Shown here piece after piece: positions 1-64,000 of a stretch of 64,000 bases of DNA. Every line of letters begins with the position of its first letter. Position 1 is the stretch's first letter. Made by a program: the position numbers and the translations under genes. The DNA is from a virus (Duplodnaviria > Caudoviricetes), in the IMG/VR virus record IMGVR_UViG_3300020049_008087, positions 21,183 to 85,182 of that record; one strand, written 5' to 3'. The notes under the pieces are model-generated. The model was not told where the DNA came from. It did no database searches and saw only the letters and a list, made by a program, of their open reading frames with translations.

Positions 1-95
1 GCTATGTGTGCAGGATTCTGATTCCAACTCATACCATCAGGACCCCATTGCCAGTGATATGTGCCAAATCTAATGTTAAACCAAAGATTGCTCAT
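1..95 (-). CDS. Hypothetical protein, partial (runs off left edge; MSNLWFNIRFGTYHWQWGPDG...)
   Basis: ATG at 95 overlaps the stop of the upstream ORF (ATGA); frame is open to the window edge. Confidence 0.5.
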   Translation of the reverse strand, partial: MSNLWFNIRFGTYHWQWGPDGMSWNQNPAHI

Positions 96-403
96 ACATT
101 CCCCAATCCAATGCGACTGTAGCCCAACCGGCTCTTGATATCTTTACGGTCTTTATTCTTTTCTGGTTTCCAGGCTCTGGGATCAACAGTTTCTCCAGTG
201 AGTTCATAACGAAAGTCTGGATCGTATACCATATAGCCTAGTTTGTTCCATTTGATTACACCATCATCAAAGAGAAAGATACATCCACGACACATACAGA
301 AACTGGCACCAGTATCTGTCATTACATTGCCGTTGACTGTGCCCACATACTTGACCACACGACCATTGTGCATTTCTTGTAAGGCTTGGTAGTAGTCAAT
401 CAC
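92..403 (-). CDS. Hypothetical protein
   Basis: ORF track; ATGA-coupled with both neighbours. Confidence 0.6.
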   Translation of the reverse strand: MIDYYQALQEMHNGRVVKYVGTVNGNVMTDTGASFCMCRGCIFLFDDGVIKWNKLGYMVYDPDFRYELTGETVDPRAWKPEKNKDRKDIKSRLGYSRIGLGNV

Positions 404-627
404 GATTCAACTCCAAAATGTTCAGCAATAAATTGTTTAACAGTAATTGCACCCGATGCCTCAACATCACAATCATGAGTCACAAAACTCATCTCCGTAA
501 CCTCGCACATACGCATACACTCCCGTACAATCAACTCAGCAAACTTTTCTAATTTGGTCGGGATACCGTCTGGGTTGTATGTAAGCAATCCAGACTCATG
601 GGCAAGTTCTCTAATTCGTTCATTCAT
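400..627 (-). CDS. Small paralogous family A (MNERI...EKFAELIVREC...HFGVE), copy 1
   Basis: Shares three conserved blocks with six neighbours. Confidence 0.8.
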   Translation of the reverse strand: MNERIRELAHESGLLTYNPDGIPTKLEKFAELIVRECMRMCEVTEMSFVTHDCDVEASGAITVKQFIAEHFGVES

Positions 628-803
628 TCTCTATCCCTCCACATCTCTATCGCTTCTTTCAACTGAGCCATCTGATCCAGTCGAATATCGTCCATGATAC
701 CCATACCCATAAACTCTGAATTCATATTGCGTTCAGTCATCTTCCAGAGTATATCATATTGCTTCTGGAGAGTATCAATCACCACATCATAATCTTCTGT
801 CAT
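624..803 (-). CDS. Small hypothetical protein, 59 aa (MTEDYDVVIDTLQKQY...), not in ORF track
   Basis: Manual translation; ATGA overlaps at both ends fill the gap exactly. Confidence 0.6.
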   Translation of the reverse strand: MTEDYDVVIDTLQKQYDILWKMTERNMNSEFMGMGIMDDIRLDQMAQLKEAIEMWRDRE

Positions 804-1015
804 AATTTGAATGCTTTCTGGTATAGTTGCAACTCTTTACTTGGTACCCATTCTTCCATGTCCGAATTAGCAGTTGTAGAAAGGCGCAGAAACGAATAGT
901 CTGTAAAATTAAACTTACCATTGTTTCTTACTACACGAACGAAAATATCACACGGGTTACCATCCTCATCTGTGCGTGGTCCTCTGACCAAAACGAATTC
1001 TGTGTTAGGTGTCAT
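800..1015 (-). CDS. Hypothetical protein
   Basis: ORF track; start overlaps the stop of the family A gene, whose GGAG serves as RBS. Confidence 0.6.
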   Translation of the reverse strand: MTPNTEFVLVRGPRTDEDGNPCDIFVRVVRNNGKFNFTDYSFLRLSTTANSDMEEWVPSKELQLYQKAFKL

Positions 1016-1254
1016 TCTTCAACTCCAAAATGTATCCTTATATCGTTTGCACAATGCCGTGGTTCTGTCGATGGCCACTTTTGTAAATTCTCACAAACAT
1101 CAGCACATTCAGCCACAATCAACTCGGCGAACTTTTGTTCAAACATTTCATTATAATACTTTGTAGACCATTCAGTAGGGTCTTGACTGTTTTCTACTTC
1201 CCCGAAAGCATACTGTCTAGCCTCAACGGCAAGTTTTTCAATTCGTTCGTTCAT
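1012..1254 (-). CDS. Family A paralogue, copy 2
   Basis: MNERIEKLA...QKFAELIVAEC...HFGVEE; start moved to MNERI. Confidence 0.8.
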   Translation of the reverse strand: MNERIEKLAVEARQYAFGEVENSQDPTEWSTKYYNEMFEQKFAELIVAECADVCENLQKWPSTEPRHCANDIRIHFGVEE

Positions 1255-1441
1255 CTGGATCTTTCTCATAACAAGTTAAACATACAGCATCATAGCGTGG
1301 TCCCATATTAGGACTGATAGCACCACTACAATATTTACAAAGAATAAATGCGTGTGTGACTATATAACCTTTTCCCGGAGCATACAAAGGATAGAATCCT
1401 TCTTCACGCTCAGTATAGCCGATTAGTTCTTGTTCGTTCAT
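1238..1441 (-). CDS. Small putative Zn-finger protein (CKYC...CLTC)
   Basis: Two CxxC motifs; start at MNEQELIGY overlaps the upstream stop. Confidence 0.55.
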   Translation of the reverse strand: MNEQELIGYTEREEGFYPLYAPGKGYIVTHAFILCKYCSGAISPNMGPRYDAVCLTCYEKDPDERTN

Positions 1442-1536
1442 AGTCCAAGTCTTCCTAATATATTGCCCAACCACATCATTCCAACTCCAAGCATAATGGT
1501 GCCAACGATTAGTATTTTGATTTCAGTTCTATTCAT
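1438..1536 (-). CDS. 32-aa hydrophobic peptide (MNRTEIKILIVGTIMLGVGMMWLGNILGRLGL)
   Basis: Manual translation; GGAG RBS supplied by the upstream gene end; ATGA overlaps on both sides. Confidence 0.5.
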   Translation of the reverse strand: MNRTEIKILIVGTIMLGVGMMWLGNILGRLGL

Positions 1537-1745
1537 TCTTCAACTCCGAAATGTTTCAACAAAAATTCTAAATCAGGATGACCTTTATGAAAGGCAGTAT
1601 CAATACATTCCCGCACAATCAACTCGGCGAACTTTTGTTTATCGAAATACTCAGTCGTTTTCCAACGTGTATCCCTACCGTCATAGATTATGTCATCGTA
1701 AACCGAAGTGCATTCTTCGATCAATTGGTTGATTCTGTTACTCAT
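1533..1745 (-). CDS. Family A paralogue, copy 3
   Basis: MSNRI...QKFAELIVREC...HFGVEE. Confidence 0.8.
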   Translation of the reverse strand: MSNRINQLIEECTSVYDDIIYDGRDTRWKTTEYFDKQKFAELIVRECIDTAFHKGHPDLEFLLKHFGVEE

Positions 1746-1972
1746 TCTTTGACTCCAAAATGTTGTTTTAACTGTGCCATCATATTATGATAACACAAAT
1801 CTCGAGTAATGGTCCATTGATCATCGTTTTCACCATTGGATCTCTGGGACTCAATTTCATTTAGACATTCCCGAACAATCAACTCGGCAAACTTTTCTAT
1901 AATATCTTCAAAATCATCGCCATACTTATAAAACCCTGCTTGTTTAGCAAGTAGTTTAATTCGTTCGTTCAT
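1742..1972 (-). CDS. Family A paralogue, copy 4
   Basis: MNERI...EKFAELIVREC...HFGVKE. Confidence 0.8.
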   Translation of the reverse strand: MNERIKLLAKQAGFYKYGDDFEDIIEKFAELIVRECLNEIESQRSNGENDDQWTITRDLCYHNMMAQLKQHFGVKE

Positions 1973-2178
1973 CGCCATTCTCCTGATCTACGGATTTCTT
2001 CGTCAGTAAACTGTCCGCCCATACGGTCTGGATTCTCAATCCATTCACGGGTAGATTTAGTTTGGTCAATAACCATTTTAAGTTGCTGGATTTCTTTGTC
2101 TTTCATTTCCAACAATACCTTGGCCATCTCTAATCGTTCTTCAACGGGAAATGCCTCATTGTCTAAAATCTTGTTCAT
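1969..2178 (-). CDS. Hypothetical protein (coiled-coil, WIENPDRMGGQF motif)
   Basis: ORF track; ATGA-coupled. Confidence 0.6.
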   Translation of the reverse strand: MNKILDNEAFPVEERLEMAKVLLEMKDKEIQQLKMVIDQTKSTREWIENPDRMGGQFTDEEIRRSGEWR

Positions 2179-2477
2179 TCTTCAACTCCAAAATGTTCTG
2201 CGATACGGTTGACTGCTAAATCAACATAATAAACACAATCCTCTGGTGTACTTGTATAACTGGCGCCCGCAACTTCCATACATTCTTTCACAATCAGCTC
2301 GGCGAACTTTTTACAAAAGTCAGTATCAATATGTTTGTCCCCTGGAATAGTTTTTCCAGCCTCTAGCATTAGTTCAATAATTCGTTCGTTCATTCTTTGT
2401 CCTTTATGGATAACAGTAGCAGAATCGTGAATAGCATCAACTAGCATTCCGTGTTCATCTGGTGTAAGTTCGTTCAT
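2175..2477 (-). CDS. Family A paralogue, copy 5 (N-terminal extension; internal MNERI start at 2393)
   Basis: MNERII...KKFAELIVKEC...HFGVEE. Confidence 0.75.
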   Translation of the reverse strand: MNELTPDEHGMLVDAIHDSATVIHKGQRMNERIIELMLEAGKTIPGDKHIDTDFCKKFAELIVKECMEVAGASYTSTPEDCVYYVDLAVNRIAEHFGVEE

Positions 2478-2653
2478 ACTCTCCATCCTGACGGATATTT
2501 TTTAAATGGGGCATTATGTTCTCGCACCCAATCATTGTAGTCATTTACTTGTTTGCCCTGCATTTCTACAATCTTGCATCTAGATGTTGTGCCATAATGA
2601 ACAACAATTGGATACCATAGATGTTCTTCATATCTAGGAACTACTTTGAACAT
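2474..2653 (-). CDS. Small hypothetical protein, 59 aa (MFKVVPRYEEHLWYPIVV...), not in ORF track
   Basis: Manual translation; AGGAG RBS; ATGA overlap downstream. Confidence 0.55.
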   Translation of the reverse strand: MFKVVPRYEEHLWYPIVVHYGTTSRCKIVEMQGKQVNDYNDWVREHNAPFKKYPSGWRV

Positions 2654-2663
2654 TATTCAACTC

Positions 2664-2849
2664 CTAACCAAACCAAACCAATACATCTGCTCGACCGGTA
2701 AATACCATCCAAGCGGCAGTTATTCTTTTTCGTAGATTTATTCCTGGCCATGACATAGGTCTTGCCTGAGTCCATAATCCATTTTTTCCAGCGGATTGAA
2801 GTGACCAACATTTAATTTGGTCCGCAGAATATACCATAGGTGTTCTCAT
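2664..2849 (-). CDS. Hypothetical protein (WxxARP...RIxAAWxVFTGRAD type)
   Basis: ORF track; RBS supplied by the upstream family A gene end. Confidence 0.6.
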   Translation of the reverse strand: MRTPMVYSADQIKCWSLQSAGKNGLWTQARPMSWPGINLRKRITAAWMVFTGRADVLVWFG

Positions 2850-3100
2850 TCTTCAACTCCAAAATGTTTTCCTATCCGCTTAGAACAATCATCTGCCCAA
2901 GCACTATATAATCCATCGTGCATCTTTCCTCTATCAGCGCAAACTTCGGCACATTCTCGCACAATCAACTCGGCGAACTCTCCCATTACAATGCTGTTGA
3001 AAATAGCATCAAGGTCACCTACCTTGTGTCCTGTTCTTGCACATTCTTCAAAGCCTTTGGTATAACTCGCTTCAAGTAGTTTTTTGAATTCTTTGTTCAT
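2846..3100 (-). CDS. Family A paralogue, copy 6
   Basis: GEFAELIVREC...HFGVEE. Confidence 0.8.
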   Translation of the reverse strand: MNKEFKKLLEASYTKGFEECARTGHKVGDLDAIFNSIVMGEFAELIVRECAEVCADRGKMHDGLYSAWADDCSKRIGKHFGVEE

Positions 3101-3345
3101 TCTTCAACTCCGAAATGTAATATACCACCTTGTCCATTATCAAAGTGCTCCTCAATTTTCTGGGCATAATGGTCACCTTCTTTGGTACCATCCATTACAG
3201 CCTTAACACATTCAAACACAATCAACTCGGCGAACTTTTCCAAAACAGTAGAGTCCAGAGTATCTTTTGGATCGTACATATACACAGCATCCCCCCACAC
3301 GGCAATACCAGCCTGTTCAGCAAGTTCTTTAATTCGCTCGTTCAT
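3097..3345 (-). CDS. Family A paralogue, copy 7
   Basis: MNERIKELA...EKFAELIVFEC...HFGVEE. Confidence 0.8.
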   Translation of the reverse strand: MNERIKELAEQAGIAVWGDAVYMYDPKDTLDSTVLEKFAELIVFECVKAVMDGTKEGDHYAQKIEEHFDNGQGGILHFGVEE

Positions 3346-3347
3346 GA

Positions 3348-3521
3348 TCAATCCCAATCTTGTGCAGGTTCGCCCAACAAAACGTATTCTGAACCGTTTA
3401 ATTTGACTACTTGCACCTCATCCAATTCTAACTCATTTTGGTATTCTCGATTCATGCCAACCTCAACATCCAACTCCGGGTTTTGTTTGGACAGCCATTC
3501 TATCAATTCTTTAACTTTCAT
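3348..3521 (-). CDS. Small acidic protein, 57 aa (MKVKELIEWLSKQNPELDV...), not in ORF track
   Basis: Manual translation; AAGGAG RBS upstream. Confidence 0.65.
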   Translation of the reverse strand: MKVKELIEWLSKQNPELDVEVGMNREYQNELELDEVQVVKLNGSEYVLLGEPAQDWD

Positions 3522-3531
3522 CAGGCGCTCC

Positions 3532-3768
3532 TTAGCCGATTACCACAACACGTTCAAATTTGCTCATGTCGTCCATGAAACTTTTACCCTGTGCTACTGT
3601 GCGAAATTCTTTATTGAATGTTTCCAGCGGCAATGCTTTGCCGTCAAACACCTGACGGATAGTATCGCAAGTGATAAAGTCACCCTCTACAGCAGTAACA
3701 GTACCCACCATGTAGCAGTTCAAGTTGCCTGGGAAGTCAAATGATTTGATAACAGTTCCGATTTGCAT
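3532..3768 (-). CDS. Hypothetical early protein (SH3-like beta fold possible)
   Basis: First gene behind a consensus promoter; AAGGAG RBS. Confidence 0.7.
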   Translation of the reverse strand: MQIGTVIKSFDFPGNLNCYMVGTVTAVEGDFITCDTIRQVFDGKALPLETFNKEFRTVAQGKSFMDDMSKFERVVVIG

Positions 3769-3829
3769 TTAGTGCTCCTTGTTTTCTAGTGTATGTGTAC
3801 ATTATACACCCAAAGGGATTTAGTGTCAA
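3769..3829 (-). promoter_or_regulatory. Strong sigma70 early promoter cassette, copy 1
   Basis: TTGACA-17-TATAAT followed by GTACACATACACTAGAAAACAAGGAG. Confidence 0.85.
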
Positions 3830-3834
3830 CCCAT

Positions 3835-4071
3835 TTAAGTTAAGAATTTGACAACAAGACCCACTGTATAGATCAACAACAGTGTTGCATTAATGACAAT
3901 CAAGCTCCATTCACGCCACATAATAGACACGATAAGCCAAACAAAAGCCCCCAGATTCAGCAATGCCGGACCCAGGGGATACATGTTGATGCTGGTAGCC
4001 ACTGCACCTGCGATTGTTATCACAGTTGCAACCCACTTCAAGTAAACTACGATATCTTTATTCATAAACAT
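3835..4071 (-). CDS. Small multi-pass membrane protein
   Basis: Three hydrophobic segments; consensus promoter immediately upstream. Confidence 0.7.
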   Translation of the reverse strand: MFMNKDIVVYLKWVATVITIAGAVATSINMYPLGPALLNLGAFVWLIVSIMWREWSLIVINATLLLIYTVGLVVKFLT

Positions 4072-4100
4072 ATTATAGCAGAAGTGAGATTTACTGTCAA
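4072..4100 (-). promoter_or_regulatory. Sigma70 promoter overlapping the clpP stop codon
   Basis: TTGACA-17-TATAAT. Confidence 0.75.
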
Positions 4101-4693
4101 GTGGTTCGTTTTGTTACAATTCTGTCAACAAGACCATACTCCAATGCTGTTTGTGCGCTCATGAAATTGTCACGCTCCATGTCTGCTGCCAGTTGCTCAA
4201 ATGTTTTGCCTGCACTGTTATGATCAACGTAGATTTGGGTCAGATTCTTTTTCATTTCAAGAATTTCGTTCACTTGAATCAGCATGTCAGTGGCTTGACC
4301 ACGAGCACCACCGCTTGGCTGATGTATCATATGACGAGCATTGGGTAACATGAGTCGTTTGCCTTTTGAGCCAGCTTGCGCTAACAGTGAACCCATACTA
4401 CAGGCTTGACCCATTACAATAGTGCTTACATCTGGTGCCACAAACTGTAGTGCATCATAGATTGCCATACCTGCGGTAACCGAACCGCCGGGGCTGTTGA
4501 TGTACAGATTGATATCTTTGTTGGTGTCTTCGCTTTCCAGGAAGAGCAGTTGAGCTACGATGAGATTTGCCATTTGGTCACTCACTTCACCTTCAAGTAA
4601 GATAACTCGGTCACGCAGCAGGCGACTGTAGATATCAAATACTCTTTCTCCGCGACTTGAATTTTCTAAAACCATTGGAACTAATGAGGACAT
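4097..4693 (-). CDS. clpP: ATP-dependent Clp protease proteolytic subunit
   Basis: [20 protein letters not shown]; catalytic triad motifs ACSMG, MIHQP, ERDNFM. Confidence 0.97.
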
Positions 4694-4774
4694 AAACTAT
4701 TAACCTTTCTTGTGATAAATTTTAATGTACATGCTGATTATACACTAAATCGCAATAGGTTTCAAGTGAATTGG

Positions 4775-4854
4775 TATAAATACTTGTAGTTCGCGGGATT
4801 GGCGTCCCCAACTACTCTAATGCTTTGAAGGAGCAATCAGCATGTCTATTTATA
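4775..4854 (+). promoter_or_regulatory. Conserved structured endonuclease leader, copy A (late-type promoter, nested stems, RBS hairpin, inverted promoter motif)
   Basis: TATAAATA-CTT-GTAGTTCGCGGGATTGGCGTCCCCAACTAC-TCTAA-TGCTTTGAAGGAGCA-ATCAGC-ATG-TC-TATTTATA; aligns with copies at 9848 and 18455. Confidence 0.8.
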
Positions 4855-5660
4855 CAACAAATAATCACATTCCTTATACTTATCTTATAGGATGGACTAA
4901 ATTGAACATTTGGTATTACGGTAGGCGCACCAAAAAAGGGTGCCACCCTTCTGAATTTTGGATAACGTATTTTACTTCTTCTAATAAAGTCCATAATTTT
5001 AAGAAGGAACATGGCGAGCCAAATGTTGTTAAAATCAGGAAAACGTTTACTGGTACAGATAAAATTCATGATTGTGTGAACCATGAAGTTACCGTGCTAA
5101 GAAGAATTGATGCGGTGAAAAAAGACATGTGGTTAAATAAAGGAAATGCTGGCTCCCAATTTGATACGTCGGGTAAAGTAATCGCAAAAGAAATAGAAAG
5201 CGGAAAAATAGTAGTAATTAATCAGAATGATTTTGCACCTGGCTCCAGTCTTGTTGGTATTAACTCAGGAATTAAATTTAGAAAATGTAAGTGCCAATGG
5301 TGTGAAAAAGAGATTGCAATTAATAATATTTCAACTCACGAATTAAGCTGCGCATGTAACCCCGCAGGAGTTATGCATCAACGAACTGGAATTCCACTAC
5401 CGGAATCAATTAAAGAAAACATGAGACTCAACCATGCAGATGTGTCAGGTGCCTGTAATCCAAAAGCAAAACTATGGATATTAACATCACCTAGTGGTGA
5501 TAAAACATATATCAATGGTACGCTAAATCAAACGTTACGAGAGAAACAGTTAAGCAGAAATCATCTTATTGCCAACTTAGGACAAATTGTACAGTCTAAT
5601 TGTTCTATTAGATCAGAGTTGACCCGAAACACGTTAGGTTGGAAATTAGAATCACCGTAA
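4842..5660 (+). CDS. Free-standing GIY-YIG (Seg-like) homing endonuclease
   Basis: PYTY...WYYG...YFTSS N-terminal nuclease domain; C-terminal CxxC/His-Cys and helical DNA-binding modules; inverted relative to neighbours. Confidence 0.75.
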   Translation: MSIYTTNNHIPYTYLIGWTKLNIWYYGRRTKKGCHPSEFWITYFTSSNKVHNFKKEHGEPNVVKIRKTFTGTDKIHDCVNHEVTVLRRIDAVKKDMWLNKGNAGSQFDTSGKVIAKEIESGKIVVINQNDFAPGSSLVGINSGIKFRKCKCQWCEKEIAINNISTHELSCACNPAGVMHQRTGIPLPESIKENMRLNHADVSGACNPKAKLWILTSPSGDKTYINGTLNQTLREKQLSRNHLIANLGQIVQSNCSIRSELTRNTLGWKLESP

Positions 5661-5686
5661 TTCAGTTAAAATACAAAGGATTATGG

Positions 5687-7183
5687 TTACCGTTTTTTTC
5701 TTCCCACACCCACTGCAGCGGATTTTTCTAGGCGTTTGGGTTCTACTATGTCTGCTGCCGCGGCAGCAACAGCAGGTCCAACATCAACTGTATCCACTTC
5801 AGTTTCACCCGGTTCACTGCTAACACTGTCATCAGTCTTACCCAACTTGAAACTGAACCCGCCGCTGGTTGGATCACTTGCACTGGATTTGTTTTCTATT
5901 GATATCTCACCATCCAGTTTTGCTGGCCATTGAGTGCTAAAGGTCAGTTCGCCTGCTTTGTAGTCAGTGTACTGTTGGATAAAGTTCATTTCCAGTATCT
6001 GTAAAACTGTGGCACCGAACTCGGGTATAGCATCGTTATTGTTTATTGCATCAGCTACTGTTTTCTTGATAGCATAAATCAATTTACCACCATCAGTAGC
6101 AGTGCTCTTGGCTTTTATGTCAGCATACAATGGTTGAAATTGTTTCGGTAACGGCAACTGTTCTTTTAAACTCCTGATGCTCATCTGAACAATGTTGGGG
6201 AATTTGGAACTAAACGGTAGGAACTTTTGCCATACTTTGGGTAATGAGTTTGGATTAATCTGGTAAATAAAATCAATGGCCTTGAATGCTGATGTAATCG
6301 TAGTTGGACCAGACTTGTCAATTTCTTGACATAATTCAATGAACCTTACTGAGTCTTTAAATGCAGGGTTACGTTTCAGGTCGTTGGAAATCTTCAATCC
6401 TGACAGTGCAGGAGCAGCACCTCCTCCGGTTCCCTTACTGCTAATGTTGATAGTATGGTTAGTACCTGGATTGGTAATTACTGCAAAGCTGTCAGCCAAA
6501 TTGTTATTTGCTTTGCTGGGGAAGTTTAACATTAGATCATCTATGCTACCACCCAACCACTGTTCAAATTGTGCTCGCTTTGGAAATCGTGTTCTGTGGT
6601 ACAGTAAGGCCAACACACCCAAATACTCTCCGGCGTAGTCAACCACTGCTGCACGAATCTTGTCATTACTCTGTAATTCTTCAGGCAAAAATACTTGCTC
6701 TCCTGAAACAATATACTCGGCCAACTGAATGATTCCTTTACCGTACTCAGTGCCGGCTAATGTGGGGTTGTTGGCAATGGATGCATAGAAGTCACTGGCA
6801 GGAATATTTTTGTCTACTATGCCTATTTGGCTGGGTTTGACTACCAATGTTTCTTTACCAGCAGTGGATCCTTCTTCGCCAGCTGCCACCTGCTGTCCAC
6901 CAAACTCTTGTGTTTTTCTTAGGGTGCTCAGTGCAACTTCCTGGCCGTCTGTGGTTCTGGCCTTTAGTCCACCTTTAAACTCACCAGCATTGCGTAACTC
7001 AACAAAACGTTTGGCCTCTCTGGGATCAATTATAACTTCCTGTCCCTGAGCATCAGTAAACGGGCTTCTGCTTTGTATTTTTTTAATGAAGGTAGTAAAG
7101 CGTTCTTCGTATTTGGTAATCTCGCCGGCGCTGAGTCCAGTAGCTTCGTTTATTGTATTGAGTAGGTCTAAAATATCGCGCAT
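5687..7183 (-). CDS. Large hypothetical protein, possible PD-(D/E)xK-like nuclease domain
   Basis: LADSF...ISSK motif; TAAATA 6 nt before ATG. Confidence 0.45.
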   Translation of the reverse strand: MRDILDLLNTINEATGLSAGEITKYEERFTTFIKKIQSRSPFTDAQGQEVIIDPREAKRFVELRNAGEFKGGLKARTTDGQEVALSTLRKTQEFGGQQVAAGEEGSTAGKETLVVKPSQIGIVDKNIPASDFYASIANNPTLAGTEYGKGIIQLAEYIVSGEQVFLPEELQSNDKIRAAVVDYAGEYLGVLALLYHRTRFPKRAQFEQWLGGSIDDLMLNFPSKANNNLADSFAVITNPGTNHTINISSKGTGGGAAPALSGLKISNDLKRNPAFKDSVRFIELCQEIDKSGPTTITSAFKAIDFIYQINPNSLPKVWQKFLPFSSKFPNIVQMSIRSLKEQLPLPKQFQPLYADIKAKSTATDGGKLIYAIKKTVADAINNNDAIPEFGATVLQILEMNFIQQYTDYKAGELTFSTQWPAKLDGEISIENKSSASDPTSGGFSFKLGKTDDSVSSEPGETEVDTVDVGPAVAAAAADIVEPKRLEKSAAVGVGRKKR

Positions 7184-7203
7184 AATGAGTATTTATCTAA
7201 AAT

Positions 7204-7692
7204 TTAGCACTTGAACAAATCCTGATGCTTGAACCATTTCTTCATTGAATGTGAAGTACGCAATGATATGCCAATGTCTCTGAGTTTTAACTGTTTGTGA
7301 TAAAAGCTGGGACCATGACTCATTATCCTGTCTTTGCCCTTTTCTGCACGTTCCGCACTGAATATTTCCCACTGATATTGATGACACATCTCATGTGCCA
7401 GAGTGGTCACCATCCACTGAGTACAGTACCATTTGTCCATGAGTTTTATCTCACAATAGCTGCCTGAGGAGTATGGTATTGTTTCTCCATAGCACATGCC
7501 CCAGTATTTTCTGCATCTGCTGGACAGCTTTATATTGGGTTTGGTCAACTCATTGTCAAAAACTGCCTGATTTATCAGATCGTACACGTATTCCACTTCA
7601 GATTGGCTGGCTCTGTACGCCAATTTTCTCTGTAGAGAAATCTTGGGCAAAGGGATAGCCATAATCTCTTTTAGTGTCATTGTGTCAATCAT
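7204..7692 (-). CDS. SprT-like zinc metalloprotease domain protein
   Basis: TLAHEMCHQ (HExxH) plus HGPSF downstream. Confidence 0.8.
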   Translation of the reverse strand: MIDTMTLKEIMAIPLPKISLQRKLAYRASQSEVEYVYDLINQAVFDNELTKPNIKLSSRCRKYWGMCYGETIPYSSGSYCEIKLMDKWYCTQWMVTTLAHEMCHQYQWEIFSAERAEKGKDRIMSHGPSFYHKQLKLRDIGISLRTSHSMKKWFKHQDLFKC

Positions 7693-7763
7693 AAAGTATT
7701 TAATCCGGGGAAAAATTTGGGTAGAATTTTTAGTGCTAAATATACTATATCAAGGAGAAGGCA

Positions 7764-8177
7764 ATGTTTAATTTTTTAAAGAAACTATTTGGGGCAAAAC
7801 AATCACCACAGGATTGGCCATTTCCCACCAGCAAGACAGCACCAACCATGTCACCACAGGCACCATATAAAGTTGAACCAGCAGTCGAGGTTACTACCAA
7901 AATTGATGGTATCGGGCATGAATCTATTACGGCTGAACCTGAAGTAACCAGCAAACTTGATGTCAACAAAGACGGAAAAGTTAATCTGGAAGATGTTAAC
8001 GCTATCGTGCAACAAGTATCCAAAAAGATAGTGAAAACTGTCAAGGAAAAAGCTGATGTTAACAAGGACGGCAAAGTTAATGCTGCTGATGCCAAAGCAG
8101 TGGTCAAGAAAGTGGCTGACAAAGCCAAAACTATTTCCAAAAAGACTGCTCCTAAAAAAGCAGCTCCTAAGAAATAA
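7764..8177 (+). CDS. Protein with two DxNxDG Ca-binding (EF-hand/dockerin-like) loops and a Lys/Ala-rich tail
   Basis: DVNKDGKVNLED and DVNKDGKVNAAD; AAGGAG RBS; terminator downstream. Confidence 0.7.
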   Translation: MFNFLKKLFGAKQSPQDWPFPTSKTAPTMSPQAPYKVEPAVEVTTKIDGIGHESITAEPEVTSKLDVNKDGKVNLEDVNAIVQQVSKKIVKTVKEKADVNKDGKVNAADAKAVVKKVADKAKTISKKTAPKKAAPKK

Positions 8178-8192
8178 CACTGTGTTGAGTAC

Positions 8193-8218
8193 AAAAGGGG
8201 CTTAGGCCCCTTTTTTTT
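8193..8218. terminator. Intrinsic terminator (probably bidirectional)
   Basis: AAAAGGGGC-TTAG-GCCCCTTTTTTTT. Confidence 0.85.
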
Positions 8219-8236
8219 ACCGCACATAAATACTTA

Positions 8237-8932
8237 ATGAACTTAAGTTTTGATTTAATCAGTGACCTCAACCTAACGCCCGGTGACAAGTTTGTTTGGG
8301 AAGGCAAAGTAACCAGCTTATTTTGCGTGATTCCAGGTAATATAAGCAGCGACTTGGCCATAGTGAAAAAGACACTGACCTACTTGGCCGAACTCTATCA
8401 GGGTATCTTCTACATAGATGGTGCCGCTGAACACCTGAATATCTTCCAGCGCAGTGAAAGAATAACTCAGCTTGAGAAAATCTGCAAAAATATCAACAAC
8501 ACTGTATACTTGCATGACAATGTGATAATTGTCAATGGCGTAGCTATACTGGGCATTAATGGATGGTATGGAAATTACACTAAAGCAACAGGCGCGCTGG
8601 ATAGTATACGACTGGATGCGTTTCGTCAAGAAGATTTGGTCTATTTGCATGAAAGTATCAAACGCATGCAATTGCATCCTGAAGTAAAACACATACTGAT
8701 ATTGTCAGCCAGCGTTCCCAGTAAAGAACTATACTTTGGCGAACACACTGCCATAAATGACTCAATGAGTCCTACCGTGAGTTTACTTGGTGATACTGAA
8801 AAGAAAGTGACACATTGGGCGTTTGCTGGATCCAATAAAAAAGTTGATATCACTATTAATGATATCAACTATCTTGCTAATCCTCGTACTACCACTGAGC
8901 CCTACTGGGCCAAGTGTATACCAATCAATTAG
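8237..8932 (+). CDS. Degenerate calcineurin-like metallophosphoesterase-fold protein
   Basis: Motif spacing is preserved (ISDL, PGNI, DG..EH, W.F.G, NPR) but the metal ligands are substituted. Confidence 0.6.
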   Translation: MNLSFDLISDLNLTPGDKFVWEGKVTSLFCVIPGNISSDLAIVKKTLTYLAELYQGIFYIDGAAEHLNIFQRSERITQLEKICKNINNTVYLHDNVIIVNGVAILGINGWYGNYTKATGALDSIRLDAFRQEDLVYLHESIKRMQLHPEVKHILILSASVPSKELYFGEHTAINDSMSPTVSLLGDTEKKVTHWAFAGSNKKVDITINDINYLANPRTTTEPYWAKCIPIN

Positions 8933-9228
8933 GCTTCAGCTTCAATTTTTACCTGCAGTGGGAATCCCTGACTGCGAGCCTCAACTGTAACCTCAATTCC
9001 TTTTTGTTCTGCGATTTCGTAGGGTAGCACTGCTACCACGGCAGAACCATCTTCGTGAATACTCTGTGTGATGTTGCCCGCAGTATCTCCATTGTAATGG
9101 AAATGTTCAATTAAGCTGCCCACAACGAATTCCATACTGGTAAGATCGTCATTGATATAAATGACTTTGTACATGGGGGGTTCTTCAACTCGCAAGTTTG
9201 GTGTTATTGTAATTTTAGTATCTGACAT
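8929..9228 (-). CDS. clpS: Clp protease adaptor ClpS
   Basis: PPMYKVIYINDDLTSMEFVV...IHEDGSAVV...YEIAEQK...FPL. Confidence 0.92.
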   Translation of the reverse strand: MSDTKITITPNLRVEEPPMYKVIYINDDLTSMEFVVGSLIEHFHYNGDTAGNITQSIHEDGSAVVAVLPYEIAEQKGIEVTVEARSQGFPLQVKIEAEA

Positions 9229-9284
9229 TTGTTACCCTAAAAGTTATGAGGTGTGCAGCTTGATTGCCGACACCTGTTATTATA

Positions 9285-9731
9285 TTACTTAATATATGAA
9301 ATTGCAATAGATTTGGGTTTGTGATCTTCAGGGATCACTCTCTCCAAGTCTATCACCAGCATACCATCACGCATCACTGCACCCTTTACTTCAATATGTG
9401 GGCCCAATGGAAAGGTGCGTTCAAAGTTCCGAGTGCTGATGCCACGATGCAAATATTCCACATTCTCAGGCATCAGTTCTTTCTTAGCACCAGTGATAGT
9501 TAATAGATTCTTCTCAATGGTAACATCAATTTCCCCTTCTTTAAATCCGGCTACTGCCACTTCGATGCAAAAGTCGTTGTCGTCAACCTGCAGCAGGTTG
9601 TAAGGTGGATAGTTGGTTTGTTGAGCTTCTGTTGTACGTAATAGTTCATTAAGCATAGTATCAAAACCTACTCCGAATTTATGAATTGATGGAATATTTA
9701 ACGCACGTAAGGTTAGTGTTGGATTTGTCAT
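9285..9731 (-). CDS. ibpA: Small heat-shock protein (Hsp20/IbpA family)
   Basis: GFD...NYPPYNL...IEVAVAGF...YLHRGISTRNFERTF...GMLVIDLER. Confidence 0.92.
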   Translation of the reverse strand: MTNPTLTLRALNIPSIHKFGVGFDTMLNELLRTTEAQQTNYPPYNLLQVDDNDFCIEVAVAGFKEGEIDVTIEKNLLTITGAKKELMPENVEYLHRGISTRNFERTFPLGPHIEVKGAVMRDGMLVIDLERVIPEDHKPKSIAISYIK

Positions 9732-9847
9732 TTTAGTCTCCTTAAAAATAAGCGATTGACATTGATATAGACCCGACCGTTCGGCATCTATAACACTATT
9801 TATTATACTACGTTTGCGTAAAAAAGTAAATTATTTTGGGTTAAAAG

Positions 9848-9927
9848 ATAAATACAGTTGTAGTTCACGGGATTGCAGTCCCTAACTACTCTAATACTGT
9901 TAAGGAGTATCAGCAATGACTATTTAT
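9848..9927 (+). promoter_or_regulatory. Conserved structured endonuclease leader, copy B
   Basis: ATAAATA-CAGTT-GTAGTTCACGGGATTGCAGTCCCTAACTAC-TCTAA-TACTGTTAAGGAGTA-TCAGCA-ATG-AC-TATTTAT. Confidence 0.8.
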
Positions 9928-10587
9928 TCAAAAACTAATCTACCATCAGGTTTCTATGTTTATGCTTACCTACGAAAAGACGGAACCCCGTATTATATTG
10001 GCAAAGGCTCGGGTAATCGGGCTTGGAAAAAAAATCCTAAAGAATTTCTGCCGCCTAAGGATAACAACAGAATTATCATAATATACCCTGATCTTACTGA
10101 ATTATGGGCATTTTTAGTAGAACGACGACTAATTCGTTGGTACGGGCGTAAAGATAAAAACACTGGTATTTTACACAACAAGACAGACGGTGGAGAAGGT
10201 ACCTCTGGGAAAGTGGTCACTGAGAAGACCCTCAATATGTTTAGAGGAAATAATAATCCCGCAAAACGAACCGAGGTTCGTAAAAAAATCAAACAGAACC
10301 ATGCATTAAATGACCCGGCTCGGAGAGAAGTATTGTTAAATCGGGTTAGTGGAGCAAATCATTTTAGTCAACAAGAAGGGTATGAATCCAAAATAAAAGG
10401 AGTGGCCCATCCTAATTATGATCATACTATCTACACATTTATTAATAAACACACTGATGAGATCCTATATGCTACCCAACGAGAAATGTTAGTATATTTG
10501 GATAAAGAACATAGGTCCAGTAATATGAGCATGCTTATTAGCGGAAAAAGAAAGTCATTTTTCGGATGGAAGATATTTCGCAACTAA
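9916..10587 (+). CDS. Free-standing GIY-YIG homing endonuclease
   Basis: FYVYAYLR...PYYIGKG...RAW...E..LI..YGR...N.TDGGEG; inverted orientation; 3' end overlaps clpX. Confidence 0.85.
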
Positions 10588-11775
10588 TAGTATTGGATTA
10601 TCTACGTGTTCTTTTTTGATTAATAACTCTATGACATTGCATTCCTTATACGTCCGGACGTGAAACATCGCCGGCATCAGTACCCGTTCAATTTCTGTGT
10701 GCAACCCACGAGCGCCTGTTTTTAGCGTAAGAGTGTTTTCCGCAAGTTGTTCCAGTGCTTCATTGGTAAAAGTCAGTTCAATATTGTCCAGCTTGAACAA
10801 GTACTGGTATTGACTGATATAGTTGTTCTTGACATTTTTCAGAACATGTACCAACTGTTCTTTGGTCAACTCTGATATGCTAACTGAAGTGGTAAATCTG
10901 CCAACGAACTCGGGTATCATACCAAACTTGGTCAGATCATCTGGCGTGAGTTTGGACAGATCGCCCTCTAGTTTGGCATTCTTTATATTAGCACCAAAGC
11001 CAATACTGGTACCACTCATGCGATTGGCGATAACATCCTTTAGTCCCACAAACGCGCCACCAGCAATGAACAGGATGTCTTTGGTATTGACTTCACTCAT
11101 TTCACTGCCAGGATGCTTTCTACCGCCTGCGGTGGACACTCGGCAAACTGTACCCTCTACCAGCTTGAGCAGGGCCTGCTGTACACCTTCTCCACTCACA
11201 TCACGTGTTATACTGGCACTCTCACCTTTACGGGCGATCTTGTCAATTTCATCAATAAAGATGATACCACGTTCAGCTTTTTGCAGATCACCACCAGCTG
11301 CGTTCACCAGCATGTTAATCATGCTTTCAACATCATCGCCCACATAACCAGCTTCAGTGAGACTGGTGGCATCGGTAACTATAAATGGCACATCCAGATA
11401 CTTGGCCACTGTTTTAGCTAACAGTGTCTTGCCTGATCCAGTAGGACCCACTATGAGTACGTTACCCTTTTGGATATCAATATCTTTAGAGGGATGAGTG
11501 ATTCGTTTATAGTGGTTGTATATTGCTACACTGAGTACAACTTTGGCATCCTCTTGTCCGATAACATGCTCATCCAAATGTGCTTTGATAGTTTCGGGAT
11601 CATGCTCGCTGGGTGGTATGCTAACAGGTTCAACTGTCTCATCTACTATTAACTCTTGGCATAGTTCTACGCAGGTACTACATATAGCAACATTGTCACC
11701 AACTATAAGTTTTTCAACTTGTTCTTTGTTGGTCCCGCAAAAACTACAGTGATTTAATCTTGTATCTTCAGTCAT
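10555..11775 (-). CDS. clpX: ATP-dependent Clp protease ATP-binding subunit ClpX
   Basis: CSFCG..C..C Zn finger, [43 protein letters not shown] loop, GARGL. Confidence 0.97.
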
Positions 11776-11811
11776 ATATAATACTTATCTCAGTGATGGG
11801 TGCCTATTAAA

Positions 11812-12792
11812 TTAGTAGATACAGGCACTAACTGCCTTGACCTTGATGTTGGCTACCTTGGGCATTAGGCTCTGCATCCTATCGTCCATATCCAACCCAA
11901 ATGCCAGTTGCTCAGCCCAACGATTGTTCACCATTAGTCGTCCAGGGTTTTTGTCGTATACACTGGGTGTAACTGGTAGCAAACAACGGTACTCCAACAC
12001 TTTGCCTGTGATATCCGATAACTCAACTTGAAATGTCACTGATTCCCTAAACGTATTCACCACTTGCATTGGTCTTACACTGTCGTTGAAATAGTAAGTT
12101 TTAGCAGTACCCAGTATTTCGTAACCCTTGACTACATTGACTGTGATACCAAAGTTCTTGTCGCACATGGCCTTACAGTCAAAGTCTCGCACCTCATTGA
12201 GCGCACCCATTAATCCCACTAGATAATCAGGATTGAACTCATACCAGAATGGTATGTATAAAATCATTCTGCGGTTACGGTCTGCTTGAATCTCAGTTTT
12301 GCCCTGGTCAATCTTAAAAGCTTTTGTAGGGTAATCCTGCAGCACTTTGTTCAAGTATGCGTCGCCAGTGGCTCGTTCTTTTTTATAAGTAGAAACTGTG
12401 GCACTGGCTCGCTCACCGTCAAGTTTCCCTGAAGCCTCTGACACGTGCAGCACATAGTCATTAATCATGCTGGGTTTTACATACACGATAGCTTCAACTG
12501 TGTACTTGCCATTGGCTTGCGTAGTACTGGAGATAACAAAATTGTCAACATAGCCTGAGCTATGGCTGGCGATTTCTTTGGTCACCAGTTTACTGTCAAC
12601 CGTCACTCGCTTGCTGATAATGGCAGAGCCAATGCTCTGCTCTACTGCTTGTCTAAATGCCGATTCTTTTGCCTGCTCAAACGTGTTGCCATGTCCTGTT
12701 ACGTTATAGGGACCACTCGCTGTGATGCCATTGGTAGTAGCACAACCCACCATTACCAATGACAACCAAACCACCAAGATAGCGGCGCGCAT
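11812..12792 (-). CDS. Putative lipoprotein (LPP20-like N-terminal domain)
   Basis: Signal peptide with lipobox VMVG-C; G.G.T.EQAK..A...AVEQ motif. Confidence 0.65.
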   Translation of the reverse strand: MRAAILVVWLSLVMVGCATTNGITASGPYNVTGHGNTFEQAKESAFRQAVEQSIGSAIISKRVTVDSKLVTKEIASHSSGYVDNFVISSTTQANGKYTVEAIVYVKPSMINDYVLHVSEASGKLDGERASATVSTYKKERATGDAYLNKVLQDYPTKAFKIDQGKTEIQADRNRRMILYIPFWYEFNPDYLVGLMGALNEVRDFDCKAMCDKNFGITVNVVKGYEILGTAKTYYFNDSVRPMQVVNTFRESVTFQVELSDITGKVLEYRCLLPVTPSVYDKNPGRLMVNNRWAEQLAFGLDMDDRMQSLMPKVANIKVKAVSACIY

Positions 12793-13457
12793 TATCGGAA
12801 GTTCTTGCGCAGAGTTTCAACAGCCTTCTGACTGTCACGATCCCAGCGAATCACCACCTTCACCATACGACCACCTGACATGATGTCAGTATCTTTAATA
12901 AAGACACCACTCAGAATACTATTACTCTCCTCGCTGATTTTCTTGATTACTGTGCGAGTGGTTTGGTTGATATTGTCACGAATAGCAATGTTGTTCTCTC
13001 CAGCGTCTTTGTCTTTGGCCACTGGTGCTGCGGGCGCTGCTGCCTCAACGTCACTCATTACAACTACGTCATCTTCACCACCCTTGATTTTGTTTCGGGT
13101 TTTGTCATGCGCCTTCTCCACGTTCTTGCTCATGGTGTTGGTCACACGCGAGCTAGTGATGCCTTCACGCAGAAACCTGACCAACTTTGCTTTGGCATCA
13201 AGTTCTGCTGCATCAAACGCATTGTCATGCTCAAACTCGGTGTTGCCTGCAGCAGGCGCGTAGCCAGTGACTTCCACTGATTTCAGTTCACCAGTCATAG
13301 TCCAGTCGATTTTGATACCTTCTTTTCTAAAATTGGTACTAAGTCGTTGTTCTTGAATCGCTGTCACAGGTGCAGGAGTCACTGTGTTGGGACCACTAAG
13401 TGTACCGCATGCAGTCAGTGATACTGAAACCGCTAAAACTAAGTATTTTAATTTCAT
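12792..13457 (-). CDS. Putative lipoprotein (LPP20-like)
   Basis: Lipobox LTA-C; AAELDAKAKLVRF motif; TAATG-coupled to the downstream lipoprotein. Confidence 0.65.
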   Translation of the reverse strand: MKLKYLVLAVSVSLTACGTLSGPNTVTPAPVTAIQEQRLSTNFRKEGIKIDWTMTGELKSVEVTGYAPAAGNTEFEHDNAFDAAELDAKAKLVRFLREGITSSRVTNTMSKNVEKAHDKTRNKIKGGEDDVVVMSDVEAAAPAAPVAKDKDAGENNIAIRDNINQTTRTVIKKISEESNSILSGVFIKDTDIMSGGRMVKVVIRWDRDSQKAVETLRKNFR

Positions 13458-13569
13458 GATGTTCCCTATTAATTAGTGTAGAGTGATATAATACAACAAA
13501 ATGGATTTACTGTCAACCAGAATCAACATCTTTTCTTAGAAAGTTTGCTTTTTCTCTGTAAATACTGCA

Positions 13570-14139
13570 TCATTTCAGTTTATATTTGGTTTGTTTTCTT
13601 CCCGGAGTTGCATAATCACGATTGATATTACTCTTAACAGCATGACAACATTTGCATAATGTTTGTAAGTTTTCTGTACGTGAATCAAATGGATCTCCAT
13701 TGATATGGTCAACATCTAGCATCCCTTCCCATATAATAGTAGTAGTGCATTTAAATTCTAAACGACCGTCAATGTTCTCGCAGTATGATTTTCTAAACGC
13801 TAAATGTCCGGTTAGAGCACTAGAATGTTCTTTGCAGTATATAGTGTACTTTATCTTACCTGAATGATTGGTGCCAGATATCTCTACTTTTTTCTTGCAA
13901 GTAGTAACCTTACAGCAATGCAAAGTACGCCGGTCAACTAACGCAGATTTTACTTGAAAGTTGGCTCGTCGATCAGTATGACAGGGCGTACAATATTTAC
14001 GAAATTTGGGGTAGCCGTTAACGTAATATATTCCCATATGCTGCGTTTTATTGTTGCACCCTGCAGTGGTACATATGGGTCGATCTTTTAAGGGGACGGT
14101 AACTTTATCTTTATTTTTTGCACTAAGTCGGTGTGTCAT
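13570..14139 (-). CDS. HNH endonuclease with Cys-rich Zn-binding repeats
   Basis: LDVDHINGD...ENLQTLCKCCH; several CxxxxC and CxxC motifs; own TTGACA promoter. Confidence 0.8.
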   Translation of the reverse strand: MTHRLSAKNKDKVTVPLKDRPICTTAGCNNKTQHMGIYYVNGYPKFRKYCTPCHTDRRANFQVKSALVDRRTLHCCKVTTCKKKVEISGTNHSGKIKYTIYCKEHSSALTGHLAFRKSYCENIDGRLEFKCTTTIIWEGMLDVDHINGDPFDSRTENLQTLCKCCHAVKSNINRDYATPGRKQTKYKLK

Positions 14140-14200
14140 GACAGTATCCCAAAGTTAAGTTAAGAACTACATGATATCAAAGATTGGATTTATTGTCAAG

Positions 14201-14236
14201 TAAAATAGCAACTATCGTGAAATAGTTGCTATTTTA
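14201..14236. repeat. Perfect 15-bp inverted repeat (terminator-like hairpin)
   Basis: TAAAATAGCAACTAT-cgtgaa-ATAGTTGCTATTTTA, just after the stop of 14238..15995. Confidence 0.8.
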
Positions 14237-14237
14237 G

Positions 14238-15995
14238 CTAGATATGCTTGGGATTGGTGATGTATGAGGTAACAGTGTCAGTTTCACTGTCTGTTAGAAT
14301 TTCAGGGTCTATTTCCCCTGTACCAATTTTATCAACCAAGTATTGCACATACTGGTTGTTAGTCAGATAACTTTCTGAATGTTCTCTGTTCACTTCAATC
14401 CATTTGCCACCATTGAATTTGAACACGCGGTTGGGCAGTGCATCTACTCTGACAAAGATATCTCCCATGATTGCGTATTCAGGAAAGCTTGTACCAAAGC
14501 CAGTTTGTTTGTCTGCCTTGCCATCTTCCTGTAGGCCAAACAAATCTGGACGAGTTTGCTTGAGTACCTTTTCGTGCATACGCTTGCCCTCAAATTCAAC
14601 ATACTCTGAATCTTTGAGTCTGCGATATGATTCTTTGGTAACGCCTGCAATTTCAATCTCGGTATTTTCTACCACTGCTGCTATCTCATCATTGACCAAT
14701 ACTTCAATGGTTGGTGCCACTACATTGGCCAAGGGGTCATCTTCTAGTGTGCCTTCAGGACGTTCCAAAGGGAAGGGAAATGCATCTGACGTATCAGCCG
14801 AAGCCTCCGCCATTGGCATGATGCTGTCAACAGTGAGTACCTCTGAGTCACTGCTAACTGGTTCAGCCACTGGTTCGGTTGAAACAGCCACTGGCGGCAC
14901 TTCATCTAGTTCTATAATTTCTTCTACTGGATCCAACAATGCAATAGCAGCATTGGCCTCTAGTATGTCTGCCTGCTCATCATGTATTTGCTCTAACTCT
15001 GACTGAGTTCTCAGTGCATCAACAAATTGGTCATTATCAGTCACCTGTTGTTCAGGTGGTGTAACATTATCAGCTACATCACACTCTTTGTTTGGACAGA
15101 ATGGACCAATGCCAGGCGCATCCAACAGTGCAGTATTACATTTATAACAATGGCCAATATCCAACACAGTGTCTGGCAGTTGTTCAGGTTCCATAGCACC
15201 CACTGGGGTAGTTATTGGAGCACTGATTTTTTCTTTATCTTCTCTACCCCATTCAAATTGTTTATTGGCTGCAAGAATCAAACACAATGCCAGTGGATCA
15301 AACACAACCACAATCAATATGATTACCCAACGCACTGCTTTTTCTAAAACGTTTTGATCTGGATTATCGCCGTATATAAATGCAGCTATATACTTGATTG
15401 GACCAACTTCAGCCTCAACTTTTCTAAACTCTGCTGCCAGTGGAGCACGTTCTTCCTGTAACAGTACGATACTCTTTTGTGCTTTATTGATCTCAGCCTG
15501 CAAGCTGGCTCGTTCTTTGGCTTGATTCTTACGAATTTGCACTGCACGTTCTGCACCACGATCGGTGTCAGTACGACCCATCATGCCATCAACCTGAGCA
15601 TTCATTTGCTCAATTGCTTTTTTTGCACTGGCTATGTTGTCTTTTTCTGTGGCGATCTTTTCATCATAGATGGCTACCTTACTGATAGCATCACCGCTGA
15701 TCAAGCCCTGGTCACTGTTGGCTTTGCTTAAGAATCCAAAGATACCCATGCTGGTCAATATCATGAGGAACAAGATAGCAGGAACCAAGTATACTTTGAA
15801 CAGGAAACTGATACGCTTCCAGTTATTGTGTAACCAAACAGTGGCAACTACCTTGCCCAATTCTAAGCTGGCGCCCATGATGATAACAGGAATCACCGCC
15901 GCAGAAAAGATGGCAGTGAGTCCGGCTACTGAGTAGTAGGCTGCTACCATACTGAGTAGCAGAGCGGTGGATAGAATGGCTAAGGCGAATATCAT
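14238..15995 (-). CDS. Membrane protein with coiled coil and long acidic C-terminal region
   Basis: Three N-terminal TM segments, coiled coil, TM segment (IIVVVFDPLA), acidic low-complexity tail. Confidence 0.75.
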   Translation of the reverse strand: MIFALAILSTALLLSMVAAYYSVAGLTAIFSAAVIPVIIMGASLELGKVVATVWLHNNWKRISFLFKVYLVPAILFLMILTSMGIFGFLSKANSDQGLISGDAISKVAIYDEKIATEKDNIASAKKAIEQMNAQVDGMMGRTDTDRGAERAVQIRKNQAKERASLQAEINKAQKSIVLLQEERAPLAAEFRKVEAEVGPIKYIAAFIYGDNPDQNVLEKAVRWVIILIVVVFDPLALCLILAANKQFEWGREDKEKISAPITTPVGAMEPEQLPDTVLDIGHCYKCNTALLDAPGIGPFCPNKECDVADNVTPPEQQVTDNDQFVDALRTQSELEQIHDEQADILEANAAIALLDPVEEIIELDEVPPVAVSTEPVAEPVSSDSEVLTVDSIMPMAEASADTSDAFPFPLERPEGTLEDDPLANVVAPTIEVLVNDEIAAVVENTEIEIAGVTKESYRRLKDSEYVEFEGKRMHEKVLKQTRPDLFGLQEDGKADKQTGFGTSFPEYAIMGDIFVRVDALPNRVFKFNGGKWIEVNREHSESYLTNNQYVQYLVDKIGTGEIDPEILTDSETDTVTSYITNPKHI

Positions 15996-15998
15996 AAG

Positions 15999-16214
15999 CT
16001 AGTATTTATCACGTGGCTGACCGACATCAAACAGATGTCCATAAGTTGATACAAACTCATTGGCTTCCATTTGCAATTTTTTAGGTATAGAATTGGCGTG
16101 TGAAGTGGCATAGTGTACCCATTGCACACCCTCATCACGAGTCTTTACCTCTAATACAGTAATACTGATGCCATCTTCAAACAGGTATGATTTACCTTCA
16201 AGTAGTTGTTTCAT
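15999..16214 (-). CDS. Hypothetical protein
   Basis: ORF track; fills gap. Confidence 0.6.
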   Translation of the reverse strand: MKQLLEGKSYLFEDGISITVLEVKTRDEGVQWVHYATSHANSIPKKLQMEANEFVSTYGHLFDVGQPRDKY

Positions 16215-16814
16215 TTATTCAACATGGTGAACACTGTACTCACCCCATTTAACATCATATTCGCCTGCATTGTTGTCAATCGCTTGACCTGCATACTCAA
16301 TGCTGCTGACAATTTCACCGTGATCGGTTTCAGACACATGGAATTTTAGTTTGGTAAAGTCAATATCTTCTTCGGAGTCAAATGATCCCTCAAAGTAACA
16401 GCCCTTGCCACCCTGCACCCATTTGAGATAAAAGCCAGGATCCAGTACACTAATGTAGTAGTCCCGATCTCCATGGTCACTCATGCCCAGTTCATATTCT
16501 GGATCATATTCACTGATCATGTCGCCAATACTGCCGTGGTACACGATATTGCCTTCTGCATCCTTAATGACCACTAGACCATCGTCTAGGTCTGGCCCGC
16601 CCGCAAACACCACGTCATTGTATTCATTGTAATAGTCAAGCAGCTTACATTCTTCTGGAGTTCCATTCTCATCATAGTCAAATGATGACTGCAGCGCATC
16701 AGACAAATATTCCTCGAACTCATCACTGCTCCAGTAATCATATTGTGCTTGAGTGATTGTGCCAATGCCCACGTCCATGCCGCGGCTGAAAATTTCAATT
16801 GTGTATTCTTTCAC
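16215..16814 (-). CDS. Acidic hypothetical protein
   Basis: GTG start overlaps the upstream TGA; GGAGG RBS. Confidence 0.7.
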   Translation of the reverse strand: MKEYTIEIFSRGMDVGIGTITQAQYDYWSSDEFEEYLSDALQSSFDYDENGTPEECKLLDYYNEYNDVVFAGGPDLDDGLVVIKDAEGNIVYHGSIGDMISEYDPEYELGMSDHGDRDYYISVLDPGFYLKWVQGGKGCYFEGSFDSEEDIDFTKLKFHVSETDHGEIVSSIEYAGQAIDNNAGEYDVKWGEYSVHHVE

Positions 16815-17059
16815 TGTGCTGCCTCCTGTAGTGTTATTTGTGTTTTGAATCCCATGCGAGTGCAATATTCCACATAGTCATCTTTGTGTACATACCTATC
16901 CATGCCCTGTTGCCCGGTGGGTACTTGCAAGTAGTTCACTAGATTGAATCCACTGCCACTGCCCACTCTACGATGTACGCTGATGCGGCGCAGGTCGGTT
17001 AGGTGATCACGCTCTCGTACTAAAAAATATTCTGTTGGTTCATTAAGTTGATTGATCAT
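16811..17059 (-). CDS. Hypothetical protein
   Basis: ATGA overlap with the ligase stop. Confidence 0.55.
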   Translation of the reverse strand: MINQLNEPTEYFLVRERDHLTDLRRISVHRRVGSGSGFNLVNYLQVPTGQQGMDRYVHKDDYVEYCTRMGFKTQITLQEAAQ

Positions 17060-18390
17060 TTGTCATCTCTAAATCTGATAAAGCGAGGGAAACGCAAACT
17101 GTATGTGCCATCCTGATTCTGTGTTATGGCATCGCACATGACTTCTGCGGTACGACCAATTATCACATTGCTGTTGGTCCAGTATTCAGTGCGGTCCTCA
17201 TCACTGAAGCCACTGCCCACATTGACTGTGATGTGTTTACCATCATCCGTACCCTCACATAACAATGCACCCAGGCGACCCAGATTGCGTCCAGTGCCTT
17301 CGTCTACGCCAATGATGGAGAGGTCAACTGTGATAGTGGGTTTCCATTTCAACCAGTCAGTACTGCGTTTGCACACATAGGGTGCATCAATATCTTTGAT
17401 CATGATGCCTTCAAAGCCTGCATTTACATTGTCTTTGGCATAACGCTCAAGTTGATCTTTGCCCTCAGCAAAATCCAAATCAACCATCAAGTGAGGCAGC
17501 AGTTCTACGTTGGGCATACTATCAATGACAGGACGCATCTTTTCTAGGATATCAATGCGCTTGTGCAGTTGAGCATTCCAATAACCACGATTGAAATCAA
17601 CGATTGGAATAACGTCAAAGATATTGAACACGCTGTCATCGGCCTGTGTATCTGACTTACGCCGAGCTTGCCGCATGAGTTCTTGGAAACTGTTGCCAAT
17701 TACCTCACCATCTAGCACGAACCCAGCCACCAGATGCTGGCGTCCGGCGGCAATTAACTTAGTTAATTTGGATTTGATTTGTTCTTCAATGTGAGTGAAG
17801 TTCTCAAACACTTTGCCATTGCGGCTGTAACACTGCACAAATGGATAATCAGAATCAAAATCGGAACACAGTACCAGTACTCTGACACCATCCAGCTTGG
17901 GCTCCAATCGTTTCTGTCCCTTCATCTCTGGTCTGCCTTCGCAATTGGTTGCCAGTTGGCAGGCAAAGATGGGCACTTCGTAATCTGTTTTCTTACATAC
18001 TTTGTTAATTGTTTTGTCACTAATACCCGCACGAAGGTCACGTGCCAGCACAGGCTTTAAGAATAGATTCCATTCTTCACTGTCAAACCGTTCACTCATG
18101 GCAGCAATAGCATCACGGGCAGCATGACCAGTCAGGCAGCGGGTGGACAGTTGTACCATTAGATCGTTGAATTCATCCCAGGGATTCTCTGCACCAGTGA
18201 TACCCACTGTTTCCGGAATCTGTTTTACACCAAAAACCACGTAGGGGTTGTAACATGCTTTAGTGAATGATAAAAAATTGATAGCATTAATACTACCTAG
18301 GACACTTGCTTCAAGGGCTTGAAGCATCACATCTTCTTTATGTGAACGACTATTACTTTCATTTAATTTTTTTATCCACGCAGCCGACAT
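17056..18390 (-). CDS. lig: ATP-dependent DNA ligase
   Basis: EPKLDGVR (KxDG), LDGE, FNIFD, EGIMIK, WLKWK, VGSGFSD, SLRFPRF. Confidence 0.95.
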   Translation of the reverse strand: MSAAWIKKLNESNSRSHKEDVMLQALEASVLGSINAINFLSFTKACYNPYVVFGVKQIPETVGITGAENPWDEFNDLMVQLSTRCLTGHAARDAIAAMSERFDSEEWNLFLKPVLARDLRAGISDKTINKVCKKTDYEVPIFACQLATNCEGRPEMKGQKRLEPKLDGVRVLVLCSDFDSDYPFVQCYSRNGKVFENFTHIEEQIKSKLTKLIAAGRQHLVAGFVLDGEVIGNSFQELMRQARRKSDTQADDSVFNIFDVIPIVDFNRGYWNAQLHKRIDILEKMRPVIDSMPNVELLPHLMVDLDFAEGKDQLERYAKDNVNAGFEGIMIKDIDAPYVCKRSTDWLKWKPTITVDLSIIGVDEGTGRNLGRLGALLCEGTDDGKHITVNVGSGFSDEDRTEYWTNSNVIIGRTAEVMCDAITQNQDGTYSLRFPRFIRFRDDK

Positions 18391-18454
18391 ATAAATTCCT
18401 TTATTTGAATGATTATATTATAGTTGAATTTAGATTATTTGTCAACCTTTTGGC

Positions 18455-18535
18455 ATAAATAATGGTGTAGTTCGCGGCAGTGGAATGCCCAACTACTCTA
18501 AATGCTTTAAAGGAGCAATCAGCATGAATATTTAT
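18455..18535 (+). promoter_or_regulatory. Conserved structured endonuclease leader, copy C
   Basis: ATAAATA-ATGGT-GTAGTTCGCGGCAGTGGAATGCCCAACTAC-TCTAAA-TGCTTTAAAGGAGCA-ATCAGC-ATG-AA-TATTTAT. Confidence 0.8.
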
Positions 18536-19108
18536 TACCTAATGGTAAAGACCCATAATATAACTGGGTTAAAGTACCTTTGTCAGACAAGAAAAAAAGA
18601 TCCTTACCGTTATCTAGGGTCGGGTATTGAATGGGCTACTCATTTGAGGAAGTTTGGAAAGACAGTTACAACGGAAGTTATTTTCCAAACAACGGACAAA
18701 CAGCAACTAAATGATTTAGGTAGATACTATAGTCAATTATGGCGGGTAGTAGATGCTATGGATGATTTTGGAAATAAAATTTGGGCAAACTTAATTCCCG
18801 AAACAGGTGGTGGACCAGGAGTAGCAAACCCCACACCGGAAATTAATTATAAGCGTTCGCTAAAACTATTAGGAAGAACGTTTCCTCATATGAAAGAATC
18901 ACCATCTGACGAAACCTGCTTAAAGATGAGTTTGGCACAAAAAGGAATTCCCAAAGGACCAATGAGTGAGGAACAAAAATTAGTTCGCAAAATAAAACAA
19001 ACCGGAGTACTTAAAGGTCCTCAAGTACTAATAACTTGTCATTGTGGAAAGACCGGCGGAACATCAAACATGAAACGATATCATTTTAATAATTGTAAAA
19101 TAAGGTAA
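18524..19108 (+). CDS. Free-standing GIY-YIG (Seg-like) homing endonuclease
   Basis: IYYLMVKTHNITGLKYLCQT...YLGSG...WANL.PE.G.G; NUMOD3-like SDETCLKMS and C-terminal CxCG...H..NC; true start follows the AGGAG RBS. Confidence 0.8.
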   Translation: MNIYYLMVKTHNITGLKYLCQTRKKDPYRYLGSGIEWATHLRKFGKTVTTEVIFQTTDKQQLNDLGRYYSQLWRVVDAMDDFGNKIWANLIPETGGGPGVANPTPEINYKRSLKLLGRTFPHMKESPSDETCLKMSLAQKGIPKGPMSEEQKLVRKIKQTGVLKGPQVLITCHCGKTGGTSNMKRYHFNNCKIR

Positions 19109-19187
19109 TCATCCCTACTCTCCTCAATTATTTTTTATAGTGTGCTATAATAGCACACCATTGATAGTGTGTACAGAAATTTGGGCG

Positions 19188-19541
19188 TTACCATGAACTG
19201 CTGTAGATTACCTTAAATCCCAAAAAGATTTGGGTACGAGCCTCAGTGATGAACTCCAAATCCCTGTCACGGTAATGGTCATCACTGTTATTACCAAAAA
19301 AGAATCCATTGGTGTCAGGTAATTCACCATGAATGATAGCATTTTCCAAATCAGTAATATCGTCCCAGGTCAATTCTAGATCATCACCATTAAAGTCACC
19401 GCTATTGCCTTTTGATTCCCAAAGCTGCTTCATCCAACCATGCAGATTGGGATGCTTGCGCCAGTAAGCAATTTCACTGGATGAATTTCTATCGTCAGCC
19501 TCTGCGTTCACAGTGGCAAATGCCCACATATCTAGTCCCAT
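19188..19541 (-). CDS. Conserved phage hypothetical protein (MGLDM...YWRKHPNLHGWM type)
   Basis: ORF track; AGGAG RBS. Confidence 0.7.
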   Translation of the reverse strand: MGLDMWAFATVNAEADDRNSSSEIAYWRKHPNLHGWMKQLWESKGNSGDFNGDDLELTWDDITDLENAIIHGELPDTNGFFFGNNSDDHYRDRDLEFITEARTQIFLGFKVIYSSSW

Positions 19542-19543
19542 GA

Positions 19544-19675
19544 TTACTCCTGACTGGCTTTAATAGCCTGTGTTTTAGTAACGTCCACTGCTTTGTCTAG
19601 CATACGTGCTACACCAGTGAATCCAATTGTTGCTACTACAATACCAAATACAGTTCCAAAAATAAAGTTTTTCAT
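19544..19675 (-). CDS. 43-aa membrane peptide (MKNFIFGTVFGIVVATIGFTGVARMLD...)
   Basis: Manual translation; AGGA RBS. Confidence 0.6.
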   Translation of the reverse strand: MKNFIFGTVFGIVVATIGFTGVARMLDKAVDVTKTQAIKASQE

Positions 19676-19688
19676 GTTGAATTTCCTA

Positions 19689-19913
19689 TTAGCGTTTCAT
19701 TATCTGTGCCAACACTTTCATGGCTTCTGGGTATGCGTTCATTTTTGCTATGTTGATTTCTGCACCTTCCAAACGCAATTCTTCGCTCATCACTTCCAAC
19801 AACTCCATTGCGTATCTGATATCATCGTCTGTTTGATCTTGAAACCAAGCATGGATAATCTCAGGAGTTGACTCTAATAAAAATCGTAGATTTTCTTTAT
19901 CTTGTTCGGTCAT
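19689..19913 (-). CDS. Hypothetical protein
   Basis: ORF track; ATGA-coupled. Confidence 0.65.
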   Translation of the reverse strand: MTEQDKENLRFLLESTPEIIHAWFQDQTDDDIRYAMELLEVMSEELRLEGAEINIAKMNAYPEAMKVLAQIMKR

Positions 19914-20329
19914 TGTGCATCATCCTCAATCATAGATTCAATTTCATCCTTGAGCACTTTCCAGTACTTGCCCTCAGAAACTAACCACTGGCCACCAGTG
20001 TACAAATAAAAGAACTCGCCATCTATGCCATTGATAAAATCATCACGACTGGTGAACACTGCAAACTCGTTGTCATCTTCGCCACGATCACGACCATAAA
20101 ACACAGTACAACCCTTTTCAGGGGTAGTATGCGTATGGTCACCCACTGGCACTATGTTTTTGCCCAGCGAACTGATATTGCCCAGTTTGATCAACTGCGC
20201 AATTTTAACAGTGTCTTGATAAGATTCATTGAGAATCTTGCCATTGTGTTCTAAATAACCATCCCAGTGGCAAGATACTGCTTTGATTACACCTTCGTAT
20301 TCAATTGCGATAGCTGAACGAGTACTCAT
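19910..20329 (-). CDS. Early hypothetical protein (MSTRSAIA...CHWDGY family), paralogue 1
   Basis: Paralogous to 21379..21801; directly behind a promoter cassette. Confidence 0.75.
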   Translation of the reverse strand: MSTRSAIAIEYEGVIKAVSCHWDGYLEHNGKILNESYQDTVKIAQLIKLGNISSLGKNIVPVGDHTHTTPEKGCTVFYGRDRGEDDNEFAVFTSRDDFINGIDGEFFYLYTGGQWLVSEGKYWKVLKDEIESMIEDDAQ

Positions 20330-20390
20330 TTGCGTCTCCTTGTTTTTCAGTGTATGTGAGTATTATACACCCAAATTCAATTACTGTCAA
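20330..20390 (-). promoter_or_regulatory. Strong sigma70 early promoter cassette, copy 2
   Basis: TTGACAGTAATTGAATTTGGGTG-TATAAT-ACTCACATACACTGAAAAACAAGGAG. Confidence 0.85.
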
Positions 20391-20610
20391 CCGTTTGTGG
20401 CTGTTTCTTTTTTGCAAACTTTACGCACCACATGCACTTGACACTGGGCTTGTCATAAAAGTAAGCACCCATGTCAAAATATTTGGTGTCGCACACAGCA
20501 CATACAAACCTTGTCATTGGTGGACCATTTGGTCCCGCTGCTGCAAACGCCTGTTTGTCACCAAGTGGCGTTTTGCAGGCACCGGCTGTTGACTGTTTAA
20601 TCTTAGGCAT
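20377..20610 (-). CDS. Small Cys-rich (CxxC x2) protein
   Basis: CAVC and CMWC motifs. Confidence 0.55.
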   Translation of the reverse strand: MPKIKQSTAGACKTPLGDKQAFAAAGPNGPPMTRFVCAVCDTKYFDMGAYFYDKPSVKCMWCVKFAKKKQPQTVDSN

Positions 20611-20755
20611 AGGCCGATGGACTCAGCGTATCAGCTTCCAATACTGCATCATGGTAAGTGTTGGCACCCAGCAAAACCGTTTGCCCATCTGCATAACAGG
20701 CCATGTATGCACCATTCATTGCCACGTATACAATTTCAATCAAGAAGTTATCCAT
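20603..20755 (-). CDS. 50-aa hypothetical protein (MDNFLIEIVYVAMNG...), not in ORF track
   Basis: Manual translation; TAATG overlap; GAGGA RBS. Confidence 0.55.
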   Translation of the reverse strand: MDNFLIEIVYVAMNGAYMACYADGQTVLLGANTYHDAVLEADTLSPSAYA

Positions 20756-20937
20756 TATGCCAGTTCCTCATCTGAGTTAATTGTTGCATTGCACTTGTCT
20801 TGAAAAGTATTACCAATTGAAGTCTCTAGTACATCTGCCCTTGTGGGGTAATCGTATACCAGAATTGCTGCCAATTGAGAAATACTGGTGTTGTTGAGAA
20901 ATGCAATTTCGTTTGCCAATTGTTCTAATTTAGTCAT
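20755..20937 (-). CDS. Hypothetical protein
   Basis: TAATG-coupled; GGAGG RBS. Confidence 0.6.
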   Translation of the reverse strand: MTKLEQLANEIAFLNNTSISQLAAILVYDYPTRADVLETSIGNTFQDKCNATINSDEELA

Positions 20938-21212
20938 TATACTGCCTCCAACATGTTAGCTGGAACACGCCAGTTCGTCAATCCTACATTAACAATAACA
21001 TTCTTAATTTTGATTTCTTTAACAGTGCCCACTGTATAACCACCGGTGCGACTGTTGATGAAACGGACCTGAGAACCAATTGCCAAACTGCGGCGAGCTT
21101 GTTTGGTCAACTGAATGCGGGCATACTTGATTGACATTGCAATACCATTGAGTTGGTCATTACAAAATTGACCGGACATAATTGCTTGATTGATTTCATT
21201 GATTGTAGTCAT
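20937..21212 (-). CDS. Hypothetical protein with C-terminal SH3/KOW-like fold
   Basis: IGSQVRF...GTVKEIKIKNVIV...WRVPANML; AAGGAG RBS before MTTINE. Confidence 0.7.
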   Translation of the reverse strand: MTTINEINQAIMSGQFCNDQLNGIAMSIKYARIQLTKQARRSLAIGSQVRFINSRTGGYTVGTVKEIKIKNVIVNVGLTNWRVPANMLEAV

Positions 21213-21225
21213 TGTCAGCTCCTTG

Positions 21226-21303
21226 TTATTCAGAAAGTTCTTCAGCCGATGGAACATAAACCCAGTCATCTTCGTACTCATCAAAAATCCAGTAACCGTT
21301 CAT
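21226..21303 (-). CDS. 25-aa acidic aromatic peptide (MNGYWIFDEYEDDWVYVPSAEELSE)
   Basis: First ORF behind promoter cassette copy 3; AAGGAG RBS. Confidence 0.6.
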   Translation of the reverse strand: MNGYWIFDEYEDDWVYVPSAEELSE

Positions 21304-21364
21304 TTGCTGCTCCTTGTTTTTCAGTGTATGTGAGTATTATAGCACCGATTGGATTTACTGTCAA
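21304..21364 (-). promoter_or_regulatory. Strong sigma70 early promoter cassette, copy 3
   Basis: TTGACA-17-TATAAT-ACTCACATACACTGAAAAACAAGGAG. Confidence 0.85.
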
Positions 21365-21378
21365 CCAAAAAAGTGTTG

Positions 21379-21801
21379 TTATGCAGCAACAGATTCTAGT
21401 ACTTCCGATACTTTCTTCCAGTCTGTGCCCGACAGGTCCTTAACATACCAAGCACCATCGGTTCCCAAAATGTAAAAGAACTCGCAACCAAGACTTTCAT
21501 AATGCAATACAAAATCTTCGGCAATATCAAATTGCATCCAATCAATGTCACGCTCACCGCGATCACGACCATAGAACACTGTGGTGTCCTTTTCAGGAGT
21601 AGTGAATGAATGACCGCCCAGAGGCACTACACGTTTGCCCAATGAACTCATGTCACCATGAGCCACAAGTTGTACTGCTTGCTCAAAATTATAGTTGTCT
21701 ACTAAACAACGACCCACATAGTCAGGGTAACCATCATAGTGGCAATAAGCGCCCTTGATAACATTGTTGTGAGTGACTGCGATAGCTGAACGAGTTGACA
21801 T
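21379..21801 (-). CDS. Early hypothetical protein (MSTRSAIA...CHYDGY family), paralogue 2
   Basis: Shares FTTPEK.xTVFYGRDRGE with 19910..20329. Confidence 0.75.
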   Translation of the reverse strand: MSTRSAIAVTHNNVIKGAYCHYDGYPDYVGRCLVDNYNFEQAVQLVAHGDMSSLGKRVVPLGGHSFTTPEKDTTVFYGRDRGERDIDWMQFDIAEDFVLHYESLGCEFFYILGTDGAWYVKDLSGTDWKKVSEVLESVAA

Positions 21802-21861
21802 TTTCTTTTCCTTTTCTCTAGTGTATGTGTACATTATACACCCAACGGGAATTACTGTCAA
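21802..21861 (-). promoter_or_regulatory. Strong sigma70 early promoter cassette, copy 4
   Basis: TTGACAGTAATTCCCGTTGGGTG-TATAAT-GTACACATACACTAGAGAAAAGG. Confidence 0.85.
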
Positions 21862-21863
21862 CC

Positions 21864-21892
21864 AAAAAAAAGCCCCAATTAAGGGGCTTTTT
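21864..21892. terminator. Intrinsic terminator insulating the promoter cassette
   Basis: AAAAAAAGCCCC-AATTAA-GGGGCTTTTT. Confidence 0.85.
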
Positions 21893-21904
21893 GTTGCTAA
21901 TTTG

Positions 21905-22210
21905 TTAATCAGCTTTCTTGGCTTTTGCTGCTGTTTTAGCAACTCCTACTAGGGAGCCACTGTTGACAAATGCATACATCTTTTCAGCGGCTTCAAGCAC
22001 TTTATCAAGTCCTGGGAACTCAGGCATACCAACTGTGGTAACGATCTGACCAGTCTTTTCGTCTTTTACTGCTGTCATTTCCCAACCAGCAAACTTGGTA
22101 CTGTGTTCTGATTGGACCATGTCCTTGGCCATAGCCAAGATATCTGTGCGGATCTCGTATCCGTTTTTGTTGAATTTTACTTCTGGTAATTTAGGTGTAT
22201 CAAATGACAT
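21905..22210 (-). CDS. Conserved hypothetical protein (NGYEIRTDIL...PG.DKVLE.AEK.Y.FV)
   Basis: ORF track; CA-rich leader with AAGGAG. Confidence 0.7.
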   Translation of the reverse strand: MSFDTPKLPEVKFNKNGYEIRTDILAMAKDMVQSEHSTKFAGWEMTAVKDEKTGQIVTTVGMPEFPGLDKVLEAAEKMYAFVNSGSLVGVAKTAAKAKKAD

Positions 22211-22371
22211 TATAATCTCCTTGTGTGAATGTCTGTGTGTGGTGTGCTTACTTCTGGTTCAGCACTGTACTGATTATATATTAATGAATAATATATATCA
22301 AGCACTTTGGGGAAGTTTTGTGGGATTGTTTACCCACTCCACATCCTCGTCAGTCATGGGTTGCCATTGGT

Positions 22372-22527
22372 TCATAACCAACCCTGTTGCTTTTTATAAC
22401 TGAATTCTTGTATGAGTTTGTCCAGGTCTCCGGCTGTTTGCGGAGGTCTTGCCTGTATGTATCGTTCTAGTTCGCTCTGTTGGGTAGGCGTAAACCAGCC
22501 GATAATTCGGTTGAATAGTGTTAACAT
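22372..22527 (-). CDS. 51-aa protein resembling DUF3563-type small proteins, not in ORF track
   Basis: Manual translation MLTLFNRIIGWFTPTQQSELERYIQARPPQTAGDLDKLIQEF...; GAGGA RBS; family assignment is from memory only. Confidence 0.5.
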   Translation of the reverse strand: MLTLFNRIIGWFTPTQQSELERYIQARPPQTAGDLDKLIQEFSYKKQQGWL

Positions 22528-22620
22528 CGTGTCCTCTGTGTGTGTATGTTTTGAGGTTTTTGCAGAACCTCGTAACTGTAATTGTAATTGTATTTATACT
22601 ACTGTTTTACGTAAAGACTA

Positions 22621-22830
22621 TTACTTTTTTACAGCTTTTTTGCCTTTTGCAGCTGGCTTCTCTGCATCTTTGCTATGGTCTTTCTTTTTAGCCAACATCA
22701 ATTTGCCCTTGGTTACTGGAGCATTGGCTACCACTTCTACTGGCGGCAAACTTTTTTCTACCGCGACTGCATGAGTGGCACCCAGAATTGCAAGAACTGC
22801 CAGTGCTGCACATAGTGTATTTTTAATCAT
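22621..22830 (-). CDS. Small secreted Lys-rich protein
   Basis: Signal peptide ...ATHAVA; basic tail. Confidence 0.6.
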   Translation of the reverse strand: MIKNTLCAALAVLAILGATHAVAVEKSLPPVEVVANAPVTKGKLMLAKKKDHSKDAEKPAAKGKKAVKK

Positions 22831-22997
22831 CTTCCTCTACCTACCTTTCGTGTTAATGAGCTTCCGCCAAATCCCTTGTTTGGTTTAGGGGCTTTGGTCT
22901 CTGGTTGACTACCGTTAGCGAACCCAGCTGTCTTTTTGGCTTTGGCTTCAGCAGCCATGTTGATAAAGGGATTCTTACTTTTCTTTTCTTCAGTCAT
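22827..22997 (-). CDS. Small basic hypothetical protein
   Basis: GGAGG RBS before MTEEKKSKNPF; TAAATA upstream. Confidence 0.6.
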   Translation of the reverse strand: MTEEKKSKNPFINMAAEAKAKKTAGFANGSQPETKAPKPNKGFGGSSLTRKVGRGR

Positions 22998-23020
22998 TGT
23001 GTCCTCCACAGATATTTATG

Positions 23021-23422
23021 TTATTTTCTGCGCTTCGTAGATTTCACATAGTCATATACATCACCGTACAGTGATATCATCATGGCCACTTTGCTGTCGT
23101 ACAGTCTGATGTGTGCTCCGCCGGCGATGTTTTTTCCCAGGTAGTAGGGACAGGTCAGTTTGTGGTTCAGTTCCATGAGGAAAGCATTCCAAGTGGTCTG
23201 ATTTTTAGTAATGCTTTTTTTGTAGTCCAATGGCAAGTCAAAGTATTCTATCTCAGCCAGTGAAAAGTAAAGTTTACCCACTTCAGTCAACCTCAACCCA
23301 CCGTCGTTTCTGATATTCACCCACCATGATTTTGCTGCAATGCTCAACTCCAGCTGACTCTGTTCTGGTAGCTGATCCAGCACTGCCTGTGTGATTCTAG
23401 ATTTTACTGAATCTCTGATCAT
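23021..23422 (-). CDS. Conserved phage hypothetical protein (WWxNxR..GGLRLT..G)
   Basis: ORF track; ATGA-coupled. Confidence 0.7.
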   Translation of the reverse strand: MIRDSVKSRITQAVLDQLPEQSQLELSIAAKSWWVNIRNDGGLRLTEVGKLYFSLAEIEYFDLPLDYKKSITKNQTTWNAFLMELNHKLTCPYYLGKNIAGGAHIRLYDSKVAMMISLYGDVYDYVKSTKRRK

Positions 23423-23709
23423 TCAGGATATACTTTAGTCCCATGATTCATAAACACCACACTAAATTGATCAGTCTTGAACTGTTGGTTTAGTTTCCTA
23501 CACAAGTTACGTGCATGTCCAGGATTGCTAAAACTGGTTTTCTTGTACTTGGGCACACTCTCACTGTCTAGATAATGTTGACTTTTTAGATTGATTGGTT
23601 GACCATCCAAAAAAACAGCCCATATTCCAGCGGCCTCAACAATCTGATCATTCTTGTATGTGGTTTTATCTACTATCTCTAACAATATTTTTGGCTGAGT
23701 TCTGCTCAT
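23419..23709 (-). CDS. Conserved phage hypothetical protein (PINLKS...KYKKTSFSNPGHA)
   Basis: ORF track. Confidence 0.7.
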   Translation of the reverse strand: MSRTQPKILLEIVDKTTYKNDQIVEAAGIWAVFLDGQPINLKSQHYLDSESVPKYKKTSFSNPGHARNLCRKLNQQFKTDQFSVVFMNHGTKVYPE

Positions 23710-23713
23710 TAAG

Positions 23714-23914
23714 TTACCACTTGCTACCTTTCAATTCCACATTGATAACTTCATCGTGCGAGTTATTAGTGGGCACCTGTTCATATCGGTCAATAATCAA
23801 TTTGGCGATTTCATCACGCAGTGCTCTAGCATCTGAACTGGTCATTACCACATCACGCCCCTGGCGACCCTCCATACTGGATACTTTGTCAATAAATCGT
23901 TTAATATGAATCAT
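23714..23914 (-). CDS. Hypothetical protein
   Basis: TAAATA 4 nt before ATG. Confidence 0.65.
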   Translation of the reverse strand: MIHIKRFIDKVSSMEGRQGRDVVMTSSDARALRDEIAKLIIDRYEQVPTNNSHDEVINVELKGSKW

Positions 23915-24378
23915 AGTGTATTTATCACATTTTTAGCTTCATCTTGGGTTTTATATGGACCATAGCTTTCATATCGCTGAATAAAGATATACTTGGGAGC
24001 CAGCAGGGTAACAAATTCAGTGCCCTGTTTGATATTAAACCAACCAGCTGCATGAAAGCATTTGCTCTTTGGCTCAGTGGTAAACAGGTGTACTTTACGT
24101 TTGATGTCTACTACTGAATTGTAAACTCGGGCGTGTCCAGTTGGATACACGCCATATGAGGGAACAAAGGGCTTGGTTTCTGCTTTGGCATTGGGGATAA
24201 ACTCTATCTTTTCCTTAGTGGCAATGGCAGTGGTGCTGCTATAATGTTTGATAGTGTTGCCTATTCGCACATCGTAGCCCGTACCATCTGACATTACGTT
24301 GCCCACTTTTTGTGTACCGTCAGTGACGATCCAATATTGATTGTTGACCACTGGTTTTGCGATTAGTGTGTTAGACAT
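23911..24378 (-). CDS. Hypothetical protein
   Basis: AAGGA RBS; ORF track. Confidence 0.7.
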   Translation of the reverse strand: MSNTLIAKPVVNNQYWIVTDGTQKVGNVMSDGTGYDVRIGNTIKHYSSTTAIATKEKIEFIPNAKAETKPFVPSYGVYPTGHARVYNSVVDIKRKVHLFTTEPKSKCFHAAGWFNIKQGTEFVTLLAPKYIFIQRYESYGPYKTQDEAKNVINTL

Positions 24379-24438
24379 TTGTTTCCTTTATGTTCTGTAA
24401 ATAGTATCATATTATAAATAAATTTGCAAGTGTTTTGG

Positions 24439-24630
24439 TTAGCCGAATATAAGCATATAAAATGGAACGTATTTTTCAGTGTATATCATTATGTCTAAGT
24501 GTATTGATCCGGAAAAATCCCAATCAGTTCCCCGCTCACCCAAATTTCTACGACACCACTTGATGTGTTCAACTGATTCCTTGGCTGAGTTTAACATAAG
24601 CCTGTGATGGTGTATTACGCGCCTGCTCAT
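24439..24630 (-). CDS. Small paralogous family B (divergent member)
   Basis: KWCRRN.G.RG..W core as in other members. Confidence 0.65.
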   Translation of the reverse strand: MSRRVIHHHRLMLNSAKESVEHIKWCRRNLGERGTDWDFSGSIHLDIMIYTEKYVPFYMLIFG

Positions 24631-24857
24631 AGATATCGTAGTATAAACATTGTTTTCTTTTGTTCGTCAAAAAAGTCAAGTGACACCGTGTGCGTGAATC
24701 CAGTTTTCACATGCCAGCTGGGTTCATGATTACGCACAGTAAATCCCAGTACCCGTTTCATTGTGTTCCTCACCAGAAACACTGAGGGGTTATCCGGGTA
24801 GTCTTGTTTTAGCTGCGCCAGTATTTTGCGCCACTGATTTTCTGGTAATGTGATCAT
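24627..24857 (-). CDS. Family B member
   Basis: Ends DFFDEQKKTMFILRYL. Confidence 0.7.
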   Translation of the reverse strand: MITLPENQWRKILAQLKQDYPDNPSVFLVRNTMKRVLGFTVRNHEPSWHVKTGFTHTVSLDFFDEQKKTMFILRYL

Positions 24858-25237
24858 GGATATTTTGTTTTGATGTCCATTTCAAATATTCCCCAACCCA
24901 GTTTAGTTTCAGGAGTATTTTTGTTATATCTAATCCATATGTAACCATCATCACAGAATCGAAATTGCCATTTTACATAACTTTCGCTGTATAATCTTTT
25001 CTTCATATCATACAGATACTTGGCAGGGGTGTGAGTTGGCTTCCACGAATCACCGCTTACTTTTTCAGTTAGCACATGAATCAGATATTCTTTCTCTAAC
25101 CCATCTTTGGTGATTGGAGTAAAGTATGCTCTGTCATACAGCGAATAGTGTCCACCTGACTTCATTGGGACCGGCTGGAGCTCCTTAATGAAATCATATT
25201 CACGCATGATGATTTTTCTACTCAACAACAGTGTCAT
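24854..25237 (-). CDS. Hypothetical protein within the family B array
   Basis: ATGA-coupled; lacks the LRW end. Confidence 0.6.
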   Translation of the reverse strand: MTLLLSRKIIMREYDFIKELQPVPMKSGGHYSLYDRAYFTPITKDGLEKEYLIHVLTEKVSGDSWKPTHTPAKYLYDMKKRLYSESYVKWQFRFCDDGYIWIRYNKNTPETKLGWGIFEMDIKTKYP

Positions 25238-25446
25238 AGCCACACCAGTCTAAACATAAGTGCATCTTTGGCGTTGGCAAAGTACCATATAGTATCGCCA
25301 AATTTATAACGCAGGCACCAAGTGGCAGAGTTGCTCACTTGATCCAGTTCACGGGCTGATTGACCAAAGCGGTTGTAGCACCATTTTTCCATAGCATATA
25401 TTTTATAATACTCCAGCTTTGGCATTGTTACTTGTTCAGCTATCAT
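25234..25446 (-). CDS. Family B member
   Basis: KWC..RFG; ends WYFANAKDALMFRLVWL. Confidence 0.75.
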   Translation of the reverse strand: MIAEQVTMPKLEYYKIYAMEKWCYNRFGQSARELDQVSNSATWCLRYKFGDTIWYFANAKDALMFRLVWL

Positions 25447-25646
25447 AGCCACATCAACGCAAACATTATAGCATCGTTCTCATTTTTAAAATACCATTGA
25501 TATCGTTTTTCTGGGCCGCGCCAAAAGCAAGTCCACTCACCAGTTCTGGCAAGTACGCTCCATCTTGGACCAATATAACTAATGCACCATTTTTGGGCAT
25601 CGTAGTTTGGTTGGATAGCGTTAACAGTATAGGGTAATTCTTTCAT
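25443..25646 (-). CDS. Family B member
   Basis: KWC...IG; ends WYFKNENDAIMFALMWL. Confidence 0.75.
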   Translation of the reverse strand: MKELPYTVNAIQPNYDAQKWCISYIGPRWSVLARTGEWTCFWRGPEKRYQWYFKNENDAIMFALMWL

Positions 25647-26032
25647 GACCAGTTCAATGCTGCTATTGTAGCATACTTTGCATACTTTTGCCTAATCTTT
25701 ATGGTCAATCTATTCTCAGTAACATCCTCGCCACCCATGCCCCATTGCCAATTCCAACTTTGTTTCCCCACATGTTTTTCTAACCACGGACGATAATGAT
25801 CGTTAGGGTCAGCACTAAAACCTAAATTTACCCACACAGCACCACCCATGTCACGCCAACGTGGATCACTGTGATCTACCACAATGTCTCCTCTTGGCCA
25901 TGCCACATTGATCACCGCACCGGGCATGAATCGCCACCAGAGTTTATCAACGATGTTTAAACCACAGGGCATGTAATGGTCGCCATACTTTCCTTTGAAC
26001 TTAAAGATTGCGTTTATTTCAAGTTTACTCAT
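25643..26032 (-). CDS. Family B member (long form)
   Basis: WLEKHVG; ends IAALNWS. Confidence 0.7.
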   Translation of the reverse strand: MSKLEINAIFKFKGKYGDHYMPCGLNIVDKLWWRFMPGAVINVAWPRGDIVVDHSDPRWRDMGGAVWVNLGFSADPNDHYRPWLEKHVGKQSWNWQWGMGGEDVTENRLTIKIRQKYAKYATIAALNWS

Positions 26033-26328
26033 AACCACCTCAACAACCAAAGCATAATTTCGTCACGATTGACAAATCCCCACCACTCCTCGTCATCACT
26101 GGCGCTGTAACAACTTACGCCGCTGGGACAATGCCGTTTACACCAGGCCCAAAATTGTTGTTGATTTGCACTGTACAGTGACAATCGTATTGGTTTGATA
26201 CATATGAACCACTGCGATTCAGGGCCATAGGCTCTTTCATAAGCCCATAGACCACTGTCAGCATCACCTAAACCAGGCTTCACTGTGTTCCAATGTTCAG
26301 CAAATTGATTGCGGGTCACTATGGTCAC
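26029..26328 (-). CDS. Family B member
   Basis: AWC; ends WWGFVNRDEIMLWLLRWL; GTG start overlaps the upstream TGA. Confidence 0.7.
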   Translation of the reverse strand: MTIVTRNQFAEHWNTVKPGLGDADSGLWAYERAYGPESQWFICIKPIRLSLYSANQQQFWAWCKRHCPSGVSCYSASDDEEWWGFVNRDEIMLWLLRWL

Positions 26329-26528
26329 AACCACCTCAGGGCAAACATGGTAGCGTCTTGGTGACGAGAAAAGTAATAAACTCTATTGTCAGGATTTTTA
26401 GTGTCAGCACCACCCCAATCCCAATTGTGTTCATCTACGTTATCCAGCAACCATATCTGCAGATTACGTAAATGCTCGTATCTATACCAAGGCACACTGA
26501 CAGGAATATTACACCAATCGGCTTTCAT
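26325..26528 (-). CDS. Family B member
   Basis: Ends YYFSRHQDATMFALRWL. Confidence 0.75.
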   Translation of the reverse strand: MKADWCNIPVSVPWYRYEHLRNLQIWLLDNVDEHNWDWGGADTKNPDNRVYYFSRHQDATMFALRWL

Positions 26529-26707
26529 TGCCACCTCAGCATAAAAACCATAGCGTCTTTGCCTTCGCTAAAAAAGTAATCAATAAGAACACCTTGCCCA
26601 GATTCGTTTGTATTTTTATGAACATCGTTAGTAATATAACTTGGGCAGTGTTCCTTGGCCCAGGTCAACGGCTCCCAAAATGGATCGTAGGGTACAGTAA
26701 CTCTCAT
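26525..26707 (-). CDS. Family B member
   Basis: Ends YFFSEGKDAMVFMLRWQ. Confidence 0.75.
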   Translation of the reverse strand: MRVTVPYDPFWEPLTWAKEHCPSYITNDVHKNTNESGQGVLIDYFFSEGKDAMVFMLRWQ

Positions 26708-26955
26708 GACCACCTCAATATAAACAAAGTGCGGTCGCTTTCATATTTGAAATAGTATTTGTTATTGCTGGCCTGCCAACGACCAGTTCCCCACTCAGTT
26801 AAATTCTTGGCGCCAAAGGTTTGTTCTACCCAAGCAAATATTTCTATGTTGCGAGCCATGACATCATGATAGTCCTCTATGTCAGTAAACCGTAGTTTAC
26901 TGGGGTTTTCCACCCAATAGGCATAATCAGAGTTATCATAAAAACCAACTTTCAT
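26704..26955 (-). CDS. Family B member
   Basis: WVEQTFG; ends YYFKYESDRTLFILRWS. Confidence 0.75.
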   Translation of the reverse strand: MKVGFYDNSDYAYWVENPSKLRFTDIEDYHDVMARNIEIFAWVEQTFGAKNLTEWGTGRWQASNNKYYFKYESDRTLFILRWS

Positions 26956-26961
26956 ACAATG

Positions 26962-27189
26962 CTATAACCATCTCAGTGAAAACAATATGGCATCCTGTTC
27001 ATTCTGAAAATAAAAATCCATATATTCACTTGTGGCTTTGGTGGCGAACCTATGACCTGGTAATCCAAAATTCTCTATAGCCCAGATGCAAGTGTCATTC
27101 CAATACTCTTGTTCCTTGTCATGGTCAGCATCATTGTCCCACTTGATGTGAACCACATATTCATCGTTGCTTTTTTTTATCACACTCAT
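26962..27189 (-). CDS. Family B member
   Basis: WAIENFG; ends FYFQNEQDAILFSLRWL. Confidence 0.75.
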   Translation of the reverse strand: MSVIKKSNDEYVVHIKWDNDADHDKEQEYWNDTCIWAIENFGLPGHRFATKATSEYMDFYFQNEQDAILFSLRWL

Positions 27190-27190
27190 G

Positions 27191-27490
27191 TTATAGCCAA
27201 GTGAGTGCAAATAGTGTGTATGCTTCTGGTGTCATATATATTCTCTTAAGACCGTCCACTGAGTGCCAGGCCCATTTGGCAGTGCAGTATTCATCAAGTT
27301 GTAGTGCAAATTCTCTTTCCATTCCAGGTCCCAGTGAATCATGGAACCACTGCCTAAATTTAATATAAGACTTGATCTTTGCATTGAACGAAGGGAATCC
27401 ACGCGGTGACTGTACCACATAATGGCTAAACATACCAATGCCGGTATGCCTGTTGTCCATCTTGGTAACTTTTAATTCTTTGCCGGTCAT
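27191..27490 (-). CDS. Family B member
   Basis: WFHDSLG; ends YTLFALTWL. Confidence 0.7.
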   Translation of the reverse strand: MTGKELKVTKMDNRHTGIGMFSHYVVQSPRGFPSFNAKIKSYIKFRQWFHDSLGPGMEREFALQLDEYCTAKWAWHSVDGLKRIYMTPEAYTLFALTWL

Positions 27491-27491
27491 G

Positions 27492-27731
27492 TCAACTCCA
27501 CCTCAATGCAGTTACCATGATATCGTTGGGAGCATTTTTCCAAATTCTTACGCCGTGGTCGATTGTAGATTCTGTATAATCTTTACCGGAACAGGTTTCT
27601 TCGTGGGATTGGGTACACCAAAACCAAGTAACTTCTTCTTCAGGTTTACCAAATTTTTCAATCATCCAATCACATATTTGCTTGAATTCTTTATAGTATG
27701 TACGCTCATTAATAGAAATCCTTACGCTCAT
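27492..27731 (-). CDS. Family B member
   Basis: WMIEKFG; ends TALRWS. Confidence 0.7.
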   Translation of the reverse strand: MSVRISINERTYYKEFKQICDWMIEKFGKPEEEVTWFWCTQSHEETCSGKDYTESTIDHGVRIWKNAPNDIMVTALRWS

Positions 27732-27925
27732 TATGACCACCTCAATATAAACCAACTTTTCTTTTTGTCATCATCAAATATAAACTCTGAAATAGCGGCA
27801 TTGAATACTGCACCGTGTTCCTTTTTTAACCAAGTCTCAATGCCCATGCATTTGGTTTCAATTTCCCAATGTATATTATCATAGTAGTAATCACAAATTT
27901 TATGCCAGGTGTCAGAATGATTCAT
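27731..27925 (-). CDS. Family B member
   Basis: WLKKEHG; ends FIFDDDKKKSWFILRWS. Confidence 0.75.
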   Translation of the reverse strand: MNHSDTWHKICDYYYDNIHWEIETKCMGIETWLKKEHGAVFNAAISEFIFDDDKKKSWFILRWS

Positions 27926-28155
27926 CGTGTTAGCTCGTCCAATACCAGTTGCTTAGCACGTTCATCAAGGAACCGTTCTTCCGCCTCAGCGATGTCTCTT
28001 GCCTGATTTTCTATCCACTCTACAATTTCTTCCCTACCCTTTGCAGTAAACTTACTGTACTCTTTGCCTATTGAACTGGTGTAGTATATGTTGGGATTTT
28101 TGAGTAACTCGGTTAGTCCACCGTAGAATGCATCCTTTAGTGTATCTCTGCGCAT
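27922..28155 (-). CDS. Hypothetical protein
   Basis: AGGA RBS after the exonuclease stop; start MRRDTL. Confidence 0.6.
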   Translation of the reverse strand: MRRDTLKDAFYGGLTELLKNPNIYYTSSIGKEYSKFTAKGREEIVEWIENQARDIAEAEERFLDERAKQLVLDELTR

Positions 28156-28166
28156 CTGAGTATATC

Positions 28167-29174
28167 CTATTTTGAATTTGTTAAGCAACCTACGTAAGGC
28201 GAGTTTAACCATTTTGCATATGTCTCCGCTTGTTCACTGATTTTAGTAAGTTCATATTTGCCACACAGTTTCATAAAGTGCATGCCCACTTGTGTGGTAG
28301 AGGTAGTGCGTACTCCATTAATAATAGCATCATCAACCAATTGCTTGATTTCATCAGGCTGTGCGGTCAAGTCAATCAGTATGCGATTGCGCTCATAATC
28401 ATCCTTAACACGATGCTCTACGCCATGGTGATCTGTCCACTTTTGCAGCATGACATTGTTCCAATTAAATCCTTGTTTGGTACGATCAGCATAGGCCTCA
28501 GTCAAGCCAACTTTATTCTTGGTACCTTTCTCACGTACTCCCGGATATGCACTGAACACATTGTCACTACTGTCACCACGCATACATTTCATAAACAAGT
28601 GCCACTGAGGATCACCCAACAGCTTGGGCTCCTTAGTTTTCTTGTCAATGACTAATTTGCCTTTATCGTCAAAGTAGCCCTGGGGTGTGATAAGTTGGTT
28701 GGAGATGCCATTATATTGGAAGACATTATCAGATATAAGCTGGATGTAATCAGTGTCGCTACTAATAATATAAATTTGATCATTGGGATGTAAGTGTACA
28801 AATCTGCCGATGACATCATCGGCTTCTGCTCGTTCTTGTCTAAGGACGCTGCAATTGGTTTTTTCTTTGAGATAGGTAATGAACATATCATACGTTTCCC
28901 AAAACATAGTATTTTCTTCAACCTCAGCTTGGGTCTGAGATTGTTCGTCAACTATGCGATTTTTCTTGTAGGGCAAATAGTGGTCCTTGCGCCATGACCT
29001 ACCCTCGGTGCAGAACACCACATGGTCAACTCCAAACTTTCTTACAATTTGATTGACACTGGCAAATGTCAAGTGCAATGCCATGCCAATCTTTTCCCAA
29101 GTGTCAGTGTTGCGACTGGCCACATGCCGGGCACGAAAGAAAGTGTTTGCTGTGTCAATGAGTGCGTATTTCAT
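28167..29174 (-). CDS. rnh: 5'-3' exonuclease / T4 RNase H-like flap endonuclease
   Basis: LIDTAN, EADDVIG, SSDTDYIQL, GDSSDNV (FEN/PIN acidic motifs). Confidence 0.9.
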   Translation of the reverse strand: MKYALIDTANTFFRARHVASRNTDTWEKIGMALHLTFASVNQIVRKFGVDHVVFCTEGRSWRKDHYLPYKKNRIVDEQSQTQAEVEENTMFWETYDMFITYLKEKTNCSVLRQERAEADDVIGRFVHLHPNDQIYIISSDTDYIQLISDNVFQYNGISNQLITPQGYFDDKGKLVIDKKTKEPKLLGDPQWHLFMKCMRGDSSDNVFSAYPGVREKGTKNKVGLTEAYADRTKQGFNWNNVMLQKWTDHHGVEHRVKDDYERNRILIDLTAQPDEIKQLVDDAIINGVRTTSTTQVGMHFMKLCGKYELTKISEQAETYAKWLNSPYVGCLTNSK

Positions 29175-29226
29175 GTGATCCTAAATTATTAGTAGGTGTA
29201 TATTATAGCATTAATTTTACTAATTG

Positions 29227-29493
29227 TCAAGCCTTGTATGATTGATAACTGCGGATTTTGCTTTGACGATCAGTGTGATTAGTTTTAAACTTGACATCAT
29301 AGCCCAGCTTAGTGAGTGAACTTATCAATGTGCTAAGATCGCAATCTTCTTCCAAAAACGCATTGACACCCTTTTGATACGAATAAGAAGATATCTGATT
29401 AGCAATGCCCAGTTTGGTTAGGCGTGCTTTTGGAAACCGAGCCCAACCGTGACCAGGATCTTCAAAAATTTGCAGAGTTATTGTACGGTTCAT
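29227..29493 (-). CDS. Hypothetical protein (DPGHGW...LEEDCD family)
   Basis: Own TTGACA-17-TATAAT promoter (29523-29551) and AAGGAG RBS. Confidence 0.7.
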   Translation of the reverse strand: MNRTITLQIFEDPGHGWARFPKARLTKLGIANQISSYSYQKGVNAFLEEDCDLSTLISSLTKLGYDVKFKTNHTDRQSKIRSYQSYKA

Positions 29494-29553
29494 TTCGGCT
29501 CCTTATTGTTTACGATGCACATATTATAGCACCATTTGGATTTGGTGTCAATA

Positions 29554-29757
29554 CTAAAATGCTTCGCACATGTTGGGAAATTTTCCTGTTTCTTCAAGTA
29601 TACGCACAGCACGAAATCCTGCCCACAGTGCATCAGCTTCGGTGGGAAACACGTAGGCGGATTCAAACTCCCCAGACTTATTTTGCATTTCTAACAACAC
29701 AGACCATTTATCTCTTGTTGGGCTATATTTTGCATCAGAAACTTTTGCTTTAGACAT
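29554..29757 (-). CDS. Early hypothetical protein
   Basis: Behind promoter cassette copy 5. Confidence 0.7.
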   Translation of the reverse strand: MSKAKVSDAKYSPTRDKWSVLLEMQNKSGEFESAYVFPTEADALWAGFRAVRILEETGKFPNMCEAF

Positions 29758-29815
29758 TGTGTTCTCCTTTTTCAGTGTATGTGTACATTATACACCCAAA
29801 AGGAATTACTGTCAA
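29758..29815 (-). promoter_or_regulatory. Strong sigma70 early promoter cassette, copy 5
   Basis: TTGACAGTAATTCCTTTTGGGTG-TATAAT-GTACACATACACTGAAAAAGGAG. Confidence 0.85.
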
Positions 29816-29846
29816 CCGAAAAATGTTGCTAAAAAACAACATATAA

Positions 29847-30428
29847 CTACGAAAAATTACTATCCCAAACTGTTTTTGGTGTGTGTCCGTTTCTGTAGTG
29901 TTTGGACCGTGAGGGGTCTTGCACGTTGAGATAGGGCAAACGCCCCTTCTTGTCTTTGTATTGCATTGCCAATGTGCCTTCTGCCCATCCTGTGGCCTTA
30001 GGTTCGTCTGAGGGTAAAATGTCTGCTGCTATCATTCTCTTAGATACATCCCAAACTGCTATTACAATGGAATTTTTATCAATGGCTGCTGGTATTTGTT
30101 TTCGCGGAATTAGAAAATTAGCTATTCCCATCCAAAAATCTGAACCGTTTGAACTTCTCACTGGTTCTTCTTGCCAGCCCGGCATCCATGCCAGTTGCCG
30201 AGTAATTCTTTCTCCAACCTGATATTCTCTGGTTTCCCCAAGTGAAGGAGAACTCATGCCCACTTTTAAGAAATCATAAGTTATAGGGGAGTCTTTAAAA
30301 CACATACCATATACATACGAGTTTTTTATTTTATTAGACCGCATGAGGGTGTATATGTCTTTGCAATTCCTAATGGAACTACAATCGATTGCAAAATCAG
30401 GGTTATATAACTTGATATCATCAAACAT
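29847..30428 (-). CDS. Hypothetical protein, possible divergent GIY-YIG superfamily nuclease
   Basis: YVYG...LKVGMS...ERI.RQ...EG.L...Y...P.LN pattern. Confidence 0.45.
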   Translation of the reverse strand: MFDDIKLYNPDFAIDCSSIRNCKDIYTLMRSNKIKNSYVYGMCFKDSPITYDFLKVGMSSPSLGETREYQVGERITRQLAWMPGWQEEPVRSSNGSDFWMGIANFLIPRKQIPAAIDKNSIVIAVWDVSKRMIAADILPSDEPKATGWAEGTLAMQYKDKKGRLPYLNVQDPSRSKHYRNGHTPKTVWDSNFS

Positions 30429-30857
30429 TTAACTTACCTCCGTACGGCCGCCACCGATATCTCTTGTAGATATGGGACGGATGAATTCACGATTGGCAGG
30501 ATCGGCCTGTTCTTGCTCATACACTTCCAGTGCTATGTTGCGACACACTGTTTGGAACCAACGGTCAATGATCACATTGTCCTTGTCATCCTCTTTTAGT
30601 TTATATCCAGCCTTGATTAAATTGAGTAGAAACTTATCATTCCAATCCAATTCAAACGCACCATTGTTGATATTGTTTGGATCAATGTCTACTCTGAGTA
30701 TTGACACATATGGTTCGCCAGCAGCAGTGGCCTTGTCTTTTTCAGACGGCTCTGCCTTTTCTTGCTTGACCTTAACTCGCTTGACAACAGGTGCTGCCTC
30801 TTTAACTGGATCAGAGTTAGTCTTCTTTGAAAACAAGTTTTTTAGTTTGTTCAACAT
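30429..30857 (-). CDS. Conserved phage hypothetical protein (GAFELDWND.F...GY...IDRWF..VC)
   Basis: ORF track. Confidence 0.7.
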   Translation of the reverse strand: MLNKLKNLFSKKTNSDPVKEAAPVVKRVKVKQEKAEPSEKDKATAAGEPYVSILRVDIDPNNINNGAFELDWNDKFLLNLIKAGYKLKEDDKDNVIIDRWFQTVCRNIALEVYEQEQADPANREFIRPISTRDIGGGRTEVS

Positions 30858-31884
30858 TAGTTTTTACCTTATTTAAGTATGTATCATGCAAAGTAAAGCT
30901 GGCAAGATTTTTACCTTTGCTCTCGCACATTATATCAAATTGATCATTGAATGTCAATGCCCAATCGTTAACTGCATCATTCCAGTAAAAATTACTGTGT
31001 GCCCTAAGCTTCTGTTTCTTGTGACCTTCCAGTAACAATTGATCCAGATTGGGCATATGTGCAGCAGAGTGCCCAACTAGTATATCCTCATGACTGGTCG
31101 AGAAGTGCATAGTGGGTCGGACACCACGCCATGAATCAATCACACGTTTACATCTATCGTCGGTGGCTTGAATGTACTCTCCTGTACGGACCCAGTGATG
31201 GTGTATGTCGAGGACGAGGGCACAATGACTGGCGAGTTCAAGGCTGGATTCAATTCCCCAGGAGTTTTCGTCGTTTTCGATTGTGATGCAGTTTCTTGCT
31301 TCGGGGCTGAGTCTTGGGATAACGTCGATGATTCCCTGAGGCCCTTGTTTTCCACTGATGTGAACATTGATTTTAAAATCTTGGAATTGCTCACCATATC
31401 CCATGTATCTTGCCATGTCTGCATGATATTCAAACTCCTCTATTGATCGTTCAACAATATTTTGATTGACACTGGCCAACACTGTAAATTGACCTGGGTG
31501 CATACTAAGTCTAACATCATTTGCTCTGGCTGATTCACCAACCAGAGCAAACAGGTGTTCCATTCTGTTTACTACGTCGGCCTGTTTCCAAAAATCATTA
31601 AATTCAGGCACGGTATAGAAACTCAGTATGTCGCTGCTAAGACGAACCATTCTGAGTTCAGGTGCAAGCGTACCAACTAGATTCACCAGGTTCAGTGTGT
31701 TGGTAATATTGCGTTCCATTATGTCATATATCTTTTGCTCGGCCACAGCACGTGTTTGTCGTTTAGCCCAAGTGAGTGTGGTGCCACCAGTGTTGAGTCC
31801 TTCACTGCTGACTACCTCGTTCTTGTGATTTACTTCTGCCCATTTACAAGCAAAGCCTATGCGTTTGATATTTTGATTGGTCAT
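30817..31884 (-). CDS. uvsE: UV DNA damage endonuclease (UvsE/UVDE)
   Basis: RIGFAC, VRLSSD, RLSMHPGQF, NVH, TIEND, VLDIHHH, RAHS, DIMCESK.KNLA. Confidence 0.92.
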   Translation of the reverse strand: MTNQNIKRIGFACKWAEVNHKNEVVSSEGLNTGGTTLTWAKRQTRAVAEQKIYDIMERNITNTLNLVNLVGTLAPELRMVRLSSDILSFYTVPEFNDFWKQADVVNRMEHLFALVGESARANDVRLSMHPGQFTVLASVNQNIVERSIEEFEYHADMARYMGYGEQFQDFKINVHISGKQGPQGIIDVIPRLSPEARNCITIENDENSWGIESSLELASHCALVLDIHHHWVRTGEYIQATDDRCKRVIDSWRGVRPTMHFSTSHEDILVGHSAAHMPNLDQLLLEGHKKQKLRAHSNFYWNDAVNDWALTFNDQFDIMCESKGKNLASFTLHDTYLNKVKTNVEQTKKLVFKED

Positions 31885-31927
31885 GTGTTGTGTCAAAGTG
31901 GTTATCGTGTAGCATTGTATCATACTA

Positions 31928-32152
31928 TCAATTTATTGTCAACTCTATCCAAACAAGATATTTTGGGTCATCCGTTTCCAAGTGCCACGCACCATCGTAC
32001 AAATATACTCTCCAACCCACACCACCAAACTGGTTGTGTAACCAATATTTTCTGGGTGAAATGTTATCCTCACACCAATGCTTAACCTCGTGTATGTTGT
32101 TTTTGTTGGATAATTTTATGCTGGCTTTGTTTGGTGTTACTGGTATTATCAA
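31928..32152 (-). CDS. Small protein, likely a distant family B member
   Basis: HWCEDNI core; D.KYLVWIEL end. Confidence 0.55.
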   Translation of the reverse strand: MIIPVTPNKASIKLSNKNNIHEVKHWCEDNISPRKYWLHNQFGGVGWRVYLYDGAWHLETDDPKYLVWIELTIN

Positions 32153-32159
32153 TGGAGAC

Positions 32160-33257
32160 CTAACTGTTTAGATTGGTTAGTACACCTCTTGCACTAAAGA
32201 AGCGTTCAGCTAAGTCCTGCGCTTGCCTGCCAATGCTGGGCAAGCTGGTGTGATAATTGTCCATGTGCTGAATAATCTCCATACACAGGCTACGACGATA
32301 TACAGTATACGCCTCCCAGCTTTCAGTCCATTCACTGGGATACTTGAAAGCGCCCCAGTACATTTCTGTATAGCTGAGTCTGTCTGGCACCATGGGAATT
32401 GCATCAACCACTGCACCCTCATAGCAACTGATACCCAGTGTCTCCTGCAAGTTGGCACTGAACACCATCTTTGCTTGACCTAACAGTGTATGATACTCAT
32501 GCTTGGTTAACTGTTGGTCTTGACATACTACAAATTCATATTGTGGCAGAGATATTGCCAAGTCTCGGAATATTTCAACTTGCTTCTCTGGTGCAATTCT
32601 GTGAGGGAACAAGATCAGGTCACGCTTGGGCATACCCTTGTAGTCAGCCAGTGTATCCTGTGTGTATTCCATGGGCCAACCAGTGCGTACAATCTTGCCG
32701 CTATCATATCGCTCTTGCCAGTCTTGATGCCACCAGGGATTCTCACTTGTGTAGCCATCATTGAGCAATTGTTTCATAAACAAGTGAACGTGAAATTCTG
32801 TGGCAAAGTAGTTGTGATCAAATGCATGGTAGAAACTTTTCTCAGCATGTCTGACCCAGGGCTTCTTACCAACCAATCTACCCAAGAAATCTTGTGGGTC
32901 ATAACTGCCGGCATGCCATAAGCCATGTGTAATTACTGGGATACCCAACAACTCACTCATATACTTCAAGTTTATGATACCAGGATGCCAAGCATCAGTA
33001 AACAAGAAATGATCACCAGGCTTGACCGTTCCCTCACAAAACAGTCTGCTCATTTGTTCAACTTGACTGGCCTTGTATATGTTGGTGCCGCCAAAGTTAA
33101 GGAAAGCACCAGGAGTAGTGGCAGTGGGTATATCAGTGGGACCAGATATAACATGAACCGCGTGTCCATTATCCTTGAGCAATTTCGGCACATGGCTTTT
33201 CCATTCGCCTGTGTATCGGCTGTCAACTGCCTCTAGATCAACTAAGAATATTGTCAT
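32160..33257 (-). CDS. GT-B fold glycosyltransferase (GT4-like)
   Basis: LILFPHRIAPEKQ, YH.LL...K.VFS...QETLGIS..E...DAIP..PD..SY.E nucleotide-sugar-binding half. Confidence 0.8.
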   Translation of the reverse strand: MTIFLVDLEAVDSRYTGEWKSHVPKLLKDNGHAVHVISGPTDIPTATTPGAFLNFGGTNIYKASQVEQMSRLFCEGTVKPGDHFLFTDAWHPGIINLKYMSELLGIPVITHGLWHAGSYDPQDFLGRLVGKKPWVRHAEKSFYHAFDHNYFATEFHVHLFMKQLLNDGYTSENPWWHQDWQERYDSGKIVRTGWPMEYTQDTLADYKGMPKRDLILFPHRIAPEKQVEIFRDLAISLPQYEFVVCQDQQLTKHEYHTLLGQAKMVFSANLQETLGISCYEGAVVDAIPMVPDRLSYTEMYWGAFKYPSEWTESWEAYTVYRRSLCMEIIQHMDNYHTSLPSIGRQAQDLAERFFSARGVLTNLNS

Positions 33258-33263
33258 TGATTG

Positions 33264-33413
33264 TTATCCAACAGTTGTGTTGCGCAATTCCATATACGCC
33301 TCAATTGATTTGATCAGTTCTAATAAACTGGGTTCTGGATTGTACATTGCACGTTTTCTAAGATAGGGTAACGACTGCTCCAGTAGCTGTGCAGTTAGTT
33401 CTAGTTCTCTCAT
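33264..33413 (-). CDS. 49-aa hypothetical protein, not in ORF track
   Basis: Manual translation; ATGA-coupled. Confidence 0.5.
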   Translation of the reverse strand: MRELELTAQLLEQSLPYLRKRAMYNPEPSLLELIKSIEAYMELRNTTVG

Positions 33414-33664
33414 CTGGGGTTTCCTTTTAAAATTTCAGTCAAGTGCTCCTGCTGTGTACGCCATCTGGCTTCAACTACCGGTTCACTGGGAATGCCAAAC
33501 CATGTGGTGCTGCCACGATATGCCTTGGTGAGCCAAATAATTTTGTTAGTCACATCTGATCTAACTGGTAACCAACAAAAGGTCAATTTCCAATATGCTC
33601 TAGCATAAAATTCCTTGTCTTTGGTCATCTCAATCCAATCGTAGGACCAATTGGTGCCCATCAT
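33410..33664 (-). CDS. Hypothetical protein (FCWLPV...IWL..AY family)
   Basis: ATGA overlap with the queE stop. Confidence 0.65.
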   Translation of the reverse strand: MMGTNWSYDWIEMTKDKEFYARAYWKLTFCWLPVRSDVTNKIIWLTKAYRGSTTWFGIPSEPVVEARWRTQQEHLTEILKGNPR

Positions 33665-34503
33665 GTGCCCCAGTGGTTTTTGAACAGTGGCACCTGAAGT
33701 CTATCACTGTAACGCCAGCCTTTTTGCATTGCCAATTCTGCCACCTTACGATTGTTCAAACAGTATACGCTTTCTACTCCACCAACAGGCATCAAGTACA
33801 CATATCCCTTGAATCCTGCCGCACGATATTCTGCTACTGCCAGTTCTGCTTCTTCAACGTCTGCTTGATTGGCCACTACGAATTTAAGATAGGTGTTACC
33901 AAACCATTCGTACATGTCAACTATCCCTGGTACGATAGCATCAGACCAGGCCTCACCCGACACTGACAGCTTGGGAGAAACTGAAAATGTAAGATTGTTT
34001 TTTCTAGTTGATGTCCAATTTCTGTACAAGTATTTTCTAAAGTCCTCAGATAATTCTTGAGTGCCATTTGTTTCAAATGTAAGTTCAGCCAGATTCTTCA
34101 TCTTATCATGGTTCAACAAGTCAGGATAACTGCGCTGCCAACCCAACAAAGGCTCACCACCTGTGATAACTAGATGTTCATCACGCCATTCTTTATGTGG
34201 CAACATGTCTATAATACGCTCTGCAATAGCATCTGATTCAACCACAGGACTCAAATCTTTGAATCGTGGATCCCAGCTGGCATAACTATCACAGCCAGTT
34301 GATACCAGTGGTAACGAATTGTATGACGTATAGTTCTCTGGAGTGATGTACACTGCCTCTGTGCTCTTTTCACCTTTGGGCATACCAAAACCACTACAAG
34401 TAAAGTTACAACCAAATGTGCGAAGGAACACACTGGGAACTCCCATGTATCTGCCCTCACCCTGAATACTATAGAACAGTTCTGCTACTTTAATTTTACT
34501 CAT
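33661..34503 (-). CDS. queE: 7-carboxy-7-deazaguanine synthase (radical SAM)
   Basis: ELFYSIQGEG...VFLRTFGCNFTC...GCDS, ITGGEP, FETNGT, SVSPKL, KFVV, YLMP. Confidence 0.92.
   Translation of the reverse strand: MSKIKVAELFYSIQGEGRYMGVPSVFLRTFGCNFTCSGFGMPKGEKSTEAVYITPENYTSYNSLPLVSTGCDSYASWDPRFKDLSPVVESDAIAERIIDMLPHKEWRDEHLVITGGEPLLGWQRSYPDLLNHDKMKNLAELTFETNGTQELSEDFRKYLYRNWTSTRKNNLTFSVSPKLSVSGEAWSDAIVPGIVDMYEWFGNTYLKFVVANQADVEEAELAVAEYRAAGFKGYVYLMPVGGVESVYCLNNRKVAELAMQKGWRYSDRLQVPLFKNHWGT
34461..34503 (-). repeat. 43-bp direct repeat, copy 1 (first 14 codons of queE)
   Basis: ATGAGTAAAATTAAAGTAGCAGAACTGTTCTATAGTATTCAGG, identical to 35341..35383. Confidence 0.95.
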
Positions 34504-35383
34504 TTTTTGTTTTTCCTTTAAGACCTTTATTCCAAGGTATTTTTCCTTTGCTAGATGCACTAATTTTTTTCTTAGTATCGTCTGAAAGTGGCTTTCTTTT
34601 CCCTTTCCTAGATTCACTCATTTTTTTCTTAGTTTCTTCAGAGTGTTTCCATCCTAACCTACTAAATTTTTCTTTTTGATATTCAGTTAATCTTTTACCA
34701 CAATGTGCTTCACTGATTTTTCTGTTGTGTTCTTCTGAGTTAGGTTTTCCTTTCCTAAACACACTCATTTTTTGTTTAGCCTCTTCAGTATGGTTTTTAC
34801 CACGCATTGACCCACCGTGTTCTTTTATATGAAGAACTATTTTTTCTCGTTGTTCTTCGGTCCATTTGTGCCCGGACTTTCCTTTCCTAGCTAGACTTGA
34901 ATTTTTTCTATGTTCTTCGGTTTGTTTCCTGCCTTTCATAGCGATGCTCATTTTTTTCCGTTGCTGCTCGGAAGGAACTCTTCCGGTCATTGCCTCTGCT
35001 TGTATTTTCACGACTTCAGGTTTAATTTTTTCGTATACTCTGCTTGTTATAGCTGTGGAATATCTTTTTTGATTATCATGATTTATTGCTTTCATAAAAC
35101 TTAATGCTCTATACATCTTGCTACGAAATACACCAAATGGAAGCATTTTCACTAGCAACCAATGGCATATAAAATGTTCTCTTGCAGTAAGTTTTACGAT
35201 ATTTATTTTCTTATTGCTACCACCAAAACTTCTAGGAAAAATATGATGTTTTTCATAATAAGTGTCTTCCGGTAATGATCTTGTTTGGGCGCGAACAACA
35301 AGTTGTTCATACCATCTACTATACTTACTTTCAGTGAAATCCTGAATACTATAGAACAGTTCTGCTACTTTAATTTTACTCAT
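34496..35383 (-). CDS. HNH homing endonuclease with multiple NUMOD3 repeats, fused to a copy of the QueE N-terminus
   Basis: YEKHHIFPRSFGGSN...NIVKLTAREHFICHWLL; repeated H(S/T)EE.K.KMS...KG. Confidence 0.9.
   Translation of the reverse strand: MSKIKVAELFYSIQDFTESKYSRWYEQLVVRAQTRSLPEDTYYEKHHIFPRSFGGSNKKINIVKLTAREHFICHWLLVKMLPFGVFRSKMYRALSFMKAINHDNQKRYSTAITSRVYEKIKPEVVKIQAEAMTGRVPSEQQRKKMSIAMKGRKQTEEHRKNSSLARKGKSGHKWTEEQREKIVLHIKEHGGSMRGKNHTEEAKQKMSVFRKGKPNSEEHNRKISEAHCGKRLTEYQKEKFSRLGWKHSEETKKKMSESRKGKRKPLSDDTKKKISASSKGKIPWNKGLKGKTKNE
34504..35383 (-). mobile_element. Homing endonuclease insertion unit at the queE start
   Basis: 880-bp unit bounded by a 43-bp direct repeat. Confidence 0.75.
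35341..35383 (-). repeat. 43-bp direct repeat, copy 2 (start of the HNH gene)
   Basis: Identical to 34461..34503. Confidence 0.95.
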
Positions 35384-35930
35384 CTCCGCACCAACTTTCC
35401 CAAGGAAATACAATCCAACCTGGATCGTTTACTTCATTAACTTCTGTACCTGAATATCTGACATTGATTTCGCTCTTGCTTGATTCTTTGTTGTACAGTG
35501 TTGCCACTCTCACATTGCTGTCCCATACCACATTCCATGCATGGTGTTGAGGGAAACAACTGGATTGCCAATCCATTTTGATCCAATTGAGTGTGGCACC
35601 TGTGTCATTGATATCGTCAACAATCAGGATATTTTTCTTGCAGCTGGGATCAACAGTGGTTCCAGAATCACCTCGTTGATCAAATGGTATATACCCAATT
35701 GCATTTTCTGCCATCCAACAATTGCTCTCGCACTCAGAGTCATCTCGCAAACTCACTTTCAATGTTTGCATTTTACAGTTAAACCAGTTGCTTAGCAACA
35801 CGGCTGGTACAAGTCCACCTCGTGTAATACCCACTATGTAATCGGGTACCCATTGATCTCGGCTGATCTGCTTGGCTATGTTTAAACAAAGCATTTCAAC
35901 CTCTCCATAATTAACGTATGTTTTCTTCAT
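35376..35930 (-). CDS. Type I phosphoribosyltransferase (xanthine/guanine PRTase-like)
   Basis: IVGITRGGLVPA, ILIVDDINDTGAT (PRPP-binding loop), WIVFPWE. Confidence 0.88.
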   Translation of the reverse strand: MKKTYVNYGEVEMLCLNIAKQISRDQWVPDYIVGITRGGLVPAVLLSNWFNCKMQTLKVSLRDDSECESNCWMAENAIGYIPFDQRGDSGTTVDPSCKKNILIVDDINDTGATLNWIKMDWQSSCFPQHHAWNVVWDSNVRVATLYNKESSKSEINVRYSGTEVNEVNDPGWIVFPWESWCGDE

Positions 35931-35931
35931 G

Positions 35932-36456
35932 TTATCTTTCATAGCTTGCTGAGTTACCAGCATGTTCAAATACTTCCACTGACCGTAGCTTGACTCCAGA
36001 ACCAACTGGGTAACGTGCTTCAAACACACGACCATCTGGATGAGTCCAACCACGAGATTGTTGGTATGCAGTTAAGATTTCGCTCATTGTACGATATGCT
36101 AATTCAGCAAACATCTCACAGCCAACAGCTTCAACTAAACGTAAATCTAATACGCCGCCTTCTGCTTGTTTACCCAACTTGGCCAGTTCTTTAAACTTTG
36201 GCAAGTGAGGATCGTCCAGTGCAATAACTGTGGTATGATCAAACTGCCATTCACTCCACTCTTTAAACGCCTTGAGGCCACCAAAGTCCATGACCCAATT
36301 GCGATCATCTAAGGTTTCGCTTTCAAATACAAGTTTGATACCAATTGAGTATCCATGCAGCAGTGAACAGTGGCTGTGTGAGCTACGCCATTGTCTAAAG
36401 CAGCATGATAAGCCGCGGTCGTTACCGTATGTTTTTGTTGATAGATATGTTGCCAT
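35932..36456 (-). CDS. queD: 6-carboxytetrahydropterin synthase (QueD/PTPS family)
   Basis: SHCSLLHGYS, WVMDFGGLK, FDHT, GCEMFAE, SVEVFEH.GNSA. Confidence 0.9.
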   Translation of the reverse strand: MATYLSTKTYGNDRGLSCCFRQWRSSHSHCSLLHGYSIGIKLVFESETLDDRNWVMDFGGLKAFKEWSEWQFDHTTVIALDDPHLPKFKELAKLGKQAEGGVLDLRLVEAVGCEMFAELAYRTMSEILTAYQQSRGWTHPDGRVFEARYPVGSGVKLRSVEVFEHAGNSASYER

Positions 36457-36465
36457 TTTATTGCT

Positions 36466-36504
36466 CCTATGTGTAATTATAACATAGGCTGTAGAATTTG
36501 TAAA
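36466..36504 (-). promoter_or_regulatory. Sigma70 promoter with an RBS-occluding hairpin upstream of queD
   Basis: TTTACA-17-TATAAT; CCTATGT...ACATAGG stem spans the -10 box and overlaps the AGGAG RBS. Confidence 0.55.
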
Positions 36505-36536
36505 GCGGGATAAAGCCCAGAAAGGCCGCTGTGTTG

Positions 36537-37010
36537 CTATTTGTTTAATGTACTGGTAATGTGTGCTTCTGCCACACGCTTGCGCAGGCTGCTGCTACTG
36601 AAACTGTGGTCACGCCCATTATAGATAATTTCAATGTTGCGTTTATTGCAAATATCCTTGCCAGTGAAGTCCTGATTTTTATACTCTACACCCAAAATCC
36701 TAACGTCAACTGGCAATATCAACAGTAGGTCTTCCACATCCTTTTCAGTTTGGTAGACCACAATCTCATCTACAAAACGGGTAGCACTCAATTGTATTTG
36801 TCGTTCAACTATACTTTGGATTGGTTTGTTTTTGGTATCTGGTCTATCTATGGTGGCATCGGTTTGCAATGCTGCAATTAGATAATCACAGTGATTCTTG
36901 GCTTCACTCAACATGGCGATATGTCCTGCATGTAAGATATCAAATTGACTAAACACGATACCAATACGTTTACCCTCTTGCTTGAGTTCTTTTATCTTGT
37001 TGAATATCAT
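36537..37010 (-). CDS. Cytidylyltransferase-like nucleotidyltransferase (TagD/RfaE family)
   Basis: FDILHAGH (HxGH), KPIQ..ER, VDEIV, LGVEY, SSSSLR. Confidence 0.88.
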   Translation of the reverse strand: MIFNKIKELKQEGKRIGIVFSQFDILHAGHIAMLSEAKNHCDYLIAALQTDATIDRPDTKNKPIQSIVERQIQLSATRFVDEIVVYQTEKDVEDLLLILPVDVRILGVEYKNQDFTGKDICNKRNIEIIYNGRDHSFSSSSLRKRVAEAHITSTLNK

Positions 37011-37192
37011 ACCATTTCCTCTACCACGCCGAAAATCTCTGCGGCGATAAGAAACACACCAGCAAGTATAATGCTCTGTGGCCAAACAAGAGCGATGCCA
37101 GCCGCAATTCTAATAGCACTCTTGATAAGACTCACATAAAAGTGTCCCCGGCTGGTATCTTTGGGTTGTATCTCTATCGTGTCATTCATCAT
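37007..37192 (-). CDS. Small membrane protein
   Basis: Two hydrophobic helices. Confidence 0.65.
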   Translation of the reverse strand: MMNDTIEIQPKDTSRGHFYVSLIKSAIRIAAGIALVWPQSIILAGVFLIAAEIFGVVEEMV

Positions 37193-37331
37193 TTTTCTTA
37201 CCTCGTGGGCAATCGCACGGCTGTCTGCCCTGCATGCAAGTACCAGTGCAACCTGGAGTGCTATTCATATATAGCAGCGCCGTATTGATCACCAGGCCAA
37301 CTGCAATTACACACATGATTACTATTAGCAT
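37182..37331 (-). CDS. 49-aa TM-anchored Cys-rich peptide (GCTGTCMQGRQPCDC)
   Basis: Manual translation; GAGG RBS at the folE end. Confidence 0.55.
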   Translation of the reverse strand: MLIVIMCVIAVGLVINTALLYMNSTPGCTGTCMQGRQPCDCPRGKKNDE

Positions 37332-38008
37332 TTTGTATTGCCTCTGGCAATCTGATAGAACTCTGCTCTGACTGCAGGATCAGATTTAAATCCACCACCC
37401 AATCGGCTGGTTACAGTAGAACTGCCAGTATCTTCTACACCACGTGATTTAACGCAATAGTGCTGTGCCTCAATCATGACCGCTACATCATCTGTTTCCA
37501 AGATGAAACACAGTGCATGAAATACTTGCTCAGTTAACCGTTCTTGAATCTGTGGACGCTTTGAGAAATACTCTACAATACGATTGATCTTGCTGAGTCC
37601 CAGTACCTTTTGTTTGGGTACATAGGCCACAGTGGCCAAGCCATCGATGATAACAAAGTGATGCTCACAATTGCTTTGTACGTTGACATTGCGTTCAACT
37701 ACCATTTCATTGTAGTGCATTTTGTTATCTACTGCAGTGCATTTGGGGAATGCTTCATAATCAAGACCCCAAAAAATTTCATTGCAATACATTTTAGCAA
37801 CACGCTTTGGTGTATCCATAAGACTATCATCACTTAGGTCTAACCCTAATGTTTCCATAATACCTTTGAAGTGCTTTTCAATGATATCAATCTTTTCTTT
37901 ACGGTCAATAATACTAGAAATAGTTGGAGTTTCAACTCCCATTTTAACTAGATATTCGTGAACCGCTTGACCCAATACAGGATCTGTTTTTGTTTTATTG
38001 TATGACAT
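37325..38008 (-). CDS. folE: GTP cyclohydrolase I
   Basis: DTPKRVAKMY, SNCEHHF, GLSKINRIVEYFSKRPQIQERLT, AQHYCVKSRGV. Confidence 0.97.
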   Translation of the reverse strand: MSYNKTKTDPVLGQAVHEYLVKMGVETPTISSIIDRKEKIDIIEKHFKGIMETLGLDLSDDSLMDTPKRVAKMYCNEIFWGLDYEAFPKCTAVDNKMHYNEMVVERNVNVQSNCEHHFVIIDGLATVAYVPKQKVLGLSKINRIVEYFSKRPQIQERLTEQVFHALCFILETDDVAVMIEAQHYCVKSRGVEDTGSSTVTSRLGGGFKSDPAVRAEFYQIARGNTKC

Positions 38009-38116
38009 ATGAACCTTCCTTTGTGATGGTTTGTTTTTGATTTGTGTAACCGTTGTGTTACATCTTTATTTAGCATTTGCGGCAGAAGTTGTTTTAAAAC
38101 TTCTGCCTGGTTCATA

Positions 38117-38320
38117 TTAGTTACTGAAGTATTTGTTTAGTGCTTCCAGCTTGTCCATATACTCTGCAATGTAAGCTATCTCTTTTTCAATAGCATCCAT
38201 GATATCACTGTGTTCGTGAATTGCAGTGGGGTTACTTAACATTACCTCTACGTTAATACGATGTTTATCTACATGCGCCTGGTAGTGGGCGCGGCTTGCG
38301 TCAATCAGTTGTGTTCTCAT
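38117..38320 (-). CDS. Conserved phage hypothetical protein (helical)
   Basis: NVEV.L.NP..I.EH.DI..AIE.E motif; GAGGA RBS. Confidence 0.7.
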   Translation of the reverse strand: MRTQLIDASRAHYQAHVDKHRINVEVMLSNPTAIHEHSDIMDAIEKEIAYIAEYMDKLEALNKYFSN

Positions 38321-38343
38321 AGTTTCCTCTAAGTTAGTTATTC

Positions 38344-38553
38344 TCAGGAAGGACGACGATCATCAGCCCAGCAGTTTTTGGGATACTTGCCCGACTTGAG
38401 TTTGTCGTACTGACGATATGCAAACTGTCGCATATCATACAAATGTGCCTCATCAAATTTATACCCATAGTCCACACAGAACTCCAAGTATTTTTCCAAG
38501 TCATCAAAAATCTGTTTGACTTTGGGATTGTGTTTGATAATAACTTTTGCCAT
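38344..38553 (-). CDS. Conserved phage hypothetical protein (IFDDLE.Y..FC..YGY.FDE..LY)
   Basis: AAGGA RBS. Confidence 0.7.
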   Translation of the reverse strand: MAKVIIKHNPKVKQIFDDLEKYLEFCVDYGYKFDEAHLYDMRQFAYRQYDKLKSGKYPKNCWADDRRPS

Positions 38554-38562
38554 TTTGTTTCC

Positions 38563-39012
38563 TTAAATTTTTATTTGATTAATAGGTTTTAGTACATTGT
38601 AATAGATCGTGGCGCCATTCTCACCATCTTCGCTTATGGTAATCTCAACATCACGTTCTGGGTAACGACCGGCGATTTGTTCGTATAAATCGTCGGCAAT
38701 CATTTCGCAGCTCTTGAAGTTCAATTCTAACACACCTGTGTATAAACTGTCAAGCCAGCGTTTGACCTGAATAAATTCAATATCCCGATCATTATGGAAT
38801 ACCTGAATGGCCACGTTGAAATGGAACATGTGCCTATGTGGGTTAGCCAAAAAACTCACATCATATTGGTCATTGGTTTTTAGATTGGGATCAGTTGCTG
38901 CCGCAGGATAACAATGGATACCTTCACGTTGGAAGGTAACAAAGATCATGCGTCTGGCATCTTGCCTGATTCTATTTCTGGTTTCTTGTAGTGCGTGTTG
39001 CCTTTGGTCCAC
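38563..39012 (-). CDS. dpdL: QueD-like T-fold protein, putative 7-carboxy-7-deazaguanine decarboxylase
   Basis: FLANPHRHMF (LxxxHRHxF) replaces the QueD CxxxHGH motif; DRDIEF, SCEMIA; lies in the deazaguanine cluster; signature recalled from the literature. Confidence 0.7.
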   Translation of the reverse strand: MDQRQHALQETRNRIRQDARRMIFVTFQREGIHCYPAAATDPNLKTNDQYDVSFLANPHRHMFHFNVAIQVFHNDRDIEFIQVKRWLDSLYTGVLELNFKSCEMIADDLYEQIAGRYPERDVEITISEDGENGATIYYNVLKPINQIKI

Positions 39013-39013
39013 G

Positions 39014-39220
39014 TTATTCTCCGAGGTCAACGGTATCATGATCATGATCCCATTGTAGTTTGGTTAAACGATTAATCTCGTCCTTGAGAGCCAATCTTTG
39101 CTTTTTCAGTGATGCAGTATTTTCCACAGCAGTGTGTGGATGGTTGCGTTCAATGTCATCAATTTGTTTGTTTAGTACTTTGTGCATTTCTTCTAGGTGT
39201 TTAATCTTGGTTTTATACAT
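39014..39220 (-). CDS. DUF465-like small coiled-coil protein
   Basis: H..L.KQI......LKKQRLALKDEI. Confidence 0.6.
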   Translation of the reverse strand: MYKTKIKHLEEMHKVLNKQIDDIERNHPHTAVENTASLKKQRLALKDEINRLTKLQWDHDHDTVDLGE

Positions 39221-40846
39221 TTAGTCCTCCAAATTACGTTGCATAAGTTCAGTTTCGTCATTCGCCCATGTTTCATCTATTCCCATTGAGGGAATATCCA
39301 GTACAGCATTTACCTTTACTACCCCTTCACGGAACAATTTGTTATATTGTGTCAATGAATTTGTTGCCTTCTTGCCGCTAAATCCCTGACTGCCACTTTT
39401 GAATTGAACCCAGAACCAATTGTATTCTTCAATCTTGGCAAGACTGGCTGCTCTGTCTTTGAGACTGAAGATTTCTTCAGCCACCTCACTAAACCTGACT
39501 CTGCTGAATTTCTCATGCATTAGCATACCAGGAGTTACTCCTGCATCGTATTGTCTGTTGGCCTCTTGCACTGCCACCAAGTGTTGATGCACATTGTGTC
39601 CTTGTAGCAGTGTGTAACTGAGTGTATCCCAACTGGTCTTAGTTTCTTTACCATGATTGCCCAAGAATCCTTGCCCACGATAACACATGTCCTTAAGCAA
39701 CAGTTTATCAGTTACTGGACTATCTGTGAAGTCTGTATGGATACCGTCAGCCAATACCGCATCTCTGAATTTACGTGTATCAGTAGAGTAGGATTTTTTC
39801 TCAGCAGTTTTCTCCATGGTATAAGTCCACTTCTTACCATGTTCAATGTAAGTGTTGTTATACGCCAGTCCTTTGGCAGCAGCAAAGAATGGGCTTGCAC
39901 AGTCAAAGCTAATGGTAAGCTGTGGATTATGATGCTTGCGAATTGCTCGTTGTACATCACTGAACAACAATGCCCATTCTAATATACTGGTTCCCAAACA
40001 GTGAATCCAATCATGCACGCCTTCTTTTAGTAGGCCATCGTGTATGATATTGACCACACGCTTGAGAAAGAGGCTGACATCAACTTTAGTTTGACCTCCC
40101 ATTGCCCAACCGTTGAAATGATTATCGGGATATTTTACAGGATCACAATAGTCTTTCATCTCAGCATACCAATCATCGCTCTGTTGATGATTACGACCTT
40201 GTAGCACGTTTAAGAATTTACATTTACCACTACGATTCTCAATAAAATATTTGTTATTGATATGTGTAGCTTTAACTGCATCTTCAATCGTTTTGATACC
40301 ATGCAGCGAAACACCTGAACCGGGTATAATTACACCCTTGGCATCTTTCTTCAGAGTTTTGGGATCTTGTAAGTGATGGGTAATAAGTGACTGCGATGGA
40401 ATATCAAGTACCATACCATAGTCCATATAAGTATCCATCCAAGCCAATACTTGTTTACGCTTTTTCATTGCACGTGGGCAATTGGGATCCTTCCAATCTG
40501 CAGGCCATTGACCTTTTAAGATTTGGAATCCACCACTGTCACCCAACATGAATGTACCCTTTTCACGTTCATGCACGATGCTTTCGCCATTGCCCTGTTT
40601 CTTGGGATCAAGTTCAGCGTGACCTGCACTGTACAGTGCCCACTTGTAGGGGAACAATGCTTGTTGACTGTTCAGGAAGTTCATTGCTTCCAAGTCAGGG
40701 ATACCCTGTGGTATTCTGGCAGCAGGAAAATAGTTTTCACCTTTTCGTTGTTTGCCCAATCCAGTGATATAGAATGTACTGAGTGCAGGCAAGAATAGTG
40801 CCCAATCGGGTTTTTGTTTACTTGTTAAATCATCTTGTTCTATCAT
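39221..40846 (-). CDS. dpdA: TGT-fold guanine transglycosylase, DpdA-like (DNA 7-deazaguanine insertion)
   Basis: LGDSGGFQ, VLDIP, VLQG, GWAMGG, IHCLG, SFDCASP; clustered with folE, queD and queE. Confidence 0.8.
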   Translation of the reverse strand: MIEQDDLTSKQKPDWALFLPALSTFYITGLGKQRKGENYFPAARIPQGIPDLEAMNFLNSQQALFPYKWALYSAGHAELDPKKQGNGESIVHEREKGTFMLGDSGGFQILKGQWPADWKDPNCPRAMKKRKQVLAWMDTYMDYGMVLDIPSQSLITHHLQDPKTLKKDAKGVIIPGSGVSLHGIKTIEDAVKATHINNKYFIENRSGKCKFLNVLQGRNHQQSDDWYAEMKDYCDPVKYPDNHFNGWAMGGQTKVDVSLFLKRVVNIIHDGLLKEGVHDWIHCLGTSILEWALLFSDVQRAIRKHHNPQLTISFDCASPFFAAAKGLAYNNTYIEHGKKWTYTMEKTAEKKSYSTDTRKFRDAVLADGIHTDFTDSPVTDKLLLKDMCYRGQGFLGNHGKETKTSWDTLSYTLLQGHNVHQHLVAVQEANRQYDAGVTPGMLMHEKFSRVRFSEVAEEIFSLKDRAASLAKIEEYNWFWVQFKSGSQGFSGKKATNSLTQYNKLFREGVVKVNAVLDIPSMGIDETWANDETELMQRNLED

Positions 40847-41181
40847 GTAGTCTCTTGTTTTACCAATGCCATAATAATATCCAATTGCTCCTTAGCATCC
40901 TTGACTGCAGGATACTGCTCTGCGAGTGCAAGAATACGTTTTTCTTCTTCCATCTTTCTAGCAGCCCATTGCATGATATCACTACCATGCAATGACATTT
41001 CCAGCGTGACATAATTGTTAGTAAAGGGCATCCAATTGCCACCATCAAATACATCAAGACTTTGATTGGTAGCATTAAATCTCACCATGCCAGCACCGCT
41101 ACCATTGTTGCCTATGTAGGGTGCGCTGGTACCTCCTGTCACTGCTAGATATGGGCTGCTACAATTGATGTTTTTGATCAT
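40843..41181 (-). CDS. Conserved phage hypothetical protein
   Basis: G.VRFN...Q.L.VFDG.NW; coiled C-terminus. Confidence 0.65.
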   Translation of the reverse strand: MIKNINCSSPYLAVTGGTSAPYIGNNGSGAGMVRFNATNQSLDVFDGGNWMPFTNNYVTLEMSLHGSDIMQWAARKMEEEKRILALAEQYPAVKDAKEQLDIIMALVKQETT

Positions 41182-41909
41182 TTTGATTGAGCAGGAATCA
41201 AGTAACGATACACTGCCAAACCACTGTCAACTGTAATCTCAGCTACACCTTGATCACTGATCTTCATGGTCTTGTCACCACTCAGACTCAAGATGTTGAT
41301 AACTTGTGCAACTGGCCACTGCCATGCTCTGGTCATGCTGCCACCAACTCCAGCGTGAAACACAAAATTACCACTGTGTGTTGCTGGGTCACCAAAGTAG
41401 ACCTTTAAGTCATTGTTTTCAATTTTAGTAGTAAACTGTGGTTCTTCACTGTTGGCCTGTGCCTGCTTTTTCAAACGCAAGATACTGGCTACACTGGGAT
41501 TGAACTCACAATGCCACACTGCTCCTTTGAAGGTGACATCCTTAATTTTACCACTGACAACCATTTCACTCATCAAGCGATAGTCATTGACAAAATCGCC
41601 CGTGCTTGTTTCAAAGTGAATTGACTCAGGAACTAGTCCAGCACCCTTGTCAGCACGTTTAACCGTGATAAGGGAAGTTTCATCGTAGTCATCAAAACTA
41701 AGAATAGTTTTAAGTTTGCCCAAGTTAGGCATACCAAACACGCCAATGAAATCTGCAATAGGACTGTTGAATTGTCCTTCAATTACTACAGTGTTGCCTT
41801 CAGTGACTGCATTGATCTTGGATTCAACATCAGTGCCAGTAATCTTGATCACATCCATGTTACCAACAGTAACTGTATGCTCAATCAAATCTAATAAATA
41901 ATCTTTCAA
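41178..41909 (-). CDS. DNA polymerase sliding clamp (gp45/PCNA-like)
   Basis: About 240 aa with a two-domain clamp pattern; directly downstream of PolB; TTG start with AAGGAG. Confidence 0.65.
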   Translation of the reverse strand: MKDYLLDLIEHTVTVGNMDVIKITGTDVESKINAVTEGNTVVIEGQFNSPIADFIGVFGMPNLGKLKTILSFDDYDETSLITVKRADKGAGLVPESIHFETSTGDFVNDYRLMSEMVVSGKIKDVTFKGAVWHCEFNPSVASILRLKKQAQANSEEPQFTTKIENNDLKVYFGDPATHSGNFVFHAGVGGSMTRAWQWPVAQVINILSLSGDKTMKISDQGVAEITVDSGLAVYRYLIPAQSK

Positions 41910-41988
41910 AATATTCTCCTTGTGTTAATATATTTAGGTAAGTGTTACACGTATTATAATGGATTTTTTTGCGGAATGCAATAGCAAT

Positions 41989-44697
41989 TTAACCAAATGT
42001 AAACAATGAATCAAATGTTGAATTCACATCAGTGCTATCACGCAAGTCCCAATTTAATACTCCCAGTAGATTGTCTATCTTTTCATCTACCAATGTTTTT
42101 TCCATCTCATTATCATCAAACGGTAACTCACAAAACCACTTGGGTAATCTGAGTTCGTCTGTTGGGTAAGCTACGCTGGTAAAGCCCAAGGGATTGGGTT
42201 TCAATTTGCATACGATAATTTTCATACCATCTACGATTGTTTGGCTATAGTTATCACCATTTATCCTACGCAAGTAATTCCAATTCAATGCTGCACGAAC
42301 GTGTCCAGGCATATTGGCTCTGCCAGTTTTACTGGACTGCTCTTTCTCATTGTACATGGTCAACTTGTTTACTGACTTGGGACTACCCTTGGTCCAACTT
42401 GATTGCTTGCCCAAGATGATCTTGAAGTCCTTGATCAGAGCAATTACAGTTTCACGATCTCCGCCACCCAATACACATTCCAATACACTCATCAGAAACT
42501 CTTGTACATATTTGGGTGTGTCAGCACGTTTTAAATCCAAACCCATGGCTTTAATTTCACCCATCTTGCCATTGACATCTTTACGCTTGCCCTCTTTGTC
42601 ATAGATATTGACTGCATAGCGCTTTTTGGTAATGAATATGCTGCGGTCAGCAACCAATTCTCTACCTGCACGAATGATGGATCCCTTGTTTCTGGGACAA
42701 TGAAATGCTCGTTCCATAAAGCCAGGAAAGCTTTCATTGATTTGGTCAGCTATGCCATCATACAGTTGCACTGCAATATCTTTGTTCCAGTCCATGACAC
42801 CAGCGGCAATTTCATCCTTTAGTGTGGGATAGGCGCTGAAGTATGCACTGTCAGTGTCTCCATATACAATAGAACTGCCCTCATGATTGTATACACCCTC
42901 TATACATTCATTGATACAGCCCATCATGTGCTTGACAATTTGTCTGCCACTGAGAGTTACACTCTGACCAATACGTTTGTCATAGAATCGGCAATGTTCA
43001 TTCAACAGTGCGCCATATGCACTGTTAAGCAGAATCTTACGAACCAGCTGACGTTTATCCCAGTACTCTTTGTCCTCGTCAGTGGTTGATTCTTTTAGTT
43101 TCTTCTGCATTACTTTTCGGTCACTGTACCATCTGCTCAACAGGCCTGGGATCACTCCCTCTTGCTCGTTGGTAAAGATAGTGCCATTGGCACTGAGCAT
43201 ATAGGGCTTGTGACTGTCAAATATCATCTTCCAAGCTTCGGCAGCACTCATTTCTACTTCTCTACCATCTTCGTAGTCAACAGTTACCATGGTACCACGT
43301 TCTTGGTTCATGATGGCAGTGTATTCCAGACTGCCAAACAAACCTTCCCACAACACGCTGCCAGTGACACCATCATCACCCTCTTTGTGTCTTTTCTTCT
43401 CACTGGCCAATCGCATGCTCTTGTCATGCATGTACTGATTGGTTATTGTTTGTCTAACTTGCCCAACGATAGTCTCCGGTGCCATGTTAAGAGCGCGGAT
43501 TGCTGAGGGGTAAAGTGAATTAATGTCAACTGCCGCGACATACTCGTGCATGCCCCTTTTGGGAGTAGCAACATAGGCACCTGCTGCCTGTTGTTCTTCA
43601 TGGTTATCCTTTCGTTTTTTATCGGGTACAACCAAACCACGTTCATGTGACTCGTTGTAAATAGCTTGTTCAATCATGGCAACTGAACCCATGACAGTGG
43701 GAATCAGTACTGTATTTTCATGCGCCAGCGCATTGGCCAGTTCCAAGAATTTCAGTTTGTTGTGAATCTTAAACACCAGCATAGTATCTTGTCGGTTGTA
43801 CTCAATGAACTTTTTAAAGTCCTTGTTGTACAATTGATCCAGTGTACCTTCATACTGTGTTTTGTTCTCCCCAACTTCCATCTCACCAATTGCATCAAGC
43901 TTATAACTGTGTCTGGATTCATAGTTATATTTTTTGTACAGTTGCAAGTAATCCATATGAATGCGACCCACAAGATCATAGGTTTGTTCTTCCTTACCAA
44001 ACCTTTCATACGTTCTGGGCTTTGGGAGTTGGCCCAGCAGGCAAAACTTGCGTGTGTCATTTTTACTCATTACTCGGGTAACACGATTTACCATATAGGG
44101 TATGTCATAGCCCTCTGAGTTCCAACCAGTGAGCACATCTGCATCTTCAATCAATTGAAAGAATGTTTCAAACATATCTGTTTCGTTGGTGAATAGCAGT
44201 GTGTTATCAAACTCAGCAACTGTCTCGGCTGCTGTGTCGGCACTCATGTGTTTGGGTGCAATCACCAGTGTGATCAATTGATCCATCCAATCCAAGTATA
44301 CTGAAATTGCAGTAACAGGATTAAATGGATCACTGGTTGGACTGAATCCTTTTACTGGATCAAAGTCAACTTCAATGTCAAAGAAACATGTGTGAAGTTT
44401 AGGAGGTTCTACTTTTAAGTAGTGGTCGCTTAGGCAGCGAAACACCACGTTGATGTCACTCTCAAACAATTTCTTGCCGGAATGAATTCTTCGTTCTTTT
44501 TCAAACTCACTACGCTTGCGTGTACTGAATCTGCTTACACTATCTCCATAGAGACTGCGGTACTTGCCCTTGCGATCCTCAAAATACAGCACATAGTTGG
44601 CTGGATATTCTTTGAACTCACGATTTCCCTGAGGACTGCGTTCTACAACAACGATGTTGTCCTCGTCGCGGTTGTGTATCGCATCTACATAACTCAT
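41989..44697 (-). CDS. polB: Family B DNA polymerase (T4 gp43-like)
   Basis: Exo DIE / GWNS..YD / YN.QD; Pol DINSLYPS, KILLNSAYG, YGDTDS; uninterrupted. Confidence 0.97.
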   Translation of the reverse strand: MSYVDAIHNRDEDNIVVVERSPQGNREFKEYPANYVLYFEDRKGKYRSLYGDSVSRFSTRKRSEFEKERRIHSGKKLFESDINVVFRCLSDHYLKVEPPKLHTCFFDIEVDFDPVKGFSPTSDPFNPVTAISVYLDWMDQLITLVIAPKHMSADTAAETVAEFDNTLLFTNETDMFETFFQLIEDADVLTGWNSEGYDIPYMVNRVTRVMSKNDTRKFCLLGQLPKPRTYERFGKEEQTYDLVGRIHMDYLQLYKKYNYESRHSYKLDAIGEMEVGENKTQYEGTLDQLYNKDFKKFIEYNRQDTMLVFKIHNKLKFLELANALAHENTVLIPTVMGSVAMIEQAIYNESHERGLVVPDKKRKDNHEEQQAAGAYVATPKRGMHEYVAAVDINSLYPSAIRALNMAPETIVGQVRQTITNQYMHDKSMRLASEKKRHKEGDDGVTGSVLWEGLFGSLEYTAIMNQERGTMVTVDYEDGREVEMSAAEAWKMIFDSHKPYMLSANGTIFTNEQEGVIPGLLSRWYSDRKVMQKKLKESTTDEDKEYWDKRQLVRKILLNSAYGALLNEHCRFYDKRIGQSVTLSGRQIVKHMMGCINECIEGVYNHEGSSIVYGDTDSAYFSAYPTLKDEIAAGVMDWNKDIAVQLYDGIADQINESFPGFMERAFHCPRNKGSIIRAGRELVADRSIFITKKRYAVNIYDKEGKRKDVNGKMGEIKAMGLDLKRADTPKYVQEFLMSVLECVLGGGDRETVIALIKDFKIILGKQSSWTKGSPKSVNKLTMYNEKEQSSKTGRANMPGHVRAALNWNYLRRINGDNYSQTIVDGMKIIVCKLKPNPLGFTSVAYPTDELRLPKWFCELPFDDNEMEKTLVDEKIDNLLGVLNWDLRDSTDVNSTFDSLFTFG

Positions 44698-44960
44698 TAA
44701 AGAGTTTTTCCCACAGTAATCAGGATGTTTTCCAACAACTCTTGCTCTTGTTGTGTTTTACCCAGTTCCATCTTATGGGCAACTCTGATGGCTTTTTTGA
44801 GTACGCTGGGTTTGAGTTCCATTTCTTCGGCCACTGCTTTGATGGTGTCGCTTAGGCCACCATTGAGAGTTTCAACCTCCATCATGATCTGCATACCCTC
44901 ATTGATCAATTGGGTTAATTTGAGCTTTTGATCGCTTGTGAACATTCTAGAATCTTCCAT
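44697..44960 (-). CDS. GapR/DUF2312/T4 DsbA-like dsDNA-binding protein
   Basis: DTIKAVAEE.ELKPSVLKKAIR helical pattern; AAGGA RBS before MEDS. Confidence 0.6.
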   Translation of the reverse strand: MEDSRMFTSDQKLKLTQLINEGMQIMMEVETLNGGLSDTIKAVAEEMELKPSVLKKAIRVAHKMELGKTQQEQELLENILITVGKTL

Positions 44961-44997
44961 ACTATTTCCTTTGTAAAATATCATTATACACTAAAAT

Positions 44998-45603
44998 TTA
45001 CTGCTTTGCAATTGTTTGTTTGTCCAATACCATTTTTTTAATAAGTTTGGGCAAACCCGGATTGACTGCGAGTGCATGTGGCATCAGTTGGTGTCTGATA
45101 TAATTTCGCATGTACTTGGTGTCAGTGTTGCTGGTATCTTCCATCCAAACCAAATCATGGCGCTGGCACCAATCAATAAATTGGCTTTTTGGAGTAGAGA
45201 GAAATGGACGCAGTACATTGTTTCGTACACTGGGGATAACTTTGGCAGTTCCGTGCAGTGCAGAAAAAATATAAGTTTCAATGCAGTCATCCAGGTTGTG
45301 CCCGGTGACTACAGTTTGGAACTGGTCTAAGAATCGATAACGCATGTTGCGCCAATGCTCCTCGCTGCTGACTTTGCCGGGTTTTTCTTCGTTGTTATAT
45401 CCAACAGTCAGGGGCAAGTTTCTATCTTCACACCATTGTTTTACAAATGAGTGTGCCCGTTCACTGTTCTGGGTTCCGTGATGAAAGAAGGCACAAGTGA
45501 CCTCGTGCTTTCGGCTCAAGAAATCAGTGATTGCTACGCTGTCCACACCACCGCTTAGAGCAACAGTGAGTGTTTTGGGTAACGGGTATAATAGTTTAAG
45601 CAT
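44998..45603 (-). CDS. tilS: tRNA(Ile)-lysidine synthase, catalytic PP-loop domain only
   Basis: VALSGGVDS, R..RY.F, TGHNLDD..ET, LRPFL, D.SN....Y.RN.IR. Confidence 0.88.
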   Translation of the reverse strand: MLKLLYPLPKTLTVALSGGVDSVAITDFLSRKHEVTCAFFHHGTQNSERAHSFVKQWCEDRNLPLTVGYNNEEKPGKVSSEEHWRNMRYRFLDQFQTVVTGHNLDDCIETYIFSALHGTAKVIPSVRNNVLRPFLSTPKSQFIDWCQRHDLVWMEDTSNTDTKYMRNYIRHQLMPHALAVNPGLPKLIKKMVLDKQTIAKQ

Positions 45604-45609
45604 TCATGC

Positions 45610-45638
45610 ATTATAGCACAAGATGCTCTTTGTGTCAA
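45610..45638 (-). promoter_or_regulatory. Sigma70 promoter positioned to give a leaderless tilS mRNA
   Basis: TTGACA-17-TATAAT ends 6 nt before ATG; no SD. Confidence 0.7.
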
Positions 45639-45818
45639 CTATTTTTTCAGCATATTTTTGATAAGTTGAACTATTTTGGGCTGTTGACTGTCAGCCATCA
45701 TCTTGATAGCCAACAGCTTGTCCTCATAGCTATTGGATTGCAGTAAATCTGTTGGGATAGTCAATTTCTTTTTGCTGGGCTTTAGCTTGTCCAGCTGCTT
45801 TTTCATATCATCATCCAT
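45639..45818 (-). CDS. 59-aa hypothetical protein (MDDDMKKQLDKLKPSKKK...), not in ORF track
   Basis: Manual translation; AAGG RBS. Confidence 0.55.
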   Translation of the reverse strand: MDDDMKKQLDKLKPSKKKLTIPTDLLQSNSYEDKLLAIKMMADSQQPKIVQLIKNMLKK

Positions 45819-45889
45819 TGTTGTTACCTTTGTTATTATTATTATTATTTTGAATCAACAATGCTTATATGTATAAACACGGTATGTTC

Positions 45890-46327
45890 TTATGTTACTT
45901 TGTTTCGTTCAAAGCTACGCCACATGTTTTTACCAGCTGAGGTCTGGGTAGTACTGGGTTTGATATCGTTGCCTAACTCTCTGACAAACTTATACACTTC
46001 TGTTGCGACTCCTTTCTTTTGGTGGCTGTACTGTACATTCACATTGCCACCGATTATATAAGGATCTTTTTTAATACCCACTCTGAACCCAAACATGTTT
46101 CGTCTTTCTGGGTCATAATCTATAATCACGAATCTGAAATTGCCAATTTTATTGCCTTTATCATCCGTTGCAGTTACCATGAACTGGTGAGGCTGACTGG
46201 TATCCATGCCATGCGCAACCAAAGTCAATGGACCAATTCCTGGAACCTCAATCTTTTTTTCACTGTGGAAATCCTTTAAGGCCAACTTGGGATTTATTAC
46301 TTCAGTTACAAATTCGTTAGCTCTCAT
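45890..46327 (-). CDS. MRANEF-tagged protein, GNAT-like
   Basis: V...HQKKGVATEVY (motif A-like) and QTSAG..MW. Confidence 0.6.
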   Translation of the reverse strand: MRANEFVTEVINPKLALKDFHSEKKIEVPGIGPLTLVAHGMDTSQPHQFMVTATDDKGNKIGNFRFVIIDYDPERRNMFGFRVGIKKDPYIIGGNVNVQYSHQKKGVATEVYKFVRELGNDIKPSTTQTSAGKNMWRSFERNKVT

Positions 46328-48213
46328 GTTACTGGTACCACCGTGAATTCGCCTTCGTCACCTTGCCTGTTTTGTCTTAGCCAGTTAATTGCATAATGAT
46401 TGGCCTGTCCTTGATCACTGCGATATACAAAACTGTATACTGCACGACCATCTTGATCTAATATAAACCAACGAGTGTTACCTGGTGGTAGACTGCCGGT
46501 CTCTTGTGCCGGTCGCTGTGGTGCTGCCGCCCGTACATTAAACTCTCTTGGGTCCAGTCCCGGTGGCATCATGCTGGCGCGCCATCTTTGCAACATATCG
46601 TATGCTTCTTGGGTATTACTAACTCTGAATCTATAAACTGAATTGCCTGATCTGACTGCATAAACTTCGTAGTTACCATTGAAATCAACTGGAGGTAGTT
46701 GCCCTTGACTGACACCAGTTAGTTCTTTGTGCAGTGAATCAATTTGTTCTTTTTCTTGTTTGCCTGCCTTGCGTTTTTCTTGTGCGTTTTTAACAAATGC
46801 TTTCAATGCAGCTGCCGGCAGCTCGCCAGCTGAGAATTCAGCAAAGAATTTTATAGTGTCACTGTTGTCACCTTGATCCAGAGTCTTGTACAGTTTCTTC
46901 ATATACTCTTGACGATGCAGTTCGGGCTTCATGGCAATGTCCAAGGACACCACAAAACGCAGCAGGGTATTTTTAAGTTTGTCCGGATCAGCGGCGTACT
47001 CGCCCAGCCAATCACCGCCGGGACTGCGAAACTCTATGTAGCCTGTCTTGGTATTGATGCTGGTATACTTGCTGGTTTGTCCAGTGTGTACAATCTTGCT
47101 GGCCATGGCACTCAAGTTGCCCTGCATCTGGCGCAACATGGTCTGCACCTTGTCAGGATTGGTTTTGGCTATCTGTTGTATCTGAGCCATGGCGCTTTTA
47201 CAATAGGTGTTGCCTGCACGACCAAATTGGTCCAGTACATATTCATCACCCAAGAATATGGCCAGTTTGACATAATCCAGGCGATCCTGGTCAAAGTTGG
47301 GTACACTCACATTCATGTGCAAGCCAGTGCTGTCGTTGGTGTAGCCGCCAATGCGACTGGCCCATTTGGCAACTTTGTCTAGGTCACTCAACATTTCATC
47401 TAAAGGTAGTGGTGGACTGACGAACTCAAGGCCACCATCATCCGGATCATCAGGCTCAAGACTGCTGTCAGGTTCTACCACATACTTGCCGGCTTCTCTG
47501 GTACCGCCATGATAATTTGAACTGGCATTGACCGGGCGTCCAATGGCATCACGAAAGTCAGCAGCCACATCATCAATGCTGACCGTGCCACCTGAGGGTG
47601 CGTCCTGATAGGTCCAGTAAGGCCAGTCCAAGTTGTACTGGTTACCAAAGTCGGACATGGTGCCAATGTCATTGTATGTTAAAAAATTATCAAAATAATC
47701 TTCTTCTTGATAAAACTCGTCACGGAATTCGTCCATGGCTCTTTCATAGTCCGAACCCTCCTCGTCTATTTCAGCTTGCACTCTGGCATCAAACTCATCG
47801 TCGCTTTCATCATCTTGTTGAGCCATTTGTTCACGAACCAATTCATCCAGTCTATTAGAGTTGTTGCTAAGGTATTGATCAAATTGTGTATCTTGATACT
47901 CTGTGTAATTGTCACCCAATGAGTCAAGCGCACTTTGAATAGTAGCGGTGCTGTTATTCATGTCGCCACCTCTAAAGAAGCTAATCACCTCTTGGCGCCA
48001 ACCACGACCAGTGGGGAAACTCTCGTCCATATCATAGTCTGGCTCGCTCTCCATTTCGTAGTCTTCATCACCGTCGGCTGCACCTGGAATGATCATTTCA
48101 AATTCCATGCCTGCTTGGGCATTTATCTTAGACGCCATTTGTTTTAGACTGGTTGGACTCATGCTAACTTCATCCAACATCTGATCTTCGTTTACAAATT
48201 CATGTGCTCTCAT
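46324..48213 (-). CDS. MRAHEF-tagged putative amidoligase (COOH-NH2 ligase fold)
   Basis: GMEFEM, EPDSSL, LEFVSPP, STGLHMNV, KY.SIN, IEFRSPG. Confidence 0.75.
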   Translation of the reverse strand: MRAHEFVNEDQMLDEVSMSPTSLKQMASKINAQAGMEFEMIIPGAADGDEDYEMESEPDYDMDESFPTGRGWRQEVISFFRGGDMNNSTATIQSALDSLGDNYTEYQDTQFDQYLSNNSNRLDELVREQMAQQDDESDDEFDARVQAEIDEEGSDYERAMDEFRDEFYQEEDYFDNFLTYNDIGTMSDFGNQYNLDWPYWTYQDAPSGGTVSIDDVAADFRDAIGRPVNASSNYHGGTREAGKYVVEPDSSLEPDDPDDGGLEFVSPPLPLDEMLSDLDKVAKWASRIGGYTNDSTGLHMNVSVPNFDQDRLDYVKLAIFLGDEYVLDQFGRAGNTYCKSAMAQIQQIAKTNPDKVQTMLRQMQGNLSAMASKIVHTGQTSKYTSINTKTGYIEFRSPGGDWLGEYAADPDKLKNTLLRFVVSLDIAMKPELHRQEYMKKLYKTLDQGDNSDTIKFFAEFSAGELPAAALKAFVKNAQEKRKAGKQEKEQIDSLHKELTGVSQGQLPPVDFNGNYEVYAVRSGNSVYRFRVSNTQEAYDMLQRWRASMMPPGLDPREFNVRAAAPQRPAQETGSLPPGNTRWFILDQDGRAVYSFVYRSDQGQANHYAINWLRQNRQGDEGEFTVVPVT

Positions 48214-48214
48214 A

Positions 48215-49129
48215 TTATTCCTTGCTTTCTTCTACAGCTGGATTGTAGGTCTTAAATAAATTAGGAACATACAATCTGCTACTTGATTTTTTCTCTGCTT
48301 CTTTTAGTGTTGCACCAAAAATATCCATGGGCATCAGCCGTTCTTCATTCTCTCGAAGTTGCTTGCCATTTACAGTTTCACTGATAATGATTTCACTCGG
48401 GCCCGGCTTGCCAGTGGTTTGTGCATGCGACCATTCACTGTAAAGAGACTTGGGGTCAATTCTGTGTCCACTGCCATCAGTGATCTTAAATCCCTGAGGT
48501 CTATTGATTTGCCCAATGATCCACTTAATTCCATCTGATGTTAATTTATCCATGGCAGCAAGTGTTATTTTTTGTTTTTTGACAGTCACCAGATATTGAA
48601 ATAGATTATATATCAATCCACTGTTTGATGAGAAGTTTTTCATTCCCAGTAACCGATCATTGGCCAGATACACCAATGCGTCTATTTTTGAACCACTGGC
48701 AAAAAAATAAATTCTATTTGGACCAGAAGTGAATAAGAAAACTTTTCTTGATCCAATGGTGCCGTCGGCTGTTGCTGCATCAATTATCTGTGCGTCTGAT
48801 AGATTAAGATCACCCAATGATGATGAGAAATCAATCTCATCAACTATTTGGGTTGGCCCTTCTGCTACCGCTTGTTCATCTAATTGGTGCAGTCGCTCTA
48901 CTTGTTTTACTTTTACTCCAGGCAAACTGTCGCCCCATTTTCGTATGAAGTAATTTTTAAAATCATCCAGTTCTGCGTTTGCACTGGCACGAATCTTGTA
49001 CTCTTGCCCATTGGTCAAGTCTACTCTCCACAGATAGTAGTTTGATCTTTGTGATTGAGCCGGCTGAGCACTTACAAAGTGAAATACCCCAGGTGGTGCG
49101 GCTTCAATTACAAATTCTATGGCTCTCAT
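48215..49129 (-). CDS. MRAIEF-tagged two-domain protein (C-terminal domain weakly GNAT-like)
   Basis: Internal AVAEG linker; D.LT.DG.KW motif. Confidence 0.55.
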   Translation of the reverse strand: MRAIEFVIEAAPPGVFHFVSAQPAQSQRSNYYLWRVDLTNGQEYKIRASANAELDDFKNYFIRKWGDSLPGVKVKQVERLHQLDEQAVAEGPTQIVDEIDFSSSLGDLNLSDAQIIDAATADGTIGSRKVFLFTSGPNRIYFFASGSKIDALVYLANDRLLGMKNFSSNSGLIYNLFQYLVTVKKQKITLAAMDKLTSDGIKWIIGQINRPQGFKITDGSGHRIDPKSLYSEWSHAQTTGKPGPSEIIISETVNGKQLRENEERLMPMDIFGATLKEAEKKSSSRLYVPNLFKTYNPAVEESKE

Positions 49130-50121
49130 TTTCTCAATCCAAGTGCAGCCAAATAGCTTTTAAATTTATCATGACGGTCGGCTAAGCCATTCATGTTGGG
49201 GTTGATTGGTTTAGTTACTTGTCTGGTGTCGCTGAAGTTGTCAACGTTGGGTCGTACTCTGGTATTCCAATACCACAGTGCAATTTTGGCAGCTATCATG
49301 GGCTTGCTGGCCAACTCAGGATTTTGTTCCAGTGGCAGATTCAATGCCTCACCTGCTTTACGATAATTTTCGCGCCCAGTGATCTGTATAAAGCCTCTGC
49401 CCTTGAAACGCTCACCATCGCCACGGTATATGTTACCCAAGTCGCGTCTGCCTTCATATGATTTGCCGCTGCTGTATTCATGCATGCTGCTGAAGTTGGC
49501 TGACTCATGTGCGCACTGACTCATAAATGCTGCCAGTTCATGTCCACGCATGCCAGTGTTGACTGCTACTGAGTGTAGCACAGTTTCTAAATTAGAATCA
49601 GTTACAGGTTGATAGACTTGTGCAGCTTTTTTTTGTAACGGCTGTCTTGCATTGGCCAACTTGTCGCCCTGGGTGCGCAGGTCTTTTAGTATGTAGTCTA
49701 AATTGCTTTTACTTGCTGCAGGAGTTTTGGCTTTGGCAGTCTGCTGTGCTGCAACATCACGGTCTTTGAGATAGCGTTGCATCACTGACCAATCGGTGGT
49801 ATCAGCGGCTGCGGCTCCGCCACCCAGTGTTGCTGCTAGGGCTGCTGCGGCTGCTTTACTCTTGATACCTTCATCAACTACTTCACCATCATCGTCAACT
49901 CTATTGCTTGCATCTTCTGCCATCAACTTACTAATACGTGGCTTGAATAACTGTACATCACCCTTGTTAGTCTTTAACACAGGTTGGTTATGTTTGTCTT
50001 TGGTAAAGCCTTTAATCTCTGCGGGACTATTCTTAAATTTACCTTTAAGAATCCTGTCACCAACATTTAATTCAGGTGGTTGATAGGACCCAGCTTCAGT
50101 TACGAATTCATTAGCTCTCAT
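49126..50121 (-). CDS. MRANEF-tagged glycoside hydrolase family 19 (lysozyme/chitinase-like)
   Basis: AAFMSQCAHES, YEGRRDLGN...GDG.RFKGRGFIQITGRENY, TK.IN...NGL.DR. Confidence 0.88.
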   Translation of the reverse strand: MRANEFVTEAGSYQPPELNVGDRILKGKFKNSPAEIKGFTKDKHNQPVLKTNKGDVQLFKPRISKLMAEDASNRVDDDGEVVDEGIKSKAAAAALAATLGGGAAAADTTDWSVMQRYLKDRDVAAQQTAKAKTPAASKSNLDYILKDLRTQGDKLANARQPLQKKAAQVYQPVTDSNLETVLHSVAVNTGMRGHELAAFMSQCAHESANFSSMHEYSSGKSYEGRRDLGNIYRGDGERFKGRGFIQITGRENYRKAGEALNLPLEQNPELASKPMIAAKIALWYWNTRVRPNVDNFSDTRQVTKPINPNMNGLADRHDKFKSYLAALGLRK

Positions 50122-51032
50122 GCTCGTTTTCTTAGTAGGAAAAAGGTACCCGCACCCTCTTGAGCATTCTCAAGGTCTCCATCAGCTGGATACTGATCGG
50201 GTGTTAACAATTCATATGCGCCTGACAATCTTTTAACCATGTGTTGATATAGTTTGGCGCGACTGGGTTCACTGGCACTGAACGAAATCCAAACTGGCTT
50301 TTCAGTTTTGATATATCTATTTATTGCATCTACTACTGTGGCAAATATCTGTGCTGCTGCACCTTTGCCAGTGATGTCCATGCTGCCACCTCTGTTAAAA
50401 CTGATGTCAACAATTCCGTTTCTCATTGGAACAAAGTTTATATTAATAGTTCTGCCGTCATTGTCGTAGGCAGTGGCATACAATTCATCTTTAGATTTAA
50501 CACCTTGGATACTTGGACCCGGCATTCTTTCCCACTCTAATGGTAAAGCAGTGCTTTGGTCAAACAGCTCGGTTAGTTCTTGGTTTTTAGTTGCACTTTG
50601 CTTTAAACGAGTTAATTCGTACACAACAAGAGTGCCAGTTTCTGCTCTAAATGCTCTATATCCTGCCGACTTAGCATAACGCTGAACTAATCGGTCATAC
50701 AATTTGGATCTGCTTTGAGTACTTTGTCCTGGATCAACCTCTTTGCTTGCTGAAAATGTCAAACGCTTTGGTTGGTGTTCTTTGATGAATTGTTGTATGG
50801 CATTTAATACAGTCGCAAATATCCTTTGTGCATCACCCTCACCAGTAACTGCTTGGCTGTTACTTCTATAGAACTCAACCTGCCACTCATCACCTTCGTT
50901 ATTGAACATGATGCTTAAATTTGAACCGTCTGGTAATTTGGCCAATACATCATAACTACCAGACTCACTTTTTTCAATATCCGTTGAATAGGGTTGGTCA
51001 AACGCTTCTACTATAAATTCTTTTGCTCTCAT
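50118..51032 (-). CDS. MRAKEF-tagged protein with an internal tandem domain duplication
   Basis: Two copies of TG.G.A..IFATV..AI..(F/Y)I....P....FSAS...SR.KLY..(L/M)V.R. Confidence 0.7.
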   Translation of the reverse strand: MRAKEFIVEAFDQPYSTDIEKSESGSYDVLAKLPDGSNLSIMFNNEGDEWQVEFYRSNSQAVTGEGDAQRIFATVLNAIQQFIKEHQPKRLTFSASKEVDPGQSTQSRSKLYDRLVQRYAKSAGYRAFRAETGTLVVYELTRLKQSATKNQELTELFDQSTALPLEWERMPGPSIQGVKSKDELYATAYDNDGRTININFVPMRNGIVDISFNRGGSMDITGKGAAAQIFATVVDAINRYIKTEKPVWISFSASEPSRAKLYQHMVKRLSGAYELLTPDQYPADGDLENAQEGAGTFFLLRKRA

Positions 51033-51919
51033 TTAATCTTGTCCCATTTATCTACTAGCATATTTTTAAGTGTAACTGTGTTTGGGATTTTATTTTTACG
51101 CATATAATCATTTATCTTGATTGCAGTTGGGTAATCAGTTGAATTAGGTTTACGAGCATTGCTCATGTCTACTCCCAAATTACTATCTGCTTCAGGATAT
51201 CTGCTGCCATAATAGACTAAATCATAGCGAAGTTTTTCTGCACGAGGAGTCAAGTCTGCTTTATTATTTTTGTAAATTAATTCTAACCAAGGTTCAAGAT
51301 ACAGCGTGTGCGGTCTACTTGGAGTAAACCCTTTCTGCGGCTGACCTTTGAGTACAGGTGCAGCTTGCGCGATACCCAATGCGTTGCGAGTATCTTGCAG
51401 TCGCCAAGCTTTTTCATCAGTGTAAAGGTAAGCAGGTATTCCTGCTTTCTTAGCAAGTATTAATATTTGTCTGGTTTCAGGACTGCGTGTTTCACTTTGC
51501 TCTTTGAGTAGTACATGCACACCTCGTACACCACTAATTGGAATCGAGGGCTCTTTTGCGAACACACGGTCTTCTGATTCTCGTGTACGATCAGGACTAT
51601 GTTGCCATGCGCGATCCCAATAATCAATTGGCTTAACTGGATAGCGTTGACTGAACCAATTGCCATCCAGCACAAACATTACTCCACCTGTTCCCACGTA
51701 TCTGTGATAGTCTCCAACTCGGCTGCGAGTAGTGCTAAAGAAATACTGATAGCCCTTGGGAGCATACTGTTCTTCACTCCGGTTGCCCACTACACTGCTT
51801 AACTCAAATGCACCTGATTGCAGAATACGCAGAGCACTGGGTGTGCCGGTATAGTGATACAACACACTGGTTGCACCTTCGGTTACGATTTCTTCAGTGA
51901 TGAATTCACTTGCTCTCAT
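51029..51919 (-). CDS. MRASEF-tagged protein, possible ADP-ribosyltransferase fold
   Basis: LYHYT ... FSTTRS ... ESEDRV, in the order expected for ART strands. Confidence 0.45.
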   Translation of the reverse strand: MRASEFITEEIVTEGATSVLYHYTGTPSALRILQSGAFELSSVVGNRSEEQYAPKGYQYFFSTTRSRVGDYHRYVGTGGVMFVLDGNWFSQRYPVKPIDYWDRAWQHSPDRTRESEDRVFAKEPSIPISGVRGVHVLLKEQSETRSPETRQILILAKKAGIPAYLYTDEKAWRLQDTRNALGIAQAAPVLKGQPQKGFTPSRPHTLYLEPWLELIYKNNKADLTPRAEKLRYDLVYYGSRYPEADSNLGVDMSNARKPNSTDYPTAIKINDYMRKNKIPNTVTLKNMLVDKWDKIK

Positions 51920-52494
51920 TGGAATATCTCAGGGTGCTTCTTGCCCCAAATTTTTATGTATTTACCAGCAACCATGTCAGCCAGCATTTCAATGGGACTA
52001 CCAGGATAGCTGTCGCCATCTTTTATCATGCCCAATTGCATTTGTCGTTCGTGTGTTAGTTCGTGTATGACTGTTCTCAATATATCTACTAGACTTCTAT
52101 TTTTAACATAGATCCATATACTATTACCATGATGAGAACCAGTATGGTGGTTTCCCTGCGCTTCCTCAGTGTCGTAACTGAGTGTAAACTTGGGGTAGGG
52201 TTTTTCAATGTTTAACAGATTGTAGCACCATTTGATACACTGTTGTATATGCTCAATCTTTTGTTCTTTGGATAGTGTAATGCTCTCAGACAGTTGGTGT
52301 TTTATCCAATCGTCGGGAGTTTCATCGTACTGGTCTACAAATAGATCATGTAATTTCTTGCCAGTAATGCCATGCTTGTCACTGATTGCTGTCATTAATT
52401 TATCTATGGTATCATAGTCGTGCTTGGGCAAATCAGGCAGCTGGTCAGCTAATTCTGATTGTGGGGATTCCGTAATAAATTCATTTGCTCTCAT
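51916..52494 (-). CDS. MRANEF-tagged protein with a zincin HExxH motif
   Basis: RTVIHELTHERQ...E..AD. Confidence 0.65.
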   Translation of the reverse strand: MRANEFITESPQSELADQLPDLPKHDYDTIDKLMTAISDKHGITGKKLHDLFVDQYDETPDDWIKHQLSESITLSKEQKIEHIQQCIKWCYNLLNIEKPYPKFTLSYDTEEAQGNHHTGSHHGNSIWIYVKNRSLVDILRTVIHELTHERQMQLGMIKDGDSYPGSPIEMLADMVAGKYIKIWGKKHPEIFQ

Positions 52495-52504
52495 AGTATA
52501 GTAT

Positions 52505-53209
52505 TTATGATACTTTAGCTAAACCCAATTTATCAAGCACCTTGATATAAGCCCAACCCATGTCAAATTCATACCATTTAATAGAGAATTTGGCACTGGC
52601 TGGCTGTAGATGGTGATTGTTATGCAGTTCTTCACCCCCAATTACAATGCCAACTGCACTTATGTTGGTGCTGTGGTCTCTGGATTCACCGTTGCGATAG
52701 CCCAGCCAGTGTGCCACACCGTTGATTACACCCGCAGCCCATATGGGGATCCAAAGCATTTGAATAGCCCATATCAACAGTCCCCAGCCATTGAACAGCA
52801 CAACATCAATGACTAACATACAGGTAATGCCCAGTTTGCTGTGCAGTGTGTACAAGTTGTTCTCTATCCAGTCTGTGGGAGTTCTTTTACCATATTGCTC
52901 AACCATTTCTGCATCACTAGTGGCTTCATGATACAAGAATGCACCCTTTAGCAGCACAGTAAATATACCCCACACATGTGGACTGTGTGGATCACCTGGT
53001 TTATCTGAATACACATGATGTTTACGATGCACAGCCACCCATTGTTTTGTAACCATGCCTGTGGTCAACCATAGCCAAAATCGCATAAAGTGACTGACTG
53101 CTGGATGAAACTGAACCGCCATGTGTGCTTGGCTTCTGTGTAGGTATAGTGTAACGCACATGATGGTAATGTGTGTCATCACCAGTGTGTAGATGAGTTC
53201 TGTTGGCAA
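52505..53209 (-). CDS. Membrane fatty acid (delta-9-like) desaturase
   Basis: His boxes HRSQAH, HRKHH, HNNHH; D..GDPHSP; TTG start. Confidence 0.9.
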   Translation of the reverse strand: MPTELIYTLVMTHITIMCVTLYLHRSQAHMAVQFHPAVSHFMRFWLWLTTGMVTKQWVAVHRKHHVYSDKPGDPHSPHVWGIFTVLLKGAFLYHEATSDAEMVEQYGKRTPTDWIENNLYTLHSKLGITCMLVIDVVLFNGWGLLIWAIQMLWIPIWAAGVINGVAHWLGYRNGESRDHSTNISAVGIVIGGEELHNNHHLQPASAKFSIKWYEFDMGWAYIKVLDKLGLAKVS

Positions 53210-53242
53210 AATATTCTCTTTATAAAAGCTCACTTTTAAAAT

Positions 53243-53305
53243 GCATCGGGGCACGACTCCCTATCATTTTAAGGCAGCAGCCGCCTATCACGGTCCTAAG
53301 CGTGA
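53243..53305 (-). ncRNA. Candidate structured RNA in the desaturase leader
   Basis: GC-rich island with three hairpins (CACG/CGTG, AGGC/GCCT, GGG/CCC) and a repeated TGATAGG. Confidence 0.3.
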
Positions 53306-53877
53306 ATTCTTTTGATTCTGTCTTTGATGAGGTCTACTACCTGTTTGTTCATTACGATTTCATAATGATTTTGAGCAATGTCTATGAGTTCCATATCTTG
53401 CCCATGATGTCGTTGACTGGATACGGTTACTACGCCGTCATTGTCTTGTAGGATCCAGGGGCTGGATCCTCTGGTAGTGACCACATTACACCAGGGATGA
53501 CGTATATGCATTTGATCTGCCTGTCGCATAGCCCAACTGCTGGGCCCAATGTCTTTGAGCAGTCTGCTATAGGGCATGAAATACTTGGCCACATCTGCCA
53601 CTTCGGCACCACCATAGGGAGTGCTCAGAGTAACTGCGCCCAATACCTGTTGAGGCATAGCGTTGGCCAAGTGCAGTGCATAGATACCACCCAAGCTGTG
53701 ACAAATGAAGAATACGTTGTTATGATTTTCCAATTGGTACAACATGTTGGCCAGATTTTTCTGAAAGCCATTTCTGCTGTCATACTCAATCACCATGTCA
53801 TTGCCACCAATATGTTCTCTGATATAGTTGAAGCTTTCGCTGGTGGCGCTGGCGCCATGTATATACACTAACAGCAT
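53296..53877 (-). CDS. Alpha/beta hydrolase (lipase/esterase-like)
   Basis: HGAS oxyanion motif, CHSLGG nucleophile elbow, DNDGVV, NH. Confidence 0.85.
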   Translation of the reverse strand: MLLVYIHGASATSESFNYIREHIGGNDMVIEYDSRNGFQKNLANMLYQLENHNNVFFICHSLGGIYALHLANAMPQQVLGAVTLSTPYGGAEVADVAKYFMPYSRLLKDIGPSSWAMRQADQMHIRHPWCNVVTTRGSSPWILQDNDGVVTVSSQRHHGQDMELIDIAQNHYEIVMNKQVVDLIKDRIKRIHA

Positions 53878-53958
53878 ATTAATGCGGGCTATATGGATTC
53901 AGTGGTCTATCTGACTCTTGTTCCTGCGGAGGATAAACTGGATAATCGTTTGGTCCCA

Positions 53959-54399
53959 TTATTCTCTTTCCTTCTTTAGTACACTGCGCAGCATCCAGCC
54001 ATGCTTACCATGAGCATCAATGCGTTCAGCTATGAAGTTGGCAATGCCCTGATTTGTTTCGTTGGCTATGGGGAAGATTTCATTCAACAGCATGAGCATC
54101 TTGCTGTTATCTTCGTATAGCTCAGCGATCATCAACTGTGCTCTGGGGATTTTAGTTTGTTCTTGTATGACGCTTAACTCTGCAAACCGTGCCATGCTGC
54201 CTGGTGTATAGGTGTCTAGTACACGAATAAACTCAGCACTACGGTCAATGGTATTGTCATACACTTCACTGTATAGATCACCAAAGAATTCGTGTAGCTG
54301 TGGAAAATCACTGCCCTCCACGTTCCAGTGAAAGTTCTGTGCTTTGATACTAAACACATAGCTGGTTGCCAATAAAACTTTTAAACTGTCTGCTAACAT
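53959..54399 (-). CDS. dps: Dps / ferritin-like DNA starvation protection protein
   Basis: NFHWNVEG..F..LHE.F..LY...D..AE.IR; K..WML. Confidence 0.92.
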   Translation of the reverse strand: MLADSLKVLLATSYVFSIKAQNFHWNVEGSDFPQLHEFFGDLYSEVYDNTIDRSAEFIRVLDTYTPGSMARFAELSVIQEQTKIPRAQLMIAELYEDNSKMLMLLNEIFPIANETNQGIANFIAERIDAHGKHGWMLRSVLKKERE

Positions 54400-54400
54400 A

Positions 54401-55651
54401 TTAATGCCTCAATAGTAATGTACTCAATACGCCTGGATCGTTTGCACTCACATCGCCTTCACCAGGTGCAACTATCACATTGTATTTTAATCCGGTAGTG
54501 CGGCCTTTGGCCATGTACTCATCGTAACTCAATATACTTGATGGACTGATGTTGTATGCTTGAGCCAAACGTTGTTTGATTTCTTTTAATGCGTCAGGGC
54601 TAGCAGGTTGCCAAGCACCACCCTCTGTCTTTTTCAAGTTTCCCTTTTCATCTTTGGCCAACAAGTCATAGAATAACTTCTCAGGAACAATGCGACTGTT
54701 CTTTGTACGTTCTAGCCCCGGGTCTTGCGCTTTAACTTGTTTCTCTTGTGAGGTGTGAGCACCTTCACTCCAGTTGATGATAAAGTTATCTGGCTTCTTG
54801 GCTAGTGCAGCACCAGCCATTTTAGTATAAGCATAGAACTTAACGTTAGGATGTTGTGCAGCCATTTTCAATGCTAAATCTAAATATTCCGGGCTGAAGA
54901 AGTCACCGGCATCATGCCAACGTACTGTTACTTGCCAGCCGTTCTCAAATCCCTTTGAGCCTTTTGCGCCTGCTTGTTCTTCTTTGGTGATCTCTGCACT
55001 CAATTGACTGAAGAATCCAGTTGGATCATTCAACAGATATGTTAGGATTCTGCCGTCACTTAACCAAGCTGCCTTGAATTGTACTTTGCCGCCCTTCATG
55101 GCGAAACAATCAACCTTACATGCGCCTGCTCCAGGGCATGTGTTAACTACAATCAGTTTACCAGTTGATTCGTCTACAGCGATACCAGTTAGAGCAGCGA
55201 AACCCACATTGAAGAACTGTTCAAATTCTCCATTGCTGTGCTTCATCTTCTCATTTTGCTTTAGTAACCGCTTGGGACGCTGGGTCAATGCATTGATGAT
55301 TGCATCTTCTCTGAATTGTTTACCAGCCTCGTCATAGTACTCAATGGCACTACTACGATGAACATATGGTAACTTGTATTTGTCTGTTTTGGTTTTACCT
55401 GTTTTATATGCTTGTACACCCTTGGCACTGACCTTACCTGGAACATCAGTTCCTTTGATACGTGTCATATAGTCTTGAAACTCTTGTCCACCCAGTTCAC
55501 GCTGTGATGCAGGTAACTTTGTGGCTTCATCAACTTCTTGCTGTGCTGTGGAAACAAATTCCTCTGGACTCATAATTTTAATGCCAGTGGCTGCACCTGG
55601 TAAACTTGGCGCCGCCTCTTCGTTCTCTGTTAAAAATTCATGTGCTCTCAT
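54401..55651 (-). CDS. MRAHEF-tagged GP88-like Fe-S/radical-SAM-like protein
   Basis: TCPGAGACKVDCFA (Cx5Cx3C), RWHDAGDF, YAYTK; start moved to MRAHEFLTE, 1 nt after the upstream stop. Confidence 0.65.
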   Translation of the reverse strand: MRAHEFLTENEEAAPSLPGAATGIKIMSPEEFVSTAQQEVDEATKLPASQRELGGQEFQDYMTRIKGTDVPGKVSAKGVQAYKTGKTKTDKYKLPYVHRSSAIEYYDEAGKQFREDAIINALTQRPKRLLKQNEKMKHSNGEFEQFFNVGFAALTGIAVDESTGKLIVVNTCPGAGACKVDCFAMKGGKVQFKAAWLSDGRILTYLLNDPTGFFSQLSAEITKEEQAGAKGSKGFENGWQVTVRWHDAGDFFSPEYLDLALKMAAQHPNVKFYAYTKMAGAALAKKPDNFIINWSEGAHTSQEKQVKAQDPGLERTKNSRIVPEKLFYDLLAKDEKGNLKKTEGGAWQPASPDALKEIKQRLAQAYNISPSSILSYDEYMAKGRTTGLKYNVIVAPGEGDVSANDPGVLSTLLLRH

Positions 55652-55652
55652 A

Positions 55653-56582
55653 TTATTTCTTCTTTGGTACACAGTTGGGCACTGTCTTGCCGTTCTTTTT
55701 CTTGGTGCCCAGTTGTCTGTAATCTTTCCAGCAGGGATCCTCATTGCTTGAATCTTCGCTCACGCCTTTACTTCCATGATTTTTCCATTCTACACCATAA
55801 GCGGTATCTAAGCGTTTTACTTCAGACTTATTCATTGAGGTTAAATCTCTAGCATATTTCTGATTAAATCCAGTTGGATCTTCACCGGCACCATATTTGT
55901 CTGTTGCTTTATGTTTAATTCCACTGGGAGTTTTTGTTACTTCACCTTCCGCCACACCCTCTTTATCACCATAGACAGCAGGCATTGCCTTTTCAAATTT
56001 CTCACGTTCTTCTGCCTGTTTCTTTAACAAGCTGAACAATCTGTCAGCACCCTTTTCAGGATCGTATCCTGCTTTTTTAAGACCCTTGTTGAACTTTTCA
56101 CGGGCAGAGGGTTTTTCTGTTTCGGCTACTGCTTGTTGTCTACCTTCCAAATACTGACGCACTGAGTTCAAATAGTCTGATGCTTTGGTGATCTTGGCCT
56201 GTACCCATCCATCTAGACCTTGCATTTCGCTCACGTTACTCAGCATGTCGCAAATCTGTTTGGCATTTTTAGCTGACTGATATAGATCACCGCGCGCCAT
56301 TTCTACTTCATGGTCTGGTCTTTTGCTGATTAATCCGGGCTTTAATTTATGTCCTTGACCGGGCATGAGTATGAAATCTTCTTCACTCAGTGTTGCTTCG
56401 CTGACTCCCTGGGCTATGCTGCTAATAGCTGCATCTTGCTCGTAGAAGGGTTTTTTAGTAGTTTTACCTTTAAACAAGCTGCCAGTACGTTTTTGCATTT
56501 TGCCCACTGGTTGGGCAACTGATGCCACTGATCCTGAACCAGTAGCGCCTGCAGTCATTTCTGTGATATTTTCTATTTTCAT
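55653..56582 (-). CDS. Modular internal-head-like protein (MKIENITE start; multiple (G/A)V(A/S)E sites)
   Basis: DHEVEMA...WVQAKIT.ASDYL module; DPCWKDY...GK.VPNCVP module. Confidence 0.65.
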   Translation of the reverse strand: MKIENITEMTAGATGSGSVASVAQPVGKMQKRTGSLFKGKTTKKPFYEQDAAISSIAQGVSEATLSEEDFILMPGQGHKLKPGLISKRPDHEVEMARGDLYQSAKNAKQICDMLSNVSEMQGLDGWVQAKITKASDYLNSVRQYLEGRQQAVAETEKPSAREKFNKGLKKAGYDPEKGADRLFSLLKKQAEEREKFEKAMPAVYGDKEGVAEGEVTKTPSGIKHKATDKYGAGEDPTGFNQKYARDLTSMNKSEVKRLDTAYGVEWKNHGSKGVSEDSSNEDPCWKDYRQLGTKKKNGKTVPNCVPKKK

Positions 56583-56653
56583 GATTAATCAAGTCCTATT
56601 GTATATTTATCAGAATTAAATCAAACCTGAAAAAGTATCAGGTAATTGTTTCC

Positions 56654-56689
56654 GTCATAAAAAAGCCCCCTAAGGGACTCTTTTATGAC
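56654..56689 (-). terminator. Probable terminator hairpin after the tail-fibre genes
   Basis: GTCATAAAA...CCC-TAA-GGG...TTTTATGAC imperfect stem. Confidence 0.55.
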
Positions 56690-56701
56690 ATCTTTATACT
56701 A

Positions 56702-59700
56702 TTAGAAGTAGACTTGATACCAACTTGGTATACTGTCAATCACACCCGCATAGACAAATGTCAGTAGCATCCCTGAATTACTAACAGCCGTATCCGCATA
56801 CATAAAGTCATATGTTCCTCCTGTGCCAAACCATAAGCCCGCTTGTTGCCCACTGCCAAAAGTACGAACTCTTTGTCCAGTTGCTGGTTTGTAGATTATT
56901 CTTTTAGTACCTGTAGCGGTGGTTGCTGTGCCTGTGCCAGAACCAGCGCCAGTTGCAACAAAGGTAGCACCCGTGCCGCTATAAGGCGCACCAATTGGCG
57001 TCCAGCTTGTATCGCCTACTGTAAGAATAGTATAACTTTCACCTATTACAAATGAACCTGCATTTACTGTAGTTTGGACTGAGCTTGTTGCAACATTAAA
57101 CACATCACCTACGGCTGGGCTCGGCGGAAATTCAATAACCATATAATTATTGCTGTCAACTTTGCTATCGTTAATCCATAAAGTTTTTGTATTTGGTACT
57201 GCTTGTATACCTAATGCAGTTTGAGAACTTAGAGTAATTGTAGCAATATTATTTTGGTAATCATTAAATGAATCCATAGTACCTGACAATGTATACGCTG
57301 TCCAATCTCCTACCACTGTATTAGAAAATACAACAACATCGGTGTATGGTAACATACCAGAACCAGCAGGATTACCTGCTACCCAAGTCAATGTACCAGA
57401 ACCGTCGTTGTTTAAGTATCCACTGGCATCTGTTGGTAATGTTGTACCTCCACCGCCACCTCCTAGTACACTAGCACCAGTACTATCGTTAATAGTACCG
57501 CCTGCAGGTAATGTTAAGTTACCATTATTGTCAAATGTCCATGCATATTCTGTGCCACCATTTGATCCACCATTATATACTTTTACGTTTGCACCAGCGG
57601 GTGTTGCTTCAAATTGACTGAATACATTCGGTCCATTCATATTGCTTACTGACTGCAATCTTGCAACACCATTGCTGCCGTCATTCATGGCATATAAGTT
57701 TAAATTCCCGCCAAAAGAATAAATTGACGACTCTTTGTAAGATGGTACTTGAAAAGTAGTAGTGTCAAAGGTCCAACTTGTATCAATACCTTCAAAATCT
57801 AATCCAATTCTAAACTCATCTCTTTGAAGTTGTGTTCTTGAGTGAATAGTACCAACACCATCAACCACAATTTGTCTAACCCCGTAATCATCATCTGCGG
57901 CATCAACTGCGGCTATAGTAATATTTTCATCAGCTTTACCGTAGATAGTGCGGTCAGTAGCAAACGTCCAAGTCATGCTATCATTGTTTACTCCGATAAC
58001 TAAGTTGCCATCTGCACTAGCAATGTTAGCATAACTATTACCATTAACTATACTAGTGGGTGGGGTAACCTCGGCACCACCACCAATATTAGTTTTACCA
58101 ACTGTAAGATTACTAGAACTACTGGTTGGGGTAACACTAGTATTAGTTACATTATTAGTTTCTGTGTTGACTGTTGCCGCCACTGAAGTTGTTGATTCAG
58201 TTGTCCAATCTAGAGTTACTGAACTAATGACATATTGACCATAGATGCCATCTGTATTTTCACCATCAATTGGGAAATTGATAACAATACCTACATATTC
58301 CGGTGATGCATTATTGAGATATGAATTGGCTGCTATAGTAACATGTGTACTATTACAATCTATATACTGTGCATCATAGTCATTTTGCGGCCCGATTTCC
58401 CCAGTATTTCCTCCGAAGGTACGAGTAATTCTTTTAGTCCACTCTACACTACCGTCATTACCGCTAATACGTGCAACATACAATGTGTAGTCATTATCTT
58501 CATCAGATGTAAGGATATAGCCGCCATCAGGTGTTGCTGTTCCTCTGAACTCGTTATTCCAACTTGGATTATCGTCAATAGTTACTTGCCATATAATAGA
58601 ACCATCACTGCTATCTATTTTAGTAACAGTACCATTCTCATCTACTGTAATTATGTTACCGTCAGCTAATAAATCAACACTGGTAACATGTCCCCCTGTA
58701 TTATTGGCAGGATCAACATAGACTGCCCATTCTTGATTACCAGCAATGTCGTGCTTAATTACCAATGAGCCTCTGTTGTTACCATTCCACATATAACCCA
58801 CTGCATAATTATCACCTGAACTAGTGTCAACTACTACAGAATGTAATCTATCGTAGTCTGCAAGTCCTATGTTCTTAGACCAACCAGTACCACCAATACG
58901 GCTTATAAATGCTTGATTGTTTAGTTGGTATTCAAATGATAATGAATTGCCAATTTCAGCACCCCAATCTTTACCTCCGGATCCTTGACAGAAAACGTCA
59001 CTGATTGGAGTACCGGTTTTGTTAGATACTGCGGCATCTATGTTGTTGCTATTGTCAGCAAACACTACAGGATCAAAGTCAAATACAAAGTCGTTGACTC
59101 CATCAACGCCACCTAAGTTACTACCTAATACTCTTATTGATTGAGGGCTAGACCAACCACTGATTACACCACTCCAGCCGTTAACTCTAATGATATTATA
59201 TGTACCGCCTTCAACGGCTGATACCTGTATACCAAGTCCACTTCCTGTACCATCAGGACTTGCTGTTACGTAGGTACCATTCATTATAACGTTATAGTAA
59301 CCGCCCACTGTGTAATTTAACTGACTACCTGATTGCACTCCACTAGCATTGAATTCAGTCCAACTTACATATAGTTTGTCAGTAGTACTTGGTGCTAACG
59401 GTGTAAATGTTTTTTGTAAATTTTCGTCATAAGTTTCCCCTACAACCAAAGCATTAACAATGCCGCCGCTTGGATCAACACTGAATACACCGTCATTTAT
59501 CTTCATTCCATTGTCAGAAGTGAATTCAATATTAGTACTTGGTATAATACTACCATCAGCAGGATCAATGAAATATGTAAAGCCCGCATCATTAGTATTA
59601 GTGCCATATCTACCAAGAGCAAGTAAAGTTGGAATGCTAGATACAACAACATATTCCAATGAAACAATTTGAACATATTCAGCATCAATGTTGCCTGATA

Positions 59701-61105
59701 TTATGTTCTTACTCCATTGTTGAACTCCTAAACTATTAAATTTTATAATACCACCATATCGCTTACTCTCGTTATCGTCATAATATGAATAACTGATATA
59801 ACTGTTACCATCACTGTCCATGGCTACTGCTTCCATATCAGCACGCCTATTATCACCAGTATGTACTAGTTCATTAAAGTAACCATATTGTTGTGCTGTT
59901 AAATAAGCAGTAGTTTGTGTAGAACCATCTGGAAATTCTAACCCACCATCTGTACCAAACTTCCAAACACTTACTGTACCTTCGTCGAGACTAGAACCAA
60001 TCTCAACACCTTGTTGAGAATCTGGATTTGAACTATAAAGTCCTGGCAATTTAACATAATTGTAGTCATCACCGAAGAATAAATCAGTTGAACCGTCTTG
60101 TCCTGCTGGACGCATAATGTGTAAGTGTTCTGGCCCACCGACTTCTGGCATTGCTCCAAACTCAATTCCACCTCGGGCAGTTGCCATACTAATAACGCCA
60201 GAACTGTTTACAGTTACGTTGTAGCTTCCTGAGGAGATTTGATTGGTTGCGCCACCACCTCCACCACCACCCAATACACTAGCACCAGTGCTGTCAACGA
60301 TGTCGCCACCAGCTGGTAATTTCAAATCACCTCCACTAAATGTCCAACTACCACTGGTGTTGTGTAGAACAATATTACCCGGAGTACTAATTTCAAATAT
60401 ACCGGTTTCTTGATCTACACTAACATCGCTACCACCGCCTGGACCAGGGAATGTTAGTGTACCACTGTCATTGAATACCAACTCTAGATCACCGCTTACT
60501 AACTTATCTGAAGATCCGCCACCAGGTAAACTTTGATTCTGCCATTTTTCTTGGCTCTGATTCCACGTCAATACTGAGCCATCAACTGGACCTTCTAATT
60601 GTACATCATCTAAATCTGCTAAACTACTTGCACCACCGCCACCAATGTTAGTGATTTCTCCAGCACGAACCTTTGGACGGTAGGGAATCTGTGTCCAATC
60701 ACCTGTATTAAAAGACACAAACGGGTTGGCAACTACTGTAGCCCACATGTTACCAGCTTCTGCTCTGGTCTTATCAGCAGACTCAAATACACCCGCTGTT
60801 TCTACATTAATCTCGTCAATCTCACCATCGTCTAACTCATCTACGCTATACTCAGCGGCTATATAAGAAGAACTGGGAGTTGTACCGGATAGTACTAAGT
60901 AACGAGAGTTGTCAATAACTGTAACATTACTGGCGTTATTACCAAATGTATCTGGATTATTACCATCACGCTCATCAACTTCTTCTACAAAATATGTAGC
61001 TGCTTGTGACAGTCCAGGAATAGCAATAGCTGTTGCTCCTGCTTCTAAATCAAGTCCACCAATGCGTAGTTTTGATTCTTGTATTTCAAATGCTTTATTT
61101 GCCAT
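56702..61105 (-). CDS. Long tail-fibre/structural protein with beta-propeller-like region
   Basis: Gly/Thr/Asn-rich; LxDLxDV...VL.W...KW repeat; W.F...G.L.LP modules; repeated blade-like D..GN.Y...Y/W units. Confidence 0.75.
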   Translation of the reverse strand: MANKAFEIQESKLRIGGLDLEAGATAIAIPGLSQAATYFVEEVDERDGNNPDTFGNNASNVTVIDNSRYLVLSGTTPSSSYIAAEYSVDELDDGEIDEINVETAGVFESADKTRAEAGNMWATVVANPFVSFNTGDWTQIPYRPKVRAGEITNIGGGGASSLADLDDVQLEGPVDGSVLTWNQSQEKWQNQSLPGGGSSDKLVSGDLELVFNDSGTLTFPGPGGGSDVSVDQETGIFEISTPGNIVLHNTSGSWTFSGGDLKLPAGGDIVDSTGASVLGGGGGGGATNQISSGSYNVTVNSSGVISMATARGGIEFGAMPEVGGPEHLHIMRPAGQDGSTDLFFGDDYNYVKLPGLYSSNPDSQQGVEIGSSLDEGTVSVWKFGTDGGLEFPDGSTQTTAYLTAQQYGYFNELVHTGDNRRADMEAVAMDSDGNSYISYSYYDDNESKRYGGIIKFNSLGVQQWSKNIISGNIDAEYVQIVSLEYVVVSSIPTLLALGRYGTNTNDAGFTYFIDPADGSIIPSTNIEFTSDNGMKINDGVFSVDPSGGIVNALVVGETYDENLQKTFTPLAPSTTDKLYVSWTEFNASGVQSGSQLNYTVGGYYNVIMNGTYVTASPDGTGSGLGIQVSAVEGGTYNIIRVNGWSGVISGWSSPQSIRVLGSNLGGVDGVNDFVFDFDPVVFADNSNNIDAAVSNKTGTPISDVFCQGSGGKDWGAEIGNSLSFEYQLNNQAFISRIGGTGWSKNIGLADYDRLHSVVVDTSSGDNYAVGYMWNGNNRGSLVIKHDIAGNQEWAVYVDPANNTGGHVTSVDLLADGNIITVDENGTVTKIDSSDGSIIWQVTIDDNPSWNNEFRGTATPDGGYILTSDEDNDYTLYVARISGNDGSVEWTKRITRTFGGNTGEIGPQNDYDAQYIDCNSTHVTIAANSYLNNASPEYVGIVINFPIDGENTDGIYGQYVISSVTLDWTTESTTSVAATVNTETNNVTNTSVTPTSSSSNLTVGKTNIGGGAEVTPPTSIVNGNSYANIASADGNLVIGVNNDSMTWTFATDRTIYGKADENITIAAVDAADDDYGVRQIVVDGVGTIHSRTQLQRDEFRIGLDFEGIDTSWTFDTTTFQVPSYKESSIYSFGGNLNLYAMNDGSNGVARLQSVSNMNGPNVFSQFEATPAGANVKVYNGGSNGGTEYAWTFDNNGNLTLPAGGTINDSTGASVLGGGGGGTTLPTDASGYLNNDGSGTLTWVAGNPAGSGMLPYTDVVVFSNTVVGDWTAYTLSGTMDSFNDYQNNIATITLSSQTALGIQAVPNTKTLWINDSKVDSNNYMVIEFPPSPAVGDVFNVATSSVQTTVNAGSFVIGESYTILTVGDTSWTPIGAPYSGTGATFVATGAGSGTGTATTATGTKRIIYKPATGQRVRTFGSGQQAGLWFGTGGTYDFMYADTAVSNSGMLLTFVYAGVIDSIPSWYQVYF

Positions 61106-61123
61106 GTTATATTATTCCTTTAA

Positions 61124-63895
61124 TTAATCGTATGTTGACACAAATTGAATTGCGTGTACTCTAACATTCATTGCGTTAGTTGTTTGACTGTTTATTGCTG
61201 TAACTTCAATAGTACCTGCTAGAGTATTGCGAGTCACTGTAAATGTTGCCAATGGAGCAGAACTGGTGTAAACAATACCGTATACACTTATGATTGGTTC
61301 AGCAGCAGTATTGTAAGTTGCGGCAATAGTTGCTTCACACGTTTGGGTATGTCTGACATTGGTAACATCACCGTCTAGTTGACCTTCTGCTGCAATAACT
61401 AGTTTGATACTGGTCAAGTGGTTAGGTGCCGAATAGACAACTGTTGGGGTGGCGCCTGGCACAGTAACACTTGTTGCTGATACAGTTCTTGTAGCATTTT
61501 GTCGTATTTCAGTTGGTGTTACACTGTCAAAAGTTACATTGTCAGTTGTGTTTAGGCTTTGGTCGTATGTTGCACCACCACCTAGTACACTAGTGCCACT
61601 ACTGTTTTTAATATCGCCGCCGGCGGGTAATGTCAAATTACCATCTGCGCCAAATGTCCACTGGTTTGTTCCGGTGTGTAAAGATATTACACCAGGCGTA
61701 GATGCTGAATTACCACTGCGAATTTCAACATTGCTACCAACATATGGTTGTGTTGAATTTCCACCCTTCAATACAAGAGTACCGCCGATTGCACCCCAAC
61801 TTGGGTTACCTATATCAGATCCAGCATCACCTGCAGTGATTGTTAAATTACCACCATTACCAGCATTAAGGCTAGTTGCCGCAATGCCGCCGGTGCCTGC
61901 ACTAATTGTTAACGGAGCACCTGCTGTACCAGGGGTACTAGGGATCACAGCATTTGTACCGTTACCAGCATATACGTTGCTAGTAATTACACTGTTGAAT
62001 GTAACATTGTTAGTTGTATTCAATGATTGGTCAAATATATTAGTTATAGTTGTTACATAACCTTCTGATGTCCAAGGTGTTCCAGTAACAAATCCACTAA
62101 CATCAGGTATTACTGGTGGAGTATATGTAAATACACCAGTTGAGTTATTATAAGATATGTCACCACCGCCACTTGCTGAATTATCAGCACCAACACTAAT
62201 GTCAGTTAATGCAATACCACCACCTGCACCTAATCCACTTAGTATACTTGTACCATTGGCATAGTTAATTTTAGATGTATTAGTTGGTAATGTTAAGTTA
62301 CCATCTGTGCCAAATTTCCATGCATATTGGTCAATGCCGTTTAGTGTGCGGACAAATACAGATTTGATTGATGAGCCTAATACAATACCAGGATCGGCTT
62401 CGCCATTAAAAGTTATAACACCTTCTGGTAACACTATGGTCCCGGGAACTGTTAAGAAACCGTTCGTATCAAATTCCCATTCTGGTGCCGTCGTAGCCGC
62501 GGTATAGTTGCCAGTCTTTAATATGATTGGGAATTCTGGACTGCTGGTTGTTGTACCGGAATAGGAAATTTCAATATATCCGCCAGTAGCAATTATACTT
62601 GTAATCGTTCTTACATCACCATTCTGGAAAGTGATTGTACTGTCAGTGAAATTCGGAGCGCCGCCACCTGGATAATAATATGCAGGGATAATGGTGTTAT
62701 CGTATGCCACATCTACTACTCCGGGAGTGCCTGCCCCTGTTCCTTCATTACTGTCAGTACTAATAGTTCTTGTAGAACCGACTTGGGCAGTATCTACGCC
62801 AGATTTAATCAATAGGCTGTTGGGATTGCTGATAGTATTGTCAGGGAATGTTGTAGTACCATCTGAACCAAATTTCCAAGTAGATGAATGTTCAATACTA
62901 AATTCTTTTAGTAAATCACCGTTACTTGGATTAACTATACCAATTCTTCCTTGATATCTTGGTAATCCAGTAAGAGGATCAGGTGTACCAGGGTCTGCAA
63001 ATGCTTCTATGATTTCTCCTACAGCACTTCGGAAAGGACCATACACAATTCTAACTACAGAACCTAATCCACCTACGTAATTAGCACTAGCAGGATCAAT
63101 TAAATCAAGTACGCTTGCTTCAGGATTTACAATACTAATTTGATTATCATCCACTGTTGAATTTGTGTCAAAATCAACTATGTTAGTAAATTTAATAAAT
63201 CCTGTTTCTGTAGCAGTAATATTAAAATTAGATTTTGATTGAACAGAACTGCCCTCAGGTACAATTAAAGTGCCTGTGCCATTATGATTAAATGTCCAAT
63301 TCTTTTCAGTATCACCTTGTGTAGTTGCAGTTGTAATTTGTACTTCACCGCTCAGTTCACCGGTATTCTTAACTTGACGATTTTCTAAAACAATACCACC
63401 TGGTAATGTTAGTGCACCGGTATTAGTAAAATTAAATTCTACTGCTGGACTTGCGCTAGGACTAAAGTGAATTTTCACATCACCGTTAGTACTAGTCATT
63501 GTAGTATCACTGAATGTAATATTACCTGTACTTGAGCCTGTACTGTCAGTATCGTTGACCCAATTAGTACCGTTATACTTCAACACCTGGCCAGTAGCAG
63601 CACTGGTGATAGTAACATCTGACAAGTCGTCAATAGCAGTAACCAATGAGGGCTTACCAGTTAAACTATCATATGTTCCATCAGGTATAGAGGGCTTGTT
63701 AGTTAAGTCATTGTAATCACCACTGAAATTAACATCACCAGCACTGTATGCCAATGCTGTCCATGCAGTTGTGCCGTCACCGTATTTTATTTTTCTTGTA
63801 TTGGTTTCTATGCCTGGTTCGCCCAGTGCCAGTACTGGATTTGATGCTGTCCAGTTTGCTGCAGTATCGCGTCTTAGTCTGATTTGTGTTGCCAT
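61124..63895 (-). CDS. Tail-fibre protein with Mtd_N (major tropism determinant N-terminal) domain
   Basis: MATQIRLRRDTAANW...NPVLA.GE.G.ET...KIK.GDG.TAW..L; repeated W.F..DG.L.LP modules. Confidence 0.85.
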   Translation of the reverse strand: MATQIRLRRDTAANWTASNPVLALGEPGIETNTRKIKYGDGTTAWTALAYSAGDVNFSGDYNDLTNKPSIPDGTYDSLTGKPSLVTAIDDLSDVTITSAATGQVLKYNGTNWVNDTDSTGSSTGNITFSDTTMTSTNGDVKIHFSPSASPAVEFNFTNTGALTLPGGIVLENRQVKNTGELSGEVQITTATTQGDTEKNWTFNHNGTGTLIVPEGSSVQSKSNFNITATETGFIKFTNIVDFDTNSTVDDNQISIVNPEASVLDLIDPASANYVGGLGSVVRIVYGPFRSAVGEIIEAFADPGTPDPLTGLPRYQGRIGIVNPSNGDLLKEFSIEHSSTWKFGSDGTTTFPDNTISNPNSLLIKSGVDTAQVGSTRTISTDSNEGTGAGTPGVVDVAYDNTIIPAYYYPGGGAPNFTDSTITFQNGDVRTITSIIATGGYIEISYSGTTTSSPEFPIILKTGNYTAATTAPEWEFDTNGFLTVPGTIVLPEGVITFNGEADPGIVLGSSIKSVFVRTLNGIDQYAWKFGTDGNLTLPTNTSKINYANGTSILSGLGAGGGIALTDISVGADNSASGGGDISYNNSTGVFTYTPPVIPDVSGFVTGTPWTSEGYVTTITNIFDQSLNTTNNVTFNSVITSNVYAGNGTNAVIPSTPGTAGAPLTISAGTGGIAATSLNAGNGGNLTITAGDAGSDIGNPSWGAIGGTLVLKGGNSTQPYVGSNVEIRSGNSASTPGVISLHTGTNQWTFGADGNLTLPAGGDIKNSSGTSVLGGGATYDQSLNTTDNVTFDSVTPTEIRQNATRTVSATSVTVPGATPTVVYSAPNHLTSIKLVIAAEGQLDGDVTNVRHTQTCEATIAATYNTAAEPIISVYGIVYTSSAPLATFTVTRNTLAGTIEVTAINSQTTNAMNVRVHAIQFVSTYD

Positions 63896-63896
63896 T

Positions 63897-64000
63897 TTAT
63901 GAATTGCCCCCGTCTAATATGGTTGTGTATTGCGTAGTGGCATCGCCGCCGTCTGCACTATTTATCGCTATTTGTGTGGTCAGTGCGGTCAGTGCATCTG
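63897..64000 (-). CDS. 3' end of an upstream structural gene (...SADGGDATTQYTTILDGGNS), partial
   Basis: Manual translation; open frame to the right edge; DGG repeats. Confidence 0.6.
   Translation of the reverse strand, partial: DALTALTTQIAINSADGGDATTQYTTILDGGNS

Follow-up and report, generated by a model that had tools for sequence, protein, structure and literature searches.

In this study, the 5' edges of nuclease genes from an uncultured giant phage were found to carry a cassette of about 85 bases, whose helices all covary and whose selected fold lies on the strand antisense to the nuclease. We put it at slightly better than even that convergent T4-type late promoters in this cassette give rise to the nuclease mRNA and to an antisense RNA of about 70 nt with two hairpins, lying over the Shine-Dalgarno sequence (SD) of that mRNA. 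The conserved structure suits the strand complementary to the gene, from which a small antisense RNA that holds the nuclease in check is probably made.

Within the window, that is, the whole stretch of 64,000 nucleotides that was analysed, the cassette was located at 4775-4854 (copy A), 9847-9928 (copy B) and 18454-18536 (copy C), the sole three copies in the 85,182-bp record. Its core, GTAGTTCRCGG-N10-CCYAACTAC, occurs three times in the window and in none of 100 shuffles. Each copy terminates at the ATG of a plus-strand open reading frame (4842-5660, 9916-10587 and 18524-19108, here genes A, B and C). The first-pass annotation, which had placed the same element ahead of three dissimilar nucleases, each unit back-to-back with the promoter of a core gene, was borne out on all these points: all three copies were confirmed, pairwise BLASTP among the nucleases gave E >= 0.56 with no significant match, and a scan showed sigma70-like promoters on the minus strand for clpP (4765-4737), hsp20 (9830-9802) and ligase (18445-18417).

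The layout is best followed in copy A, where the forward late-promoter motif TATAAATA (4775-4782, plus strand) stands only 3 nt from the G of GTAGTT (4786), as against the usual 5. Helix P1 (4786-4815, minus strand, the strand of the selected fold) consists of the outer stem GTAGTT/AACTAC, an R:Y pair between two single-base bulges, and an inner hairpin. Helix P2 (4817-4840, minus strand) pairs CUGAU.GCU with AGCAUUAG and carries the anti-SD CUCCUU in and beside its loop, the sense-strand SD AAGGAG being at 4828-4833. The reverse late-promoter motif, again TATAAATA, occupies codons 2-5 of the nuclease gene (4847-4854, minus strand), and the predicted antisense +1 is the G opposite C4841, five nt past this motif. 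Copy B displays the forward motif GATAAATA (9847-9854, plus strand), an N5 spacer and a predicted +1 at G9860, followed by P1 (9860-9889) and P2 (9891-9913) on the minus strand, the sense-strand SD (9902-9907), and the reverse motif AATAAATA in codons 2-5 (9921-9928, minus strand), 6 nt from GCTG. Similarly, copy C comprises the forward motif CATAAATA (18454-18461, plus strand), N5 and a predicted +1 at G18467, P1 (18467-18496) and P2 (18498-18522) on the minus strand, the sense-strand SD (18510-18515), and the reverse motif AATAAATA in codons 2-5 (18529-18536, minus strand), with N5 and a predicted antisense +1 opposite C18523.

All three genes had been described as GIY-YIG endonucleases, a description with good support in B and C and weak support in A; Pfam gave no match in any of them. 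Gene B (223 aa), which has a 33-nt overlap with the 3' end of clpX, contains FYVYAY ... PYYIGKG and the invariant R, E and N; its family alignment (A8) keeps Y14, Y16, Y18, Y26, Y27, G29, R35, E69 and N88 invariant, and the family profile matches the GIY-YIG structure 9u75 (E = 0.0075), all pointing to membership of the GIY-YIG nuclease superfamily. For gene C (194 aa), the predicted model (pLDDT 94-98 over residues 1-90) has the I-TevI catalytic domain as its top three PDB matches (probability 0.99, target TM 0.62, though with a Foldseek E of only 0.05), which argues well for the GIY-YIG catalytic fold. In gene A (272 aa), the resemblance is weak and comes from the N-terminal domain model (pLDDT 80-90), which shows the order strand-strand-helix-strand-helix; I-TevI and UvrC GIY-YIG domains were among the top matches of the fold search (target TM 0.45-0.50, E >= 1), and PHROGs returned a weak 'homing endonuclease' match.

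Scanning of IMG/VR placed the cassette at no fewer than 127 places in at least 123 loci, with an identical layout throughout, heading at least 120 other genes for GIY-YIG-type and HNH nucleases. At least 105 distinct open reading frames of these two unrelated superfamilies carry it at their head. Cultured phages yielded no cassette match. The Rfam search of the whole window was likewise empty at gathering score, and all that appeared around copy A were snoRNA matches at chance level (E >= 1), in agreement with the earlier remark that the element has no named family. Identical P2 variants were found on differing nuclease families, and a relative with 96-99% identical flanking proteins is devoid of all three nuclease-plus-cassette units, which indicates that the cassette travels with the gene; the proposal of a portable module on diverse nucleases is thereby sustained. 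The segment missing from the nuclease-less relative L130 (18391-19109) consists of gene C, its cassette and 64 bp, and these 64 bp hold a perfect sigma70-like promoter and a ribosome-binding site (RBS) for ligase. The upstream neighbour of the cassette is divergent in 66 cases and co-directional in 35, and since the cassette is kept in both settings, its function appears tied to the nuclease gene and not to the neighbour.

These data bear on a reading that we consider unlikely, in which the antisense structure serves the core neighbours, either as a terminator or insulator for transcripts running backwards across the nuclease gene or as a structured 5' leader to late RNA that extends from the reverse promoter into clpP, hsp20 or ligase. 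It would then resemble the promoters embedded in T4 seg/mob genes or the promoter-early stem-loop (PeSL) cassettes, in which a stem-loop and then a conserved sigma70 early promoter form one unit. In the window, all three neighbours indeed lie on the minus strand, immediately past the reverse promoter; a sigma70-like promoter occurs within 45 nt past P1 in 26 of 116 copies, compared with 3.25 in shuffles; the insertion of copy C parted ligase from the promoter native to it and brings a replacement; and promoters for downstream genes are known to occur within T4 endonuclease genes (PMC2988022). Against this, the transcript would be merely antisense to a 3' end in the 35 of 101 co-directional cases, hsp20 retains native promoters in common with a relative lacking the nuclease gene, and no role is left for a P2 with an anti-SD loop. 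Moreover, the offset (15-42 nt) and sequence of the sigma70 promoter are variable, and it is therefore placed outside the cassette.

The covariation that had been noted in the inner and second hairpins holds across 116 copies. Compensatory change was recorded in 15 of 19 pairs, none of 500 shuffles reached any of the measures, and slid controls of the antisense alignment were 22-43% paired. The outer stem, which had been called invariant, is so inside the window but covaries elsewhere (GTGGTT/AACCAC, GTGAGT/ACTCAC, GCCGAT/ATCGGC and GTAGTC/GACTAC); P1 as a whole is a bulged stem, the two bulged G's of which are invariant. As to the strand, the pair counts, which could lean slightly towards antisense because the covariance model and alignment were made in that orientation, give 98.7% of 2201 cells as standard pairs on the antisense strand versus 89.6% on the sense strand, and 213 G.U cells in 10 pair columns versus 13 A.C cells, the wobbles of the sense strand, in one column. 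Pair 63:82, for example, is GC in 93, GU in 12 and AU in 5 copies, and pair 29:51 is UG in 49, UA in 39 and CG in 10. In 96 of 110 copies the more stable fold is that of the antisense strand, with a stability gap of 3.0 kcal/mol, of which about 1.25 is due to composition alone. After correction for composition, the mean z-score is -1.70 for antisense and -1.11 for sense, 83 of 110 copies having the lower value on the antisense strand (p = 4.5e-10). It is because of the wobble-pair asymmetry and these corrected energies that the fold is set on the antisense strand.

The same evidence leaves unsupported the cis-regulatory leader on the sense strand that the first-pass annotation had favoured. 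We regard as quite improbable a nuclease mRNA in which a 5'-terminal stabilising hairpin is joined by one that partly hides the SD and throttles translation in cis, even though the structure is entirely inside the predicted late transcript, both hairpins fold on the sense strand too, with the share of paired cells given above, and RBS hairpins are an established control of T-even homing-endonuclease genes (PMC2988022). Apart from the wobble asymmetry of 213 to 13, the sense P2 has an A.C mismatch in 114 of 116 copies and a second one in 49 of 116, and the frame-independent TATTTA past the ATG is left unexplained. The sense P2 is also a short helix with the greater part of the SD in its loop; of the SD that the second hairpin was said to bury, it holds only the 3' part.

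The forward TAAATA is separated from the G of GTAG by 5 nt in 101 of 117 copies, and a second late-promoter core, TAAATA on the opposite strand, was detected in codons 2-4 of the nuclease gene. Its complement, TATTTA, follows CAGC at 5 nt in 86 of 110 copies and at 4-6 nt in 106 of 110; the ATG lies 0, 1 or 2 nt past CAGC, which puts the motif in three reading frames (MTIY, MIFI and MYL), and the reverse TAAATA is conserved at the nucleotide level. The N-terminal extension MSIYTTNNH of gene A is missing from cassette-less homologues, two of which begin MIPYTYLIGW and MPQPYVYL, without the M-x-I-Y tag and without TATTTA. The spacing of the reverse core mirrors that of the forward promoter, the two cores facing each other about 75 bp apart with T4-like spacing to conserved G's on both sides. 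Judged by its sequence, the putative promoter core agrees with the T4 late consensus; the DNA polymerase of the window is T4-type, and ATAAATA also stands ahead of a tail-fibre-like gene and other minus-strand genes (63965, 52508 and 23019 in the window).

The flanks of the two TAAATA cores do not covary (observed 0.74, 0.50 and 0.39; shuffled 0.72, 0.56 and 0.40), which argues against a long-range helix between promoter and anti-promoter. A T4-style timing mask, where AUAAAUA in early or middle read-through transcripts would pair with UAUUUAU past the AUG and a three-way junction would hide the start region, late transcripts without the 5' arm being translated, is rated very unlikely. The motifs match each other as exact complements, the closing helix is predicted by ViennaRNA when copies A and B are folded in extended form, the logic is known from I-TevI, segB and Aeh1 mobE (PMC2988022), and a co-directional upstream gene ends about 14 nt ahead of the core, making read-through likely. 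However, the helix comprises only 6-7 A-U pairs closing a multiloop of about 65 nt, both N5 spacers are, like the flanks, without covariation, copy C does not form it, and the strand asymmetry of P1 and P2 is not explained. A purely DNA-level element that promotes the shuffling of nuclease reading frames, be it a cruciform or a site for recombination or cassette exchange, would suit the identical P2 variants on different families, which show recombination in or beside the cassette, and its position at the edge of an inserted segment, but is highly improbable given that every helix keeps pairing by compensatory change and the wobbles are strand-specific, neither of which recombination homology predicts, and that promoter cores stand at exact +1 spacing on both sides.

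Under the antisense-RNA model, the cassette would be a portable control element for the free-standing homing-endonuclease genes of a clade of T4-type jumbo phages, all uncultured. Transcription from the forward TAAATA would begin the nuclease mRNA with the G of GUAGUU, and that from the reverse TAAATA would begin the antisense RNA with the G of GCUG. This RNA would fold into two hairpins, P2 exposing its CUCCUU in and beside the loop, and continue into the U-rich tract ACUUUUAUUUAU, the complement of the forward promoter, where it may terminate at about 70 nt. The U-rich tail is imposed by that complement and is not independent evidence of termination, and a simple terminator scan did not call P1 as a terminator. 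By annealing to the mRNA leader, its full complement, the RNA would mask the SD and prevent ribosomes from loading, the duplex could form an RNase III substrate, and convergent firing may add transcriptional interference, the three together keeping nuclease output low. The SD AGGAG is inside the predicted overlap, opposite the P2 loop and 5' arm, and the two RNAs are complementary across the translation initiation region; the AUG falls 0-2 nt beyond the overlap, a point against the model. Also counting against it, both predicted promoters belong to one temporal class. We infer that the two motifs are active promoters, that the RNA stops near the position given, and that it represses translation.

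There is also a small chance that the cassette is a self-contained, exchangeable governor, in which the bulged-G motif of P1 would be bound by a phage or host RNA-binding protein, and the fast-evolving inner stems and P2 would give each nuclease gene its own antisense specificity. During co-infection, the antisense RNAs would silence in trans incoming nuclease genes with a matching cassette. If true, this would constitute an RNA-level layer of competition or immunity among homing endonucleases and among phages.

To our knowledge, the means by which free-standing homing endonucleases are prevented from damaging their own phage are known only case by case in T4, through gene-specific hairpins, autorepression and dependence on read-through. 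If the antisense-RNA model is true, the cassette would be the first family-wide control element for homing-endonuclease genes, a single exchangeable unit serving both GIY-YIG and HNH types, as well as a new abundant class of structured RNA with unusually clear covariation and a natural case of convergent late promoters acting as an antisense pair in T4-type phages. Additionally, the cassette provides a sequence tag for metagenomic mobile nuclease genes missed by protein profiles, as Pfam was silent on the three here, and T4-infected E. coli may be a surrogate system because the promoter core fits the T4 late consensus.

Among known systems, the PeSL cassette of T4-type phages was considered and rejected, since a sigma70-like promoter stands past P1 in just 26 of 116 copies, its offset ranging over 15-42 nt and its sequence being unrelated from copy to copy. 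CfrI of cyanophage S-PM2, an antisense RNA of about 225 nt that links a nuclease gene to psbA and whose function is not known (PMC2984593), is alike in overlapping a homing-endonuclease gene of a T4-like phage, but no portable cassette and no convergent late promoters are described for it. FinP of F-like plasmids has two stem-loops, a short spacer and a 3' tail, and is complementary to the RBS-bearing leader of traJ mRNA (PMC3105414); the predicted cassette RNA has the same architecture, and complementary hairpins on both RNAs would permit loop-loop contact, a likeness that goes no further than analogy. FinP requires the FinO protein and controls a transcription activator (PMC3105414), and the two invariant bulged G's in P1 suggest a protein partner for the cassette RNA.

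RNA-OUT of IS10/Tn10, a stem-loop antisense RNA of about 70 nt, restrains the element's own mobility enzyme; its promoter faces that of the gene from within the gene's 5' end, and the RNA is complementary to the region where translation initiates (PMC5006887). Design, a putative convergent internal promoter and initiation-region cover are alike here, as predicted from sequence, and a conserved stable antisense stem-loop is evident from the covariation and the wobble asymmetry. The two have no sequence or structure in common, and the cassette differs in that it concerns a homing endonuclease, both promoters are phage late-type motifs, there are two hairpins, and the RNA would overlap the whole leader (51-64 nt), compared with 35 nt for RNA-OUT (PMC5006887).

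In I-TevI, I-TevII, I-TevIII, segB and mobE of T-even phages and Aeh1, the late promoter lies within an inhibitory hairpin, from which late transcripts escape (PMC2988022). Such a mask was set aside for the cassette, P1 and P2 being wholly downstream of the predicted +1 and the sole upstream pairing partner being the A-U helix of 6-7 bp without flank covariation. The cassette is like these genes in its late promoter directly upstream, the structure around the RBS and the apparent aim of limited nuclease expression; it differs in having hairpins downstream of +1, a fold on the other strand and a second, opposing putative promoter, and whereas the T-even and Aeh1 elements are gene-specific, the cassette is a shared portable unit.

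In this analysis, the cassette, an element of approximately 85 bp at the 5' edge of the nuclease genes, was recovered at all three places where the first-pass annotation had put it; the copies span 4775-4854 (copy A), 9847-9928 (copy B) and 18454-18536 (copy C). At the 3' end of each copy stands the ATG that opens a plus-strand ORF (4842-5660, 9916-10587 and 18524-19108, respectively), and an alignment of the three, beginning at the promoter motif and extending past the ATG into the coding sequence, has a mean column identity of 79%. The core GTAGTTCRCGG-N10-CCYAACTAC was observed three times in the window and in none of 100 shuffles, with no further occurrence in the whole 85,182-bp record, for which CheckV estimated a completeness of about 24%. 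The low similarity claimed for the three nucleases was likewise recognized, as pairwise BLASTP gave E >= 0.56 with nothing significant; a Pfam search of the three proteins returned no match, and profile comparison of the three families aligned the C-terminal Cys/His motif alone (probability 94%) and not the catalytic domain. This shared motif has the form C-x-H/x-C ... R-x-H ... C, for example at 5286-5330 and 19036-19099. The window comes from an uncultured T4-type jumbo phage, whose family-B DNA polymerase shares 49% identity with that of Sinorhizobium phage Phosso and 42-46% with those of Atu_ph07, XaC1 and CBB. The cassette is not used by every mobile nuclease gene of this phage: a fourth homing-endonuclease-like gene (34496-35413, minus strand; three NUMOD3 motifs, E = 1e-20) lacks one and is co-oriented with its neighbours. 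Two more plus-strand ORFs lying amid minus-strand genes, 8237-8932 (231 aa) and 27438-27884 (148 aa), harbor no cassette and had no match in Pfam or PHROGs.

Scanning IMG/VR with the exact pattern of the cassette disclosed at least 120 loci, and among the matches listed the layout was identical in all 127 occurrences. Its 5' part comprises (N)ATAAATA, about 5 nt and the bulged hairpin P1; the middle consists of UCUA followed by a second hairpin, P2, containing AGGAG; and the 3' part holds CAGC, an ATG 0-2 nt on, and then TATTTA(T). At least 105 distinct ORFs were noticed downstream of the cassette among the matches listed, in three groups: GIY-YIG/NUMOD3 (about 75), HNH (about 25; Pfam HNH, HNH_3 and HNH_5) and a few others. 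No Rfam match was obtained, in agreement with the earlier view that the element has no named family; neither did a blastn search with the element in 50,697 phage records give a match, nor did megablast with 8 kb of the window match a cultured relative. Searched with the covariance model, the cultured relatives Phosso, Atu_ph07, Vibrio phage 2.275.O, XaC1 and CBB yielded no credible copy, and literature searches turned up no description of the cassette. Prokaryote genome assemblies contributed five copies only, all on MAG-binned contigs and mostly from Bacteroidota; the MAGs to which these contigs (L290-L294) were assigned are two of Haliscomenobacter, one of Mucilaginibacter, an uncultured Bacteroidetes bacterium and a Terrimicrobiaceae bacterium. 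The MAG-binned copies give a weak hint of freshwater Bacteroidota as hosts.

For structural enquiry, 110 unique copies were aligned (alignment A3) and used to build a covariance model, R1, which recovered 116 copies from the loci (alignment A4). Of these 116, at least ten had escaped the exact-pattern scan, and among them covariation extends to the outer P1 stem. The invariance previously ascribed to this stem is thus true of the three window copies and not of copies elsewhere, since the R1-recovered copies display the covarying variants GTGGTT/AACCAC, GTGAGT/ACTCAC, GCCGAT/ATCGGC, GTAGTC/GACTAC and GAGAGC/GCCCTC. In the 116-copy alignment, standard pairs occupy 98.7% of 2201 pair cells and compensatory change was detected at 15 of 19 pairs; none of the five pairing measures was equalled in any of 500 shuffles, and sliding the 3' partners as a control brought pairing down to 22-43%. 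The structure of the cassette is real, and the larger alignment upholds the covariation that the first-pass annotation had proposed to test.

The strand that carries this fold was disclosed by its wobble pairs. On the antisense strand, opposite to the nuclease gene, pair 26:53 of A3 is G.U in 110 of 110 copies (21:74 in A4, G.U in 114 of 116), pair 27:52 is AU in 87, UA in 13 and GU in 8, pair 29:51 is UG in 49, UA in 39 and CG in 10, and pair 63:82 is GC in 93, GU in 12 and AU in 5; the wobbles at all four become A.C mismatches once they are read on the sense strand. Altogether, 213 antisense-only wobbles were spread across 10 pair columns, as against 13 sense-only wobbles confined to a single column, that of the pair closing the P1 loop. 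Alignment-free folding also found the antisense strand more stable in 96 of 110 copies (-16.1 vs -13.1 kcal/mol), a raw comparison that overstates its advantage owing to the higher G and U content of this strand; with shuffle correction for composition, the mean z was -1.70 for antisense and -1.11 for sense, and lower for antisense in 83 of 110 copies (p = 4.5e-10). The wobble asymmetry and the composition-corrected folding therefore show that selection acts on an RNA read from the antisense strand.

The TATTTA(T) that follows the ATG is the promoter core in reverse complement, and it lies 5 nt past CAGC in 86 of 110 copies and 4-6 nt past it in 106. Since this spacing is kept while the ATG shifts register (0, 1 or 2 nt past CAGC), the motif is read in three frames, as M-x-I-Y, M-I-F-I or M-Y-L; TATTTA(T) is conserved at the nucleotide level. 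Two homologues of nuclease A that lack the cassette begin at the first beta-strand (MIPYTYLIGW and MPQPYVYL), with neither the M-x-I-Y tag nor the TATTTA motif. Read on the minus strand, the sequence is (A)TAAATA-N5-GCUG, the mirror of the forward TAAATA-N5-GUAG, whose spacer is N5 in 101 of 117 copies. The T4 late promoter TATAAATA covers -13 to -6; if T4 geometry is assumed, both conserved blocks would start exactly at the predicted +1. In the window, ATAAATA is also present upstream of a tail-fibre-like gene and other minus-strand genes, and such positions fit a putative late promoter of the phage. At 7190-7196, 16003-16009 and 52502-52508 (minus strand) it stands 6-7 nt before the starts at 7183, 15995 and 52494, whose late mRNAs, given a T4-like +1 spacing, would be leaderless or nearly so. 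Pairing of the forward and reverse motifs in a long-range promoter/anti-promoter helix is not supported, as flanks and spacers gave no covariation signal.

The most economical reading of the cassette, which we favour with modest confidence from its sequence, is an antisense pair. The nuclease mRNA would arise from the forward late promoter and an antisense RNA from the reverse one, the latter, of some 65-80 nt, starting at the G of GCUG (opposite C4841, C9914 and C18523), running through P2, an AG spacer and P1, and ending in the U-rich tract of ACUUUUAUUUAU. In this predicted RNA, P2 holds the anti-Shine-Dalgarno (anti-SD) in and beside its 7-nt loop and P1 harbors two invariant bulged G's. 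Complementarity of this RNA to the mRNA leader would be complete, running from +1 to 0-2 nt short of the AUG, and pairing would hide the SD; the duplex may be cut by RNase III, and convergent firing possibly adds interference. The upstream neighbour is divergent in 66 cases and co-directional in 35, and retention of the cassette in either orientation argues for a role in the service of the nuclease gene, making it unlikely that the antisense-strand structure acts instead in transcription of the neighbouring gene. The control by a sense-strand RNA leader proposed by the first-pass annotation is decidedly improbable, because the wobble counts and corrected z favour the antisense fold, and pairing reaches 89.6% of cells on the sense strand against 98.7% on the antisense. 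We give little credence to a T4-style read-through mask, given the promoter/anti-promoter flanks and spacers without covariation, and an element acting at the DNA level is hardly to be expected.

Relative to the window, contig IMGVR_UViG_3300042892_002410 displays identities of 98% in ligase, 96% in ClpP and 99% in Hsp20, and it lacks all three nuclease-plus-cassette units. By this comparison, the extra segment at copy C (~18391-19109) includes, besides the nuclease gene and the cassette, 64 bp containing a 12/12 sigma70-like promoter (18445-18417, minus) and an RBS that serve ligase. The native promoter, RBS and ATG of ligase remain at ~19110-19175 (minus), upstream of nuclease gene C, where the native start now heads an 8-codon remnant ORF, MITLFYNY*. 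About 20 initial ligase codons diverged from the relative at this site; at copy A another sequence has taken the place of the native clpP promoter, and about 20 initial clpP codons diverged. At copy B, the boundary with the flanking DNA falls some 10 nt before the forward ATAAATA, and the final ~25 clpX codons diverged. A sigma70 promoter was ruled out as a component of the cassette, for its offset and sequence vary. The empty-site pattern is that expected of intronless homing, which would co-convert its target in a conserved gene. With three empty sites in the relative and both GIY-YIG and HNH ORFs downstream, the cassette travels with the nuclease gene, as had been suggested of a module moving with diverse nucleases. 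Among clade loci, it was found at 1 of 80 ligase and 1 of 80 clpP loci, and on 2 of 4 nuclease-like ORFs in the 1.0 Mb context of those loci. Identical P2 variants head different nuclease families, with both GIY-YIG and HNH represented in 5 of 13 cases, and cassette and ORF are therefore exchanged independently. Copies within a genome were neither more alike nor more different than copies between genomes (P = 0.97 for P2 and 0.26 for P1; 18 within-genome pairs), leaving no signal of gene conversion or of cross-talk avoidance, respectively. One copy (L038:130-209), lacking both the reverse TAAATA and a nuclease gene and followed by a terminase large-subunit gene (L038:227-1900), may be a relic after nuclease-gene loss. 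The cassette outlasts the nuclease gene in decay at three loci (L050, L082 with a minus copy, and L005), where it is intact and the frame behind it is broken by early stop codons.

Compared with known systems, the cassette belongs to none of the IS10, FinP, T-even or CfrI families, the likeness being in mechanism only. In T-even homing-endonuclease genes, the late promoter lies within a gene-specific hairpin, which late transcripts thereby escape (PMC2988022), and the cassette differs from such a hairpin with an internal late promoter. CfrI of cyanophage S-PM2, the one antisense RNA reported to overlap a homing-endonuclease gene of a T4-like phage (PMC2984593), is unrelated in form. The architecture of the predicted antisense RNA resembles that of FinP/traJ (PMC3105414), in which a pair of stem-loops with a spacer and a 3' tail faces a leader that carries the RBS. 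Closest in mode of action to the cassette, as known here from sequence, is IS10 RNA-OUT/RNA-IN, in which a 69-nt antisense RNA, transcribed from a promoter inside the transposase gene at its 5' end, is complementary to the region where translation starts (PMC5006887).

Follow-up and report, generated by a model that had tools for sequence, protein, structure and literature searches.

A short leader shared by unrelated proteins of an uncultured jumbo phage, probably a T4-type head-loading tag

Why should eight genes of a single phage locus, which code for unrelated proteins, begin with variants of the same nine residues? The locus lies in IMGVR_UViG_3300020049_008087, a contig of 85,182 bp in total, of which a stretch of 64,000 nt, here called the window, was analysed. 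The contig belongs to an uncultured jumbo phage, some 335-350 kb in size, whose DNA polymerase is 42-49% identical to those of cultured jumbo phages; the closest large tag-bearing genome, G006 (335 kb), has a DNA polymerase 82% identical to its own. The nine-residue leader MRAxEF(V/I/L)xE heads eight minus-strand genes, and when the sequence was read again the starts and the tag residues were those given in the initial annotation; for the eighth gene we took 55651, which immediately follows the upstream stop, whereas a start at 55744 would overlap the upstream gene. At the DNA level, the pattern ATGAGAGCNNNNGAATT occurs eight times, only on the minus strand, whereas 100 shuffles gave a mean of 0.00, and a six-frame scan of the whole contig, proposed earlier as a check, found EF[VIL]xE in ORFs of at least 60 aa at these eight starts and nowhere else. 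The bodies behind the tag are indeed unrelated, as pairwise BLAST without the tag gave nothing significant (best E-value 0.069).

The reading that best accommodates these findings, with a probability of about 0.68, is that the leader represents a capsid-targeting, protease-cleaved propeptide of the T4 type, and the tag is very probably a variant of the already known T4 head-loading principle. As eight enzyme-like genes share this T4-like tag, the phage probably delivers a changeable kit of enzymes together with its DNA.

The cassette and its proteins

Tail-fibre genes flank the cassette on one side and the replication module on the other, and all its features listed below are on the minus strand. 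After a 1467-aa fibre-like gene, an intrinsic terminator precedes GATAAATA (56604..56611), a motif resembling the T4 late promoter, 21 nt before the start at 56582. The gene that begins there (55653..56582) codes for a 309-aa protein with a variant leader, MKIENITE, an internal V-S/A-E|A site and a C-terminal Cys motif module; the internal sites reported for it were all recovered (GVSE twice, AVAE and GVAE), the first V-S/A-E|A site is conserved among the homologues, and the leaders of the latter read MKINQIILE, MRFNQIVE and MKINDIIKE. It is followed by tagged protein 8 (MRAHEFLTE; 54401..55651), with a GP88-family body and orthologues that start with MKITELYEG or MKFQELFEG, and then by untagged genes for a ferritin/Dps-like protein inside the cassette (PF00210; 53959..54399), an alpha/beta-hydrolase (53296..53877) and a fatty-acid desaturase (52505..53254, the start of which may be the ATG at 53179). 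A second late-promoter-like motif, CATAAATA (52502..52509), is found 7 nt before the first gene of a run of seven tagged genes.

The run starts with protein 7 (MRANEFITE; 51916..52494), whose HExxH-containing body is zincin-like; this earlier assignment stands as far as its HELTHE motif, complemented by a weak Peptidase_M78 lead. The family comprises more than 1200 uncultured-virus proteins, and a cluster look-up of three NCBI zincin homologues returned no names or isolates. Protein 6 (MRASEFITE, then a doubled EIVTE; 51029..51919) had been called ART-like, and this gained support at the fold level: its AF2 model (pLDDT 75.7) contains the ART core, with DarT and Tpt1/KptA as the top Foldseek matches (E 5e-4 to 1e-2, probability 0.99-1.00), and a DarT/Tpt1-like ADP-ribosyltransferase fold is thus predicted, while residues 1-15 are unstructured in the model. 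Protein 5 (MRAKEFIVE; 50118..51032) contains two DUF6934 repeats according to Pfam. Protein 4 (MRANEFVTE; 49126..50121) has, in this order, the tag, a small module, VDE|GIKSK, an Ala/Gly-rich hydrophobic segment and a GH19 muramidase domain. Protein 3 (MRAIEFVIE; 48215..49129) gave a weak lead to a GNAT fold by structural match, and protein 2 (MRAHEFVNE; 46324..48213) carries an acidic N-region before its Amidoligase_2 domain. For the small protein 1 (MRANEFVTE; 45890..46327), the GNAT-like label of the initial annotation has a conserved QxxGxA-type motif as its sole basis. Pfam returned Amidoligase_2, GH19 and GP88 for the three bodies so named before, and for four unannotated bodies no PDB sequence match reached an E-value below 0.1. 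The downstream end of the cassette is marked by a perfect sigma-70-type promoter (TTGACA-17-TATAAT with TG; 45610..45638), which opens the next, replication-gene unit.

Late-type promoter motifs stand before both units of the cassette, the 56582 start and the seven-gene run, each being preceded by NATAAATA (ATAAATA) at the distances given above. In the contig, 18 of the 26 copies of NATAAATA are followed on the coding strand by a gene start within 80 nt, against about 2 expected, and in G006 this motif is found just upstream of gene starts in 70 of 110 copies, preceding the portal, terminase and large tail genes; before the G006 orthologue of the 56582 gene, GATAAATA stands at a distance of 24 nt. 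The window shows no enrichment of the exact T4 late promoter, TATAAATA, the shorter NATAAATA being the informative form.

Relatives, the prohead protease and known loading systems

Tagged proteins (n=181) occur on more than 100 IMG/VR contigs and fall into at least 41 families unrelated by BLAST, which bears out the proposal that the tag is portable between unrelated proteins. L076 lacks, through a deletion, the N-terminal half typical of the ART-like family and still bears the tag. Upstream of the DNA polymerase, the relatives have 0-3 different tagged genes, compared with eight here; the tagged gene content changes between close relatives, and the locus is a hot spot of gene turnover. A 125-aa tagged pair is conserved and present in every large relative; it has no counterpart in PHROGs or by tblastn, and no GenBank phage match. 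A degenerate tag pattern had no matches in five cultured relatives (Phosso, Atu_ph07, Vibrio 2.275.O, XaC1 and CBB), the cassette DNA had none among GenBank phages by megablast, and blastn of the 30-nt consensus tag against the same phages returned only noise.

The gp21-like prohead protease, whose presence elsewhere in the genome had been named as a check, was found in the relatives and not in the contig itself: each of the six tag-bearing genomes of 245-525 kb encodes exactly one PF03420 protease, and the tag occurs only in genomes encoding a gp21-type prohead protease, where these are complete enough to judge. Being a 24% fragment, the 85-kb contig yielded neither protease nor head genes, so that the link between tag and protease rests on the relatives. 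In G006 the gene order is portal (PF07230), acidic protein, protease, scaffold-like protein and gp23 capsid protein (PF07068). The protease shares 32% identity with T4 gp21 (E 4e-21), and the capsid propeptide holds LLE, ILE and LAE sites; since T4 gp22 matched the scaffold-like protein with E 0.017 only, homology of the latter rests on gene order.

T4 ipII and ipIII start with MKTYQEFIAE and, if a gap of one residue is allowed, E5, F6, the hydrophobic residue 7 and E9 of the tag align with E6, F7, I8 and E10 of T4. Targeting by the T4 tag involves its residues 4 and 7, and its processing involves residues 8 and 10 (PMC9026906); the likeness pointed out by the initial annotation holds at the functionally mapped F7, I8 and E10. 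Both leaders are short (9 aa here, 10 aa in T4), have the core E-F-(I/V/L)-x-E with a terminal Glu, and are borne by unrelated bodies encoded in a variable locus; the head module of the relatives is likewise of the T4 type (portal, protease, scaffold, gp23 capsid protein), and one candidate cargo, similarly to T4 Alt, has a predicted ADP-ribosyltransferase fold. Unlike in T4, the consensus is MRAxEF.xE and the targeting residue Tyr4 has no conserved counterpart, most of the predicted cargo is enzymes (15-70 kDa) and not small basic proteins, eight tagged genes stand in one block, and some tagged proteins of the relatives carry masked Tat signals or are polyproteins; moreover, the tag system described here is known from sequence alone. 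A further parallel is offered by the polymorphic IP loci of T-even phages, whose varied internal proteins have nothing in common but the capsid-targeting sequence (PMC3012670; PMC9026906): here too the gene content turns over between close relatives and the leader is kept, whereas scale, enzyme content and position of the locus differ.

In the giant phages SPN3US, phiKZ and 201phi2-1, ejection or inner-body proteins are processed by the prohead protease, which is related to the gp21 type, and in the phiKZ-like phages cleavage after Glu affects many of the proteins packaged in the head, whose propeptides are believed to direct them to the prohead (PMC5694885). However, these phages belong to a different lineage, their sites are A/S/G-x-E, their propeptides mostly exceed 100 residues and no short shared leader has been described in them (PMC5694885), whereas the leader found here has 9 aa, with I/V/L at P3. 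In the KVP40-like T4-type vibriophages, the DUF6934 homologues of protein 5 start with MIIFEA and adjoin an Alt-like gene starting with MIGFQELNE, and in phage nt-1 a neighbouring gene starts with MIEFLTEA. These leaders look like instances of the same principle, although they are shorter than the tag and have a different consensus; no paper describing them as capsid-targeting sequences was found.

Cleavage, cargo and the competing readings

The foremost competitor to delivery is that the tagged proteins are components of prohead assembly, like T4 gp67 and gp68, whose leader is cut and which are degraded or expelled during maturation, so that nothing reaches the next host. T4 core proteins that are destroyed do have similar N-termini (gp22 MLKEQLIAE, gp67 MEGLIE, gp21 MNEPQLLIE), and the conserved 125-aa pair looks like a core function. 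The window proteins, however, consist of folded enzyme domains (GH19, amidoligase, ART fold, zincin) with masses of 15-70 kDa, and a content that varies between close relatives resembles the IP and Alt cargo of T4 rather than conserved scaffold parts; this explanation is thus unlikely.

The end of the leader corresponds to a gp21-type cleavage motif, as had been claimed, with a hydrophobic residue at position 7, any residue, and E9; this last Glu is the most conserved feature of the tag, as expected of an endoproteolytic P1 residue. The unrelated bodies share a short leader that ends in hydrophobic-x-Glu and, with 9 aa, lies within the range of about 7-19 aa expected of T4-type capsid-targeting propeptides; hydrophobic-x-Glu is by itself a low-information motif. 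In six proteins of the relatives a Tat signal ([ST]RRGFL...) is placed exactly 2 residues after the tag Glu, and in a 704-aa polyprotein one internal Tat signal follows NINE|AI; untagged versions start with M-SRRNFM. The fixed distance of the Tat signal from the Glu, once at an internal position, argues for cleavage after that Glu. It also bears on the idea that the leader serves as an N-terminal degron, or is recognised by a cytoplasmic protease such as the phage ClpP with a host unfoldase, which would limit the lifetime of potentially toxic late enzymes. ClpP is encoded in the window (4097-4693; PF00574, E 5e-79) and in G006, and potentially toxic activities are predicted among the bodies (ART fold, muramidase, protease); but a Tat signal fixed behind the Glu implies a precise cut and not processive degradation, the conserved terminal Glu fits an endoprotease, and the tag agrees with the T4 sequence at its functionally mapped residues, which makes a degron even less likely than a core function.

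The conserved start might also be mainly a feature of the nucleic acid, i.e., an element for translation initiation or coupling, with ATGA overlaps and no Shine-Dalgarno sequence, or a short homology for gene swapping. The start overlaps the upstream stop as ATGA at 5 of the 8 genes, which forces codon 2 to begin with A, AGA is used in all eight copies of the window, and the locus is clearly prone to gene turnover. Against this, only 13 of the 27 bases are fixed, synonymous positions vary, and the non-overlapping starts carry tags equally. Tags that were found independently of the tag sequence use all four Ala codons, TTT and TTC, GAA and GAG, AGA and CGA, and seven codons at position 7, and the DNA upstream of the eight starts is unrelated, with no conservation. 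The pattern M-x(2-5)-hydrophobic-hydrophobic-x-E is retained in 86 of 120 zincin homologues that were retrieved by way of the body; Glu stands at position 9 in 88 of them and at position 8, in a shifted register, in others; orthologues drift both in DNA and in amino acids, and the hydrophobic-hydrophobic-x-Glu pattern is kept. These comparisons indicate that selection is on the tag peptide rather than on the DNA; synonymous variation and amino acid drift contradict the purely DNA-level alternative against which the peptide signal had originally been set, and render it very unlikely. A recombination joint was rejected, too few bases being fixed.

Just as improbable is that the leader addresses proteins elsewhere in the producing cell, to the membrane or periplasm as the n-region of an export signal or to a phage-made compartment: in several GH19 proteins of the relatives a complete Tat signal immediately follows the tag and the GH19 protein of the window has its Ala/Gly-rich hydrophobic segment, but the tag is acidic and short, no hydrophobic signal comes after it in most tagged proteins, seven of the eight described here among them, and the internal Tat signal behind a hydrophobic-x-Glu site could be exposed only by prior cleavage. 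A Sec or Tat signal peptide, with its positive n-region and hydrophobic h-region, was rejected for the tag itself, which is acidic and has two Glu and no hydrophobic stretch. It does count against the preferred reading that, in the producing cell, a tag with a Tat signal behind it might function as a single long Tat signal, in which case those GH19 proteins would be exported endolysins and not head cargo.

If the leader is a T4-type propeptide, as preferred here, the tagged genes would be expressed late from the NATAAATA promoters, and the nine residues would bind the scaffolding core of the assembling prohead, so that the attached protein is enclosed. A gp21-type protease would then cut after Glu9 (P3 hydrophobic, P2 any residue, P1 Glu), and the mature enzymes would remain inside the DNA-filled head and exit with the DNA at the next infection. 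We infer core binding, cleavage, retention in the head, ejection and action on the host from the sequences, and it is the domain content that suggests the term effectors for the cassette proteins. A bolder extension, possible though doubtful, is a two-stage addressing: the leader loads the enzymes and is cut, and in the muramidases the cut would expose a masked signal of the Tat or Sec/SAR type, by which the translocon of the new host would re-export the injected enzyme to the periplasm. The cassette would then be a set of freely exchangeable, pre-made enzymes (ART, zincin, amidoligase, acetyltransferase-like, GH19) acting before phage gene expression.

To our knowledge, the T4 head-loading principle has so far been known mainly for three small proteins and Alt. 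If the reading is true, it reaches a large clade of uncultured freshwater giant phages, which would apply it to a far bigger set of enzymes under rapid exchange, and this would alter the amount of biochemistry that a phage can supply to the cell in the first minute. Dozens of uncharacterised protein families would be flagged as likely anti-host or anti-defence cargo, and the tag, a simple sequence rule that could flag packaged proteins in metagenomes, would provide a natural, short and apparently general loading signal for the delivery of proteins by phage particles.

The eight tagged genes and their surroundings

The 85,182-bp IMG/VR contig that holds the window (at 21183-85182) is about 24% complete, and its DNA polymerase shares 42-49% identity with the polymerases of five jumbo phages, Phosso, Atu_ph07, Vibrio 2.275.O, XaC1 and CBB. 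Eight minus-strand ORFs, with translated starts at 46327, 48213, 49129, 50121, 51032, 51919, 52494 and 55651, begin with MRAxEF(V/I/L)xE (the tag). The tag DNA pattern has eight matches in the window versus 0.00 in shuffled sequence, while BLAST found no significant pairwise similarity among the eight bodies (best E-value, 0.069); the initial annotation of eight unrelated proteins with a common start is thus confirmed, coordinates included. A six-frame scan extended the motif search to the whole contig, and EF[VIL]xE within long ORFs occurred at these eight starts only.

The identities proposed for the bodies held in part: Pfam matched Amidoligase_2, GH19, GP88 and DUF6934 (two repeats), whereas support for a GNAT and for a zincin identity is weak. 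The 51029-51919 protein was modelled as an ART fold, nearest to DarT and Tpt1/KptA, with its first 15 residues unstructured; it recalls T4 Alt, although Alt belongs to a different ART class.

Untagged ferritin/Dps-like, alpha/beta-hydrolase and fatty-acid desaturase genes (52505-54399, minus strand) separate the first tagged gene from the run of seven and belong to the same late-type unit. The gene at 55653-56582 (minus strand), which has the variant leader MKIENITE, ends in a Cys motif, DPCWKDY...G.K..G..VPNCVP (55653-55740); in relatives (L024, L073, L200) this module recurs at the C-terminus of proteins with no other similarity, and it also matches the ends of several PHROGs without assigned function. 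Upstream of the tagged block are two large tail-fibre-like genes (56702-63895, minus strand), the 923-aa product of one including an Mtd_N domain and the 1467-aa product of the other Gly runs and a PQQ-like beta-propeller.

Of the 26 ATAAATA copies in the contig, 18 are on the coding strand and at most 80 nt ahead of a gene start, versus about 2 expected given how common such positions are; in G006, the closest large tag-bearing relative, the figure is 70 of 110, including copies before the portal, terminase, large tail and leader-bearing genes. Copies of NATAAATA, often just 4-25 nt from the ATG in both genomes, are found in the window at 52502-52509, 56604-56611 and 63959-63966, all on the minus strand, and the element behaves like a genuine promoter. 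The T4 late promoter consensus is TATAAATA, which the window motifs match. A terminator behind the 1467-aa gene is followed by GATAAATA, 21 nt ahead of the MKIENITE gene; CATAAATA stands 7 nt ahead of the 52494 gene, the first of the seven-gene run, and a perfect sigma-70-type promoter (45638-45610) opens the next unit. Both units of the tagged block would be expressed late. To the left of the window, a Fe/Mn superoxide dismutase (L225:2314-2868, minus strand) carries MRDIITILE before its Pfam domain, a leader conserved in G006, and an NT5C-like nucleotidase (L225:5245-6207, minus strand) starts MKIHELTE; since each has a leader-like start behind a CATAAATA motif, both may be further leader-bearing cargo.

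Portability of the tag

Scanning IMG/VR retrieved at least 119 loci; in the matches listed, the tag stands at ORF starts and is carried by 181 proteins in 41 BLAST-unrelated families. A truncated ART-like protein in one relative is still tagged, and in the window ART-like protein the tag end is duplicated (ITE-EIVTE). A hot spot lies upstream of the DNA polymerase, with eight tagged genes in the contig versus 0-3, of differing kinds, in relatives.

Most frequent among the tagged families, with 79 of the 181 proteins in the matches listed, is a tandem pair of ~125-aa proteins, present near the terminase in every large relative (L203:4970-5730, corresponding to G006 74969-75729; also L044, L061, L028, L007 and many others). 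Both members conserve a C-terminal (P/G)FKGY(K/P)(K/R), similar to the PKGxKGY ending of a GNAT-like tagged family, and the pair matched no PHROG and no GenBank phage. In the window GH19 protein, a ~55-aa module (SYQPPELNVGDRILKGKFKNSPAEIKGF...; residues 10-67, 49920-50094, minus strand) directly follows the tag; it also stands behind the tag on different bodies in two relatives, L053 (458 aa) and L050 (401 aa), and so looks like another mobile unit, a second one besides the tag.

Likeness to T4, the head module and proposed cleavage after the tag

The T4 sequences bear out the leader MKTYQEFIAE of ipII and ipIII; ipI starts MKTFKEFTS...ITE, gp24 MAKINELLRE, gp22 MLKEQLIAE and gp21 MNEPQLLIE. 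With one gap, E5, F6, the hydrophobic residue 7 and E9 of the tag pair with E6, F7, I8 and E10 of the T4 capsid-targeting sequence (CTS). Head incorporation of IPIII needs the first 10 residues only; targeting depends on residues 4 and 7 and processing on residues 8 and 10, where Asp at position 10 blocks cutting and leaves targeting intact (PMC9026906).

A search for a gp21-like protease elsewhere in the genome had been proposed as a check: no Peptidase_S77 was found in the ~24% fragment, whereas each of the six large tag-bearing records (245-525 kb) has exactly one. G006 (335 kb, 95% complete), whose DNA polymerase is 82% identical to that of the contig, has the T4 gene order: portal (PF07230), acidic protein, protease (sharing 32% identity with T4 gp21, E 4e-21), coiled scaffold-like protein and gp23-family capsid protein, the Pfam match of the last starting at residue 54, past LLE7, LLE19, ILE34 and LAE43 sites. 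Five leader-bearing genes form a syntenic block upstream of its polymerase, candidates genome-wide number about a dozen, and a relaxed N-terminal pattern is met by 29 genes versus 5-18 at internal control offsets.

Six proteins of related loci (L009:2992, L045, L055, L106, L108:413, L153:7855) have a Tat-type signal exactly two residues past the tag Glu, and their untagged versions start M-SRRNFM. A 704-aa polyprotein (L066:2916-5027, minus strand), consisting of tag, ART-like, GNAT-like, LysM and phage lysozyme domains, has an internal Tat-type signal at residue 426, after NINE|AI. Because an internal signal peptide is functional only once a cut exposes it, the spacing supports processing at hydrophobic-x-Glu. 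It is also compatible with a rival reading, with tag and Tat signal forming a single export signal in the producing cell. The window GH19 protein lacks an RR motif; in it, VDE84|GIKSK leads into an Ala/Gly-rich segment of 17 residues, comparable to segments in relatives, and then the catalytic domain.

Selection on the peptide and the preferred reading

The co-occurrence of T4-like residues, a conserved terminal Glu, fixed Tat spacing and a gp21-type protease leads us to prefer, from sequence, a CTS-like role, in which the tagged proteins would be loaded into the head, cut and injected. A role in the core or in assembly that does not involve delivery, another cellular address or a degron for the phage ClpP (4097-4693, minus strand; PF00574, E 5e-79; G006 also has one) would each explain this combination less well. 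So would a nucleic-acid-level element, and conservation of the DNA alone is contradicted by synonymous codon variety and amino-acid drift. Upstream DNA of the eight starts shows no relatedness, and the ATGA overlap with the upstream stop, present at five of them, constrains codon 2 at its first base only. Among 24 tags gathered through the DNA polymerase, hence independently of tag sequence, all four Ala codons, TTT/TTC, GAA/GAG and AGA/CGA/AAA are used, with seven codons at position 7; genome-wide tag censuses show the same variety. Leaders of zincin-like orthologues have drifted to MNTNEIIVE, MKTHDFVNE, MITESFVGE and MLSESIILE, yet of the best 120 among 1243 homologues, 86 retain M-x(2-5)-hydrophobic-hydrophobic-x-E and 88 have Glu at position 9; in others the register is shifted and Glu stands at position 8. 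Selection, on these grounds, acts on the peptide, most strongly on its last Glu.

A degenerate pattern did not find the tag in the five cultured relatives searched, and in the searched literature since 2012 on capsid targeting sequences we found nothing on uncultured T4-related jumbo phages. In KVP40-like T4-type vibriophages (Vibrio phages nt-1 and D491s), DUF6934 homologues start MIIFEA and adjoin an Alt-like gene starting MIGFQELNE, while MIEFLTEA opens another gene nearby. Such starts may be short variants of the CTS in phages that are in culture and have a gp21 system. The loading principle itself is already known from T4-like phages, as T-even internal proteins are diverse and have only the CTS in common (PMC3012670), and the CTS has been proposed as a possible evolutionary device for loading varied proteins (PMC9026906).
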